64,000 nucleotides of DNA from positions 682,001-746,000 of the forward strand of contig OZ037766.1 in NCBI GenBank assembly GCA_964035545.1. Direction: 5' to 3'. Positions 1 through 64,000 of this stretch are shown piece by piece. Within the stretch, counting starts at the first letter, position 1. Each line of letters opens with the position of its first letter. Under the pieces are notes generated by a model. The model was not told the DNA's origin. It saw only the letters and a program-made list of their open reading frames with translations, and made no database searches. The translations under genes were made by a program, and so were the position numbers. Source of the DNA: Bugula neritina (Eukaryota; Animalia; Bryozoa).

Positions 1-399
1 AGAGTTCCATTAGTTTACCAAAACACCTTTTCGTGAGTAATACATAGACATGATTTGAAATTAAGTAGATATGAAATGTGGAAAAGTCATACGTCATGTG
101 ATTGATAATCGACACACAATGATCGCATGGTCTTCCCCAGTAAAGCAAAGAAAATAAGTACTGATTAGTGAAAGATATTCTCATCATTACTTCGGTACTT
201 TAATGGTCAAAGAGTCTGATAAAAATAGCTTGAATGAGCTACTTCACTTAAAACTGTTTTACTAACAAAGATAGTAACTAACTATTTGAGTATTAGTAAA
301 TAACGCTGAAACTATGAGTTGTCACTAGTTATTACTAGCTACTCCAGTACTAACTCAAAGTGCTATAATTATTAATAATATAATTCGGAGCATACAAAT

Positions 400-1440
400 A
401 GTATAAAAACAGTTAAACAATACCACAAGGCCGATGTCGTTCGCTTCCGCAGTGTACTCAGTTTGGTAGCAGATGAGCTTGTAGTTATTAATGATGTCCA
501 CATTATGTGAGTATTATTTTCTAGAAGCCTCCGCCAAGCTATTTCTGATTGTGTGCCTACCTTGGAGCGGGAGATCAAGCTTAATAGACATGAGCCTGCG
601 TGGTTTACTAATGAAGCTCGGAAACTAGCAACTAAACAAAGAAAACTGTACAACGGGTTCAAGGAGACTGGAAATGACTGATCGACAAGCAGCTGCTTAT
701 CACCGCAGTGTCTCTAAAAAAGCTTTCAAAAGACTGAAAAAGCAGTATATTGAATCTCGGGTATGTAAGCCACTTCTAGAGGGGAACAGTAAACCCTTTT
801 ACAAACATTTGAAGGGCTCCACAAAATCGCATAACCCAATTAGGCTTGCTATGCCAGATGGTACTCTCACATCAGACCCAAAAAAGTGTGCTGATATGCT
901 CAACAGTTTCTTCTACCAGCAATTCACCGCATCTCATCAACTTCCCATGCTCGTCTATGAGGCGAGAATGAAGTGCCTGATGTATCTCTCTCGGGCGTAG
1001 CTCAACAAATCAAAAACTTGAAGTCTGGCAAAGCTCCAGGTCCTGGTGGTTTTGGGAAAGCTGATTTGAGCATAGATATTGGTATAATGGAGAATGTTCA
1101 AACAGATGCTGTGCGTTTTATCTCTAACAGCAAAGGAAGAACTGATATTGGGGAGGAGATGAAAAAGCTGTGTTTGGAGCCGCTTGATCTAAGGAGGAAA
1201 AACTGACGCATCAGCCTTCTCCTAAAAATATTGTCTAAGGAAGAACTACATCCAACTCTGAGTGCTGCCTATGATGATTTTCTAGATCAGCAGACCACAA
1301 GCACTGTACAGACTCGGTCTCAGGTTTCAAGATTTCCGAGATCAGTGAGAGCGAACAGGAATGGGTATCTTTATAGTTTTCTCCCAAGAACAATAAGAGA
1401 TATGAGGATCAGCACTGATCACACACAGACAGGCTAGTTA
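400..1440 (+). mobile_element. Degenerate non-LTR retrotransposon (CR1/L2-group LINE) ORF2 fragment, RT core missing
   Basis: Frameshifted pieces carry typical LINE ORF2 motifs: PAWFTNEARKL (~595), NSKPFYKHLK, ADMLNSFF, LKSGKAPGP, then directly the post-RT motifs MENVQTDAVRFI, LEPLDLRR and YSFLPRTIRD. There are several frameshifts and stops; boundaries are approximate. Confidence 0.75.
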
Positions 1441-2531
1441 GCCTGTTAAGTTAATCTGCACAAGAATGTTAACACTTTTTAGACTACTGTCCAAGTACTG
1501 ACAACTTATTTTCTATATGCTGCACACCTCTTCTTCCCTCTATAGGGAGCTCCAGTGTGGAAATAACATCGACAGGTATTAATAATAGTAAAAGTCACTA
1601 CTAGCTAATGCTAACTACCAATAGCTACTTAAAGTTACTACTAGCAACTACTTCTACGTTATCATAACTAATAACTATTAGAGCACCGTGGGACACTTCC
1701 GTTACTAAACGAATCAGCTAAGCCTAGGGTAGCTAATAGCTGACAAGGTGTGCCCTCTGGGTTCTGATGTCTTCACAGTGCATGAAGCAGCAAATGAACT
1801 ATTGCTATATCAGATGCATTAAATACCTGGACTCGTCCAGCAGCACCACTAGCAGGCCTTTGAGTTTCATCACGAAAGAGGGTTTCAAAAAGTCTTAGCA
1901 AACTCATCTTTAGACTTTGAATTCAGTCAGCTAAGCCTAGGACAACTGATTGTGGCTAGTTGGCCTGTTACTAGCTGAGTCTTAGTAGTTAGTAGTAGTT
2001 AGCTAGTTGTCTCATGACTAGCTGAGTTTTTAATAGCTGTTAGTTAGCTGTTCCGTTACTAGTTTTAGTAGTTGTTGGCTGCGTATACGAGTACAGACGG
2101 CAGTTTCACTATATCTACCGTTGTAATAAGAATTCTCACGTTTTGGGAATTCCCCTACTCACCAAGGAAGTTTCACGTGATGAGCTCATCATGAGAAGAT
2201 AACTCCAATTGATGCTGTAAATAAATGCGACAACCTTCTGTTATACTGAATAGAGTGTAATTTAATACCCTATGTCCTACGAGCCATATCTTTCAACTGC
2301 TGTCATTGTTTCTACTATTTGTAGTAGTTATATGTACTTCAAATGCAGGAAAGGCCTAAACTATTTTATCTAAAGTGGTGTATAGCTAAAAAACCGTATG
2401 GTTTTGTCACTATAACAGTGTTATATAACACAATATTATATAATATTACTATAATATATCAATTACTATAACATCATAATGAAAATAATAACATATAACT
2501 ATAATATTATTACTTTAATTTACATGACCGT

Positions 2532-2719
2532 TGTTATGTTTATAGAATTGTATACTAGAGTTATGTCCCCTATTGTAGTTCGTATTTTGAAATTATCATC
2601 GTTTGTGTATGACGTCATTATGGGCAGTCGCCATTACTACTCTATCGGAATATTAATAGCATGTTTAACTGAATTTACTAAATATCAATAAAAGTTATAA
2701 AACTAGATTGAACACAACA
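2532..2719 (+). repeat. 5' LTR (188 bp)
   Basis: TGTTATG...AACACAACA; identical by eye to 7115-7302; contains TGACGTCA (2610-2617) and AATAAA (2687-2692). Confidence 0.97.
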
Positions 2720-2721
2720 TC

Positions 2722-2734
2722 TGGCGACGAGGAT
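2722..2734 (+). promoter_or_regulatory. Primer binding site, complementary to the 3' end of tRNA-Ser(GCT)
   Basis: TGGCGACGAGGAT begins after a 2-nt spacer behind the 5' LTR; its reverse complement ATCCTCGTCGCCA matches the animal tRNA-Ser(GCU) acceptor end. Confidence 0.85.
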
Positions 2735-2751
2735 TGGTTGTGATACTGAAT

Positions 2752-5700
2752 ATGGCTTCAAATATTGGTTCAGTTGGCGAGTTTGATGTCAGTAAACCCA
2801 AAGATTGGCCTACATGGAAACTGAGATTCAAGGCATGGCTGGCTGTCAACAAGATTGATAATGACGATAAAATTAATGCTCTGTTGGCTGTAGCAGGTGG
2901 TGACTTGGTAGACCTTCTGGTGAGTTTATGTCATCCTGCAGATGTTACTACTAAAGACTTTGATGTATTAATGAAATTGATCGACGATCATTATGGAGCA
3001 GGCAGAAATGAAATTGCTGAAAGCTACATGTTTGACTGCAGATCGCAAAATGACACTGAGTCGGTAGCAGATTATGTGGTAGCTCTAAGAAAGCTATCTG
3101 TGCATTGTAACTTTGGAAGCCAGTGGGAACAAAGAATGCGTAATAGACTTGTGTCTGGTGTTAAGAATGATAAAATAAGAACTAGATTGTTATCTGAGGG
3201 CGCTAAATTAACATGGGAGAGAGCAGTAGAAATTGCAATCACAGCTGATGTACAAAATAATTACACTGACATGAGTAGAGCAGCAAACGTTGGCAATGGT
3301 GGTATGAGCGTACAGAGGATTGGCAATGACCGTAACAGGGGCAATGTCATGACAAGGTCAAGGCCAAATTTCAAGTGTTTTAGGTGTTTGGGCACCAATC
3401 ATCAGTCACATCAATGTAAGTTCAAAGACTCTAATTGCCATCATTGCAATATGAAGGGGCATATTAAAAGAGCTTGTAGGCAATTACAAAAGGTGCAGGG
3501 AGTAGAAGAAGATCGCCAACAGCTGATGCCAACACCACAAAGCCAAAGCAGGGCGCCTAGTGCTAGCGGATATCCTTCCACACTTGATCAATATTACGCT
3601 AACCAGAACAGTAGAGACTCTGAGCAGCTTAACTCTCAATACTTTTCATCAAATCCAAATAATGACTGCCTATCAGTACGATGTGTTTCAGGACCGCACA
3701 ATCAACAGATTACGGTGAATGTTGACATTGAGGGCGTGACAATGGCCATGGAAGTTGATACTGGTTCCTGCATTACGTTAATTACTAGTGCAGACTATGA
3801 TAGATATTTTTCCAGAATACCTTTAAAACCTTGTGGTCTTACATTTAGGAGCGCGTCTGGTGACAGCGTCGCGATTTTGGGAAAATTTGAGGTACGCGCA
3901 CAATATGGCGACCAGGTACATAGGCTATGTTTGCGAGTAGCGCGCGGTCACTCTAGGTTGTTAGGTAGAGATTGGTTAAGTGTGATTCGTTTAAAGTGGG
4001 CTGAAATCGGAGCCCAACTACATGGTAACAAAATGGTCAATGGTATTAATTTTGACAGGATTCGGGCCATTAAGCAATTAAAGCAAAAGCACACTGAAGT
4101 GTTCAAGAAAGAGCTAGGCACCCTGAAAGGTATACATGCAAGGCTCAGGCTGAAAGAAGGGACCATCCCTAAGACCACTAAGCCATATAGAGTCCCATTA
4201 GCGATGAGGACCAAGGTTGAAAGTGAGTATGAGAGGCTAGAATCACTAGGTATCCTTGAAAAGGTAAGTGCATCTGAGTGGTCAACAGGTGTAGTGGCAG
4301 TACCCAAACCTGATGGCTCAGTAAGGATATGTGGTAACTACAAAACCACGGTAAACCCAGCATTAATGCCTGTAGCACCTCCTCAAATAAATGTTGACGG
4401 CATTCTGGCAAACCTGAATGTAGATGGTAAGTCGAAATATTTTACCACACTAGATTTGGCGCAGGCCTACAACCAGATGATTGTCAGTAAGGAATCCAGA
4501 CCACTTTTGGCTCTAGCTACGCACAAGGGTTTGTATGCCTACACCAGATTAGCTTTTGGGATCAGTGTGGCACCAGCCTTGTGGCAAAATGCTATGGAAC
4601 AAGTTCTGATGGGTATTGAGAGAGTACAGGTATACTATGATGACATCTTAATAGCTGGAAGAACAGAGGAGGAGCATGTCAAACTTCTAGATCAGGTAAT
4701 GACTAGATTGGAGGAGTATGGCCTGCGACTGAATGAGCAGAAATGTATGTTCTTTAGAGAGTCAGTAGAGTACCTAGGTATGGTCATTGATCAGAATGGA
4801 ATCGCACCGATCCCCAGTAAGATAGAGAAAGTCATAGGCACTCCAAAGCCTAAAGATGTAACACAATTGAGATCTTATGTGAGTATGCTTAGCTACTACC
4901 GTAGATATCTAAAAAATCTGGCACAAGAAATAGCCCCACTGACCAACATGCTTGCAGGTAAGAAAACACAGCTAGATTGGAGTAAAGAGGCTGAGGAGGC
5001 TTTCGCAAGATCTAAAAGCATGCTAAAGAGCTCCGGACTTCTCATTCACTTTGACCCTAAGCTGAAGACCAGGGTAACCTGTGATGCCTCAAGAGATGGC
5101 ATAGCAGCAATATTGTCCCACATTGGAGAGGACGGGCAAGATCGACCAGTGCAATTTTCTTCAAGAGCTCTAACACCGACGGAGAGACTCTACCCACAAC
5201 TAGAGAGAGAAGCTCTAGCAATTGTTTATGGGTTAGAAAAGTTCTACTACTATATCTATGGGAGACGCTTTACCCTAGTGACTGATAACCAGCCACTAAC
5301 ATGGATTTTCCATCCTAACAAGAGTCTACCTATAATGACAGCGGAGAAGATCCAAAGATGGGCCCTATATGTAAGTCAGTTTGACTATGAAATTGAGTTC
5401 AAGCGAGGCCAAGACAACAATGCTGATTACTTCTCAAGGATGCCGGTGGACCCAGCGCCCGTGGATAATGTAAACATTTCAGAGGTAGGGTATGTGTTTA
5501 GCGTGACTGAAGAGGTGTTGCCAGTCACAGCAGAGGTCATTGCAAAGTACACTTTGAGTGACCCTACATTGCTTGGTGTAATGAAATATTCTAGATTTGG
5601 ATGGCCGAAGCACTTGAAAGGAGATGAGGAATCCCTTAGACCATACTATGCTAGAAGAGATGAGATTGGAGTTGAAAGAGGTTGCATCCTGATGGGGTTG

Positions 5701-6906
5701 CGCCTAGTTATACCTGAGCAACTACGCAAGCAAATTTTGGTGGAGATTCACACAGGTCATCAAGGGATAGTCAAGTCTAAGGCTATCGCAAGAAGCTACG
5801 TATGGTGGCCGGGACTGGATAAGGACATCGAGGAAGTTTGTAAAACATGTGAAGCATGTCAGAGAGACAAACCCAACCCCCCAATAGCAGGAACGCACCC
5901 TTGGATCCCTGCTCAAACACCTTGGGAGAGGATTCATGTAGATTACGCTGGACCAGTGGAAGGACACATGTTTTTGATTGTGGTAGACGCATATGCCAAA
6001 TGGCCAGAAATTCTTATGACATCTACATCGACAACATCGGTGACATGCAACGCGTTAAGGGGGCTGTTTGCGAGACATGGCTTGCCAAATGTTTTGGTAT
6101 CAGACAATGGACCATGTTTCACATCAGCAGACTTTAAGGAGTTCACTCAAAGTTATGGGATAATCCATAAGTTCTCCCCGCCCTATCACCCCGCCACCAA
6201 TGGCCAGGCAGAGCGCTTTGTACGCTCATTTAAGGAAGGTATGAAGAAAGGAAGGGGCGCAATACAAGTAAAACTCGACAAATGGCTACTGGCATATCGA
6301 ACTGCTCCTCATAGTGTGACAGGCATTTCACCAGCTAGCAGATTCCTGGGACGGACACTAAAAACAAGGCTGGATTTGCTGTTTCCTAGTCAAAACGCTG
6401 AAAGGTCTAGATTTACTGAGTTGAAAACTAGGCAGTTTGAGGTAGGTGATTTAGTGTGGGCAAGGGATTATATGTCCTCTGACTTCTGGAGAAAAGGTAA
6501 GGTAGTTGAGGTAACGGGACCGCTAACATACGTAGTACAAGTTCAAGGGAAAGGTGAGTGGAGAAGGCATATTGACCAACTGCGTCTAAGAGTGGAGAGT
6601 CGTGACTCAGTGTTAAACGGTCAAGGCACAGGTATGGGTAGGTGGCCAACACAAAATGTAACACCCTATACCAAGATCTACCCAAATCAGGAAAGTAATA
6701 ATGACCCTGATGAACTCTCGAGTGACCACGCAGGCTCGGCTAGACATCAGCCATTTGCAGAGGGGGGCGATAACACTTTGGGTAATGGAAACGACCCGGT
6801 TGTGCCTCACGCGTCGTCGGCATCGAGCGCAGCACTGTCACCAGACGCGATTCCAGTCCGCCGGTCCTCACGGATCAAGAAAGCACCTGTTAGATTGAAT
6901 TTGTAA
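2752..6906 (+). CDS. Gag-Pol polyprotein (two CCHC zinc knuckles, aspartic protease, RT, RNase H, integrase)
   Basis: Uninterrupted ORF from ATG 2752: CFRCLGTNHQSHQC and CHHCNMKGHIKRAC knuckles, VDTGS protease, YYDD RT, CDAS RNase H, HHCC plus IHVDYAGP/SDNG/GQAER integrase, and a GPLTY (GPY/F-like) motif. Confidence 0.97.
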   Translation: MASNIGSVGEFDVSKPKDWPTWKLRFKAWLAVNKIDNDDKINALLAVAGGDLVDLLVSLCHPADVTTKDFDVLMKLIDDHYGAGRNEIAESYMFDCRSQNDTESVADYVVALRKLSVHCNFGSQWEQRMRNRLVSGVKNDKIRTRLLSEGAKLTWERAVEIAITADVQNNYTDMSRAANVGNGGMSVQRIGNDRNRGNVMTRSRPNFKCFRCLGTNHQSHQCKFKDSNCHHCNMKGHIKRACRQLQKVQGVEEDRQQLMPTPQSQSRAPSASGYPSTLDQYYANQNSRDSEQLNSQYFSSNPNNDCLSVRCVSGPHNQQITVNVDIEGVTMAMEVDTGSCITLITSADYDRYFSRIPLKPCGLTFRSASGDSVAILGKFEVRAQYGDQVHRLCLRVARGHSRLLGRDWLSVIRLKWAEIGAQLHGNKMVNGINFDRIRAIKQLKQKHTEVFKKELGTLKGIHARLRLKEGTIPKTTKPYRVPLAMRTKVESEYERLESLGILEKVSASEWSTGVVAVPKPDGSVRICGNYKTTVNPALMPVAPPQINVDGILANLNVDGKSKYFTTLDLAQAYNQMIVSKESRPLLALATHKGLYAYTRLAFGISVAPALWQNAMEQVLMGIERVQVYYDDILIAGRTEEEHVKLLDQVMTRLEEYGLRLNEQKCMFFRESVEYLGMVIDQNGIAPIPSKIEKVIGTPKPKDVTQLRSYVSMLSYYRRYLKNLAQEIAPLTNMLAGKKTQLDWSKEAEEAFARSKSMLKSSGLLIHFDPKLKTRVTCDASRDGIAAILSHIGEDGQDRPVQFSSRALTPTERLYPQLEREALAIVYGLEKFYYYIYGRRFTLVTDNQPLTWIFHPNKSLPIMTAEKIQRWALYVSQFDYEIEFKRGQDNNADYFSRMPVDPAPVDNVNISEVGYVFSVTEEVLPVTAEVIAKYTLSDPTLLGVMKYSRFGWPKHLKGDEESLRPYYARRDEIGVERGCILMGLRLVIPEQLRKQILVEIHTGHQGIVKSKAIARSYVWWPGLDKDIEEVCKTCEACQRDKPNPPIAGTHPWIPAQTPWERIHVDYAGPVEGHMFLIVVDAYAKWPEILMTSTSTTSVTCNALRGLFARHGLPNVLVSDNGPCFTSADFKEFTQSYGIIHKFSPPYHPATNGQAERFVRSFKEGMKKGRGAIQVKLDKWLLAYRTAPHSVTGISPASRFLGRTLKTRLDLLFPSQNAERSRFTELKTRQFEVGDLVWARDYMSSDFWRKGKVVEVTGPLTYVVQVQGKGEWRRHIDQLRLRVESRDSVLNGQGTGMGRWPTQNVTPYTKIYPNQESNNDPDELSSDHAGSARHQPFAEGGDNTLGNGNDPVVPHASSASSAALSPDAIPVRRSSRIKKAPVRLNL

Positions 6907-7114
6907 CTTTTTGTATTATTGTAATTGTGTTTCAATTATAACATTCTTTACCAAGCTTAGTATATCTGTTTTCCATACAGTAGCAGTATCTTTATGTAAT
7001 GGTTTTACAGTACAATGCGACCTAACATTTGTTAATTATAATTACAGCTTTTTATGTTTTGTTTATTTTGCTTTGAATGTCAATGTGGAAGTTCTTCTTT
7101 AGAAACCGGAGAGT

Positions 7115-7302
7115 TGTTATGTTTATAGAATTGTATACTAGAGTTATGTCCCCTATTGTAGTTCGTATTTTGAAATTATCATCGTTTGTGTATGACGTCA
7201 TTATGGGCAGTCGCCATTACTACTCTATCGGAATATTAATAGCATGTTTAACTGAATTTACTAAATATCAATAAAAGTTATAAAACTAGATTGAACACAA
7301 CA
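7115..7302 (+). repeat. 3' LTR (188 bp)
   Basis: Direct repeat of 2532-2719, followed by the TSD ACCGT. Confidence 0.97.
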
Positions 7303-8149
7303 ACCGTATTATAATTTTACTACTGTAACGCCATAATAATAACATAATATTACTACAATATATTTCTATAACCTTTGAACTTGAGTTTGCAGCTTGTATT
7401 ATAAAGCCATTAATATTTATAGCTATACAAGACTACTTTGGTGATAATGGCGTTAAATAGTTTATAGCTTGTAGAACAACATTACAATTACTGTGTTTAG
7501 ATTTAAATTATCAAATGAGTTTCACAACAACTATAAGAAAAGATGTTACAACAGTTTACAGGTAAACTCATAAGCTAGTGTTACTGTATATACATCTACA
7601 CTACTAGCTGTCTATGTATTATATGTATATAACAAAATGTTTGGCAAGTTTTCCATTACCAACACTGGAAGGAGCAAAAATATGCGAAGTGAGAAAACTT
7701 TTTGGCAAGTGTGCAGTCTGAATGGATCATGGCAAAATAGCATACAACTCACAGATTAAAAAAATAAATAAATTTGAATCACTACACATAAGTAAAATAT
7801 AAAAAGCAGAGTATAATATATTACTTGAACAGTGTTCACAATGTACTTGCCCATCTACACGCTATTATTATTAAAACTATACGAGGTTTTCTCTACTTTG
7901 TCCTTTGTTATTAATTTTTGACATTGCTAACGTATTTTATTGGAAATATTTGATTTAAAGCATAAAAAATTATTTTTTCATAAAAATATGGCATAAGTGA
8001 GTGAAAGAGCTACAGCCACTCAGCTAACAGAGTACTACTAGCTGTGACCGCAGAGGAAAACTCTTGTTTATTAACTAAGGGATGTGCATGGGTTTATACG
8101 AAGTTGTATTTATAGTATTTTAGCTGTCTTTTAAATATAATAATAGTTT

Positions 8150-8550
8150 CTATATATAAAAGTAGATATAGAGTGTGTACTGAGTATATATAGAGTAGGT
8201 ATAGAGTATATAGAGAGTATATAGAGAGCATATCTAGAGTATATATAGAGTAGATATAGAGAGTATATATAGAGTAGATATAGAGTAGATATATAGAGTA
8301 GATATATAGAGTAGATATAGTACAGTGTATGGAGAATATATAGAGGTCTATAGAAGCATGTTGTGACAAAAAGATTAATATTATATGTTCAAGGAATTTC
8401 TACCACAGCAAGTATTAATCGAGTATGATAATAATGTATATTATAATGGCATAACATAATATGTATTATAATAACATGACATAATAATATATATTATTAT
8501 AATGACATAACATAATGTATATTATAATGGCATAACATAATATATTACAT
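8150..8550. repeat. Low-complexity simple repeats (TAGAGTAGATATA-like, then ATAACATAAT-like)
   Basis: Short imperfect periodic units visible directly. Confidence 0.8.
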
Positions 8551-8745
8551 ATATTGTATTCCAGTGATAATGTTCCACTCCCTGTAATTATTGTATGCTG
8601 AAGAGAGTGTTTATCAAATAACACGTTTCAATAACTCAGTGGTATCAGCATGTAATTGCCAGGTTTTAGCTTTGTATTGTCTACACCAACGTGTCATTGT
8701 TTTCTTACACAATACCAAATCATTTCTTGGTTTGTTTACCAAAGT

Positions 8746-9443
8746 GTACTAATAAACTAGTCCTTAGAATTTATTACTTATTAGTTTTAAAGTTGTTTGA
8801 AATAGAATTAATAAATAATACTTTATAGATGAAGCTGAAAATACAAAGCAGAAAATATTCAAATGAGAAATCCACTTTGCTAAACAAACCAACAATTATT
8901 ACACTTATTAGTGCAAGTTAGGTAATATTATTTTAGTACAAATATGTTATAAGCTACAAGCAGTTACACATCTGATTATAAATGGAACATCTAATTTAAA
9001 AATATATTTGTTAGTTTCAAAAAGAAATATGAAATAGATCCTTAAAACTGCTTAAAGAAATGATATAAATCATTGTTTTTTAATTAATTTATTGTATTCA
9101 ATATTTAGGTGCAATTGAATATTTTTTAAGCACAATTGAATTGTTAATTTGCTTTTTGTTGCAGTATGAGGAATTGCATACTCTCTTCTTTGCAGTCCTT
9201 ACAAGCGCACCCCCCTTTCTCTCTATACACTTATTTTATCTGGCATACCCCCTTTTTCTTTTCTGCACTTCTACATATTCCTGCAATAAATATTTCAATA
9301 ATATTCAAATAAATTGCACATAAAATATATATTGTACCAAAATAAGTAAATATCGTCTAACTGGGAAGGATCCAAGTGGGAAACATCTAAGTGGGAAATT
9401 TAGTCTATCGTCTAACTGGGAAGCGTCTATCTGGGATGACACC
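8746..9443. mobile_element. Probable non-autonomous DNA transposon with only the right TIR recognisable; same family as 46168-46657
   Basis: Right end has repeated TCTAA(C/G)TGGGA units ending GGGATGACACC (9443), like 46621-46657. ACCAAAGT follows at 9444-9451 and also occurs at 8738-8745 (candidate 8-bp TSD). The left TIR is not seen. Confidence 0.45.
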
Positions 9444-9613
9444 ACCAAAGTCATATAAGAGCTAAAGTGACACCAACGCAGCATGTAGCTAAACTGACAA
9501 GTGATTCAAGGTGCTTGTTATTTACAAAATCATATTATTATAAATATATAGGTAGGGTTCCTTACCTGGTTAATTGCAGGGTCTAACTAGTGCAGGTAAT
9601 AGTTATCAAACTG

Positions 9614-9676
9614 TATATAAATGTTACATAACCAGTCCACCAGTAAGTGGAGCTTCAGAGTTCAATAAACAATCAG
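9614..9676 (+). promoter_or_regulatory. TATA box and probable non-coding first exon of prohormone gene A
   Basis: TATATAAA at 9614-9621; donor CAG|GTAAG at 9676/9677; the acceptor TACAG ends at 10046, one base before the ATG. The paralog has the same layout. Confidence 0.55.
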
Positions 9677-10047
9677 GTAAGCAACACTGGACGTTTGTTT
9701 TGACTTTTTTCTCATTTCAAGTAACACTTTGTAGAATATATCTCACCATATTTGTTTATAAGTTGTTTAGATATCACAAATAATTAGAAACTTAGTTAAT
9801 GAAATACTCCTGTGCTAATTTGTGTCATGACTTAATGTGCTGGCGTTTTGTTAATAACACTCACTAAACTTCGTATGTAAATGAATTGACTGACAAAACT
9901 TTCAGCTTTGCCTTTAAACTTTTCAATTTCTGCTTTTCACAAAATGCTATAGATAAAAAATGTATTACTCATTCAACTCTAAAAAAGAGATATAAACATA
10001 ATATTTATGTTATTATTGACATGAGTAAGATTACTTGATGTTACAGA

Positions 10048-10688
10048 ATGACAGGCACCCTGATCTGTACGCTGCTTTTAGCGCTGCTAGTAGCTCTAGA
10101 AGCACGTCCTGCACCCGCCCTGCAAAATTGTGATCTACACGAACACCGAGATATTGACTCAGAACTGTACGAACTCCAAAGAGCTATTGCAGCCAAGAAT
10201 TCTCGTAAACCTATCAGTGCAGATGCATTGAAGAAGTTACACAGAATGAAACGTGGTGTCTCTCTTGGTAAGTTTTATATGATATGCCAGCAGAGTATGT
10301 AAATGTGTGCATATATGTATATTTTACAACCGTGAGTATAAGTATAAGAATAAATGTATATGTATAATGTAAGTGTAGATACAAGTGTAGTGATACAGTG
10401 AAAGGAGTGTTTAGTTTATAGATGTTGACAGTCAGAATTAGTGCGCTGCTTAATATAATATCATCTTTGTAATCACTGCTTTTAAAAAAGTTCGATGTTT
10501 GGTTGGTTTCAGCTGGTCTTGACAATATTGGAATGGTCGCCTACTACTTGGAGAGAATCAGACAGCGGCACAAAAATGCCCCAAATACTACCCTCCCCCC
10601 TACCCGTCCCCCTCCTGCCCACATTGCTTCTACAGATATGGACTTGCTGTTAGCATTGCTGGACGAGTCGGCACCTTCTCAATCGTAG
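10048..10688 (+). CDS. Secreted prohormone/neuropeptide-like precursor A (131 aa; exons 10048-10267, 10513-10688)
   Basis: Signal peptide MTGTLICTLLLALLVALEA|RP, furin-type RMKR site, phase-1 GT-AG intron, predicted mature region GVSLAGLDNIGMVAYYLERIRQRH...TRPPPAHI...DLLLALLD; clear paralog at 17922-18774. Confidence 0.85.
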
Positions 10689-11801
10689 GATGTACCGGAG
10701 CATGCCCTCCTCCGCTTGATAGTGAGTCTTTTCACTTCTCAGTAAAAGTAATGCTTTAAGGGTCCAGCTGACTAAAACGATGCGTAACTGTTTTATATAA
10801 TATTTCGACTTTTTGTGTGAAAATACAATTTTGAGTAAATAACCTGCCATATTAAACTTTAAACGAAAGGTTTACAAATGCTCAGCCATTAAAACATTTA
10901 ACTTGACTTAGTTATATACTGAAATATTATCAAACATTATACTAATACCAGCTGCTTAGTCATATCTAAAGAAACTTATAAATAATTTTTAGTTTATTTT
11001 AAAAGAGGCCTATTAATATTTAAAATAAGTAGAACAACGTTTTCTATTATTTATGTAAATAATATATGGAACAATGTTATTAATGATTTAATTTATTTTG
11101 TAGACTACCAAACACGAAGCAAATATAATCTTTCGATTATACTTACAGAAGTTTCCAACTTACCAGCTTTATTTCTCTCTCTAAATCTCTTGGTATATAA
11201 CTAAATGGTTTATTATTTACTTGTATCACTTGTGTTGTGACTCATGCCAGTGTTTACTGCCAACTAATGCTAATAAATACAGTATATACAGTTTAATAAA
11301 AAGTTTAAGTATATATTTATGCACTTACTTTTTTATATTGACACAGTTGCAAGGTTTGGAATAAGTTTAAACGTACTGCCAGATAAGACAAGGTTTAACT
11401 ATACAGTTTACTTTATCATAGAGAGTTGTTATTACGTAACATGTGGCAGCAGCTTTCAATGCAGATCATATCAATAAATATACAAATGGGAGTTGCTTCC
11501 CCAAACAAAGAGTTACTAGGTTTATAAATACAGAGTTATCTTCCCATCAGTTATCAAAGAATATTAGTTTTCTATTTGCCGTACATTTAGCAGGGTATCA
11601 TGGTATACAACTTTTTCATTCTCATCACTTCTCTGTCACTTTAAGTTTTATTATTAACTGATAAGTAGAAACTCGCACAAGTAAGTATTGCAGGAAACAG
11701 AAACTTTAAAAATAACATAATGTTGAAAAATATTGATACAAAATTATCATAGAAAATACTCTTTCCCCATCTTATTTTTAAACTCAATTATTTTTTAAAC
11801 A

Positions 11802-12041
11802 ATACAGTATAGCCTCTGCTTCAACTGTACAGCATAGCCTGTGTTTCAACTATACAGCACAGCCTGTGCTTCAACTGTACAGTATAGCCTCTGCTTCAAC
11901 TGTACAGCATAGCCTGTGTTTTAACTCTACAGCATAGCCTGTGCTTCAACTATACAGCATAGCCTGTGCTTCAACTATACAGCATAGCCTGTGCTTCAAC
12001 TGTACAGCATAGCCTGTGCTTCAACTGTACAGCATAGCCTG
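11802..12041. repeat. Minisatellite, 25-bp unit (AGCATAGCCTGTGCTTCAACT[AG]TAC), ~9.5 copies
   Basis: Direct tandem periodicity. Confidence 0.9.
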
Positions 12042-15000
12042 GACTTTTTTTCAATCATGAACTGTGTTATAGAAAGGGGATATATTTGCTGGCTACATTC
12101 CAAATGATGTAGTTTGTACAAAGACAGTTAATCACTCTTTGAACAAACTGGACATGGTTAGACCAGTATAATAGTGAGAGATTCTGTTAGTCTGTTGATA
12201 CTCTAGCTGTGCACAGCTACAAGTGCTAATTATTAATGTTTGCTGTTGCTGTTTGTTATTGTTGATTATAGTGTGAAATACGCTGCTTTATTTAGCCCTA
12301 ATATACATATAATAATAATAATAACAATATCTGTGACAATAATTATATAGCTAAAGTTTGTAATGAGTTGACAAGTAACAAAATTAGATCAAAATGATGT
12401 GAGAACATTCAAACTGATAAAGTGTTCAAAACACCCTCATAGCTCAACTATGTGTGGTCTTAAAATCTATTTTTAGTTGTTGGGCAGTGCTGAGGGTTGT
12501 GTAGTAATTTGATATCACCGTTGTCACCTCCCAGCTAGCAAAATCATTTGAAGTTTAGATTAGCCCAAATCTATAGGCATCAAAGTTCTGTGGAATAGAT
12601 TTTCCCACTGCACGCTTGCCATGTGAGTGAAACTTGCTGGTCATAATATGAATTTGAAGCTGTGAGGGTGTGTGGTTGATATGACGTATACAACAGACGT
12701 TCACATATCTTGTAGTTTATATATTTAGGATTTTATTTATTTATAACAGTGGGATGTTCATAACAATGCAGATGAATATTAAACTTGAAGTACTCTTACT
12801 GTAACATGATACGGGTGGGTGGGAAGTTGAGTCATGTCATCGCGGTAGAGTAGAACATAAAGTTACAGCTGTTACTGCTATAAGACTTACACTTCAAAGT
12901 GTAGGTGGTATGGGTTTGTATTATGAGCCATTGTCATGTATTGTCACATGCATTGTATATGTATATATATATATATATAATTTATGTTGGAGCTATTAGG
13001 GGCGTTATATGAGAGAGGGACAACTCTGTTATTTCTCTATGAATAAACAATGATTTATCATATGTTTATGACTAAATTCAAATTGGCCAACAAAAATATT
13101 TAAATTACTAATTACTTTTGTTTTTTAATAAAATTAGAGATAAATTACAAATCTGCATGAAACACATAAGTTAAAGCAATCAGTGAGTCAATTTGTTTAG
13201 CTGCTACACAAAAACTGAAAAATTATGTCATACATGTTTGTTTGCATGAGTATAAATTGTATAGCAAAACCTTAAAATGTTCTTTTAGAGACCACACCAC
13301 TACATGTATATACTGACTTGTGCCTTTTACAGAGTGCTGTTTAAACTATATATAAAGCAGGTTTGCATCACTTAAATATCATGTTTTCCAGAATGCAATT
13401 GTTGGGTGCTGAAGTACTATTGTGAGATGTTATACAAAATACTTTAATATTATAAACTATATCTTACCATAACTAAAGTTTGTTGAAAGGTAAATAGAAG
13501 ATTATGAAATACGAAAAAGCTGCATAATATGAATTATGTTACAGAAATATACAGTACAATGAAAGGTCCTCAACAGTCTGAAAATATGCAATGTGCCTGT
13601 ACACCACATGCATGTGTAGCATCTCAGCATTGATAAACTTCAAAAAGAGTGGATTCAATGGGGGCATAAGATATGTATTAAAAACTTGAAATTTAATTTC
13701 AAACCATAGCCTATGTAGCTGAAATTGAAATTATGTTTTAAGTATATATAAGCATATTTAATAATCAGCCGTAGAAAGCTCAGGGGTTAAACTTTGATGG
13801 CAGGCTTTTAAGAAAAGTTGTAATTTATAAGCACAAAAATATTTCTCCACCACTGAATAGAATTATTATTTGATATAGATAATAATTTGCAAAAATAATC
13901 ACGCATACAAAACACAGCTCTATTTCTAATATATTGCAAAACCATTGCTATTGCAACACTCACTTGACTGCCATATTTCCTGAAAAAACCATTTTGCTGA
14001 CCTTAAAATTTTGCTAAACATTTGAAAAGTTGTGCACTTGACTTGAAGTGATTCATTGCAAAACAAAACAACAATTTTATTGTGTATTTCATATAAAAAT
14101 CCCTCAATATGTTTCAATACATTCTCACATGTGAAGCAGGGTTTTCTATTTTATATGATTCATAAGAATTGTATAAACAATACTTTGACATCAACAGCAT
14201 TCATTATTAAATATTATGTATAATATTATAATATAATAATAAAGTATAAATAATATATTTATTGCAATCATAGGTCTAAAAAAAAGTTAAAAAGCTCAAA
14301 TAAATGTGAAACATATTTATATATTTCATATTATTTGCAGTGTACCATCTCAAAGAAAGCATAATTTATAAATATTTTTTACAACAGTCATGTTTGTTGG
14401 AGGATATATTGACATCATGCATTGGCGGCTGATTTAGTATAGTGATAAATTGAACATTTCTGATGGCCATAAAAATAAAATATTGTTCCTAAAAACTCAT
14501 GCTTACAATCTATTATTCAATTAATATTAATAATAATGTTTGTACAAGTTATTGGCATACTGACTCATAAACATGATCATGAAGACCGAATGCAGGTCAC
14601 TTGCACAGTTTTCCAGTGAACTTAAACTGTACATAAATCACACCATTTCGCATCAACTTTGGCAGCTATACTATAATATTGCTAGAGAAAATTGGCAACT
14701 CTCCAATTCCACTTAACATACTTTTCAATACTCCTACAAGTATCCATAATTTCAGAATTAGCAAAAGATATAGATTAGATGTTATTTTCTTTACATTTAA
14801 AGTAATTGGCAACACCACAATACAATAGTTCATCAATTCAAACATATCTGTAGAGTATACTTCATATATTCACTTTGCTTATATCAGTAACTCATCCTAG
14901 CTATATGAGTTGAATTTATTCAATATGATCTCACTTAAACTAGAAATGACTCAACACTATACATTTCAATATTAGTCATTGAGTTCACGAGGCGTGTCTT

Positions 15001-15924
15001 GTGAATAAACTTCATATCTCTTTCATGTTCATTAGCGTAACGTGAAACGTAATTTGTTAATAGGAAGGAAATTGGCATTAACCTCAAAATGCTCATTAGT
15101 CATTTTCAGTATTACATACGAGCCAGTGTTAATCAGAAATTTTTAATAGTGAAAAAATATTTTTTTTTATCTCATCCATTATTTCCTTATATATTGAGAT
15201 TCCGAAACTACACATCTCTGTACTGACATATTTTGGTTGTGACAATTTTATTTTAAAATATTTTAGTGCTGCATGAGTCTAACTTGCAGTTTTATTTTGA
15301 AATATTGTATTAAAAATATTTTAAAATAAAAGCTTTATGCAGACTCTAATAATAAAGGTAGAGTTTGGAGTATTTAAAATGCAGACATTAAGTAAAGAAA
15401 TGTAATAAATGGAGTCGGTGTGTTCCTTTACCTAGCCTGTGCTAAATGCACATTAAGCCAGCAGAATAATACTATACTTTTCTTTTTATTTACTGACTTT
15501 TATTAAAAAGAACCAATATAAGTCAATTTTTGTTTTTAGTAAACACAACATTTCAGTTGTCTTAATTAATTAATTAAACACTTAGTTCCGTCATGTCTTT
15601 GTATAATCATATGGTTGTGGCACAAATAGAATGTGGTTCTATATTTGATGGATTATAATATTTCTGCAGATAAAGGATGTAAATAATATTAGATATGTTG
15701 CAATGTCATATTTTATGGTTATGAATGTATATTTTGAATTGCTCTATGCATGAGCTGCATATGTGTGTATAATTAGTTCCATAAGGTTTTACTTGATGTC
15801 CCTTCATAAGCAATTCAAGATATGTGTATTCTCCACAATTGCAGCTTGTTCAAGGTACATTGAAGGTTATTGGGAAATCTGTTTACTACAGCCAGCACTA
15901 TAAAAGCTCAACATTTTGTAATTC

Positions 15925-16030
15925 ATTCCCCCCTCCCCCACCTTCACCCCCTCCCCCACCTTTACCTCTCCCTCCTCTTTCAACCTCTCCCCCACCTTCT
16001 CCTGACCTTTGCCCCCCACCTCCATTTCAC
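15925..16030. repeat. C-rich polypyrimidine tract
   Basis: Runs of CCCC separated by T/A in an otherwise AT-rich region. Confidence 0.75.
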
Positions 16031-17127
16031 TAATAAAGTATGCTTTAGAAATCTCTGTACTCTTATATATTTTAAGTTTTATATTTTTTAAAAAAGAGCA
16101 CTGGTAAATTGTTTTCTGTTGCTAATGTATATATAATACTTGTAAAACTGGCATTTGAATTTCTTTTTACTGTATTTTTGCTTCGTATAGAGTCATTTTA
16201 AAGTAAATTAAAAGTATTCATCTTGTTAGGAGAAGCAAAATAAATTTTCTGCAATATAAGAAAGCACTCATACAAATATGGAAAGCTTCATATCGTATGT
16301 AAGTTTAGTGCGAAATGAATTATAGCATTTCTCATTAAAGAACAATTATCAGTTGAAATATTATAGAGAGTATTGAAATAATTTATAAAGCCTTGGTTGG
16401 TTTTCTATAGCCAGGAGTTAATGTGGGGAGCAACAATTAGGAATGCTACTTCAAATTAAGCTTTACAATAAAATAAAAGCCTCAGAGCAATGCAATAAGT
16501 ACAAGCCTGCAGCGCTACGTAGTAAAATGGGAGCTGAATACAGTGGATAACTTAAAGTGAGCATGTATTGGCACATGCATGTCTTTCTATGAAAATGTTT
16601 GATTTGCCCTAACTAAAGATTAATATTATATTTAGTTCAATGCTATTAACTATGTGGAAGCGGAGCTAGACTTAATAATGGACATATTTTCAGGTTAACT
16701 AGTTTTAGCAATCTGGAAATAAAAAACTTGACATCTCCAAACTTACTCTAATACAGTATAGCCTACTTGTATATAATTTTTGTGGATATTATCATTGTGA
16801 AAATGTTATAGGCTGGAGTTTTAATTTATGTTTTAATTAATAAAGATTTGTCCAGCTGATAGTGATGAGTTGTAAATTCTATTTTTAGAATATTATCATA
16901 TCATAACAGAAAGAATAACAGATGAAGTGTGTGGCCTGTGTAGTGTGGAACACATGTTCTATTGTGAATGGAAAATTATCCAGTATAATATGTTATTATT
17001 AATCTAATAACCTAATGCAGTAGCACTATACAATGCTATGTGCAGTGACAGGTTATGCAAGGTGCTTGCTACTAGCATCTGCTGTGAAGCTCCACCTATA
17101 AACATGTCAAAACACGAGTTGCTGAGA

Positions 17128-17245
17128 TATATAAGGACTGCTTCTGTATCCACCTTTCATTCCAACAGCTACTGCTGCCCCTAGCTGTCAACTCACAACA
17201 TTTAAGGCTATAAATTCCAACGGAAAGTTTATTGCATTCAGACAG
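17128..17245 (+). promoter_or_regulatory. TATA box and probable non-coding first exon of prohormone gene B
   Basis: TATATAAG at 17128-17135; donor CAG|GTAAG at 17245/17246; the acceptor TTTTAG ends at 17920, one base before the ATG. Confidence 0.6.
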
Positions 17246-17921
17246 GTAAGGGCTGACAGCTGACGTTAGCTTCTTTTAACTTTTCTTATAAAAAAAATTC
17301 AGATAACAAATATTTTGCTTTGGAATGTGTGGCACAGTTTTGGTGTATAATAATGCGTTTAATTATTGTTACAGGCATTATTTATAAAACTTTTATTTAA
17401 AAGCTATCTATAAATTCCATGCAATTATATATTACTTGTATTGTACCTGTTGATATTAATTAGTTAGATCTCTGCTGCTGTAATAATTATCCAGTATGAA
17501 ATAACAATGGCTCGGGGTGGTTTAATTATCATAATGTATATATATAGTATTATATAGTATATAGTACATTAGTTTTACTATCAACTCTCAGAGTACACGG
17601 TATAGAGTATATTAGTTCTACTATCGGCTGGAATATAGTAAGATATCCGCTGGAGTTATGCTGGTGTATTTCTCATCAATCCAGAATCTTGTTTGTCTGT
17701 GAGCTTTGTATATAAAGTAAAGGGAAATGTTATGTCTTCACCAGCAGTTTAACATAACAAATAGTTGTTAGATAATGGTTATGCTATTTAGGGCTAAATT
17801 AAGTTAGTTTCTTTGCAAGGGGCATATTTTATAGCGAAGGTTAACCAACTTAAGGTTCACAAATTTTTTAGTAATAATAAAATTTCTGCTGCTTTGTTTT
17901 AGCCTTGGTTCTTGTTTTAGA

Positions 17922-18774
17922 ATGAGGGTGGAACTGTTTCAAGCCTGCCTGGCATTACTGATGTTCATATCACTAGAGGCTAAACCTCTCCGAAGATTAT
18001 CTACACAATCCGAGGGGGTTGGAACACCTCCCATAGTACAATTGTTTCATAGACTGAGAGTTAGAGAGGAGTTAAGTTTGCGGAGCAGAGTTGATGCGCC
18101 CTCTACCAGAAGTATAATGAGAGACTCAGCTAGAGTAAAGAGAGGAGTTAGTTTAAGTAAGTTTAACTCTGATTGTTACTCAAAACTCACAATGCAGTCA
18201 GTAAAGCTACACAATGGTGTGACCCAGTCACTGCTAAGACTTGCCATCAGGAAATTATGCTATACAATCCAGTGTTTACTCTTGTAGTAGCTATTGCCAA
18301 TTGTTAGTATTTTTCCTCAATTATTATTTTTTGGCTGGCTTTAAGCCTACTTGAAGGTTTATTGTCAAAATTGCTAATATTTTGATCACCAAACTATAAT
18401 GTTTAGTAGTATGTGAATTTATACTAAATAATAGTTGTTTGTATTTGTAGCCAGATTCCAAGTAGCAGTTCCATGTCCAAATAAATTATTAAATATTATA
18501 ACTTAACATAACAACATATTTACAAGTTGAATAGCACATTCAGTTTATATAACACATGAAAGTCAGTTTTTTATTGAGGCAAAATTTTATTTCAAACGGA
18601 ATTTTGCTTTCAGTGGGTCTTGACAATGTAGACTCCGCTACATCAGCCTTAGAGCAGATCCGAAACAGGCATCGTCACGGGCACGGGGCCACTCCAGCCA
18701 CCCGACCTCCCCCAGCTGTCATCTCTGAGTCTGAGCTAGATCTGCTGCTACATCTGCTGGAGAGCAAGAAGTAA
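17922..18774 (+). CDS. Secreted prohormone/neuropeptide-like precursor B (131 aa; exons 17922-18156, 18614-18774)
   Basis: Signal peptide MRVELFQACLALLMFISLEA|KP, RVKR site, phase-1 intron at the same position as in gene A, predicted mature region GVSLMGLDNVDSATSALEQIRNRH...TRPPPAVI...DLLLHLLE. Confidence 0.85.
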
Positions 18775-21428
18775 CCTCCCCATTGATCTCTAAGGTGAGA
18801 TAGTCTATATATTATATGTACTCTCTCATTGCACTTCATTGATCTCTAAGACTTTCTAAAGATTGAAATTATATGGTAGAAGTTTTATAGCAGCTAAAAG
18901 AAATAGCTTTATGTAGCAAAAACAGCTTTTAATGAATTTTATAACAAAACCTAAAAATTAGAACAGCTCAAATAAATAGTCAATACATAAAAATTTGGTT
19001 TTTCTTTTTAATATAATATTTAAAACAAAAAGCTATAACCTAGGTAACAGTTTCTCCCTGAAGGTTCTTTTTCTATTTTCAGTAAACTTTCATATTATAT
19101 CTGTTATTTTAAAAATATTTCATTGAATCTCAAACGCCATTACTCTCAAAGTCAATATAAGTAGCGATGAAAAGATTACAAGAAACTCAGTTACAGAGTT
19201 AACTTCTAGCTATGAGTCAACACCCTGTTGAGTCTGAGATAGGGTTAATTTGATGAGGCATTTACTCCATACAATAGAGTTAGCTGAACCGTAAAGACTT
19301 AATCCATTCTTTCCTAAGAAAAGAAGGAAGTACCAAATTTCTAATATCCTTCTACCCGTCTCTTAGATTTCCCGATAAGACCCCAAACTCAATCAGCATC
19401 ATAGTAGCTTCCACATGTCAACAACAACTCAGGGCAGACCCAAAGCACGTAAACTATCCTAGTAATTGCGTTGTTCTTGGCAAGCAGCTGGTCTAGGCTT
19501 AAATAATTTAGAGTAATAAAATGTGCATATTGTAAGGCAGGGTGTACCTTGCACTCCTCATTTCTCTGCTCATTGTTTATTCCCAACTTTATAAACAGCC
19601 TGCAAATGATGTAAGAAAACATTCCTAAATTCCTCTCCTCACCCAGCCTCTAATTTTGTTAACAAAACTCAGCTTTACTGATTTTGTCCAGGATAAAAAA
19701 TTTGCCCTTTAGATTCTTAGTATTTTATGACATATGTAAGATTAATTACGCCCAATATTTGTTTAAAATCATTCTTTTTGTTTACATTCCTTGGAAATTA
19801 CATAACATTGTCTTCTTCAAATTGCAGTCACGTCCATCCTGTTAGTTTATTGTCATTAACAGCTTTGATATCAGTTACATAATCACCTCCAGTACAGAAC
19901 AATTAATAATCACTTAATCAAACACTGTTTGACCTTGAGGCAAAGGTCATGTCTCAACAGTTTTACTCAGTTTATTAACTTGAGTAAATTTAAGCTACAA
20001 ATTAGCACACTAAGTTTATGAGCAAACTATCTTCATAGTCTTATTGGCTAGAGTTTGTTTTTCGGTATCATTTTTGCTTTTGAGTCATTTAAAAATTGAT
20101 ATGTTTTTCTATAATAGTTTTTAAATCAACAAATTAATTTAAAAGTATGAATAATGCAGGGTAACGCCCTGAAGATGTTAGACTTATTATTTGACACAAG
20201 TTCTTGACCTTTCTTGACCTTTTGCTGTTGATAGTCAGCTAGCTAATTACTGAGTGTAATTAAATAATTGTTCCAATGAACTGGTAAACAATAACAGTCA
20301 TCTGTCTCCATGAACTACCAGCTGCTCTGTATAGCTTAGTTTTAATATCTTTGAAGATGACTGAAAAATATCCAATAAAAATCATAAAATAAATTAAAGT
20401 TTTGTTAATTTAAAATCAACAGCACAAGATTTTGAGTCAAAGAGAGGAAATTTATACAGTACTACAAATAAATTGATAGTAATTCTGAAAACAGGCCTAT
20501 ATACAAAATTAGCATTTTATCCAGATGGAGTGTCTGTGCATGTGTGTATATCTTTACTTGTACTACATTAATCTATTACCATAATATAATATAATACAAT
20601 AATATATATGTTATTTTTCTTTGTAGAAGCTAAGCTGTGATATAAACTAGAATGCTCAAAGTGAAACCCCCTCCCAAACAGAGTTCCCATTTCTGTCCAT
20701 CCTAATAATTATGTATAACATGTATATATCAACTTGTAACAACACATGTACATATTTATATTTATATACTTTATTAAATGTCATGTTTTTACTATTATAA
20801 TATATTTTATTTTCTTTAAATAATGTGCATAGTTTGTAAAAATTTATATAATTCATTAAAAGTAATTATGAGAATTAAAAAAAAATTTATATATCCTGGT
20901 AATCTTTTACAAAAGTTCATAAATTTGTGTTATTTATTTAATTATATACCCATGGTTATTTATTTGTGAAACTTTATTTCAGTTTTCTCTTTAGTTTTCA
21001 CAACTAGAATTTGTATCTGTTGTTATCTTCTCCCATCGAATTCTATTAATATAAATACAATGCAGCTATCTGTGCTTTATTTAGCTCTGATATCTACAGA
21101 TTATCAATTCATAAATAGAGTTTATTTTTGATTAAAGTACACGCCTGAAAACTACGTATATAACTCACGTCATCATTATCAGAAGTAAGAAATTAATCTT
21201 TCAAATTTAACTGAAGAAATGCTGCAAATTATTGTAATGTTTAATTCTCTAATAAGAATTTCTGCTTTTAAATATTATATATAAATATAAAGTAAGAAAA
21301 TTTACATATAAAGATTACAAGGGGATGTATAGGATATAATATTATGCCCTGAGCATCACTTGCAGTATTAGTTACTACTATTCTTCATGTGAGAGCTCAT
21401 TGTATATATCTACTATAATATATAAGTG

Positions 21429-21626
21429 CTATACATTGTGTGTAGTGTCTCACATAGACTGTGAGACACTATACATTGTGTGTAGTGTCTCACATAGACT
21501 GTGAGACACTACACACAATGTGTAGTGTCTCACAGTCTATGTGAGACACTATACACAATGTGTAGTGTCTCACAGTCTATGTGAGACACTACACATTGTG
21601 TGTAGTGTCTCACATAGACTGTGAGA
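21429..21626. repeat. Palindromic ~40-bp tandem repeat, 5 units of mixed orientation
   Basis: AGTGTCTCACA-(TAGAC or GTCTA)-TGTGAGACACT hairpin units with spacers ACATTGTGTGT or ACACAATGTGT. Confidence 0.9.
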
Positions 21627-22349
21627 TTACTGTTTCATTACAATGTTGTTTTGTCTAACACGCAGTAAATATAAAGTCACAAAGTTCATGCACAATCTAC
21701 TTAGAAAGAATGCATTGTCAGTGAGAGAGGCTATAGTACTATTGTATTCTGTTAGCTCATTGAAACTCAGAAATCCTGAAGCTTAGATCTTTCAACATAG
21801 AATTATAAGCTGCAAATAAATTGAAAATAAAGAACTTTACGTTTTATGATTGTATTTGCATTATAAATTAAAGTTTATTGTTTATTGTTTGTTATGTCAA
21901 CGGTGTCAATTGTTGAATAGCTATTGATTGTTGGAGCAAATAATTAATAAACATATATTTGACAAGACAAAAGTTGAAAATGTATTAAACTGAGCCTTTC
22001 AGAGTTTTTTATGGCTATATTACAGGTATATTAAAAAGTTCTATATTACAGTTATATTATTACTACATTACAGGTATATTATAACTATATTACAGTTATA
22101 TTACAGTCTAGTTATGGTTATAAGCATATATATTACAATCTTTCTCCTAAAAGAACACGAAGCTCTAGAAGTTGAAATTAGAATAGGAATGCAATTTTGT
22201 TTTAATACCTGCAAACTCGAACTACAGGTAATAGAGAAATAATATTTTATCTGCTGCATAGTGGAGTTGTCTTCTTACTAAATATTTGAGCAGATAACTC
22301 TCATTTCTCGTCTGCATATTATATTATAATATTATTATCTTTGTTCAAA

Positions 22350-23110
22350 AAACAAATTATTCTGTGCTATATTGTATATATCATACTATATTATATTATA
22401 TTGCATTTTATTATTATGTATTATTTATCATATATTATACTATATTATATTATTATGTATTATTTATTATATTTAATTATCTTATATACTACATGATATT
22501 GTGTTATGTTACAACATATGATATTTCATTTAAATATTTCGTTAATAGGTATTTATTATTATATTATGCTATACCATATTTTATTATGTCAAATTAAATT
22601 AAATTTTATTACATCAATTATATTATGCTATATTTAATTTTATAATAATAATATAATGTTTTATGTAATATTGTATTTTGCTGTATTGTAGTGTGTTATA
22701 TTATATTGTATTATATTATAGTATATTATGCCATATTTTATCATATTATGCTATGTTATGCTACATTACCTTATGTTATATTATAATATATAATATACTA
22801 GGTATTATACTCACTGTTGCACACTATTAGTAAGCTATTCCAGCAAGCTATTCTTATTCTTTTCTACGGCTATTATCTTTAGCTTTTTGCTACAATAAAG
22901 CGCAAGGAATGCATTGTTACTCACAACTACTGCTGCATAAACCTGTGTATTTATGAAGCTCTAAAAGCATTTACACATATGCACACTTTAATATTTACTA
23001 TGGTATATTATATTCTGTTATATTATCTGATAGTTTATTATATTACTTCGTATTATAATATCTTGTATGTATGTCATACTATATTATAATATTATGCTAG
23101 TTATACTATG
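22350..23110. repeat. AT-rich low-complexity (TATTA-like) tract
   Basis: Degenerate TATTA/TATGC periodicity. Confidence 0.7.
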
Positions 23111-24040
23111 TTATAATATGCAGAATTATGCAGATTATCAGGGTTGTCTCCCCCTAAGTGTTATCTGTATCAATGTTCAAACCATTTGGTCCATCTGATA
23201 AGATTTCCCCACCTCTTATCTTCTGCAGTTAGTGTTATATATAGTATTGCATTATTGTAAAGCAATCAATCGTATTACATCACTCAATTAAATCATCATA
23301 TATATTGCTCAAGTATATGATATATGTGTGTGTTGTTTTGCAATTTACAATAACAATGACATAAACTTACTCAACTAAATCTAAACGCTAACACAACAAG
23401 TCGACACTTTCGGCTGCTATCATTGCCAGCTCTTATCTACTGTAGCCCTTGTTGCTCAGTACAATTTGACAAGTTCAAAGTTCAGGGTCGAAGTCATACA
23501 GGGAGCAGTGTAACAGTTGAGTAAGTAGTGTAGCTGGTTGTACGTTAGACTCCATTGTTCACACGATGTCGTACCTAATTCAGCACGTCATGTCATAACT
23601 GAAAGAGTACAGAATGGCTACACCACGAAGTGTTGGTGTGAAAGCTTCCTTAGCTCTAATGCTGCTAGTCACCATCACTCTAGTCGCTCACACGGTCAAT
23701 CATCATTCTGTCACGTGAGTTAAACTTTCTATCGACTTCAAGTTTGCTCTGATAACTAAATTTAAGTTTGTAGTTACGAATCAGAGTTATTGGCTTCTTT
23801 ACAAATCTGTACTCTGTCAGTGTCACCCCTAACTAAATGCTGCTTTTAGCGTTTCCGTAGTTCATCCTGAGTGATGTGGGGGTTAGAGAAGTGGTAGTTT
23901 CTTATTTAGGGCGTTGAGGGAGACCGGAGATAGGGGGGTGTCTTGTGACCCTCAAACTGCTGCTGTTCTAAAGTTCTGCTGTTCTGTTAATCTGGCATAC
24001 ACTTTGTCTATTATGGCAAGTACATTCTAGCTGGCTGTAC

Positions 24041-27000
24041 ATGCCACACCTTAGCAAGTGAGATTAGTTTGCTGATTTGGTTAGTTGGTTCTTTCGAGTA
24101 CCGCCTAAAATTCAGCTGCATGCAAGTTACGTTTGTACTCCACACACAGGCATCATCTTATTCACTTCTCTTGACATGTTAGCTGCTCTATTCAAAGGAA
24201 GTAGTGAAGTCGTTGAGAAGTTTGTGTCCTAGAACTGTGTAAGGGGTGTGTACATCTCTATATTGGTATTTGAGCTTGAGCTACTAGCAAGTTCATGTCT
24301 GCTAACCATTGAAACAGAATACATCTGCTAGAGCAATGAATATGATTAACACTGTATTTACCAAAGAGCAACTGTATTTACCAAAGAGCAACTGTACTTG
24401 GCAAAGAGCAACTGTACTTGGCAATGAGTAACTGTACTTGGCAATGATCAGCTGTACTTGGCAACTTACTCAGGTCAAAATTCTGGTCCAGTGGAAGCTG
24501 CAAATTGGCAGTTGGCCAAGTCAAGCTGCCAATTTGCTGTTATACCTTAGCTGTGTTCTTCATTTATCCGGTTTAATAAAGTTAGAGCAAGTTTTACCCC
24601 CCCCCCTTCTCTGTGCTCTCATAGCAGCTGGAATTTTGTGCCGCTCTGTTATCAGCCACTGCATTGTGGTATAAGTTCTATTTAGCTACAGGAGTTGTGC
24701 TCTCATAAATCATATCTGCTCCAAATATTTACATTCAAACGAAATGCCAAAGTTTTTTATTTACTGTGAGTTGTATCTGGCAGGTGATTTTAGAGTGGAG
24801 TTGTTTTGGTATACTACTGTTAGCTTGTAGCCCTGTTACTATATATATAGTACCACTCTTAGCTTGTATCCTGTGACTATATAATACCACTCTTAGCTTG
24901 TATCCTGTGACTATATAATACCACTCTTAGCTTGTATCCTGTGACTATATAATACCACTCTTAGCTTGTATCCTGTGACTATATAATACCACTCTTAGCT
25001 TGTAGCCCTGTTACTATATAATACTACTCTTAGCTTGTAGCTCTATATGACTATATAATACCACCCTTAGCTTGTAGTCCTGTGACTATATAATACCACT
25101 CTTAGCTTGTAGCCCTATGACTATATAGTGCTACTCTTAGCTTGTATTACTATATAGTGCTACTCTTAGCTTGTATTACTATATAGTACCACTCTTAGCT
25201 TGTATTACTATATAGTACCACTCCTATAAGCTTGTATTACTATATAGTACTACTGCTAGCACGGAATCCTGTGATATTGACAGTGTAATAGTTGACTAGA
25301 AGAGTATAAGTTGGTCATAGTACACACATAGCTGCAGCACATCATAATATCCAGCCTACAAAACCAGACCTAGCAGTAGTATTATAAGGCTTGCTGCTGC
25401 CTTTCAGAAATGTGGCTGTCTTATCTGTCAGCATTTCACTATCTGGAGATCAACAGCTGACAGAGTTCAAAGCTGTCATTCTGTACTTAAACTAACAGTT
25501 GATATGGTTTCTCATTTATAGCGGAGTGATAGATAGGAACCACACTAAACACCACCCTCGTGTTAGACAGCATGGCAGTGTAGAAACTCAGGCTCAACTG
25601 TAAGTTTATTATCTCTAGGCTTCTCAAAGTATGTCTGTCTGTCTTTCTGTCAGTCTGTCTGTGTGTCTACCACACAGCTCTTATTCATGACCTACCAGTG
25701 CCACCATCTTATTTCTGGTAAACTGCAATAAGATATATAAACTTTGTCAATAAACTTAAAACCTTTATATTTGGTAGTAAATGAGTATAAAATATAGACC
25801 ACTGTCTCTAAATATAACTGAGAGAACTCACGTAGTAAGATATAAGCATGAATAAGCCGATATAAGCATGAATAAGCCGATATAAGCATTACCAAGTTAA
25901 GTATTAAAACCAACACGTCTCTCTAAAACATAGTTTCTACATAATGCTAATTCTCTGACTTGCAGAGCAAATGGAGAAACTCCCAACCAGGAAACAAAGG
26001 AGGAAAAAAATGTATGTGACTCAAAAGATATGGATAACTTCTTCACTACAATTCCATACAGGTAAGGATATTCCATACAGGTAAGGATGTTTCATACAGG
26101 TAAGGATATTCCATACAGGTAGGGATATTCCATACAGGTAAGAATATTCCATACAGGTAGGGATATTCCATACAGGTAAGAATATTCCATACAGGTAGGG
26201 ATATTCCATACAGGTAGGGATATTCCATACAGGTAGGGATATTCCATACAGGTAGGGATATTCCATACAGGTAAGAATATTCCATACAGGTAGGGATATT
26301 CCATACAGGTAGGGATATTCCATACAGGTAGGGATATTCCATACAGGTAGGGATATTCCATACAGGTAGGGATATTCCATACAGGTAAGGATATATCCTC
26401 ACAGTCCCTAACTGAAATAACATACGAGGGTAGCTTCAAACATGCACAATGTTTAATATGCTGACAAATACCATACCATGCCATGCCATGCAAGTATATG
26501 TAAAAGTTTGACTGATTGATTTATTACATATTGCACAGACATGTTGTGAAATTCAATGTAAATACTGTTTATAAAAAGTAGGCATGAACAGAATTGAAAA
26601 AAAAGTCAGAACTCTGTTAGATTATTTAAAATAAAAGATCATTCAAAGTATTTACAAGATGGAGTAAAATGCTAGCTCTGTTTCTAAGCTGAGAAAATGT
26701 ACAATGTCAAGCCAAAGAGATGCAGCGAATTCAACTGCTAATACAGAGATTTACCTGCATGCAATAGCTACTTAAGTATAGGTGGCACTATCTATACTGG
26801 TAGCACGACTTTGGGACTGCAGTTAATAGTTAATCATAAAGGCAGCAGAAATACTCTATAATGATGATGTCATCAGGGAGCTTCACTGAGTGAAATTAGT
26901 TTGAATTTTGTATGCACTATGGCCAGATATTGTTTTGTTTAAGGAGAGAATCTTACTATATAAGTGTTTTGCTGTAAAACAGTGAATCAAGAAATGATGA

Positions 27001-30000
27001 ATACATCTTTATATTACAGCTCAAGGTTTAGCTTACATTAAGTTGTGTTGAACTGCATTATTACTCAAAAATAAGCAAAAAATTGTTTTCAAACTAAAGC
27101 CATGGAATTATTTTAGTTCCGAAATCTCTATTATGGACCAGCAAAGATACAATCATCTGACTAGAATGTTGCAACTGAATTCAGCTCACCTCAGTTTGCT
27201 AAGTTTGCTGAATTACAAGACGTTTTTACCATGCACTTGTATGTACTATAGACCATAACTTACCGTGTGTTAGCTTATCTATGAGAAGTAATGGAGTACT
27301 TGTTTTGTAGTTTTGTTTCCATGGCAACTCATCTAGATCAACCAATCCAGACAGAGCAATTTCTCAACTGCTGTAGAGAACTGTCTGAAATGTTTGGTAA
27401 GTAAAGGAAACAGATGGTTCCCACCAAAGCATATTTTTAAGTCTTTCAAGTCAAGAAGTTGAGTCAGTTTCTGAAAATAGCTGAAACAATAGTATAATAA
27501 CGAGTTATGTGTAGGTCTTTGTTTTTAGTCAGTTGTATTTTCTTGGACTAAAGCTGTCAACTATAAAATTATGTTGCGCTGTCATTCAGAAAGGGAGCTA
27601 AGGGAATGTGGAGTAGATTGACACAATTTTGTGTGTTTTATAAGCAAAACTCATGAGAAAATCTAATGAATATGCCTACAAATTACCTCTATGTGGTTTT
27701 ACAAAATTTATAAAACATTAAAAAATTATAGCTATCGGAAAGCATATATGACATTTTCAAAACTCATTTTATGTTTTGCATGGTTAGAAGTCTAATACCT
27801 CAACCCTATCGACCCTCTAGGCCCTAGTGGTTACCTAGTACCTTCCCCATATGTTACATCTCTAGGCTACTTGAAATTAGGGCTTTGTCCAATACCTTGC
27901 TTATTATAGGAGAATATATATACTTGGCAAAAACAACTGCGATTTACTACTAGCAACTGGCAACTAATACTAGCAACTCTCAACTGTTACTATAGCAACT
28001 ATTAGTGGCAACTAGCAACTATTATTAGCAACTAGCAACTATTATTAGCAACTAGCAACTATTATCAGCAACTGGCAACTATTATTAGCAGCTAGCAACT
28101 ATTATTAGCAACTAGCAACTATTATTAGCAACTAGCAACTATTATCAGCAACTGGCAACTATTATCAGCAACTGGCAACTATTATTAGCCAACCACTGGG
28201 AGCAAGCAGGTTGCAGAGATTTTACTAAAATAACAAAACTTCAGGATGATTTTATCTCAATTGTATCTGCTAGGCTGGAATTGATGTATGTTATTTAATT
28301 TAATTTGGGACTTAGAATTAATATTTCAGATTAACTTCTGCCTCTATTGTTATTTTGAAGTTTCACCAACTATAAATAAAACAACAGACTAAAAATAATT
28401 TTTGATCAAAATGAATACATCTACAATCAGTTTACAGGCTCAAATATGTTAGATTTTAGTTTATGTAAGTTATTTGTTTTGAAACTGGAAAAATAAACAA
28501 CATCATCTATTATTACATAATGTACATCTCTAAAGTAATAGATTTTGAGTAATCTCCGTGGGTGAGTCACCACCTGTTGCTGCCGCTGCCTGTGACCCTT
28601 TTTACCTTGACCTTCAAGTTTGGACTGTCCACTCTGGAGATTAGATTAGAGTGACAATCTTTAGACCATGAACTCTGGCTACCCTTTTCATTGATACATT
28701 AGGCTTGTATTCTACGTGGTGTATATTGTCAGAGTATGTCATGTAGAGAAGTCAGGGTGGCGGTGCAAACAGCTTAATTCTACTTTAGAATACTGTTAAT
28801 ATTTTTTTCATGGCGAAATTTGTTTTACCTGGCATTTCGGTGCTACTTTTAGTCTAATAATTTGTATGTTTGACAAACAATAAGACAGTCTAGAGGGTGC
28901 TTGCGGTCTAAGTAGTAAATGTAGTTAAGGGGGAACAATTCCTAGTAGATGTTGTAAAAATTCACAATATTTTGCAGTTAGGAACCATTGTTTCCTGTTA
29001 CATAGTTTTGTATAATATTTTATTGTATTTCTAGTTTATAGGTTTGTTTGTGACGCAACTTTTAACAATGGAATCAGTATTAAACAGAGCAGTTGTTATT
29101 TCAGCAACAATGGAATTGGTGCATTCTTAAGGCTGTCTGTCATTTGATTTGAAACTCATACAGTGTATAGTCTGCTAAGTTGACAGTTTCTCTCGCCTCT
29201 CTTGTAGATAAACTCAGTGCATCAGCATTCAGTCCCATCAAATCAGGATTCAACACAAACATACAGGTCAGTCTGTTACACAGCGTATGATTGGTCAATA
29301 GTTGTTAGCTAGCACTTTTATACAGCATTTGATTGGATGAATCACTAGCTTACACTGTTTAATTGTATATAATTTATAGTCAGTGTGAGCTTTAAAGTAA
29401 TTTAACTGCTACATTGCGTGTGATTGGTTAGTGCACATTGTCACACTGCGTGTAATTGGTTGAAACAGTAAAGCTAGTCTTTGACTTTTACAGCTGATTA
29501 ATGATAAGTATTTGACCGATAAGAAACGATTCTCCACACTGGAAGCCATCTTGAAAGAGGAAAAGGGGCGGAACTATCACACCTCTAAAGGCTCCGCCTC
29601 CACTGAGCTACTCTGGCTCACCAGGTAATCAACTTTAACACTAGAAGTTGAATCAACAGTTTGAGAGTCTCAACATGGCCGTTGTTATGTCATTCATACG
29701 TTTGAATTATCATTTAGTTGTATTTTAGCACATTTTCATAGTTTTAAACTTGTCTCCTCTAAAGACGTGTTGATCAGTTAACTGATTGATTTGTCCGACA
29801 ACCTAATGTGACTTTTAAAGAGTTTCAATATAAGAGTTACTCTGTGAACTTCTACTGAACTCAACTGTTGTGTGAGTATTTAGATCAGATGTAACACTTG
29901 CATGTCAGGCATCTGTATTATACCTTCACACATTATTGTATTATCTTATGTATACAGTAGTTATACCTTGTAATATATACTATAATATAATAAGTATACA

Positions 30001-30739
30001 GTAGTTATACCTTGTAATATATACTATAATATAATAAGTATACAGTATTTATACCTTGTAATATACGCTATAATATAATAAGTATACAGTATTTATACCT
30101 TGTAATATATACTATAATATAATTTACACACTTCCTGCAGGAGTCTGATATTTGTCAGCGAGCTGTTTGACAACATTGAAGATAAGCCAACCTTCTACGC
30201 TGCCATGACGGCAGCATACGAAGCTTCTGTCAAACAGTACCACAACTTCCTGGTGCGCTCTATCTTTTCTGTGAGTATTTTATTATACCTGTCCTCCGAC
30301 ATAATTGTAGAAATAGTTGAAGTTGTCCCTCTTGATAATTTTATCAAGTTCATTCCAATGCAATATGTGGTCTTGGCAAGTCATCTACAAACTTCAGTAC
30401 CATTTATAAATTGACAGAAGTTTGTACTGTGAAAGATTTTCTCATAAAGCATATTAAGATGGAAAAAAAGAAACCTAATGCTTTGCATCATAAAATTCCT
30501 ATAATTTATGTCATGAAGTTTTGGTGTTTTAGGTAGTAGGAAAAGCTGCACCAAGCAAAGAAGTTGCTCTTGAAGGGTTTACAATAAACAAGGGAGATAC
30601 AGGTAAACCCGGCTATACAGGTTGCCTGTATGACAGTATGTACACCTACAATGACGCTTTGTCTGACGTGTGTTCCAATATCGAGGACATGTTTCAGAGA
30701 GAGGCTGCCATTATCATAATGCATCGGCCGCCTTCGTAA
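24041..30739 (+). CDS. Glycolipid transfer protein domain protein, FAPP2/PLEKHA8-like GLTP domain, no PH domain seen
   Basis: Exons 24041-24057 (tentative start), 25522-25599, 25966-26061, 27311-27396, 29208-29266, 29494-29624, 30141-30270 and 30533-30739 join in frame. They give ...NFFTTIPYSF...IQTEQFLNCC...FDKLSASAFSPIKSGFNTNI...LLWLTRSL...AYEASVKQYHNFLVRSIF...AAPS, collinear with the FAPP2 GLTP domain. The 5' end is uncertain. Confidence 0.85.
24808..25258. repeat. Minisatellite, ~34-bp unit shortening to ~28 bp (TACCACTCTTAGCTTGTA core)
   Basis: Direct tandem periodicity. Confidence 0.9.
26051..26393 (+). repeat. Minisatellite, 19-bp unit ATTCCATACAGGTA(A/G)G(G/A)AT-like, ~18 copies, spanning an exon end and splice donor
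   Basis: The first copy is the end of exon 25966-26061 plus GTAAG. Confidence 0.92.
27945..28190. repeat. Minisatellite, 20-bp unit GCAACTATTATTAGCAACTA
   Basis: Direct tandem periodicity, intronic. Confidence 0.88.
29950..30122. repeat. Minisatellite, ~44-bp unit, 4 copies, next to a splice acceptor
   Basis: GTATACAGTAGTTATACCTTGTAATATATACTATAATATAATAA repeated. Confidence 0.88.
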
Positions 30740-31664
30740 ACTTTATTTTAGTTTATAATTAAGATATGCTAGGTTCATTGCAATACTGAAGTACACACTC
30801 TGCAGTAATTTTTATGGGGGGGTAACTCCAATGTATTCATGCTATTCATGTTAAAGGTTAGATCAAAACAGAACAAAGGTTCCTTTTGACTGAATTAATA
30901 ATAGTTCAAATATATTTCAAACAGTATTAAATTAGCTGACTTAGTAGACTGTAGATGGTAGGATTTATTCTGATTGTAGCTACTTAGTGTTATAACTCTA
31001 CTTTACTGCTGAAGTATTCTATTAATATCACATATCTAGTCTACTAAAAGGTGCTAATGAGTCATATCATAGTAGCTGTAATGGGAGGATAACTCTAAAA
31101 CACTGCTGATGGTATCGAATGCATAATATTAATTACCTTTATTACTTTACTAGTATAATTCTACATAAACTGACTAGTTACAGTGTTAAGAAGTGAAATA
31201 TAATCTAAATTAACACAATCATGGTGTCATACTTCTACAATGTATGTTGTGTCAGCCATTAAAATATGAATGAGAAATAAAATGAAATCTATAGACTGCA
31301 TCACAAAACAAGTGTATAAGCAAACAACTTAGAAGCAATCCTTATTTTAATATTAAAAATCACGGTTGATGTTTTGTATCATATTTTGAGTAACTTTCTG
31401 TTTGTAATATGTATTTATACCACAATTATTAATATTATGTTGTGCTTTTTATTGTTTTTATATTTTCTTGTTCAAAGCAACTATCAATGCAATTTTGAGT
31501 TTCTTTGTTGAATTTACTTTGCCGTGTTTATAAATATATTTAGCATTTATATTTCAGTCTTAATAAATAAGTCAATACAAATGAGATGTCAATTTGATTA
31601 TAATAACTTATACTCCATTCAGCTGTGTTCATCATAATATGGACCACTTTAGTTAATTAGATGT

Positions 31665-32044
31665 CACCAGCTAGACTGTGTGACCAGCTAGACTGTGTGA
31701 CCAGCTAGACTGTGTGACCAGCTAGACTGTGTGACCAGCTAGTCTGTGTGACCAGCTAGACTGTGTGACCAGCTAGTCTGCGTGACCAGCTAGACTGTGT
31801 GACCAGCTAGACTGTGTGACCAGCTAGTCTGTGTGACCAGCTAGACTGTGTGACCAGCTAGTCTGCGTGACCAGCTAGTCTGCGTGACCAGCTAGTCTGT
31901 GTGACCAGCTAGACTGTGTGATCAGCTAGTCTGCGTGACCAGCTAGTCTGCGTGACCAGCTAGTCTGTGTGACCAGCTAGACTGTGTGACCAGCTAGTCT
32001 GCGTGACCAGCTAGTCTGCGTGACCAGCTAGACTGTGTGACCAG
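31665..32044. repeat. Minisatellite, 17-bp unit ACCAGCTAG(A/T)CTG(T/C)GTG, ~22 copies
   Basis: Direct tandem periodicity between two convergent genes. Confidence 0.92.
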
Positions 32045-32507
32045 AAAACACAATTCAACTCATCCATTGCAGTTACTTTTTGTTTTAACAAATAAAAAAA
32101 GCTAAACTACACATTGACGAATTCCTGAAATTAAAAATATATGGTTCATGTCGTATAGAATAAAACAGAAAAATTATATATCAAAAACACAGCAATTGAT
32201 AAAAACACTACAACCCTGAGTTTTGTAGGTAAAATTAAATTTCCCATGTAGCAGTACAGACATAATAAGGAGACAACTCTCGGTTGGTGGGAGTTGTCTG
32301 CCCAGAATAGGGAAATAAGCAGCTGCTAAATGAGGAGTAATTCTGGCCGCATGGCTACAGGAAATGACATCACGGCCAATAAAATGCTTAACAACAGCTC
32401 TGGCATGTAAGACTACAACATGGCTATCTGCTTATGATAAAAAATAGTACAAAAATAATATATATAAATTACAGCTGCCGGACTAACATACAGGAAGTTA
32501 ACTATCA

Positions 32508-34912
32508 TCACATAGCAGTGCTGTCTAACTTCTCTACTACGCTGAGAAATGCGCTGGCTGCCGTCTCCATAAACTGGTCGTGGTTCAGCGTTGTCTTGTT
32601 TCCAGCAGCAGACGCTGACGCCTGCAACACGTGATGTAACTAGAAGGGGTGCTTCTATTTGATTAAGGAGAATTGCAAGCACCGCCGATAAGTAATTCAA
32701 GTCAAATAATTTGGTATCGCAGTGAATAAATTGACAGATTCTATTGATCATGTCTGCACGTCTACAGTATCTGTGGATACCTAATATTTTCATCAACATT
32801 TCCTCACACAAGTTTTAACAATTGAATGGAAAAATCAAATTTTCAGAAATTGACCAAAATTTAAATCAGTTTGCAGGAATATTACCTTGGACAAAGCAGC
32901 AGATAGACCTTCAGGAGAAAGGTTGACGCAGGCTTGCAGCTCCCTATAATAGAGAGTAACATCTGTGTATAGCTGTGACATAATGTACGGCTATGACATA
33001 ATGTATAGCTATGACATAACATATAGCCATGACATAATGTACAGCTGTGACACAACGTGACAAAATGTACTATCATAGGTTTGTATATAAAAACTTTTTG
33101 TTTATAGAGTGACAATCATAAAAACCTGGCAAGAGAGTTATATGATATGTATCTCCAATACACAGTATGATTATATTACTCCACAATTCATTACAATCAT
33201 ATCATATATCATCAAGAACAAACACAATAATATTATATTATGATATAGTATCACTACGTTATTGTAGTATTATATTATTTCTCTCACCCTTCACTTCTTT
33301 GCTGTTTCAGGAGAGAAAAAGAAGATCTCAGTTGACTTATGACTATTTCTGAGTAGGTTTTATCAACCTGTCCATTTGACCCTACATCCAGGAGTTCATA
33401 TAGTTGATTAGACAACTCCAAGTAGTCTGGGAAAAACAATCAATATGATAATATGTAATAACATTCCTACTACCACTACCACTACTACTTAGTATTACTA
33501 CTAGTAGTAGTACTACTAGTAGTAATACTAATAGTACTACTATTTACTATTACTACTACTAGTAGTATTATTACTAGCCTACTACTAGTAGTACTAAGTA
33601 ATTAGCAGTACTAGTAGTAGTACTGCTATTACTAACACAACTTTTACTATCACTGCTACCACCAATACAACTATTCTATTAGTATACACTAGTTATAATT
33701 TGTCCAGTCCGTACCTCTATATAATACGATTGAAGAAACTGCATAATAAAACACTTCATATGTCACAGCTTCATGCTGACGTCTGCACAACTTGTGTTTA
33801 AACTTGGCAGCAGCAGAAGATGGAGTATCTCTGAATAAAAGACATATACATGTGGTAACCTAACAGTAAGACATATACATGTGGTAACCTAACAGTAGGA
33901 CATATACATGTGTGACATGTTTATGTGATATTTGTTTGTATCACATGTAGACACACATCCTTCTTAAATTATTACAAAAATCGAGAGCTTTTAGTAAACT
34001 TACTTTAATAAAAGAGTCAGTAACTCATCAAAGAGCATTCCATTTATTCCTGTCAATTGTTTGGTGACTACAAAATATAAAACACATGTTTCCTGCAAAA
34101 GTCAAAACATCAACTTGAACAGGTGTAATCTAATCTTAAACAAACTATTCCAAGCGTCATATTCTAATGAAGTGGTTTCAACAATTGACCAATTAAAAAC
34201 ATTTAGAAAATTAAATTTTTGAAAAACTTATTCAACAATATTATTATGAGCTCGAGACAAGAAAGCTGAACCTATAAGCTGTAATGCTGACTTTCACCTT
34301 TGACAACAAGATGCCAGACCGAAAAACTAGATACAACAGAGTATCGCTGATGAATAGCTGATGATTCTTACGTTTAGTTTGGTTGAGAATGTCGAATGCA
34401 GTAGCAACGTTTTGTTTAAAGGCAGGGCGGGAGTGGTGAGACAGCATGATGACTTGGTAAGACTTCTCTAATCGATTACTTTGCTCATAGCTCGACTGGA
34501 AGCTAAACAGATAATATAAATGCTTTAACCATATCAACTCTGTTTAACACAACTCTTACTATTGTTAGAAGACTCTCATTGAATTGTTAAACCATGACAT
34601 AAGAAACTATGAGGAAACAATGAATATAAAAAGAAAACCTTCATCGTAATAGATGACTCACTAGTCAGCCATGAACTTGAGGGGATCAGCAGGACGATTA
34701 GCTGTGAGCTGAGTTACTAAATCACTCATAGTTTCCTTAACACGGTTCTTTTCTGTTACACAATAAAATATCAACAATTATCGACACTTCTGGACACAGT
34801 ATCAAGTAAGCTTATTATATCAAAACTAAACTTAAGACTAACCTAAGAAACTTTTGTCAATTTCCAGTTTAGCTTCTTCCCCAAGCTTTTTTGACTTTTC
34901 ATTCATTGCCAT
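32508..34912 (-). CDS. TPGS1: Tubulin polyglutamylase complex subunit 1
   Basis: Eight in-frame exons (34912-34843, 34752-34662, 34502-34372, 34067-34004, 33830-33715, 33426-33288, 32943-32886, 32621-32508). N-terminal RIIa/Dpy-30-like RPADPLKFMADYF, then LSHHSRPAFKQNVATAF, GINGMLFDELL, RRQHEAVTYEVF and DQFMETAASAFL, collinear with recalled TPGS1. Confidence 0.9.
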
Positions 34913-36251
34913 TGTGATAAATTATTCTAAAAAGTATTGCACTACAGGGTAAAAACATTGCAAATATAACATTAAAGTCGTTGATTGATAAACTACATAC
35001 TTTGGGTATTAGATTTGGTAAATATAGTATCCGCAATAGCATGAAGTTAAGAGCACAACTGAGTCTGTCTCAAGTAAAAAGTTAAATATAATTATAATAT
35101 TAACCAATTTCACTTTGTTGTTAAAAATAAATATCCGTAGCACTATAACTATAAGTATAACTATAAGATTAAGTATATGATAATCATAATATTAAAAAAG
35201 TAAAATTTATATTATAAATTATCTTAGTATTATAAAAGTAAAGTATATTCATTCTAATTATTTGAATAAGTCCCTAACCCGTTTGAAAACCCTTTTAGAT
35301 CAGGGGTTTCTCACAGGAACAGTGACTTTCACATTATGATTATGATTATCTTTACTTTTACTTTTACTAAAACTAAAAGTAAAAGTAAAAGTAAAACTTT
35401 TAGTTTTAGTTTTACTCCATACTTGGAAAGAAAATGAATTGTTATTTAGCTATGCGTAGAAGGTTTTGAAAATTAAACTGATAATAAAGAAACTTACAAC
35501 TTTGATGAAAAAAATTAACGCATTATTGTTAATGTGGTTCTTCTGTCATAGAAATTGCAATTGTCATGGTGATAGCAAGTGAGGATATTTTAGTTTCATT
35601 TCAAGGTGCCATATTGACCGGATGTTTAAGTTAGAAACGTTCCTAGACAACAACAGAGTGAGAATTCAAAAGTTTAAATAAATAAGGAATTTTTAAAACA
35701 AAAAAAAAATCATTACAATTTAATACAACTTTGTTTCATTTTTAATTATAAACATAGCAAATAACAACTAACTATCTTTCTGGTATTTTAAAGAATACTG
35801 TTGCCTAATGACAGCTCAACTATGATCTCTAATCCCAATTACAACGCTTTTTATATGTGGGAGGAATGCGCAGAATTAATAGTTTATTGTGCTTGATGAA
35901 AAGAACTAATTATCAACTTCAAGGTTGTACTTATTGTAATAAAGTACTAGTAGTTACTACGTCTACTGCTACTGGTAACTCTACGACTGCTGTGCTAGCC
36001 AGAAAAATTTACCTAATGGCTAATAGTATTTATTAAGAGTATTGTTTTCAGTTTTATTACTAACGCTGTTGAATTTCTGTAATAATATTAATTCACGACA
36101 TGAATTAATTGAATTATTCATATTCATTGATATTGATATTCATATTGATATTGATATTGTAAATGTTTGATTAAATGTAATACTAAGTCTAATAGTAATA
36201 CTAATTGTAATTGTTACCCATCGGCCAGCACTCATCAGTCATCACAGTCGC

Positions 36252-36362
36252 TCATCAGTCATCAGGTTTGGGGTAATACTAATACTAATACTAATACTAA
36301 TAGTAATAGTAAATTACTATTAGTATTAGTATTAGTATTACCCCCAACCCTGAGGCTGATGA
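36252..36362. mobile_element. Foldback/MITE-like inverted repeat
   Basis: TCATCAG..CAGGTTTGGGG(TAATAC)n on the left and (GTATTA)nCCCCCAACCCTG..CTGATGA on the right; a related CCCCAACCCTG end lies at ~36733-36743. No TSD confirmed. Confidence 0.55.
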
Positions 36363-37060
36363 CCAAGAGTAAGTAATACTTATTGTTATACTTATACTAA
36401 TTGATTGTTAAATAACAATGGCTACTTTACCGATGTAGTATAGTATGAGTATCACATTCACTGTTAAGAACAAAGCGGGTTCACCACTGTCAAAATTGCC
36501 CCTAGCCCCGGTAGTTGGACCCTAGAAGTGAGATTTAGATTGCATAACATGAACATGTATTTAATTTTATTCCTTGTGAGAACAAAAGTAATTGTAATTG
36601 TAATACTAATTAATTACATTGCCATGTAATTGTAATTATAATTGATTGCATTGCTTTTTGAATTAATTATAATAATATTGTGACTGACAAATTTTTTTGT
36701 AATTGTAATTGATTACATTTACATGTAATTGACCCCAACCCTGTAATACCCATATGCCATGCGGTATTATAATTTAATTAATTTTATTACACAAAGTCAA
36801 GCTATTGGTATTACTATTAATAAATAATGGTAATGCTAATAGTTTGACTTTAGGTCATAGTCTAACTTTTGCCATACTTACTCAATCATTGTGATTGCTC
36901 ATGTTGTTATTTGATGTTTGCATTGGTATGGCTATTAAATTTTTAGTGCTATTCTTCTCAAATATCTATAACTACACAAGAGACTTGAATCAAAGTCTTA
37001 CGCTGTTGTTTTCATATTTCGTTTTCTAAAACAGAACTTTCATTTTGCTAGCTGCACACA

Positions 37061-40000
37061 ATGGATGTGGACGTATCAACGGAACTGGCCCTGTCTACCG
37101 ACGAAGAAGTAGAAGAAGAGTTAGCTACGTCGAGGCTGTCTGAGAAGAAAATAGAGAATTTAAAGATCTCTATAGACAATGAGTTTGACGCTGAAGCTGG
37201 CGTGACCTTCGTCAAACTTGAACCTGAAACTCGGTCACCCCAGAGTGAGGATAATGCAGTTCACATTGTCAAACCTTTTCTACAAAAGTCAAGGTCAAAG
37301 AACAATAGCTACTTTACCAAGGTAGTCACATGTATACAGTATAATAGTCACGTGTATACAGTATAATAGTCACGTGTATACAGTATAATAGTCACGTGTA
37401 TACAGTATAATAGTCACGTATATACAGTATAATAGTCACGTGTATACAGTATAATAGTCACATGTATACAGTATAGTAGTCACATGTATACAGTATAATA
37501 GTCACATGTATACAGTATAGTAGTCACATGTATACAGTATAATAGTCACATGTATACAGTATAGTAGTCACGTGTATACAGTATAATAGTCACATGTATA
37601 CAGTATAATAGTCACATGTATACAGTATAATAGTCACGTGTATACAGTATAATAGTCACATGTATACAGTATAATAGTCACATGTATACAGTATAATAGT
37701 CACATGTATACAGTATAATATTCACATGTATACAGTATAGTAGTCACATGTATACAGTATAATAGTCACATGTATACAGTATAATAGTCACATGTATACA
37801 GTATAATAGTCACGTGTATACAGTATAATAGTCACATGTATACAGTATAATAGTCACATGCTGTATTTAATATTGAAGGATCAAGTCAAAGTATACAGTA
37901 ACTCGATGGCGGGGAACTTTGAAGTTGGTATCGACATGTCCAGTGAAGTAATTATTTATCATATTACTTTATATTAAATATATTTTACTATGTGTTATAT
38001 TGCTATTTTACTATGTGTTATATTGCTATTTTACTATGTGTTATATTGCTATTTTACTATGTGTTATATTGCTATTTTACTATGTGTTATATTGCTATTT
38101 TACTATGTGTTATACTGCTATTTTACTATGTGTTATATTGCTAGTTCTGCTGTCACACATTTCAAAATGCTGTCGTTTATCTCAGGAATCCAAATCCAAA
38201 CGGGAGGAACGGGCCAAGAGGTTTGGGATGGAGAACATGGAGGTGGTAACTCCCCAGTATGATGTTGAATCTCTCTACCAGAGGTGTGTGTGCCTGTATA
38301 TTCACCTGTATATTCACCTGTGTGTTCACCTGTAGACTGAGAGTGTAGAGAGTATAGACTGAGAGTGTAGACTGAGAGACTAGAGAATATAGACTGAGAG
38401 ACTAGAGAATATAGACTGAGAGACTAGAGTGTAGACTGAGGTACTAGAGTGTAGACTGAGAGACAGAGGGTAGACTGAGAGACTAGAGTATAGACTGAGA
38501 CACTAGATATTCTCATATAGAACTACTCTCCCCTTAGCCTAGGTATCACACCAGCTGATCTCAAGCGCAGCGGGCTGATGGAGGTGCGTACCAACACGAT
38601 TCTGCTGAGAGGAGTGAATGAGATGAGTACAGACGACATATTCAACTACTTTGCTAAATATCCTCCGACTAGTCTACAGTGGATAGACGACTCCCTCTGT
38701 AAGATTTAAATTATATCTCTACTTCTCTATCTCATCTTAATAAAGTTGTTTTACTTTATTTAATTTCCTCCAAATTTCTAGATAGAAGATTGTGAAGATA
38801 ATTTGTTAGGATTGATATTACCTTGACTCGTTCACACGTCAGCTTCCAGCGTTTCATATATCAGTTTATTCAAAGAGTGTGCCTCTCTCATTGGTTTGCT
38901 ATTTAGCACTGTTTATGCCAGAGGCTAAGAAGAAACTTTTCTCATCAGGTTTTCAACTAAATTTCCCTTTTACTGGCACAGCAATGACCTCTAATGACCT
39001 CTAACCTTTCAGGTAACCTCATATATGCAAACGCCCACGACTGTAACCGAGCTCTATTCAACATGAGTTATCCAATCACGACGAAGGTCTCAGCACAAAC
39101 AGGAAGTGGGGTTAGTAAAGAGACATCTACTGGTGCTGACAACTCCATCAACTCACTAGACAGTAATTTAGACATCAATGCTGACAAACAGACAGACTCA
39201 CATCAGGTTAGTATCTGTTTCCTGGATGGACAGGAAGGACTTCCTCTTCTTTGTGGTCAAGAGGCAGGAATGTGCGGAACCCCGACTTACTGTTTATAGC
39301 GAAGCTGGGATTCAGCTTAAGATGAATGTGTCTCAGTCATGTGTGATGATTCAATTTGAACTTCCCAAATACTTGGCAAAGTATTGCATAAGTTGAACTC
39401 CTTTACATTGGATAAACTGAGACACTGAGCTGGCCCAAGGAGATATTGTTAATGGGAAGAATGGTTGCACGCTATTGCCGGGTATAAATCAATTTTTTAG
39501 AACACCATGAAATGTAAGGACATAAACAGTATATTGCTCTGCTGCCCAGTACCGCAGTGAATAAACCTGCAGCATCTATTGCCTAGGCATATTTCCTTGT
39601 GCTCATCTTGTGAATGTAAAGTAACTTATGATTGTAGACCAGCGAAGGTAACACAACTCCCAACACGTGTCCTTCAGGAGCAGCTGAGGTGTATATAGAT
39701 GAAAGTGAGGTTCCCCCAGGCAAATGGAGGGTGGGGACTAGTGCAAAAAATGTGAAGTGCAGACTATTTATGAGACTAGCTACCAAGGGTAAACACTTTC
39801 TTGTATTGGACAGACTTCAGTCCTAATTTGAAATCAGCTTTTGTGTGGCCAGAGTTATTTCTTAGCTTGACTTTGTCTACATGGTACACTTGATTTCAGC
39901 CAGTGTGTAGAATAAACCTATTCTGATTTTCATCACATGTTTTGGGAAATTGTTTCATCAGTAAATATTTTAAGATTGCGCATGTTTTAGTGCAACCATT

Positions 40001-42205
40001 TTGAGTAGGCTAAGTATTAAGTAAGTGTAAAGTTGTTAATCAACAAGTATAGAGTAAGTAAACAGATATGTAGAGAAGGTGTAGTGTAAGTGAAAGTTAC
40101 ATTCATTTTAACTTACTCATCACATTCTGGTTGGATTTTTTTCCGGTGCCTTCATTTTTCTAGTTGAAATATTCTGTGAAATGCCTGTTGCATTGTTTAC
40201 TAAATTTTGCAAATATTTTATATTTTAAATAATGACTGTTGAAACTAAAACAACATTTTGATAGAAATAGTGTAACAGATTTTAATGAGTCACATCACTT
40301 TTGTTTTTAGTTGTTATTTTGAGATTGTCAGTCACTCTGGCGTTCAGTGCTGGATGTATTCAGTGTGAGTCACTGTTCCTCGTCAAATGGGAAGACAACT
40401 CAGTGTATGAAATAGAATAGAGAGTTTGTTATATAGACATGATATCCTCATACAGGTGATGTGAAGAAGAAGGGTGCCGAGAGAAGCAGCCAGTATTACA
40501 GGAGGTACGGAAACCCCAACTATGGCGGGATGCAGGGCCTCATCTCCATGTCTAAGTACGACATTGCATCATCATAGCTTCGTATATAATATATGTAATA
40601 AGTAATGTATATGATATATAATAAGTAATATATATAATATATTTATCTAATTATGGACTGTTTTATGTTTCTCCTGAAGAAAGCAGAGATTCTGGAAACA
40701 ACAGAACAGGAAGTTAGAGAAAGAGGCAAAGGAAGTTGTGGCTGGGAGCAGGTCAAAGGTCACATACGAAGAAGGAGATGTAGTCGGTGATATCTATACT
40801 GAGAATGAGGCTGATGCTAGGTCAAGGCTGACGGAGAATGGCAGCAGAGAAAGAGACAGCATACAGGGGAGACGTAAGCGAGGCTGGCAGCTGACAGGTA
40901 AAATACCGAATAGAGATTCAGTTATACACTCGGTGTGAATATTTACTCTTCTCTCTATAAACCATGAAAATGTTTTACTAAGGAATTGGCAAGTTATGTA
41001 GCCAATCAGATAAAAGTGTTAAGCTGTCCACCCAATTAGATGAGAGTATTGAACTGTCTAACCAATCAGATGAGATTATTGAAGTGTCTTTTTTCTCACA
41101 GCGGATACAGAAGACATCGCAGAGTATTTGGATCAGCCGGTTCCCGGAAAGAAGTCAAAACCGACAAAGAAAATGGCTGCTGACGAGGAGGAAGAGAGGC
41201 GGAGTCTGTTGAGGTGACAGTGTAGAATAGAGCTATGTATTCTGTAGACTAGAGGTATAGAGTGTGTATACTAGAGCTATAGATTGTGTAGACTAGAGGT
41301 ATAGACAGTGTAGACTAGAGGTATAAACAGTGTAGACTAGATTGTGTAGACTAGAGGTATAGACAGTGTAGACTAGAGCTATAGATTCTGTATAGACAGC
41401 GTAGACTAGAGCTATAGATTCTGTATAGACAGCGTAGACTAGAGCTATAGACAGTGTAGACTAGGGGTATAGACTAGAGGTATAGACAGTGTAGACTATA
41501 GATTGTGTAGACTAGAGGTATAGACAGTGTAGGCTAGAGCTATAGATTCTGTATAGACAGTATAGACTACAGGTATAGACAGTTTAGACTAGAGCTATAG
41601 ATTCTGTATAGACAGCGTAGACTAGAGCTATAGATTCTGTATAGACAGCGTAGACTAGAGCTATAGACAGTGTAGACTAGGGGTATAGACTAGAGGTATA
41701 GACAGTGTAGACTATAGATTGTGTAGACTAGAGGTATAGACAGCGTAGACTAGAGCTATAGATTCTGTATAGACAGCGTAGACTAGAGCTATAGACAGTG
41801 TAGACTAGGGGTATAGACTAGAGGTATAGACAGTGTAGACTATAGATTGTGTAGACTAGAGGTATAGACAGTGTAGGCTAGAGCTATAGATTCTGTATAG
41901 ACAGTATAGACTACAGGTATAGACAGTTTAGACTAGAGCTATAGATTCTGTATAGACAGTATAGACTAGAGCTATAGATGGTTTACTGCTTGCTGTGTTT
42001 CCACTCTCACACTTCTTATTCTACTGACAGGTTGAAAGCAGAGGCTGTGTTCTCAGCAATGGACGTGCGGAGTAATATTCAACAGAAACGAGAGGCAAGA
42101 AGACGGGAACTGTCTGTTGAAATGAATCAGCCAATCATAAAACATGAAAAAGTAAACCCGGACTTGCGAAATAGGTTGAGTAGGAGAAACGACTGGTATA
42201 GCTGA
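37061..42205 (+). CDS. NCBP3: Nuclear cap-binding protein subunit 3
   Basis: About ten exons (approx. 37061-37321, 37879-37947, 38186-38283, 38538-38698, 39013-39206, 39638-39788, 40456-40555, 40680-40897, 41102-41213, 42030-42205). They give REERAKRF, LRGVNEMSTDDIFNYFAKYPP, QWIDDS, LFMRLATK and SQYYRRYGNPNYGGMQGLIS, diagnostic of NCBP3/C17orf85. Confidence 0.93.
37323..37860. repeat. Minisatellite, 22-bp unit TAGTCAC(A/G)TGTATACAGTATAA, ~24 copies, filling NCBP3 intron 1
   Basis: Starts at the donor GT (37322) and ends about 18 nt before the acceptor. Confidence 0.92.
37981..38142. repeat. Minisatellite, 23-bp unit TATTTTACTATGTGTTATATTGC, 7 copies
   Basis: Intronic tandem repeat. Confidence 0.9.
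38331..38505. repeat. Imperfect TAGACTGAGAG-based repeat
   Basis: Intronic tandem repeat. Confidence 0.8.
41219..41977. repeat. Composite TAGACTAGAG(C/G)TATAGA repeat filling the last NCBP3 intron
   Basis: Higher-order tandem structure. Confidence 0.88.
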
Positions 42206-42475
42206 CCAATCAGATCAAACATTACATCCAGATCACATGCAATACTTTATTTCACACTAGTAGAAGAATCACAACACTGATGATATTTTACATTGTAGAT
42301 TTGCTATATTTAAATAATATTTTATTATACAAATGAGGAAATTTTGTATTCCAGTATTTTTATTATAAAAATAATTACAAAATCAATTCTGTATCATATC
42401 ATTACAATAAGAATGTGATAATATCCCGGCTTGTAGCACCAATCAATATATTAGCTGTTATAACTCTGCTAATAG

Positions 42476-42631
42476 CAAACACTGTCTGGCAGAGTGTTAT
42501 GGGAAACACTGTCTGGCAGAGTGTTAGGGGAAACACTGTCTGGCAGAGTGTTAGGGGAAACACTGTCTGGCAGAGTGTTAGGGGAAACACTGTCTGGCAG
42601 AGTGTTAGGGGAAACACTGTCTGGCAGAGTG
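42476..42631. repeat. Minisatellite, 27-bp unit GAAACACTGTCTGGCAGAGTGTTAGGG, ~6 copies
   Basis: Lies between the NCBP3 and DNAJC1 stop codons. Confidence 0.9.
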
Positions 42632-42836
42632 CTAGACTGTGGAGGAAACAAGACAACTGAACAAAACAAGCAGCGTCTTTGTTACCTACTAGTACATGTG
42701 TACTTTGCAGTACTTCTACTAGTGTAGTATGTAGACACACGGAGTTGAGTATTCTTTATAGAAAGGTTTGAGGAATGTAGAGTTGTCTTCTATCGTCTCA
42801 GTGGTAATCTAGTAACCGCGCAGGTCTTTGTTTCGC

Positions 42837-45800
42837 TTAGGAATTTGTGTTTAATAACTTCCGCTGTTTGATGACAGTGGCCAAATGTTTATATCTGGCA
42901 ATACACTCTGCCTACAAGTTAGATTTATTATTATATTATATATAATATTGTAATATATAATATAATTACATTACTATGTGATAGCATAACATACAACACA
43001 GACAGCACCACTGAAACACTTGGGGGTCGGAAAAGGGAGGAACGATTAGTTAAACATGAACATAGCCTAAGCACCAACTTGCCTTGGTTTTGTTGGGGAC
43101 TAGATTAGCTATCTCCTCCCACCGATCATCAGCAGTCTTTGGCACTGAGGCTAGAGCATTCTCTAGACATTTCTGCTGAACCTGAGTCCAGTCTGAGACC
43201 GGCTGAGACGGCGCAGAGTTACTAGCCTCAGGATCTTCAACTCGGTACGAGATTCCACCCTGGGGCTTGTAGCCGGCCCCCTTGTTTTTTATTTCTACAG
43301 TAAAGAGCTTGTGTAATTGGACTACAGACATGATTAGAAGGATATTTTACAGATGTGTCAACCTGATGACACCTGTCAATATATGTCAACAACCTGTCGG
43401 TATGTGTCAACACAAGTGATATTTACCTGGCAAAGCTGTCGCTGAGCTGCTGGCAGGTTTCTGCTGCAGTTGATTAGCCCGAGAGATCTGACTAGCCCTG
43501 GAATGAGCCTCTGCAGGTAAACAGTTGAGTTGTTGTGCTATCTTCTCCCACCTCATCTGAGTACCTACAGGGAACTTCTGCATGGCCCGGGCCAGCTTAG
43601 AGTAGTCTGCGTCTGTCCAATGAGTCTGTAAGGAACGAGTAGCTTATGTGTAAGGAGAGACAACTTCAACATATCAACACTGGCCATACAAACGAGTACT
43701 AATATCTACAGGAAAATGACATACAAATAGTAAGCAGCTTTTACTATGTCAGCAGTTGATTCATCATAACGAGATATTGTCACCTTGACCCACAGTTTAG
43801 TAATTAATAGAACAAAGTTCACTATTCCACGGCTGGCTGAGTATTACTCAACAGTTGAGAGACCTTTTTAGCCTGAGCAGTTGGTTTCTTAGCCTCAGGT
43901 GGTGAGACAGCAGGAAGGGGGGTGTCTTGGTACACCACAGGTTTGATGTAGGTGGCCATCTCTGGGGCAGACATGTTGGAGAATACGTCGTCACATCTCA
44001 CCTTCTTCTTCGACTCTTGATTGGTTTCTGCATACAGGAAGTCTGTTGAGGTGAGACAACTCCAAGTGCAAAGTGAAGTCATCAATATTATTATTAGAGA
44101 CGTCAAACTGTTGACTGATACTACGTAGAATACAGACAGACACAAGTGCGACATGAGAAAGTAAAGTGATTGTAATTTACCATCTTCAGACTCCGCCTCC
44201 CCTACTGGAGGTTTCACTCTCTGATGTAGGGCGGATAGACACCACCCTATGTTACTAGGCAAGTCAATGACTGTGCGTACAGTGAAGGTGACTAGACGGC
44301 ACACTAGCAGGTGTGAGAGGCGGGGCTTAGTCACACTTTCTAGCTCCTTCGCCATCGCTTCCTCTAAACTCTCATTATACTCCTGGTGATTCCTTCTTTT
44401 CGTGTCCTTTTTCATCCTTCTCTGAAATACTTCCTCCTACAACACAGGACCTGTGGTAGAGTACCTGTGGTCTAGTAGTAGAGTAGATCTAGTAGTAGAG
44501 TAGATCTAGTAGTAGAGTAGATCTGGTAGTAGAGTGCCAAAACTGAGAGAAACTAAGTAAGTAAAGTACACACTTACTATTTCATATCGTTTCTCCCAAA
44601 AAGCTGCCCAAATCATGGCATAGTGAATTACTGAAACTATTATCAACAAAACCAGAGCACTTTCTGTGAAGCCAAACTTTCTAACTTTCCTGTAGTAATA
44701 GATGGGTTGGCGCCATGTTGGTAGCCCATTCACTAGAATCTCATCATACCTGCAGTGTGGACACGCATTACGGATAATAACATTGGAAAAGGAACTCAAT
44801 TGATGTTTATTTCCAATTCACAGGCAACTCAGAAAATATAACTGTTGAGTCAGATGATTAGAATGCAAGTAGAAGTCTCTCAAGAATATCGCCATCATTA
44901 AAGTGAAACAGTTGTACAGTATGAGCCTGATACGTACACACATGTTCATCAGATACGTACACACATAGCAGATACGTACACATAGCAGATACGTACACAT
45001 ATAGCAGATACGTACACACATAGCAGATATGTACACACATAGCAGATACGTACACACATAGCAGATACGTACACATATAGCAGATACGTACACACATAGC
45101 AGATACGTACACATAGCAGATACGTACACATATAGCAGATACGTACACACATAGCAGATACGTACACATATAGCAGATACGTACACACATAGCAGATACA
45201 TACACATATAGCAGATACGTACACATATAGCAGATACGTACACACATAGCAGATACGTACACATATAGCAGATACGTACACATATAGCAGATACGTACAC
45301 ACATAGCAGATACGTACACATATAGCAGATACGTACACACATAGCAGATACGTACACACATAGCAGATACGTACACACATAGCAGAGATGTATACATACC
45401 GAGATCTCTTCCCATCAGTTCTCAATATGTCATAAATCCCAGCCAACTAAAAGCAAAAACTATTGTGATGTAATACAGTAAACTATTGTGATGTAATACA
45501 GTGAACTATTGTGATGTAATACAGTAAACTATTGTGATGTAATGCAGTAAACTATTGTGATGTAATGCAGTAAACTATTGTGATGTAATGCAGTAAACTA
45601 TTGTGATGTAATACAGTAAACTATTGTGATGTAATGCAGTAAACTATTGTGATGTAATGCAGTAAACTATTGTGGTGTAATGCAATGGATAAATTTTTAA
45701 GTGCTGCAAACATTGGGATTGCTGCTTTTACTTCTGCAAGTAAAAGCTGTAGATGCTACCAGTACCTGTCTAAACCTTTCTTCTGCGTCATCATTTTTAT

Positions 45801-47383
45801 TCTTGTCAGGATGCAAGACCAACGAGAGTTTTCTGTAGGCTCTACGAATGTCAGACGTGGTACAATCCTGCCGTATACACAGAACATAGACAATGACGAT
45901 GCTAATGTAAACATCTCAAACAATCAAAAGTTAGACTGTATACAATACTCATATGATCATCATCAATATGACTATTATAATCATATTGATACTCAGCTAT
46001 TGAATGATAGTCATAGTTATAGTGAATGTGATAGTCACAGTTATAGTGAATGTGAGTCATAGCGAGAGTGAAAGTGATAGTTTGAGTCTCTGACAGTCGA
46101 ACTCCAAATCTATCAGTATTACTATCAGCATCAGTCTAACTTTAACACTGTCACTATCAGTTGGAGTGGTTTCATCCCACTTGGACGCTTTTTTTATTTT
46201 GGTACAAAATATATAGTAATATACACATATAACTGTTGCATTTACTGCTAAACATGAAATAAGCTGCCAAGCCAGCTATTTGCTTTAACTCAATACTAAT
46301 TTAGCTACAGTTTATTTTATTCAAAATAACAGAATAAAATGCACAAATGCATTTCATGGTATATCACATACTGCTATATTACAACTTTACTGTACTTTAT
46401 TTTACTGTCTAAAATATCTTTTAATATATCACTTAATAAATATATTTGATATTTTTTTTAGTATATTTGGTCTATCTTTTACCTTTAAGTTTAAGGTTTG
46501 TGTAAGATGGCTTCTTATAGAAGCATTGTTACTGTAAGTGGCTTGCTGATAGCTTCTTTGTTTTCTATTATGCGCTAAATAATAGCATAAAATACATATA
46601 TTACACTAAAATTTATAAATATCATCTAACTGGGAATAGTCTAAGTGGGATAACACCGTTGGAGTATGACCATGGTTCATGGTTAATTATTTTATTTATT
46701 AGAATTAGTTATTACTTGTTTCTATTTCTTAAACTGTAAAAGTAAATTCAAAATGAAAACCTCAATAAAAATTAAACTTATATTTGAAATCACTAAATCA
46801 CTTAGTTTTGCCATCATGTGCACTTAGTCTTAGTCTTATACTGATAATTATTATAGCCATAGTGATACTGATAGTGATAGTTATAGCAAGATTTACGGCA
46901 AATTTATTATTCAGTTTTAATTTAAAACCAATTGTTATTGTCATTCACTCATTGACGATTTAAACTTTAGTTTTATTATTTAAAATTCAAACTTAATCAT
47001 AATGATAATGATAATGAAGTAAAATAAAACGGTAAACTTATTAAACTACAAAACTAAATTGGTAAATCATAATAGATTACCAATAATAATTGTCATTGTG
47101 ATTGTCACAATGATGATAATTCAAATTCAGATTGTCATCGTGATCGTCATTCACACTGTCATTGTCATTGTGATTGTGAAGTAATCAAGTATAAACTTAA
47201 ACTTAAAGTGAAACCAACCTTATCTAGCCCTAAAAACTCGTAGAATGTGCCGTTAACTTCTTCAACCAAATCATACAAATCTAACTCATAGTCTTCTAAA
47301 CAATTAACGTTTACAAACAGAGCATGACAAAACCAAGCGTATAATAAATAAATGCTAGGCTTTCCAAAGTAAAAGTTGAGCAT
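42837..47383 (-). CDS. DNAJC1: DnaJ homolog subfamily C member 1 (ERdj1/MTJ1)
   Basis: Signal peptide, ELDLYDLVEEVNGTFYEFLG, J domain (IRRAYRKLSLVLHPDKN), YDEILVNGLPTWRQPIYYYRKVRK, a TM helix, and two SANT domains (WTDADYSKLARAMQKFP; WTQVQQKCLENAL...DRWEEIA...ECIARYK). About nine exons. Confidence 0.95.
44927..45395. repeat. Minisatellite, 19-bp unit AGCAGATACGTACACA(C/T)AT with 17-bp variants
   Basis: Begins immediately inside a DNAJC1 donor site (minus strand). Confidence 0.92.
45457..45683. repeat. Minisatellite, 23-bp unit AAACTATTGTGATGTAAT(A/G)CAGT, ~10 copies
   Basis: Intronic, abutting a DNAJC1 acceptor. Confidence 0.9.
46168..46657. mobile_element. Non-autonomous DNA transposon (MITE), 490 bp, 8-bp TSD, TIRs starting GG (Merlin- or Mutator-like)
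   Basis: TSD GTTGGAGT at 46160-46167 and 46658-46665; TIRs GGTTTCATCCCACTTGGAC and GTCTAAGTGGGATAACACC; located in DNAJC1 intron 1. Confidence 0.85.
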
Positions 47384-48336
47384 TTTACCTTTTTATTTCA
47401 GTTGGCCAGCATTACATCCGGTTAGGTGATACAATCGATAAAACATTTACTCGCTACTACATATCAAACTTTTTAACTAATCATTGATCTTTGTCAAAAC
47501 CTTTTGTTTCATAGAAGACAACTCTAATTAGTTGTAAGCGCTCTGTGGAATTCACACAATAAATGATTATTGTATAGTTAGTTCATTAGAGGCATCTTTC
47601 TAATTCAATGAAATGTTTCATGAGCTTTAATAAGGTATATCTTTTGTAGTGAAGCAAAATGAAAATAAATATTTGGAGTTGTGTTCCCAGCTAGTGTGTC
47701 GCTACCACTCAGTAGCAGAAATCTTCATAAATTAAACAACGCAGTATGATATATTGATGAGGTTTTCAATATATTATTTTTTCTCAAAATTCAAAAACAT
47801 AACAATACAGTATCACGAAATAAAATAATAAAAAATAATTTCAAAACATAATAATATAGAACTGTAATCATTTAAAACTGGCAGTATAAGTCATGATTCA
47901 TTAACCTCCACCAAATACAGATTATAACTCAAATAATAAATCACCTTAACATGATGTATAACAGAAATGCTAAGTACATAACATTATATATATACAAAAC
48001 ACTAGTCTGATGTCTTAATAATACACAGTAAATATAAATTTGGGTTATGCAGACATCACTAAAATAAATCTAGATATAGGCTGAAACTGAAAGCTAACTC
48101 AGTTTACTTCAACAACTTGAGTCAAATTATGTCGCTCGCAGTCGGGTATTTGTCATTATTGTATCTATCACCTATCTAACACTAACGACATACTACTGCC
48201 AAAATGTTATATTTAATAGTTTTACTGCGTCAGCAAAGAGTCAGGAAGAACTAATATAATATTTTAATGTTGAGCAACTGGCAATTGCTAATGGAGCAGT
48301 TAATTTATAACTGCAACTAAACCACAATGGAAAGAG

Positions 48337-48404
48337 ATGAGTGCGTGAGTGAGTGAGTGAGTGAGTGAGTGAGTGAGTGAGTGAGTGAGTGAGTGAGTGA
48401 GTGA
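48337..48404. repeat. (GAGT)n microsatellite
   Basis: Lies downstream of the SLC13 stop codon. Confidence 0.92.
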
Positions 48405-48710
48405 AAAATTAAGTGTGTGACTTCATGAGTGATAAAAAACGAGCGAGTGAATCAACAAGTAAGTTAACCAGAAAGTAAATGAGTGAGTTAGTGCCATGCT
48501 TCCCTGAATCATAATAATATAATGATTCTAAAAAGTTCAGCAATATGTAGTTGAACCGCTTGTGTCATGTGTGCGTTAGCTCTATCAATTATAGATTACT
48601 AGAAGACAAAGATTAGCACCCATTTCAGCTGCTCAGCTTGTTATGGAATTTAGTAGATATTATGCAATAAAGTAATATTTAACTAAACAAAGTAGAAGTG
48701 TCAGAGTAAT

Positions 48711-51700
48711 TCATGTACATTGGCTGGTGGTGGTTATGTTGGCCCAATCAGGGAACGTATTGAGTTTGAAGTAGGCGGTTCCCCAAGTGTTGATAGCCAA
48801 CATGCATGCTCCGAGACACAGGAAGTTCATCAGCATACCGGACTTGACCTAGAAAATATTACCTCTCAATGAGACATTTATTAAACAATGAAAATGAATA
48901 TATAGCATTCATCATGGATTCTGTATTTCTTATATACTTATATGCATATTAAACAAGAATAAAATATTTTCATGAAAGATATTTGGTAAAAAATGCTATT
49001 TATGTATTAAATTGTATTATGATTTAACGTTATTAAAATTCTTCCAGGGTTTTACTTGATAAGACTAAATAGTTTCCACTATTGTTGCATATTTAATGCA
49101 ACTGAGATAGTGACAGGAGAAATTAACATAATATTAGAAATTGTGTTACCATGTCTAGCACTTTCAGATGTCCAAAAGCAAATACAATAGCATTAGGTGG
49201 TGTTGCTACGGGAAACGCAAAAGCGAAACTGGCGCATATAGTGACTGGAACTAAAATATATAAGGGATGGACTCCAATAGTGGCAGCCTACAAAACAGCA
49301 ACACAGAATGATTAGTACTCAAATATTCTACAAGAATAGCGTAATATTGTACTACAGGATAGACAACTCCAAATGATGACTAGATGTACCCACCAGTTGA
49401 GCTAGTATAGGTAGGAAGATACTGGCTGAAGAGGTGTTGCTGGTAAACTCAGTAAAGAAGGTCATCACAACTCCACATATAAATACTAGAGCAGCGGGTG
49501 GAATAGAGTCTAACACTCCTAGCTTACAGCCTAACCAATCAGAGAGGCCAGATTTCTAAATGAACCAATAAGAACTCATGTAAATATATAATATATATAA
49601 GATACTTCTGTTTATACCAGAACTGCTACATCTGTAATAAGAAGTTATAATAATGTTAGAGACACTATTTATTACGTAGTTAACATTACACAATACAAAG
49701 TTGTGGTTTCTATAATTGTGGAGATAATGAGTTAACTATTTATAATAGATAAGAAGTTAATTTAAACCACAATAATTCTTAGTATTTGAATAATAATATT
49801 ATAAATAGAGAATATAAATCCTCCAATGAAAAGCTAGTAATGATATAATAGTAAATAGTTAACTTCAGTACTGAATAAGATTACAGTAATACATACCTTG
49901 CACATGTCTGCTAAGGCGAAACCACCCCCTAGAAGGATGATAACTCCCCAAGGGAGCTTCTTCTGTACTGTAGGCCAGTCCAGTATGGGTGGACCCAACT
50001 GCAACCCTGAAATATGTGGTAAGAAACTTTATAACCCCAGTCTTTATTTTAATGAACTTATACTATGGAATGTGTGCGATTAAAATCATAATATTATAAT
50101 GTTACCACAATTTCCTATAACATATTACTTCATCTCCTAAAAATATAATATAAAATAAAGCAATATAATATAATATACGATGTGTACCTGATTTGTGTCC
50201 GCTTACACCCGGGAAACTGGAGGGGAAGACAAAGAGAAGCGTGCAGATGAATAAACCAGTAGCTGCGTCCGTTACAAACCTGCAAAGAAGTCAATCAGCT
50301 TATAAACATTACTGTAGAATACACTTACTCACAGTTACTAAATGTACAAATTATAGCTGCAGAATGCACTTACTTGGGCTCAAAGGCACTGGACCACCCT
50401 GGCATAAACTTGGGATCTCTGAACAACCACAGTAGGACCAGAATCACAAAGAAGGTTATCAAAATTATCTCCGGGCAACTGCAATTACAGAAATATACAT
50501 TCGTTAGACTATATTTTACAAAAATATTCAAATAAACTAATTAAACCGGTGACACAAACTCAAGTTTTGAATACTGAAGCAATTTTTTAAAGTAATTTGA
50601 AATGTTTCAGAGAGCACAGCTAATCTAGACGTACCTCGTTTTACCCAGTTTCTGGTATTCTCTTTTTAAAACTAGCTTCCCCCCTTCATTCTCAAACTCT
50701 GCGTCATTCTCACGGCAGAACAATGTTCTACAGAAAGTGCAGTTTTGGTAACATTGTACAATAGAATAACAATCTTAATGGAAGTTTAATAACCGCCCCC
50801 AAACTACCCCCCAAACTACCCCCGAACTACCCCTCAAACTACCCCTCAAATTACCCCCCAAACTACCCCTCAAACTACTCCCCAATCTACTACTCAAACT
50901 ACCCCCCCCCCCCCCTATGCTACTCCTCAACCTACCTCTCGAACTACGGATATAAGAACACAGATGTGAAACTGATTTTAGCTATAACAATACAGTAGTT
51001 AAACTCACCTGGGACCCAAGAACATTACTACCAGAATCACCCAACATATAAAAAGACAGATAATCATGAGAGGAAGGGAGAAGAGAATCCATGAACCAAA
51101 TGTGATGTCATCACTTTCTGGAAAATACCTGCAAACCGTAAATAATGATATCTATACTGAATACACCTATGAGTAAGTTATACCAACACTCACTTTGACA
51201 TGGTGTCATCTATGATTAAGCTATATCAACACTCACTTTGACATGCTGTCATCTATGAGTAAGCTATATAAAAACTCACTTCGACATGGTGTCATCTATG
51301 AGTAAGCTATATCAACACTCACTTTGACATGGTGTCACCTATGAGCAGGTTTGGCCCAGTGCCTGTCAGCGTACCAGTACCCCCAATGTTGGCAGCATAA
51401 CATATCGACAAAGAAACAGCTTTGCCCAGGTTCTGAAACTTTGGGCTCATTTCACTGGGTTTGAGCTCCTCCTCACCTCCTTTAGAGCTTGTGGGTCTGA
51501 AGAGTAGAGAGAAGAAGCTATTAGATACATGTTGATACTGTATATAGCCCTACATAACAGAGTATATACCTTTGTTCAGTCTCATTAGTTTGGTTCAGTT
51601 CAGCACCAGAAGTTGAACATCTGGAGAGTAACATTTGATAATCTGTACTCACGGTGCTTCACTGACAGCTACTCCATTTTCTTCATTTTGAGGTTCCAGT

Positions 51701-54700
51701 GGATATTCGTTTTCTACAATATTTGGCAATATAAAGACAAGTTCCACAGATGTAGAGGTAACTTAAAGTATTTCATGTTAAAACAAGGGTCATATTAAAT
51801 CCTCCAGTCTATTCACTAGAGCCAGAAACCATGCATACCATTCTCATGCTTCTTTTGTTTCCACATCTCTATGACAACGGCGTGTGCTATGGGAATCATC
51901 ATGGCCGTAGTAGCAGTATTGCTGAGCCACATGGAGAGGAAACCAGTAACGCTGATGAAGCCAAGTAGCAACCTGCAGAAATTTCACTAAATTATGTAGA
52001 TAACGGCAAGTAAAGTTCTTAAATTGGTCAAATAAAACTCAAAACTCAATGATATATTTGTTAGACCCTTAAACAAGTCAACAGAGGGTTTCTTGTGCTC
52101 ACATCTAACAGCTGCAGAGCTGAGTACAAAAGCTGGCTAAACTCTCTGGAAGTACATTCCTATTACAGGTGATAGAACTGTATTTCCAGCACATTGCAGC
52201 CATAGGACGCTCTAGCTATTCCATGTATCAAATATCAAGTGGTTATTGTTGCCTTAATATAGTATAATACACTGCAAGTTATATTGAGTTGTGTACACAA
52301 TATACATGTTAGGTTACAATATATTACATTACATATTATATATAATACATATCAGGTATCAATAGCTGCATGCTTATAATGAGCTATTATCTAGGTGTAT
52401 GAATAGACCTTCTGTCTCAATCACTTACTTGTGTTTATAACGATTGCAAGAAAAATATGTTACAGATTTTTAGGATAGAATTTTGGTTGACCAGCTCATG
52501 CTGGCTGCTGGTTGACAGGCTGGTTAGAGGTCAACTGAGTGCAAACTCGACTTGTTTAGCTTATGGTACCAACTGACATGTGGGTATAACGGGTATTCAA
52601 CCAGCAAACCATTCTTTACCAGTTGATTGTCAACCTAATTATTGTAGTATTTTCATTCTTGATAGAGTGATATTAAATATCTTACGTAAATTCGGCTAGA
52701 AAACTACCATGGCTCAAGTTTTACCATTAAACTAAAACTTTTTTAACTGCTTTCTTTTTGTAAAAAGAAATTTGTGGTAATTGATTTAAAACAATGGTGT
52801 TGGCGAGATGCCAAAGTGATTGAACAATGTTCAAAATAAACGTTGCAGTTCACTGAAGTTGGAAATTGGATTTCGGTTTATTAAATTAGAGCTGCGACCG
52901 AACATAGTCAGTGCAAGAATTGTTCTATTCAGAGATGAAATGTTAAGGAAAGTGTTACAATCACCATTTTGGATTTTTATTATTATTCCAAAATCATGAG
53001 GCATCAGAATATGATTGTAAATCAATTGGATTCATCACATGAGAGTGACTGAGTCACTTTGATTACTACTCACACCTGGCACTGGTGACTCATAGACTAG
53101 TAGTTAATAAAATAATATCCAGGTGGAATAAATGAATCTTTTACTCATGAGAGAAGACTGAAAGGAAAATGCTAGGAAAACCATGTTGATTGTTAAATGA
53201 ACTATCAGGAATTTTCATCTCTGCTAGATTTTACTTTCCAGAAATATGCGGAGTAATTCCCTTCTACTTAAGTGTTTGGCACAGAGCCAGATGTTAGAGA
53301 AATAACGAAGCGCTCATGTGAGGACTAGCATTACAAGAGCACACTAGCTAGCTATAACAGTGTGGAGTAGCCAAGCAATGCTGAGCTGTAATGTAAATTG
53401 ATTATTCAGTATTAACAGATACTAATATTATTTACTCATATGTAAGTGGATGTACGTCAACCCACACTATAATTACTACCCCTATATGTGGCTTGGTTCA
53501 TGCTGAATATAATATAAATAGTAGAAATCCTTACTCCAAACTTCCGGCTTTTAACGTTAGGTTAGAAAGAGCTGAAGTCAGAAGATACTAATAAGGCATT
53601 CAGTCAATATCATAGACTGTGAATGATTTGGAAAGAGTACGGGTGGGCTGTGGGAGCAACCCTACTTATTAAATATCTGTTTTAGTCTGGAAACTAATTA
53701 GCAAATGCTAAATTTATCTGCTCTGTTAATTATCAGAGTACAAATTACTTTCATGAGTTCATCTACAGACTTCTTCTCCCATTGGCTGAAGGCCAACTGA
53801 CAATGCAATATTTTTAGAAAGCTGTCATCACAGGTATTATGTAATAGTCTTACATTTTTGGCCTCGTTCCAACTAACATCAAAACTCTCAGGGCAATTCT
53901 TATGTGTAGATTCCACTTTTCTATTGCCACTGCAAATATCAGTCCAGCAACAAATAGGAAGTTTAGATCCTGAAAAAATGTAAAAGGTGTAGGCCTGGCC
54001 AGCTAGTGCAAGGCCTGGCCAGCTAGTGTGTGGCCCGGCCAGTGAGAATATGATAAACATATAAAAGTTAACTTATCAGAAATGTCCAAGCTGAAGGCAC
54101 TCAACTTGCAGTTTGCAAATCTACAAGTTTTAGAAAATAATTTTTGCACTGTCAGTCAAAAACTGCTTTCAAGATCAAAAATCAGCCCTAAAAGTCAAAT
54201 TATTCAAATATAGTTTTTGACATAAATTAAAAAGCAGTGCCAACAACTTTACCAGACAAAGCCATTACCCCAGATCTGTTAAACTGAAGTTAATCAGTCA
54301 AACAGCTTGCAGCTGCTAAACTAATCTCTCAATCAACTGATTTCACTATGATTCAAATGCTTTTTACAGAAAACTAGTTTTAGTGAAATTCTTACAATAG
54401 TTTTAGCTTTATAAGGTTATTTTGATATTAGCTAGTCTGTCACATTAAACAGGGGCAGACATGAGTGAGGGGCAGATGGGAGGTTATATAGTATACTTAC
54501 TGTTATATAGTATACTTACAGTATATAGTATACTTACAGTTATATAGTATACTTACAGTATATAGTATACTTACAGTTATATAGTATACTTACAGTTATA
54601 TAGTATACTTACAGTTATGTAGTATACATACAGTATATAGTATACTTACAGTTATATAGTATACTTACAGTATATAGTATACTTACAGTTATATCATACT

Positions 54701-56804
54701 ATACTTACTGTTATATAGTATACTTACTGTTATATAGTATACTTATAGTTATAGATTATACTTACTGTTATATAGTATACTTACAGTTATGTAGTATACT
54801 TACAGTTATGTAGTATACTTACAGTTATATAGTATACTTACAGTATATAGTATACTTACAGTTATATTATACTATACTTACTGTTATATAGTATACTTAC
54901 TGTTATATAGTATACTTACAGTATATACTATAGATTATACTTACTGTTATATAGTTTATAGCTATGACCTTTGCACCCAGCAAGCCAATGGCAGGAGATA
55001 GAAACATGGGAATTAAGGCTGTTGCTGGTAGTGGTAGTGCCTCGGTACACCAGTAGGTAGCCATTAATATCAGTATGTACAGACATTTGGCAATCTAAAA
55101 TATTTATAAGTAATAAATAACTTTTTGATAAATCAGTCTTTTCATTGCTACAGAAGGCCTGCGACATGAAATGCCTTCTGCTGGAACTGATTCCGTTCTA
55201 TACAGAATTTCTAGCATTTGACTCATGAGAGAGATTGTTTCACTGACTGAGATCTCTACCGCTGCCTACACACCATGCTGTCATACTTGGACAGCTTGTA
55301 TAGAGTGACATTTAGGTCAGCTAGTAGCTAATTAGTGGTGGGCAAGCTTGCCTAGCTCTAGAAGTTGTCTTGAAATTAATAAACAACTAGAGAGTATGTT
55401 TAGGTAAAAGCCCAACAGAGCTGGCATGTGAAAATCTCAATTCTGCATTTCCTATTATCTTGATTACATTATCTGATCCACTCCAGCAACTGTGTAACTT
55501 ACTGCTTGTCATGCAAACTCTAAATATCTATTATCTATATAATAGAAAGCCAATACCAGCCATCTTTAAAGGTGCAATAAGCTGGGAATTCCAGCTATTG
55601 AGTTCTACATTACCATACAGAGTCTGCAAGCATACTAAGTGATAGTCACCTGTTCATTTGGCTGCTGAGCTACCAGAAGAGGTGAGAGAAGTATCGGGGT
55701 GAGTACAATGACTAACAACTTCCAGTTCTTCAGCAACTCCTTCACAGTACTGCGCCAATGGCTACCTCCAGAGCTTATCGGGGAGTCCTCACGTCTGTCT
55801 GATAACTTTGTCAACGGTTCAGTGCTGGTGATGAAGTCGTGTTGAGAGGAGTCTGGGGAGAAGTCTAGCATAAGGGAAAGAGAAGACAAATCAGTTTATT
55901 TCAACTAAGAATATTGCTTCGCAAAGAGTTTAGCAAAACAAAACACAGTGAAGAGTAAAAGATACATCTAGGGTGAAAGTTTATGTAGCGCAAAATAACA
56001 CAAAATAGAATAAATAGCTTTGGTTTTAGTTTTATTTTCACTGAGTGTTTTGGAAGGGCCCCCATAAAGACGACCCAATTTCCTTCGGAGTCATGCTAGC
56101 CTTCTATAGGATGTTCACATGTAACTGACTCTGTACTAGTAGGCGACACTCCATACAGTTTACTCACTAAACTTTTAGCTCACAATCAACTATGTCTGTA
56201 GCATCACTAGAAGTTTACTAATATTAACACACTCAGCAATATTATGCTATTTAATTAGTGAGAACATAATTATCCTCTAAACCATATGAGTGATAATTAT
56301 TATATGAATTCACAGCACACTTTCCCTCTTCATGTTCATATTAATTGTTTATCATATTCCCATGTTGAAAGAGTTTGGAAAATATCATATTTTTACAGAT
56401 ATAAAAAGTTTAAAGCCTGACAACATTGCAAACTAATCTATCAACAGAGTCATGACGTGATAGCAACAAAATTTGTGTTGAATTGTCCTTTGAGCAATTC
56501 ACAGTTGAAAGCAACGGCACTGCAACAGGTCTGATAAGCAAAAGTGTGAGTGATCTAGTCAGTTAGCGTCAACCGCTAAGCTAGCAAACAACACCACTTA
56601 CCAGTCGTCTGTTCGAGCAGACGTACGTGCTCCCCATAACCATTCACTCCTGGAGTAAATAATCATGTCACATTACTCCCTATCACTGATGGCAACCTTT
56701 AGAGTTTATGTTTATTAATTGTCTTCACGGATACTTTTAGTTTACTCACCAACTTTGATGTCTTTATCCATGGGTGGAGAGAGATGATTGTTAGTAGAAG
56801 CCAT
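48711..56804 (-). CDS. SLC13-family Na+/dicarboxylate-citrate cotransporter (INDY-like)
   Basis: About 16-17 exons (approx. 56804-56750, 56649-56602, 55864-55650, 55094-54945, 53969-53854, 51972-51839, 51712-51653, 51496-51323, 51128-51009, 50727-50635, 50478-50374, 50279-50188, 50007-49897, 49555-49394, 49287-49150, 48848-48711). Motifs include [69 protein letters not shown] and PVATPPNA. Confidence 0.95.
50795..50950. repeat. C-rich 12-13-bp repeat (AAACTACCCC(C/T)C)
   Basis: Intronic; G-runs on the transcribed (minus) strand. Confidence 0.8.
51167..51344 (-). repeat. 43-bp tandem repeat, ~4 copies, spanning an SLC13 exon end and splice donor
   Basis: Minus-strand unit CTCATAGGTGACACCATGTCAAA|GTGAGTGTTGATATAGCTTA. 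Confidence 0.88.
54484..54958 (-). repeat. ~19-bp minisatellite spanning an SLC13 exon end and GTAAGT donor
   Basis: Minus-strand unit CTATATAAC(A/T)|GTAAGTATA; the first copy is the end of exon 55094-54945. Confidence 0.9.
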
Positions 56805-57136
56805 TGTGCTTGCATTCAATTCTCAGTCTATTTTCATACACTTATGGGTGGTCTAACAGTGTCCCCTTATATGAGCAAACCTCTGATTACTCTGATGAAA
56901 AGTTCCTTAACCTCACTGTGGATGAGAACTGGTGGTGGTAAAATATTTATATAGTGAACAGGAAATGAACATCAATGTAAACTCAACTAATATCTGCAGC
57001 TTCCTACACTTGAATGAATACACAACCCTTCTCTGTGTACTTCACGTGTGTACATACCAGAGCAATGGCTTATTGATGATCTATGTGTTATACATTGTCC
57101 AACAGAGATAATGGAAACACAACTCCCAATGCAAGT
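56702..57136 (-). repeat. Inverted-repeat arm A (SLC13 promoter, TATA, 5'UTR, exon 1)
   Basis: Reverse complement of 59710-60146 with few differences; TATATAAA on the minus strand near 56946-56953. Confidence 0.92.
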
Positions 57137-57246
57137 TTATTAGTCTATACTCTAGTAATGAGAGAGCTACAACAAGAGAGGGGTAGTAACTACTCTACAA
57201 ATAGCAGTACAGTGAAAGTTATTACTGATGTATATTGAAGCTCTTT

Positions 57247-57913
57247 TAGTATTACATAGTATTGCATAGCACTACAGTATTACATAGTATAGCATAGCAC
57301 TACAGTATTACATAGTATAGCATAGCACTACAGTATTACATAGTATAGCATAGCACTACAGTATTACATAGTATTGCATAGCACTACAGTATTACTTAGT
57401 ATAGCATAGCACTACAATATTACATAGTATAGCATAGCACTACAGTATTACATAGTATTGCATAGCACTACAGTATTACATAGTATTGCATAGCACTACA
57501 GTATTACATAGTATTGCATAGCACTACAGTATTACTTAGTATAGCATAGCACTACAGTATTACATAGTATAGCATAGCACTACAGTATTACATAGTATAG
57601 CATAGCACTACAGTATTACATAGTATAGCATAGCACTACAGTATTACATAGTATGGCATAGCACTACAGTATTACATAGTATAGCATAGCACTACAGTAT
57701 TACATAGTATAGCATAGCACTACAGTATTACATAGTATTGCATAGCACTACAGTATTACATAGTATTGTATAGCACTACAGTATTACATAGTATAGCATA
57801 GCACTACAGTATTACATAGTATAGCATAGCACTACAGCATTACATAGTATTGCATAGCACTACAGTATTACATAGTATAGCATAGCACTACAGTATTGCA
57901 TAGTATTGCATAG
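57247..57913. repeat. Minisatellite, 28-bp unit AGTATTACATAGTAT(A/T)GCATAGCACTAC, ~23 copies
   Basis: Direct tandem periodicity in the spacer between the inverted arms. Confidence 0.92.
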
Positions 57914-59404
57914 GACTTCTGCTCTAATCAACTTCAAGTTCACTAGCACTTACTTAAAATTAACATATTGCAACATCTGTAATAAAATTTTGTGGGAAAC
58001 ATAGCTCTCTGTACAGCAGGAAATTTTTCACCATAGCAAGCATAAATCAAAGATTAAACCCAATGATAAGTAGAAGTGGTTAATAGAAATGGTTAGGAGA
58101 AAGACTGGCTATAAGCTCCCACCCCTACCTAACCTTCCTCATGTCACACTTCAGTAAAGCTGATTATTCATTGCCAAAGTAAACAGCATTTAGATGGAGT
58201 AACAGAGAAATTTCAATAACCTAAATTATACAACTTTCTTAATGAAATCTGGTTTGGGGTGTGGGCTAACTTAAACATAACTTATCATAGCAAGGCAAAT
58301 ATTTGTAAGCACAGGTTTTCTTCAGATTTACAATGTTGATTAAAGACAATGGGGAAAACAGCAAAGACTTAGTCATAAAACATGCTAAAAGAGTAGATTT
58401 TTTAGTAGTTTTAGTTGAAAGTTAGTAACCAAATGTAGTACTACAGGCTAATATCACATCATTGTTTATAGCTCTCCTAACTAAACCCTCAACTCCAATA
58501 AAATACTATAATAATACAAACATCTTACCGAAAATAGCTCAAGACAAAGTTTGAAAGTTCTAGGTTCTGTTAGCATCGGAATTTGAATGGTTTTCAAAAT
58601 TCAACCAACAGTCCCCTGCGAGATACTTTGTTTGAATGCTGTTACTATTACAATACAGCAGCTTTCAATAGCAGCTTTAATTATAGAAGAAAAGACTACT
58701 GTTTACTTATGTAACAGTTTTATAAAATGATCACACTGTTAGTTTTAATTCAATTGCATATGTGATTGTAGACTTACAATAAGAGTGTTGAGTGAGATTT
58801 TATGATATATAATTGAGTATTCAAGTCAACACAAATACTGAAATAGATTGAATTTATAGACTCTGCACTTACTTCAAAGATAAAAAGGTGACCCAGCACA
58901 GTTGAGTGCAACAATTAACTAAAACAAGATTCACTGAATGGTATTATTTTCATATTTAACAATGCTACACCACTTTTACTGTGTAAGCTAAATATTACAG
59001 CAATAAGAATTAAGATTACATCTGATTGTGTGTTAGGCATTCCAGTTAGATGGATATGAACACTAATTAATAATTTGGTAGTAAACTATTACTCCATATT
59101 GTATTAATGCTGGTCCTTTCAACTCACAGCCATAATCATTATCAGACAACTAGAAAAGGCTACAGGGGTCTGAGGAAATTATAAATACTCACAGTCATGT
59201 TCTTTATGATGCTTACTGACTCGAAGCTCTCCCTTCAAAATACACGTGTTTTAGTATTACTACAGAATACGGCATTGTTATGCTCGTAGCTAGGCAACGC
59301 ACAATGGGATCAAAATGGGAAAACAATTTATTTGTGCATTGATAATGTTAGTATAACAATCCTACAGTATCGGCAAATATACTCATTAGATGTATATTAT
59401 ATAC

Positions 59405-59408
<4 letters not shown>

Positions 59409-59466
<58 letters not shown>

Positions 59467-59600
59467 CGAATATATAGAAGATAGAAATATAGAATATAGA
59501 ATATAGAAGATAGAAATATAGAATATATAATATAGAATATAGAAATATATAATATATAATATAGAATATAGAAATATAGAATATAGAATACAGAATAGCA
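59409..59600. repeat. (TA)n microsatellite followed by an ATATAGA-like repeat
   Basis: Visible directly. Confidence 0.9.
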
Positions 59601-59709
59601 TGCAATGACTCAGTAATCAGTATCAATTTTATAACAAATTACTATTTGTACAGTATTTACCACCATTTTATTTTAGTTGATCTACAATATACTATATGTA
59701 AAGTAATAT

Positions 59710-61350
59710 ACTTGCATTGGGAGTTGTGTTTCCATTATCTCTGTTGGACAATGTATAACACATAGATCATCAATAAGCCATTACCCTAGTATGTACACAC
59801 GTGAAGTACACAGAGAAGGGTTGTGTATTCATTCAAGTGTAGGGAGCTGCAGATGTTAGTTGAGTTTACATTGATGTTCACTTCCTGTTCACTATATAAA
59901 TATTTTACCACCACCATTTCTCATCCACAGTGAGGTCAAGGAACTTTTCATCAGAGTAATCAGAGGTATGCTCATATAAGGGGACACTGTTAGACCACCC
60001 ACAAGTGTATGAAAATAGACTGAGAAGTTCATGCAAGCACAATATGGCTTCTACTAACAATCATCTCTCTCCACCCATGGATAAAGACACCAAACTTGGT
60101 GGGTAAACTAAAAGTTTCAGTGAAGACAATTAATAAACATAAACTCAATGAAGACTGCACATGCTGTTTCAATGTCAACCTGTAAATACTTGCTAAATAC
60201 TATATTATAACTCTGCGCTTATGTGCCAATGAGTTCTAGTAGATAAATGTGTCCTGATTTCTAACTTTAGAAGTCAATGGCGTGCATGGGGAGCAAGAAC
60301 TTCTGCTGGAACAGACAACTGGTATGTGGTGTCGAGAATCGATTGATGAGAAATTCTGAGAGAAACTCAGCTAAACCCAGTAAAGCTAAATTTAAAGCTA
60401 AAGCTATTTGTTGCGTTAAGCTATTCCAGTTACGCTATTCCAGTTGTTATGCTGTAGTATTTGCTTTTGGACATCTGAAAGTGCTAGACATGGTAACACA
60501 ATTTCTAATATGTTATTTTCTCCTATCACTATTTCAGTTGGATCAAATATATAAGAATAGTCGCAACTTATTAATCTTATTTATTAAATTCCTGGAAAAA
60601 TTTAATATAATATAATATTTTAATAACATTACATCAGAATACAACAATTCAATATATAAATAGTATTTTACCCAAATATCTTTCATGAAAATATTTTATT
60701 CTTGTTTAATATGCATATAAGTATAATATAAGAAGTACAGAAGCCATGATGAATGCTACATATTTATTTTAATTATTTAATAAACATCTCATTGAGAGGC
60801 GATATTTTCTAGGTCAATTCCGGTATGCTGATGAACTTCCTGTGTCTCGGAGCATGCATGTTGGCTATCAACACTTGGGGAACCGCCTACTTTAAACTCA
60901 ATACGTTCCCTGATTGGGCCAACATAACCACCACCAGCCAATGTACATGAATTACTCTGACACTTCTACTTTGTTTGTTCCAATATATTACTTTATTGCA
61001 TAATTTCTACTAAATTCCATAACAAGCTGAGCAGCTGAAATGGGTGCTAAACTTTGTCTTCTAGTAATCTATAACTGATAGAGCTAATACACACATGACA
61101 CAAACCATTCAACTACTTAATGCTGAACTTTTTAGAATTAGTGTATCATGATTCAGGAAAGCATGGCACTAACTCACTCATTCACTCTCCGGCTAACTTA
61201 CTTTTTGGTTCATTCACTCATTTATTTACACACTCACTCACTCACTTATCTCTCTCCACTGTGTTATATTTAGGAATGTCTATATAACCCAAATATATAT
61301 TATTATGTTCCATATTACCAAGACATCAGACTAGTGTTTTGCATAATAAC
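59710..61350 (+). pseudogene. Inverted, internally deleted duplicate of the SLC13 gene (possible mini-gene)
   Basis: 59710-60146 mirrors 56702-57136; 60271-60321 is homologous to exon 2 (56649-56602); ~60449-61350 mirrors ~47970-49196 (end of the penultimate exon, last intron, last exon 60813-60950 and 3'UTR). All middle exons are absent. Confidence 0.88.
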
Positions 61351-61909
61351 TTAGTGGTGAAGAACGATTTTAGTTTGGGGGGGGGGAAGCCTCAGATTTG
61401 GCGTCGTGGACCTAACTCCACACTTGGGACCCTCAAACTAATATTGTCCTTCGACCCATTGGAACTGCTCATAGAACACTACTAAAAATATAATGCATAA
61501 TGTTGCAGCGTGTTAAATGCGCGCCAAATTGTGGGAGTCTTTTTATCACGCTTTAAACATCGTCAAATATATAAGAATATAGGGCTAAAGTGTCGTTTGG
61601 GCTAGCAAATAATTTATTTTACCAGCTAAAATTTTATGCTTTATTAGATTTTCAGAAAGAAAGTTTTCAAGTCCAACTTATGCAGTTATAGTTATTAGGA
61701 TTACTATTACTAGTATCAATTTTTCTTATTAACTCTTATACTTATAGTTATACTTATAGCTTAGAGTATAGTTAATGTCATGTTTTACTACTTATAGTTA
61801 TACTTGTAGTTATAGTGATAGTAATTTTAAATACCTTTGAAGACACAGAACACTTGGAAACACTCAAGTTGAAGCTAAAGTTTATACTTATCTTATAGAA
61901 GTGCATCAC

Positions 61910-62170
61910 TAATACTAATAGTAATACTAATACTAATACTAATAGTAATACTTATACTAATAGTAATAGTAGTACAGTATTACTAATAGTAATACTTATA
62001 CTTATAGTGAGTTATACTAATAGTAATACTCTAATAGTAATACTCTAATAGTAATAGTAATACTAATACTAATAGAGTAATAGTAATAGTAATACTAATA
62101 GTAAGATGTAATACTAATACTAATAGTATTACTAATAGTAATACTAATAGTAATACTAATAGTAATACTT
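61910..62170. repeat. (TAATAC/TAATAG)n simple repeat
   Basis: Hexamer periodicity. Confidence 0.85.
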
Positions 62171-63174
62171 TTACTACACATTGGGCTTGGCATTATGATT
62201 ATCATTATGATTGTTATTCTGATTCTGATTATGAATAACTTTAAATGATTACATCTAGTTCTACAGTGAAACTTTAAAGGAATGTGATGAAATGAACATT
62301 TTGATTTAATTTTATTAGTATAATCAGCATCTTAATCTGAATCATAATTATTGCAATTTATCATTAATTGCTTATAATTCAAGTTTGAATTTTTATTATT
62401 TTTATAAATAATAATATATTTAAAAAATAGTACTAGGCTACTATCAGCATTAATATCGCTAATATTTTTAGTTATACTTATAGTAACAGTTTAGTAATGT
62501 TAATCACTTAATGCTAATAGTAATATAGTAATGATGCTACCAAGACTGAATGCATCTTAATAGTAATCATTAGTAATATTATTATTTGAATCTAAATTTT
62601 GTTTTGTTTTATTTTACTATAGCATTGGCTTTGCCGGCCAACGCAGCAGTGAGAGATGCCAAAATTAACTTTCTGTATACATATATGTGATTGAGTATAG
62701 CTATGAGTGTTAGTAAAACTGTATTCTATAGGCTACTATTTGTTCAAGTGTTCAGACTAACAAATTTATTTTTATGTGGCTTGTTATTAGCATGAGTATA
62801 AATATATAACTGTACTACTAATACTACTAATAGTAAAGTTAAAAATACCTTACCTCATAATTAAAAGTTATTAATATTAGCAGGAGACTAAGAAATTTAC
62901 AATAATTTATGTCTGTAAAGTAAATTTTTCATGCATTTATTTCCATTTTAGTAGAATCAAGGCAAAGTCTGTCTTAGATCTAATAACATACTGAGCAAGT
63001 CGTTTGTTTGAATATGTTATTATAGATATGCTTTGAGGAGATTAGGAACTAGGGCATTTCATCAGCTCTGATGAGAGTTTATAATTTGGCAATCTGTTTT
63101 TGAGATGTGTCAATATTATCAGGTTGACTCATGTGTCATCTTTTCTACACAGAACTTGAGTTTTGCTAATAAAG

Positions 63175-64000
63175 ATGGCCGAAAGACCAGAAGACCTGAA
63201 TCTACCCAATGCTGTTGTGACGAGAATCATGAAGGAGGCCCTTCCTACTGGCATTAATATCGGTAAAGACGCCCGCACAGCTATCAGCAAAGCTGCCAGC
63301 GTCTTTGTGCTCTACGCGACTTCCTGGTTAGTGTGCAGACGTCATATGATATGCAGACGTCATGTGATGTGCAGACGTCATGTGATGTGCAGACGTCATG
63401 TGATATGCAGACGTCATGTGATATGCAGACGTCATGTGATATGCAGACGTCATGTGATGTGCAGACGTCATGTGATATGCAGACGTCATGTGATCTGCGG
63501 ATGTCATGTGATATGCAGACGTCATGTGTCATTTCTTAATCTTGTCTTATTTTACATCCTTGTATGAGAAATGTTTCTGTGTATATCCACTCATCAAGCC
63601 GTCTAATACGACACGGTTATTAGCTGGGTGGGAGTTAGCCTCTAATTCTTGTCTTTCAGTGCGAATAACAACGCCTTGAAAGGGAAGAGAAAGACCATCA
63701 CAGCCAACGATGTCTACTCCGCGTTGTCTGAGATGGAATTTGAGGAGTTTATTGATCCGATAAAAGGGGAATTGGAGGGTGAGTAGTTAGTAGTTAGTAG
63801 TTAGTACTCAGTAGTTAGTAGTTAGTACTCAGTAGTTAGTGAGATACTCTTTATTAACAGTCCACAAGCAAGCCCAGGCTAGTAAAAAGAGTAAGAAAGC
63901 CGCCAAGTCTAAGTCAAAGGAAACTGTTGTCTCAGAGGAAGCGGATGCTGCAAATGATGTGAACGGGGTTGATCCAGGGGTGGATGAAGAACTAGTTGAG
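63175..64000 (+). CDS. POLE3: DNA polymerase epsilon subunit 3 (CHRAC17/Dpb4), runs off the window end
   Basis: [24 protein letters not shown]...[15 protein letters not shown]...RKTITANDV histone fold; exons 63175-63326, 63660-63778 and 63861 to beyond 64000. Confidence 0.96.
63333..63527. repeat. Minisatellite, 18-bp unit AT(G/A)TGCAGACGTCATGTG, ~11 copies, in POLE3 intron 1
   Basis: Starts a few bases after the donor. Confidence 0.92.

Follow-up and report, generated by a model that had tools for sequence, protein, structure and literature searches.

We identified two tandem genes, within a 64,000-nucleotide stretch of Bugula neritina DNA (the window), that are real, are under selection on protein in the reading frame given below and descend from an ancient duplication. 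That they encode a pair of secreted, convertase-processed peptides is well founded as a prediction, and a prohormone or peptide signalling family is the most likely interpretation of the predicted proteins.

The sequence-only reading had described two spliced genes of exactly 131 amino acids each, with a phase-1 intron after GVSL and an acceptor AG one base 5' of each ATG. Direct reading of the sequence gave 131 codons for both genes, the same intron position and phase, and the acceptor AG in both; the intron splits an Ala codon in gene 1 and a Met codon in gene 2. The remaining architecture described at that stage was equally apparent: a leader ending LEA before [RK]P, a variable pro-region, R-x-K-R and a conserved C-terminal region of 62 or 57 residues. 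In both genes, the predicted leader closes with a hydrophobic stretch (13-14 residues) whose last three are LEA, placing Ala at position -1, and these features are kept in both paralogues and in both lineages compared below; Leu at position -3 relative to the proposed cut is tolerated but sub-optimal. RP or KP directly follows LEA in the two proteins, and R-M-K-R or R-V-K-R directly precedes GVSL. The conserved product after R-x-K-R starts GVSL[AM]GLDN and ends ...APSQS in gene 1 (62 residues) and ...LLESKK in gene 2 (57 residues). Both products lack Cys, repeats and any internal dibasic site, neither has a Gly-Lys/Arg amidation site after RxKR, and their net charge, calculated from both sequences, is about -1. 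An AF2 model of the part of the gene 1 product encoded by the second coding exon predicts a helix at 3-21, a linker and a helix at 39-52.

Table 1. Features of the two genes and their upstream regions (positions within the window).
Feature	Position	Strand	Details
Gene 1 25-nt upstream element TGACAAGTGATTCAAGGTGCTTGTT	9495..9519	+	found as repeat pair
Gene 1 TATA box (9612-9621) and putative non-coding leader exon	9612..9677	+	donor CAG/GTAAGC at 9677/9678
Gene 1 first coding exon	10048..10267	+	220 nt; ATG 10048; donor G/GTAAGT at 10267/10268; from sequence
Gene 1 first coding exon, parts			signal-like leader 10048-10104 (ends LEA); pro-region; R-M-K-R 10243-10254; GVSL and base 1 of split codon
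Gene 1 phase-1 intron	10268..10512	+	GTAAGT...TTTCAG; splice sites kept in related lineage
Gene 1 second coding exon	10513..10688	+	176 nt; acceptor TTTCAG/ at 10512/10513; stop 10686-10688
Gene 1 second coding exon, content			remainder of 62-residue product: GLDN, YLERIRQRH, TRPPPA, DLLLALLD, stop
Gene 2 25-nt upstream element, second copy	17046..17070	+	97% identity to related lineage
Gene 2 TATA-like ATATATAAGG and putative non-coding leader exon	17127..17245	+	donor CAG/GTAAGG at 17245/17246
Gene 2 first coding exon	17922..18156	+	235 nt; ATG 17922; donor A/GTAAGT at 18156/18157
Gene 2 first coding exon, parts			signal-like leader 17922-17981 (ends LEA); pro-region; R-V-K-R 18132-18143; GVSL and base 1 of split codon
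Gene 2 phase-1 intron	18157..18613	+	acceptor TTTCAG/ at 18613/18614; splice sites kept in related lineage
Gene 2 second coding exon	18614..18774	+	161 nt; remainder of 57-residue product; stop 18772-18774

The analysis supports a common origin of the two genes. The first coding exons align with 27% identity between the paralogues, with few matches outside the leader and RxKRGVSL. Identity reaches 48% in the second coding exons, where it forms the blocks GLDN, LE.IR.RH, T.P.TRPPPA.I and DLLL.LL. Synonymous sites are saturated (pS = 0.76), yet the second coding exon retains 25 identical residues out of 57, of which 16 are encoded by different codons; hence, the duplication that produced the pair is ancient. 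The 216-Mb Bugula genome contains these two copies only. A third weak genomic match was a proline-rich chance match, which contains a stop and lacks the GLDN and DLLL motifs.

We compared both genes with their counterparts in a related B. neritina lineage, where 3-4 independent samples show both reading frames open and the splice sites unchanged; intact orthologues of gene 1 are found on three contigs, and those of gene 2 likewise on three. The test set in advance was for purifying selection in the region after the basic site, and we detected such selection both in dN/dS and in the pattern of replacements. Gene 1 as a whole has a dN/dS of 0.37 (p = 0.0015) and gene 2 one of 0.32 (p = 0.01); the first coding exon alone gives 0.32 and 0.57, respectively. 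The second coding exon of gene 2 differs between lineages by five synonymous changes, all at third codon positions, and no replacement (Fisher p = 0.0012). Constraint on gene 1 is modest, the second coding exon having a dN/dS of 0.47 that is not significant alone, and dN (0.086) amounts to ~0.7 times the divergence seen in the non-coding flanks. Replacements in this exon fall at none of the 25 paralogue-identical columns, as against 10 of the 32 others (p = 0.0016). A second haplotype, found in a DNA sequencing run, is in frame: its replacements fall at variable columns, and its other variants are synonymous changes and a 3-nt deletion. Haplotype diversity is high, and evolution is fast in the pro-region and in gene 1. 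R-[MIV]-K-R-G-V-S is kept in all four sequences (two paralogues, two lineages), whereas the flanking pro-region varies. We conclude that the conservation exceeds chance, that selection acts on the proteins in this frame and that the peptide predicted to be released is the focus of purifying selection, with a conserved basic site at its border.

The two genes also share an upstream element. A degenerate form of the 25-nt element, allowing up to 2 mismatches, occurs twice in the 216-Mb genome, once upstream of each gene, and the 26-nt repeat copy at 9495-9520 is 100% identical in the related-lineage gene 1 contig. The putative leader exon of gene 1 is 93.9% identical to the related lineage, compared with 86.9% just past its donor; for gene 2, identity is 95-97% across 17041-17245 and drops to 81% directly past the donor. 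The sequence-only reading had assigned both genes a shared TATA box and a probable non-coding first exon. The TATA 10-mer TGTATATAAA indeed lies 5' of both genes, at 9612 and 17707, and has three copies in the window where about one is expected. However, the copy at 17707 carries a 4-nt deletion in three related-lineage contigs. Because of this deletion and the better conservation further upstream, we replaced the 17707 TATA with the leader at 17127..17245; the first exon proposed for gene 1 stands, as a putative leader ending at 9677, while that of gene 2 has moved upstream. Leader exons of both genes are putative, with 3' ends read from sequence. The two genes probably share regulation, and an element restricted to them provides a handle for locating the cells that express them.

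Searches for homologues used profiles built exon by exon, so that GVSL[AM], which spans the junction, lay outside every profile. Against 1.84 billion representatives, the second-coding-exon HMM had just two matches, both to proteins derived from DMVTGATEQIRNRH repeats, and we attribute these to chance. Word-seeded protein searches returned no match beyond genomic read-through ORFs of the related Bugula lineage. Neither exon piece matched a Pfam family at E <= 10, and the product profile, searched against PDB sequences, matched no solved structure. The sole match in a metagenome scan was a GC-rich bacterial contig and was rejected, the ESM Atlas yielded nothing usable, and the literal motif had no match in the literature. 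The spliced 131-residue product is absent from protein collections in searches that permitted that length. Among sequencing runs, a 9.4-kb query matched only a DNA run and no RNA run, although a query this long can mask a small RNA. The earlier failure to match a named family therefore persists in HMM, Pfam, PDB and word-seeded searches with exon pieces, and on these comparisons the pair is an orphan family, so far in Bugula only.

Peptide signalling in bryozoans is poorly known. The main text of the sole dedicated survey reports 11 precursors in B. neritina, and the pair is absent from the names and peptide strings given there (PMC4990251). A selectively kept, lineage-restricted candidate pair enlarges this catalogue; if it proves to be a Bugula-only orphan, the addition would be useful but ordinary. 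Synthetic versions of the peptides could be used for receptor deorphanisation and in larval settlement assays, Bugula being a major fouling organism.

We favour, with some confidence, an ancient and real pair of probably co-regulated genes for pre-pro-proteins, each with a signal peptide, an RxKR cut and an extracellular signalling peptide. From the features above, we infer transcription, splicing, secretion, cleavage and a signalling role. Each gene would give rise to a 131-residue pre-pro-protein whose signal peptide, cut after LEA, would direct it to the secretory pathway. Cleavage behind the conserved R-x-K-R by an enzyme of the furin or prohormone-convertase type would then free a C-terminal product of 62 residues from gene 1 and of 57 from gene 2 (55 should its final Lys-Lys be trimmed). 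At its free, invariant N-terminus such a product would read GVSL[AM]GLDN; a basic helix (LE.IR.RH) would come next, joined through the Pro/Thr-rich linker TRPPPA to a leucine-rich acidic helix (DLLL.LL). The N-terminus may contact a receptor, the product serving as a hormone or neuropeptide-like ligand; an extracellular signalling peptide is suggested because strict conservation starts at the new N-terminus. Generic convertase-cut precursors likewise have a signal-like leader, a poorly conserved pro-region, R-x-K-R and a conserved released C-terminal peptide, encoded by a small gene with a non-coding leader exon and tandem paralogues. Unlike them, the Bugula pair has a single non-amidated, Cys-free product of 57-62 residues, without repeats and without a detectable sequence relative. 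C-terminal amidation is typical of many neuropeptides; the lack of amidation and a length that is long for a neuropeptide count against a signalling role.

The same evidence for secretion and processing would fit proteins that are secreted and cut by convertases but are not hormones: defence peptides, secretory-pathway regulators or chaperones (as 7B2 and proSAAS are for convertases), or larval or zooid matrix or adhesion factors. The fast evolution of the pro-region and of gene 1, together with the high haplotype diversity, is common for defence or reproductive proteins, and the product is long, with two predicted helices and no match to a known receptor-ligand family. However, a net charge of about -1 is unlike that of cationic antimicrobial peptides, and two Cys-free, repeat-free copies with no Pfam domain do not resemble an expanded defence family. 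Conservation is also strongest at the newly made N-terminus, as expected of a receptor ligand. We regard this explanation as possible but rather unlikely, although more plausible than those that follow.

The products might instead be highly diverged ligands of class B (secretin-type) GPCRs, similar to PTH/PTHrP/TIP39 or to CRF/DH44/ELH, in which the N-terminus would activate the receptor and the next helix would bind its ectodomain. PTH and PTHrP start xVSE directly after KR, have [LM]ER about 17 residues later, and are non-amidated with long C-terminal tails. CRF and ELH are helical ligands that start [IV]S[IL], and Aplysia ELH has IS.......EQIRER at a spacing similar to that of the Bugula products. 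Resemblance to PTH (PF01279) thus extends to xVS after KR, [LM]ER in the next helix, the missing amidation and the C-terminal extension, as well as to a non-coding first exon and precursor size (~115-131 residues, as in prepro-PTH). Resemblance to CRF/DH44/ELH (PF00473) comprises the [IV]S[IL] start, an E.IR.R motif at similar spacing and helicity. The AF2 model, in which an unstructured N-terminus is predicted to precede a 19-residue helix, is consistent with either. In contrast, the Bugula intron lies four codons past the cleavage site, whereas the PTH intron precedes it, and the Pro-rich linker and second, acidic helix are not class B features. Relative to CRF/DH44/ELH, the Bugula product is ~20 residues longer, is broken by prolines and lacks a Gly-basic amidation signal. 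Pfam models for PTH and CRF matched neither exon piece at E <= 10, and at the same threshold the product profile hit no PDB chain of PTH, PTHrP, TIP39, CRF or urocortin. Scanning the whole genome with the PTH model (PF01279) gave no match at the locus, with low power since controls matched nowhere; the CRF model (PF00473) likewise gave none at the locus. Four weak CRF-model matches elsewhere in the genome are chance-like and lack any precursor features. For protostome PTH receptors, the ligands described to date (iPTH/PXXXamide/QSGamide) are amidated peptides (PMC7224569, PMC8557429), and their amidation and cleavage signal, G-X-X (basic), is strictly conserved (PMC7224569). This signal is in neither Bugula product, and the amidation signal that CRF/DH44/ELH and iPTH/QSGamide peptides carry (PMC7224569, PMC8557429) is missing. 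We therefore consider class B ligands of this kind improbable, and give the same low standing to a new type of long, non-amidated hormone whose invariant N-terminus and next helix would act on a class B GPCR, whether as a very diverged member of the PTH/CRF superfamily or as a convergent ligand. If true, a private 25-nt promoter element would drive a bryozoan endocrine system of two ligands that is unseen in other lophotrochozoans, and the pair would inform how ligands of the PTH/CRF type diverge beyond recognition.

Even less probable, in our view, is that the pair are degenerate relatives of pedal peptide/orcokinin, with LDN[IV][GD] as the counterpart of FDSIG and YLERI shared with BnPep-like peptides. 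The B. neritina survey lists SFDSIGNG as a BnFDSIG-like and YLERIGSGN as a BnPep-like peptide (PMC4990251), and gene 1 contains LDNIG and YLERI; the likeness thus consists of short strings, YLERI and [FL]D.IG, in the same organism. Gene 2, however, reads LEQIR, and the BnPep-like gene is on a different contig from the pair. Pedal peptide/orcokinin precursors, BnPep-like and BnFDSIG-like ones included, hold many short copies between dibasic sites (nine in the genomic BnPep-like precursor), whereas each Bugula gene has one long product. We rejected the link because hhalign gave a probability of 0.4% against the genomic BnPep-like precursor and did not even align the YLERI repeats.

Finally, chance ORFs or decaying duplicates would be in keeping with the lack of transcripts (9.4-kb run query and protein collections) and of homologues outside Bugula, but we find this reading scarcely credible: it is contradicted by the selection tests, in which all five gene 2 second-exon differences are synonymous and replacements follow paralogue conservation, by two open frames with identical intron phase despite saturated synonymous sites, and by a conserved private upstream element and genes intact in every sample and haplotype seen.

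We read 9600-11400 and 17500-19200 of the window and translated the exons singly, and the coding coordinates proposed for both paralogues, gene 1 and gene 2, in the sequence-only reading matched to the base, with 131 codons in each. Splice donors (GTAAGT) and acceptors (TTTCAG) are alike in both genes, and a phase-1 intron directly follows the GVSL codons, the split codon specifying Ala in gene 1 and Met in gene 2. At the N-terminus of each protein is a hydrophobic run, a putative signal peptide, that ends in LEA before RP or KP. As had been claimed, the pro-regions are scarcely alignable; over their full length the first coding exons share 27% identity, which the leader and R-x-K-R-G-V-S-L account for almost entirely. 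After R-x-K-R come products of 62 (gene 1) and 57 (gene 2) residues, 48% identical in the part from the second coding exon, where GLDN, LE.IR.RH, T.P.TRPPPA.I and DLLL.LL are common to both. The products have neither Cys nor an amidation site and a net charge of about -1; that of gene 2 ends in KK, which carboxypeptidase would probably remove. An AlphaFold2 model of the portion encoded by exon 2, built from a 4-row alignment (mean pLDDT 73), has helices at residues 3-21 and 39-52, the first with moderate hydrophobic moments (0.35-0.39), joined by an unstructured Pro/Thr-rich linker. A six-frame search of the entire assembly (216 Mb, 321 contigs; the window is C2:682001-746000) with the second coding exon of gene 1 found only these two genes. 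A third, weak match carries a stop codon and is a proline-rich chance match.

With read-through ORFs of the two first coding exons as queries, word-seeded protein searches led to orthologues on genomic contigs from a related lineage of B. neritina: L004 and L011 (JGI) and L012 (SRR4020080) for gene 1, and L006 (SRR4020080) and L013/L014 (SRR4020083/84; first coding exon only) for gene 2. In all of them the coding exons present are open and splice sites and intron phase are retained; in non-coding sequence these contigs are about 81-92% identical to the window. We calculated dN/dS from Nei-Gojobori counts per exon, excluding the split codon, with significance by Fisher. For gene 1, dN/dS is 0.37 over both coding exons (p = 0.0015), 0.32 in the first (p = 0.0045) and 0.47 in the second (p = 0.21). 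For gene 2, the values are 0.32 (p = 0.01), 0.57 (p = 0.38) and 0 (0 replacement, 5 synonymous; p = 0.0012), and all five synonymous differences fall at third codon positions. Within the second coding exon of gene 1, the other lineage has changes in 0 of 25 paralogue-identical columns versus 10 of 32 others (p = 0.0016). Purifying selection, one of the refutation tests set beforehand, is present both by dN/dS and by the unchanged paralogue-identical columns. The paralogues are saturated at synonymous sites (pS 0.76), and different codons lie behind 16 of the 25 identical residues; hence the duplication is an old one, and selection at the protein level, in exactly this frame, has preserved the shared motifs.

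Gene 1 dN (0.086) is about 0.7 of flanking non-coding divergence, and this gene is under real constraint, limited to core motifs. Its coding intron is 92.5% identical between lineages, compared with 86.8% and 90.8% for the coding exons and 85-89% for the flanks, possibly reflecting an intronic regulatory element or mosaic haplotype ancestry. At gene 1, the DNA sequencing run X1 contains two haplotypes. The second, about 5% different, has an open frame in which several changes are synonymous and 3 nt of the tail are deleted in frame, and shares some amino-acid variants with L004 (T2R, Met to Thr, Lys to Arg, Leu to Arg). Thus, some of the "between-lineage" difference is segregating allelic variation, so that the dN/dS values mix divergence and polymorphism, with their direction unchanged. 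The sequenced individual is highly heterozygous at 9400-11400; the second haplotype also has 3' UTR indels, and amino-acid variants in common with contigs of other B. neritina samples.

We conclude that this is a tandem pair of real, selectively maintained orphan genes, whose product is predicted to be a secreted peptide of 57-62 residues released by a convertase. The layout is that of a convertase-processed secreted precursor: a hydrophobic leader, a variable pro-region and an invariant R-x-K-R, past which a constrained C-terminal product would be released with an invariant new N-terminus. The function that best fits is an extracellular signalling peptide, which we consider fairly probable, and a hormone function is a plausible prediction; a secreted, non-hormonal role ranks second and seems rather unlikely. 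The significance of the pair would rise sharply if neurosecretory-cell expression or receptor activation were shown.

Like the sequence-only reading, we matched the pair to no named family. All database queries were single exons, leaving five junction-spanning residues outside every profile test, which makes this result somewhat softer. None of the four exon pieces matched Pfam, nor were there matches in the ESM Atlas or PDB sequences. An HMM search of 1.84 billion representatives gave only two matches, both repeat artefacts, and a metagenome scan a single bacterial match, due to chance. A third word-seeded search, with a 76-residue open frame as query and 131-residue proteins admissible, had no match, and literal motif strings of the product were not found in papers. 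The pair is a new family inside a familiar kind of gene, recorded so far only from Bugula. PTH/PTHrP has xVS after KR, [LM]ER further on, no amidation and a long tail, and Aplysia ELH has IS...EQIRER; these likenesses serve only as leads. The Pfam models for PTH and CRF match neither the exon pieces nor this locus in a genome scan (five junction residues outside the queries), and no PTH- or CRF-type chain was matched in the PDB. CRF/DH44/ELH and iPTH/QSGamide peptides carry an amidation signal, whereas the two products lack one. Pedal-type peptides of B. neritina share short strings with the pair (YLERI, [FL]D.IG), but comparing profiles with the BnPep-like precursor of this genome gave a probability of 0.4%, and we reject this kinship. 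The published BnPep-like string YLERIGSGN (PMC4990251) is encoded at five places on contig C6. The BnPep-like exon there (L015, G000:C6:10954804-10957830, minus strand 1309-2166) has 9 copies of YLE[RK]I[GS]SGN.LVG(KR), exceeding the 5 partial ones given for the 2016 transcript.

A 9.4-kb query over both genes matched only X1 among sequencing runs, and two word-seeded searches admitting 131 residues did not find the spliced protein in protein collections; all cluster members recovered were intron read-through ORFs from genomic contigs. These results argue no more than weakly against strong expression in the material that was sampled. A B. neritina survey stresses poor recovery of neuropeptide transcripts in larval transcriptomes (PMC4990251).

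The sequence-only reading gave each gene a TATA box and a probable non-coding first exon. TGTATATAAA, which precedes both genes, occurs 3 times in the window versus about 1 expected. We retain the putative leader of gene 1; that of gene 2 gives way, since its TGTATATAAA copy lacks four bases in three related-lineage contigs and a better candidate leader lies farther upstream. A search for repeats turned up a 26-nt match upstream of both genes, and a 25-nt degenerate pattern (at most 2 mismatches) occurs in the whole genome only at these two places, kept 100% in L004 (gene 1) and 97% in L006 (gene 2). Because a TATA-like sequence and a strong donor follow the gene 2 copy, and identity to L006 falls from 95-97% over 17041-17245 to 81% immediately past the donor, we place the putative gene 2 leader exon to end there. 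Consensus-like donors also lie 25-45 nt past both stops, in L004 and L006 too, suggesting a possible 3'-UTR intron in each gene, at a distance from the stop short enough to avoid nonsense-mediated decay.

Features of the gene pair and its surroundings (window positions)
Feature	Position	Strand	Remark
26-nt match	9495-9520 and 17046-17071		
Gene 1 TATA, TGTATATAAA	9612		
Gene 1 putative leader donor	9677/9678		
Gene 1 coding exons	10048-10267 and 10513-10688	+	Sequence read, exon-by-exon translation
Gene 1 coding intron	10268-10512		
Gene 2 TATA-like ATATATAAGG	17127		Downstream of 25-nt element
Gene 2 putative leader donor	17245/17246		CAG/GTAAGG, strong; downstream of 25-nt element
Gene 2 putative 5' intron	17246-17920		
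Gene 2 TGTATATAAA copy	17707		
Gene 2 coding exons	17922-18156 and 18614-18774	+	Sequence read, exon-by-exon translation
Post-stop donors, genes 1 and 2	10730-10736 and 18797-18803	+	GTGAGT and AAG/GTGAGA
Ty3/gypsy-type retrotransposon	2734-6906	+	1390-residue open frame
Minisatellite	11744-12091	+	About 10 copies of 25-nt unit
Tandem repeat arrays	26021-26493 (-), 44818-45446 (-), 42402-42740		
Myb/SANT-like exon	43050-43328	-	E = 8.5e-4, below Pfam cut-off
Histone-fold exon	63163-63312	+	CBFD_NFYB_HMF, E = 1.7e-5

The 30 kb around the pair is otherwise gene-poor. Upstream of gene 1, at a distance of about 3 kb, is a retrotransposon encoding aspartyl protease, reverse transcriptase, RNase H and integrase domains, and downstream of gene 1 a minisatellite (…TACAGTATAGCCTGTGCTTCAAC…) that is also found in the related lineage (L004 2330-2440), with a unit fragment again at 16750. 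The histone-fold exon, which we take to be POLE3/CHRAC-like, and the Myb/SANT-like exon are ordinary housekeeping-type neighbours. The tandem repeat arrays yield long spurious ORFs, for example of PYLYGISLPVWNIPTCMEY units.
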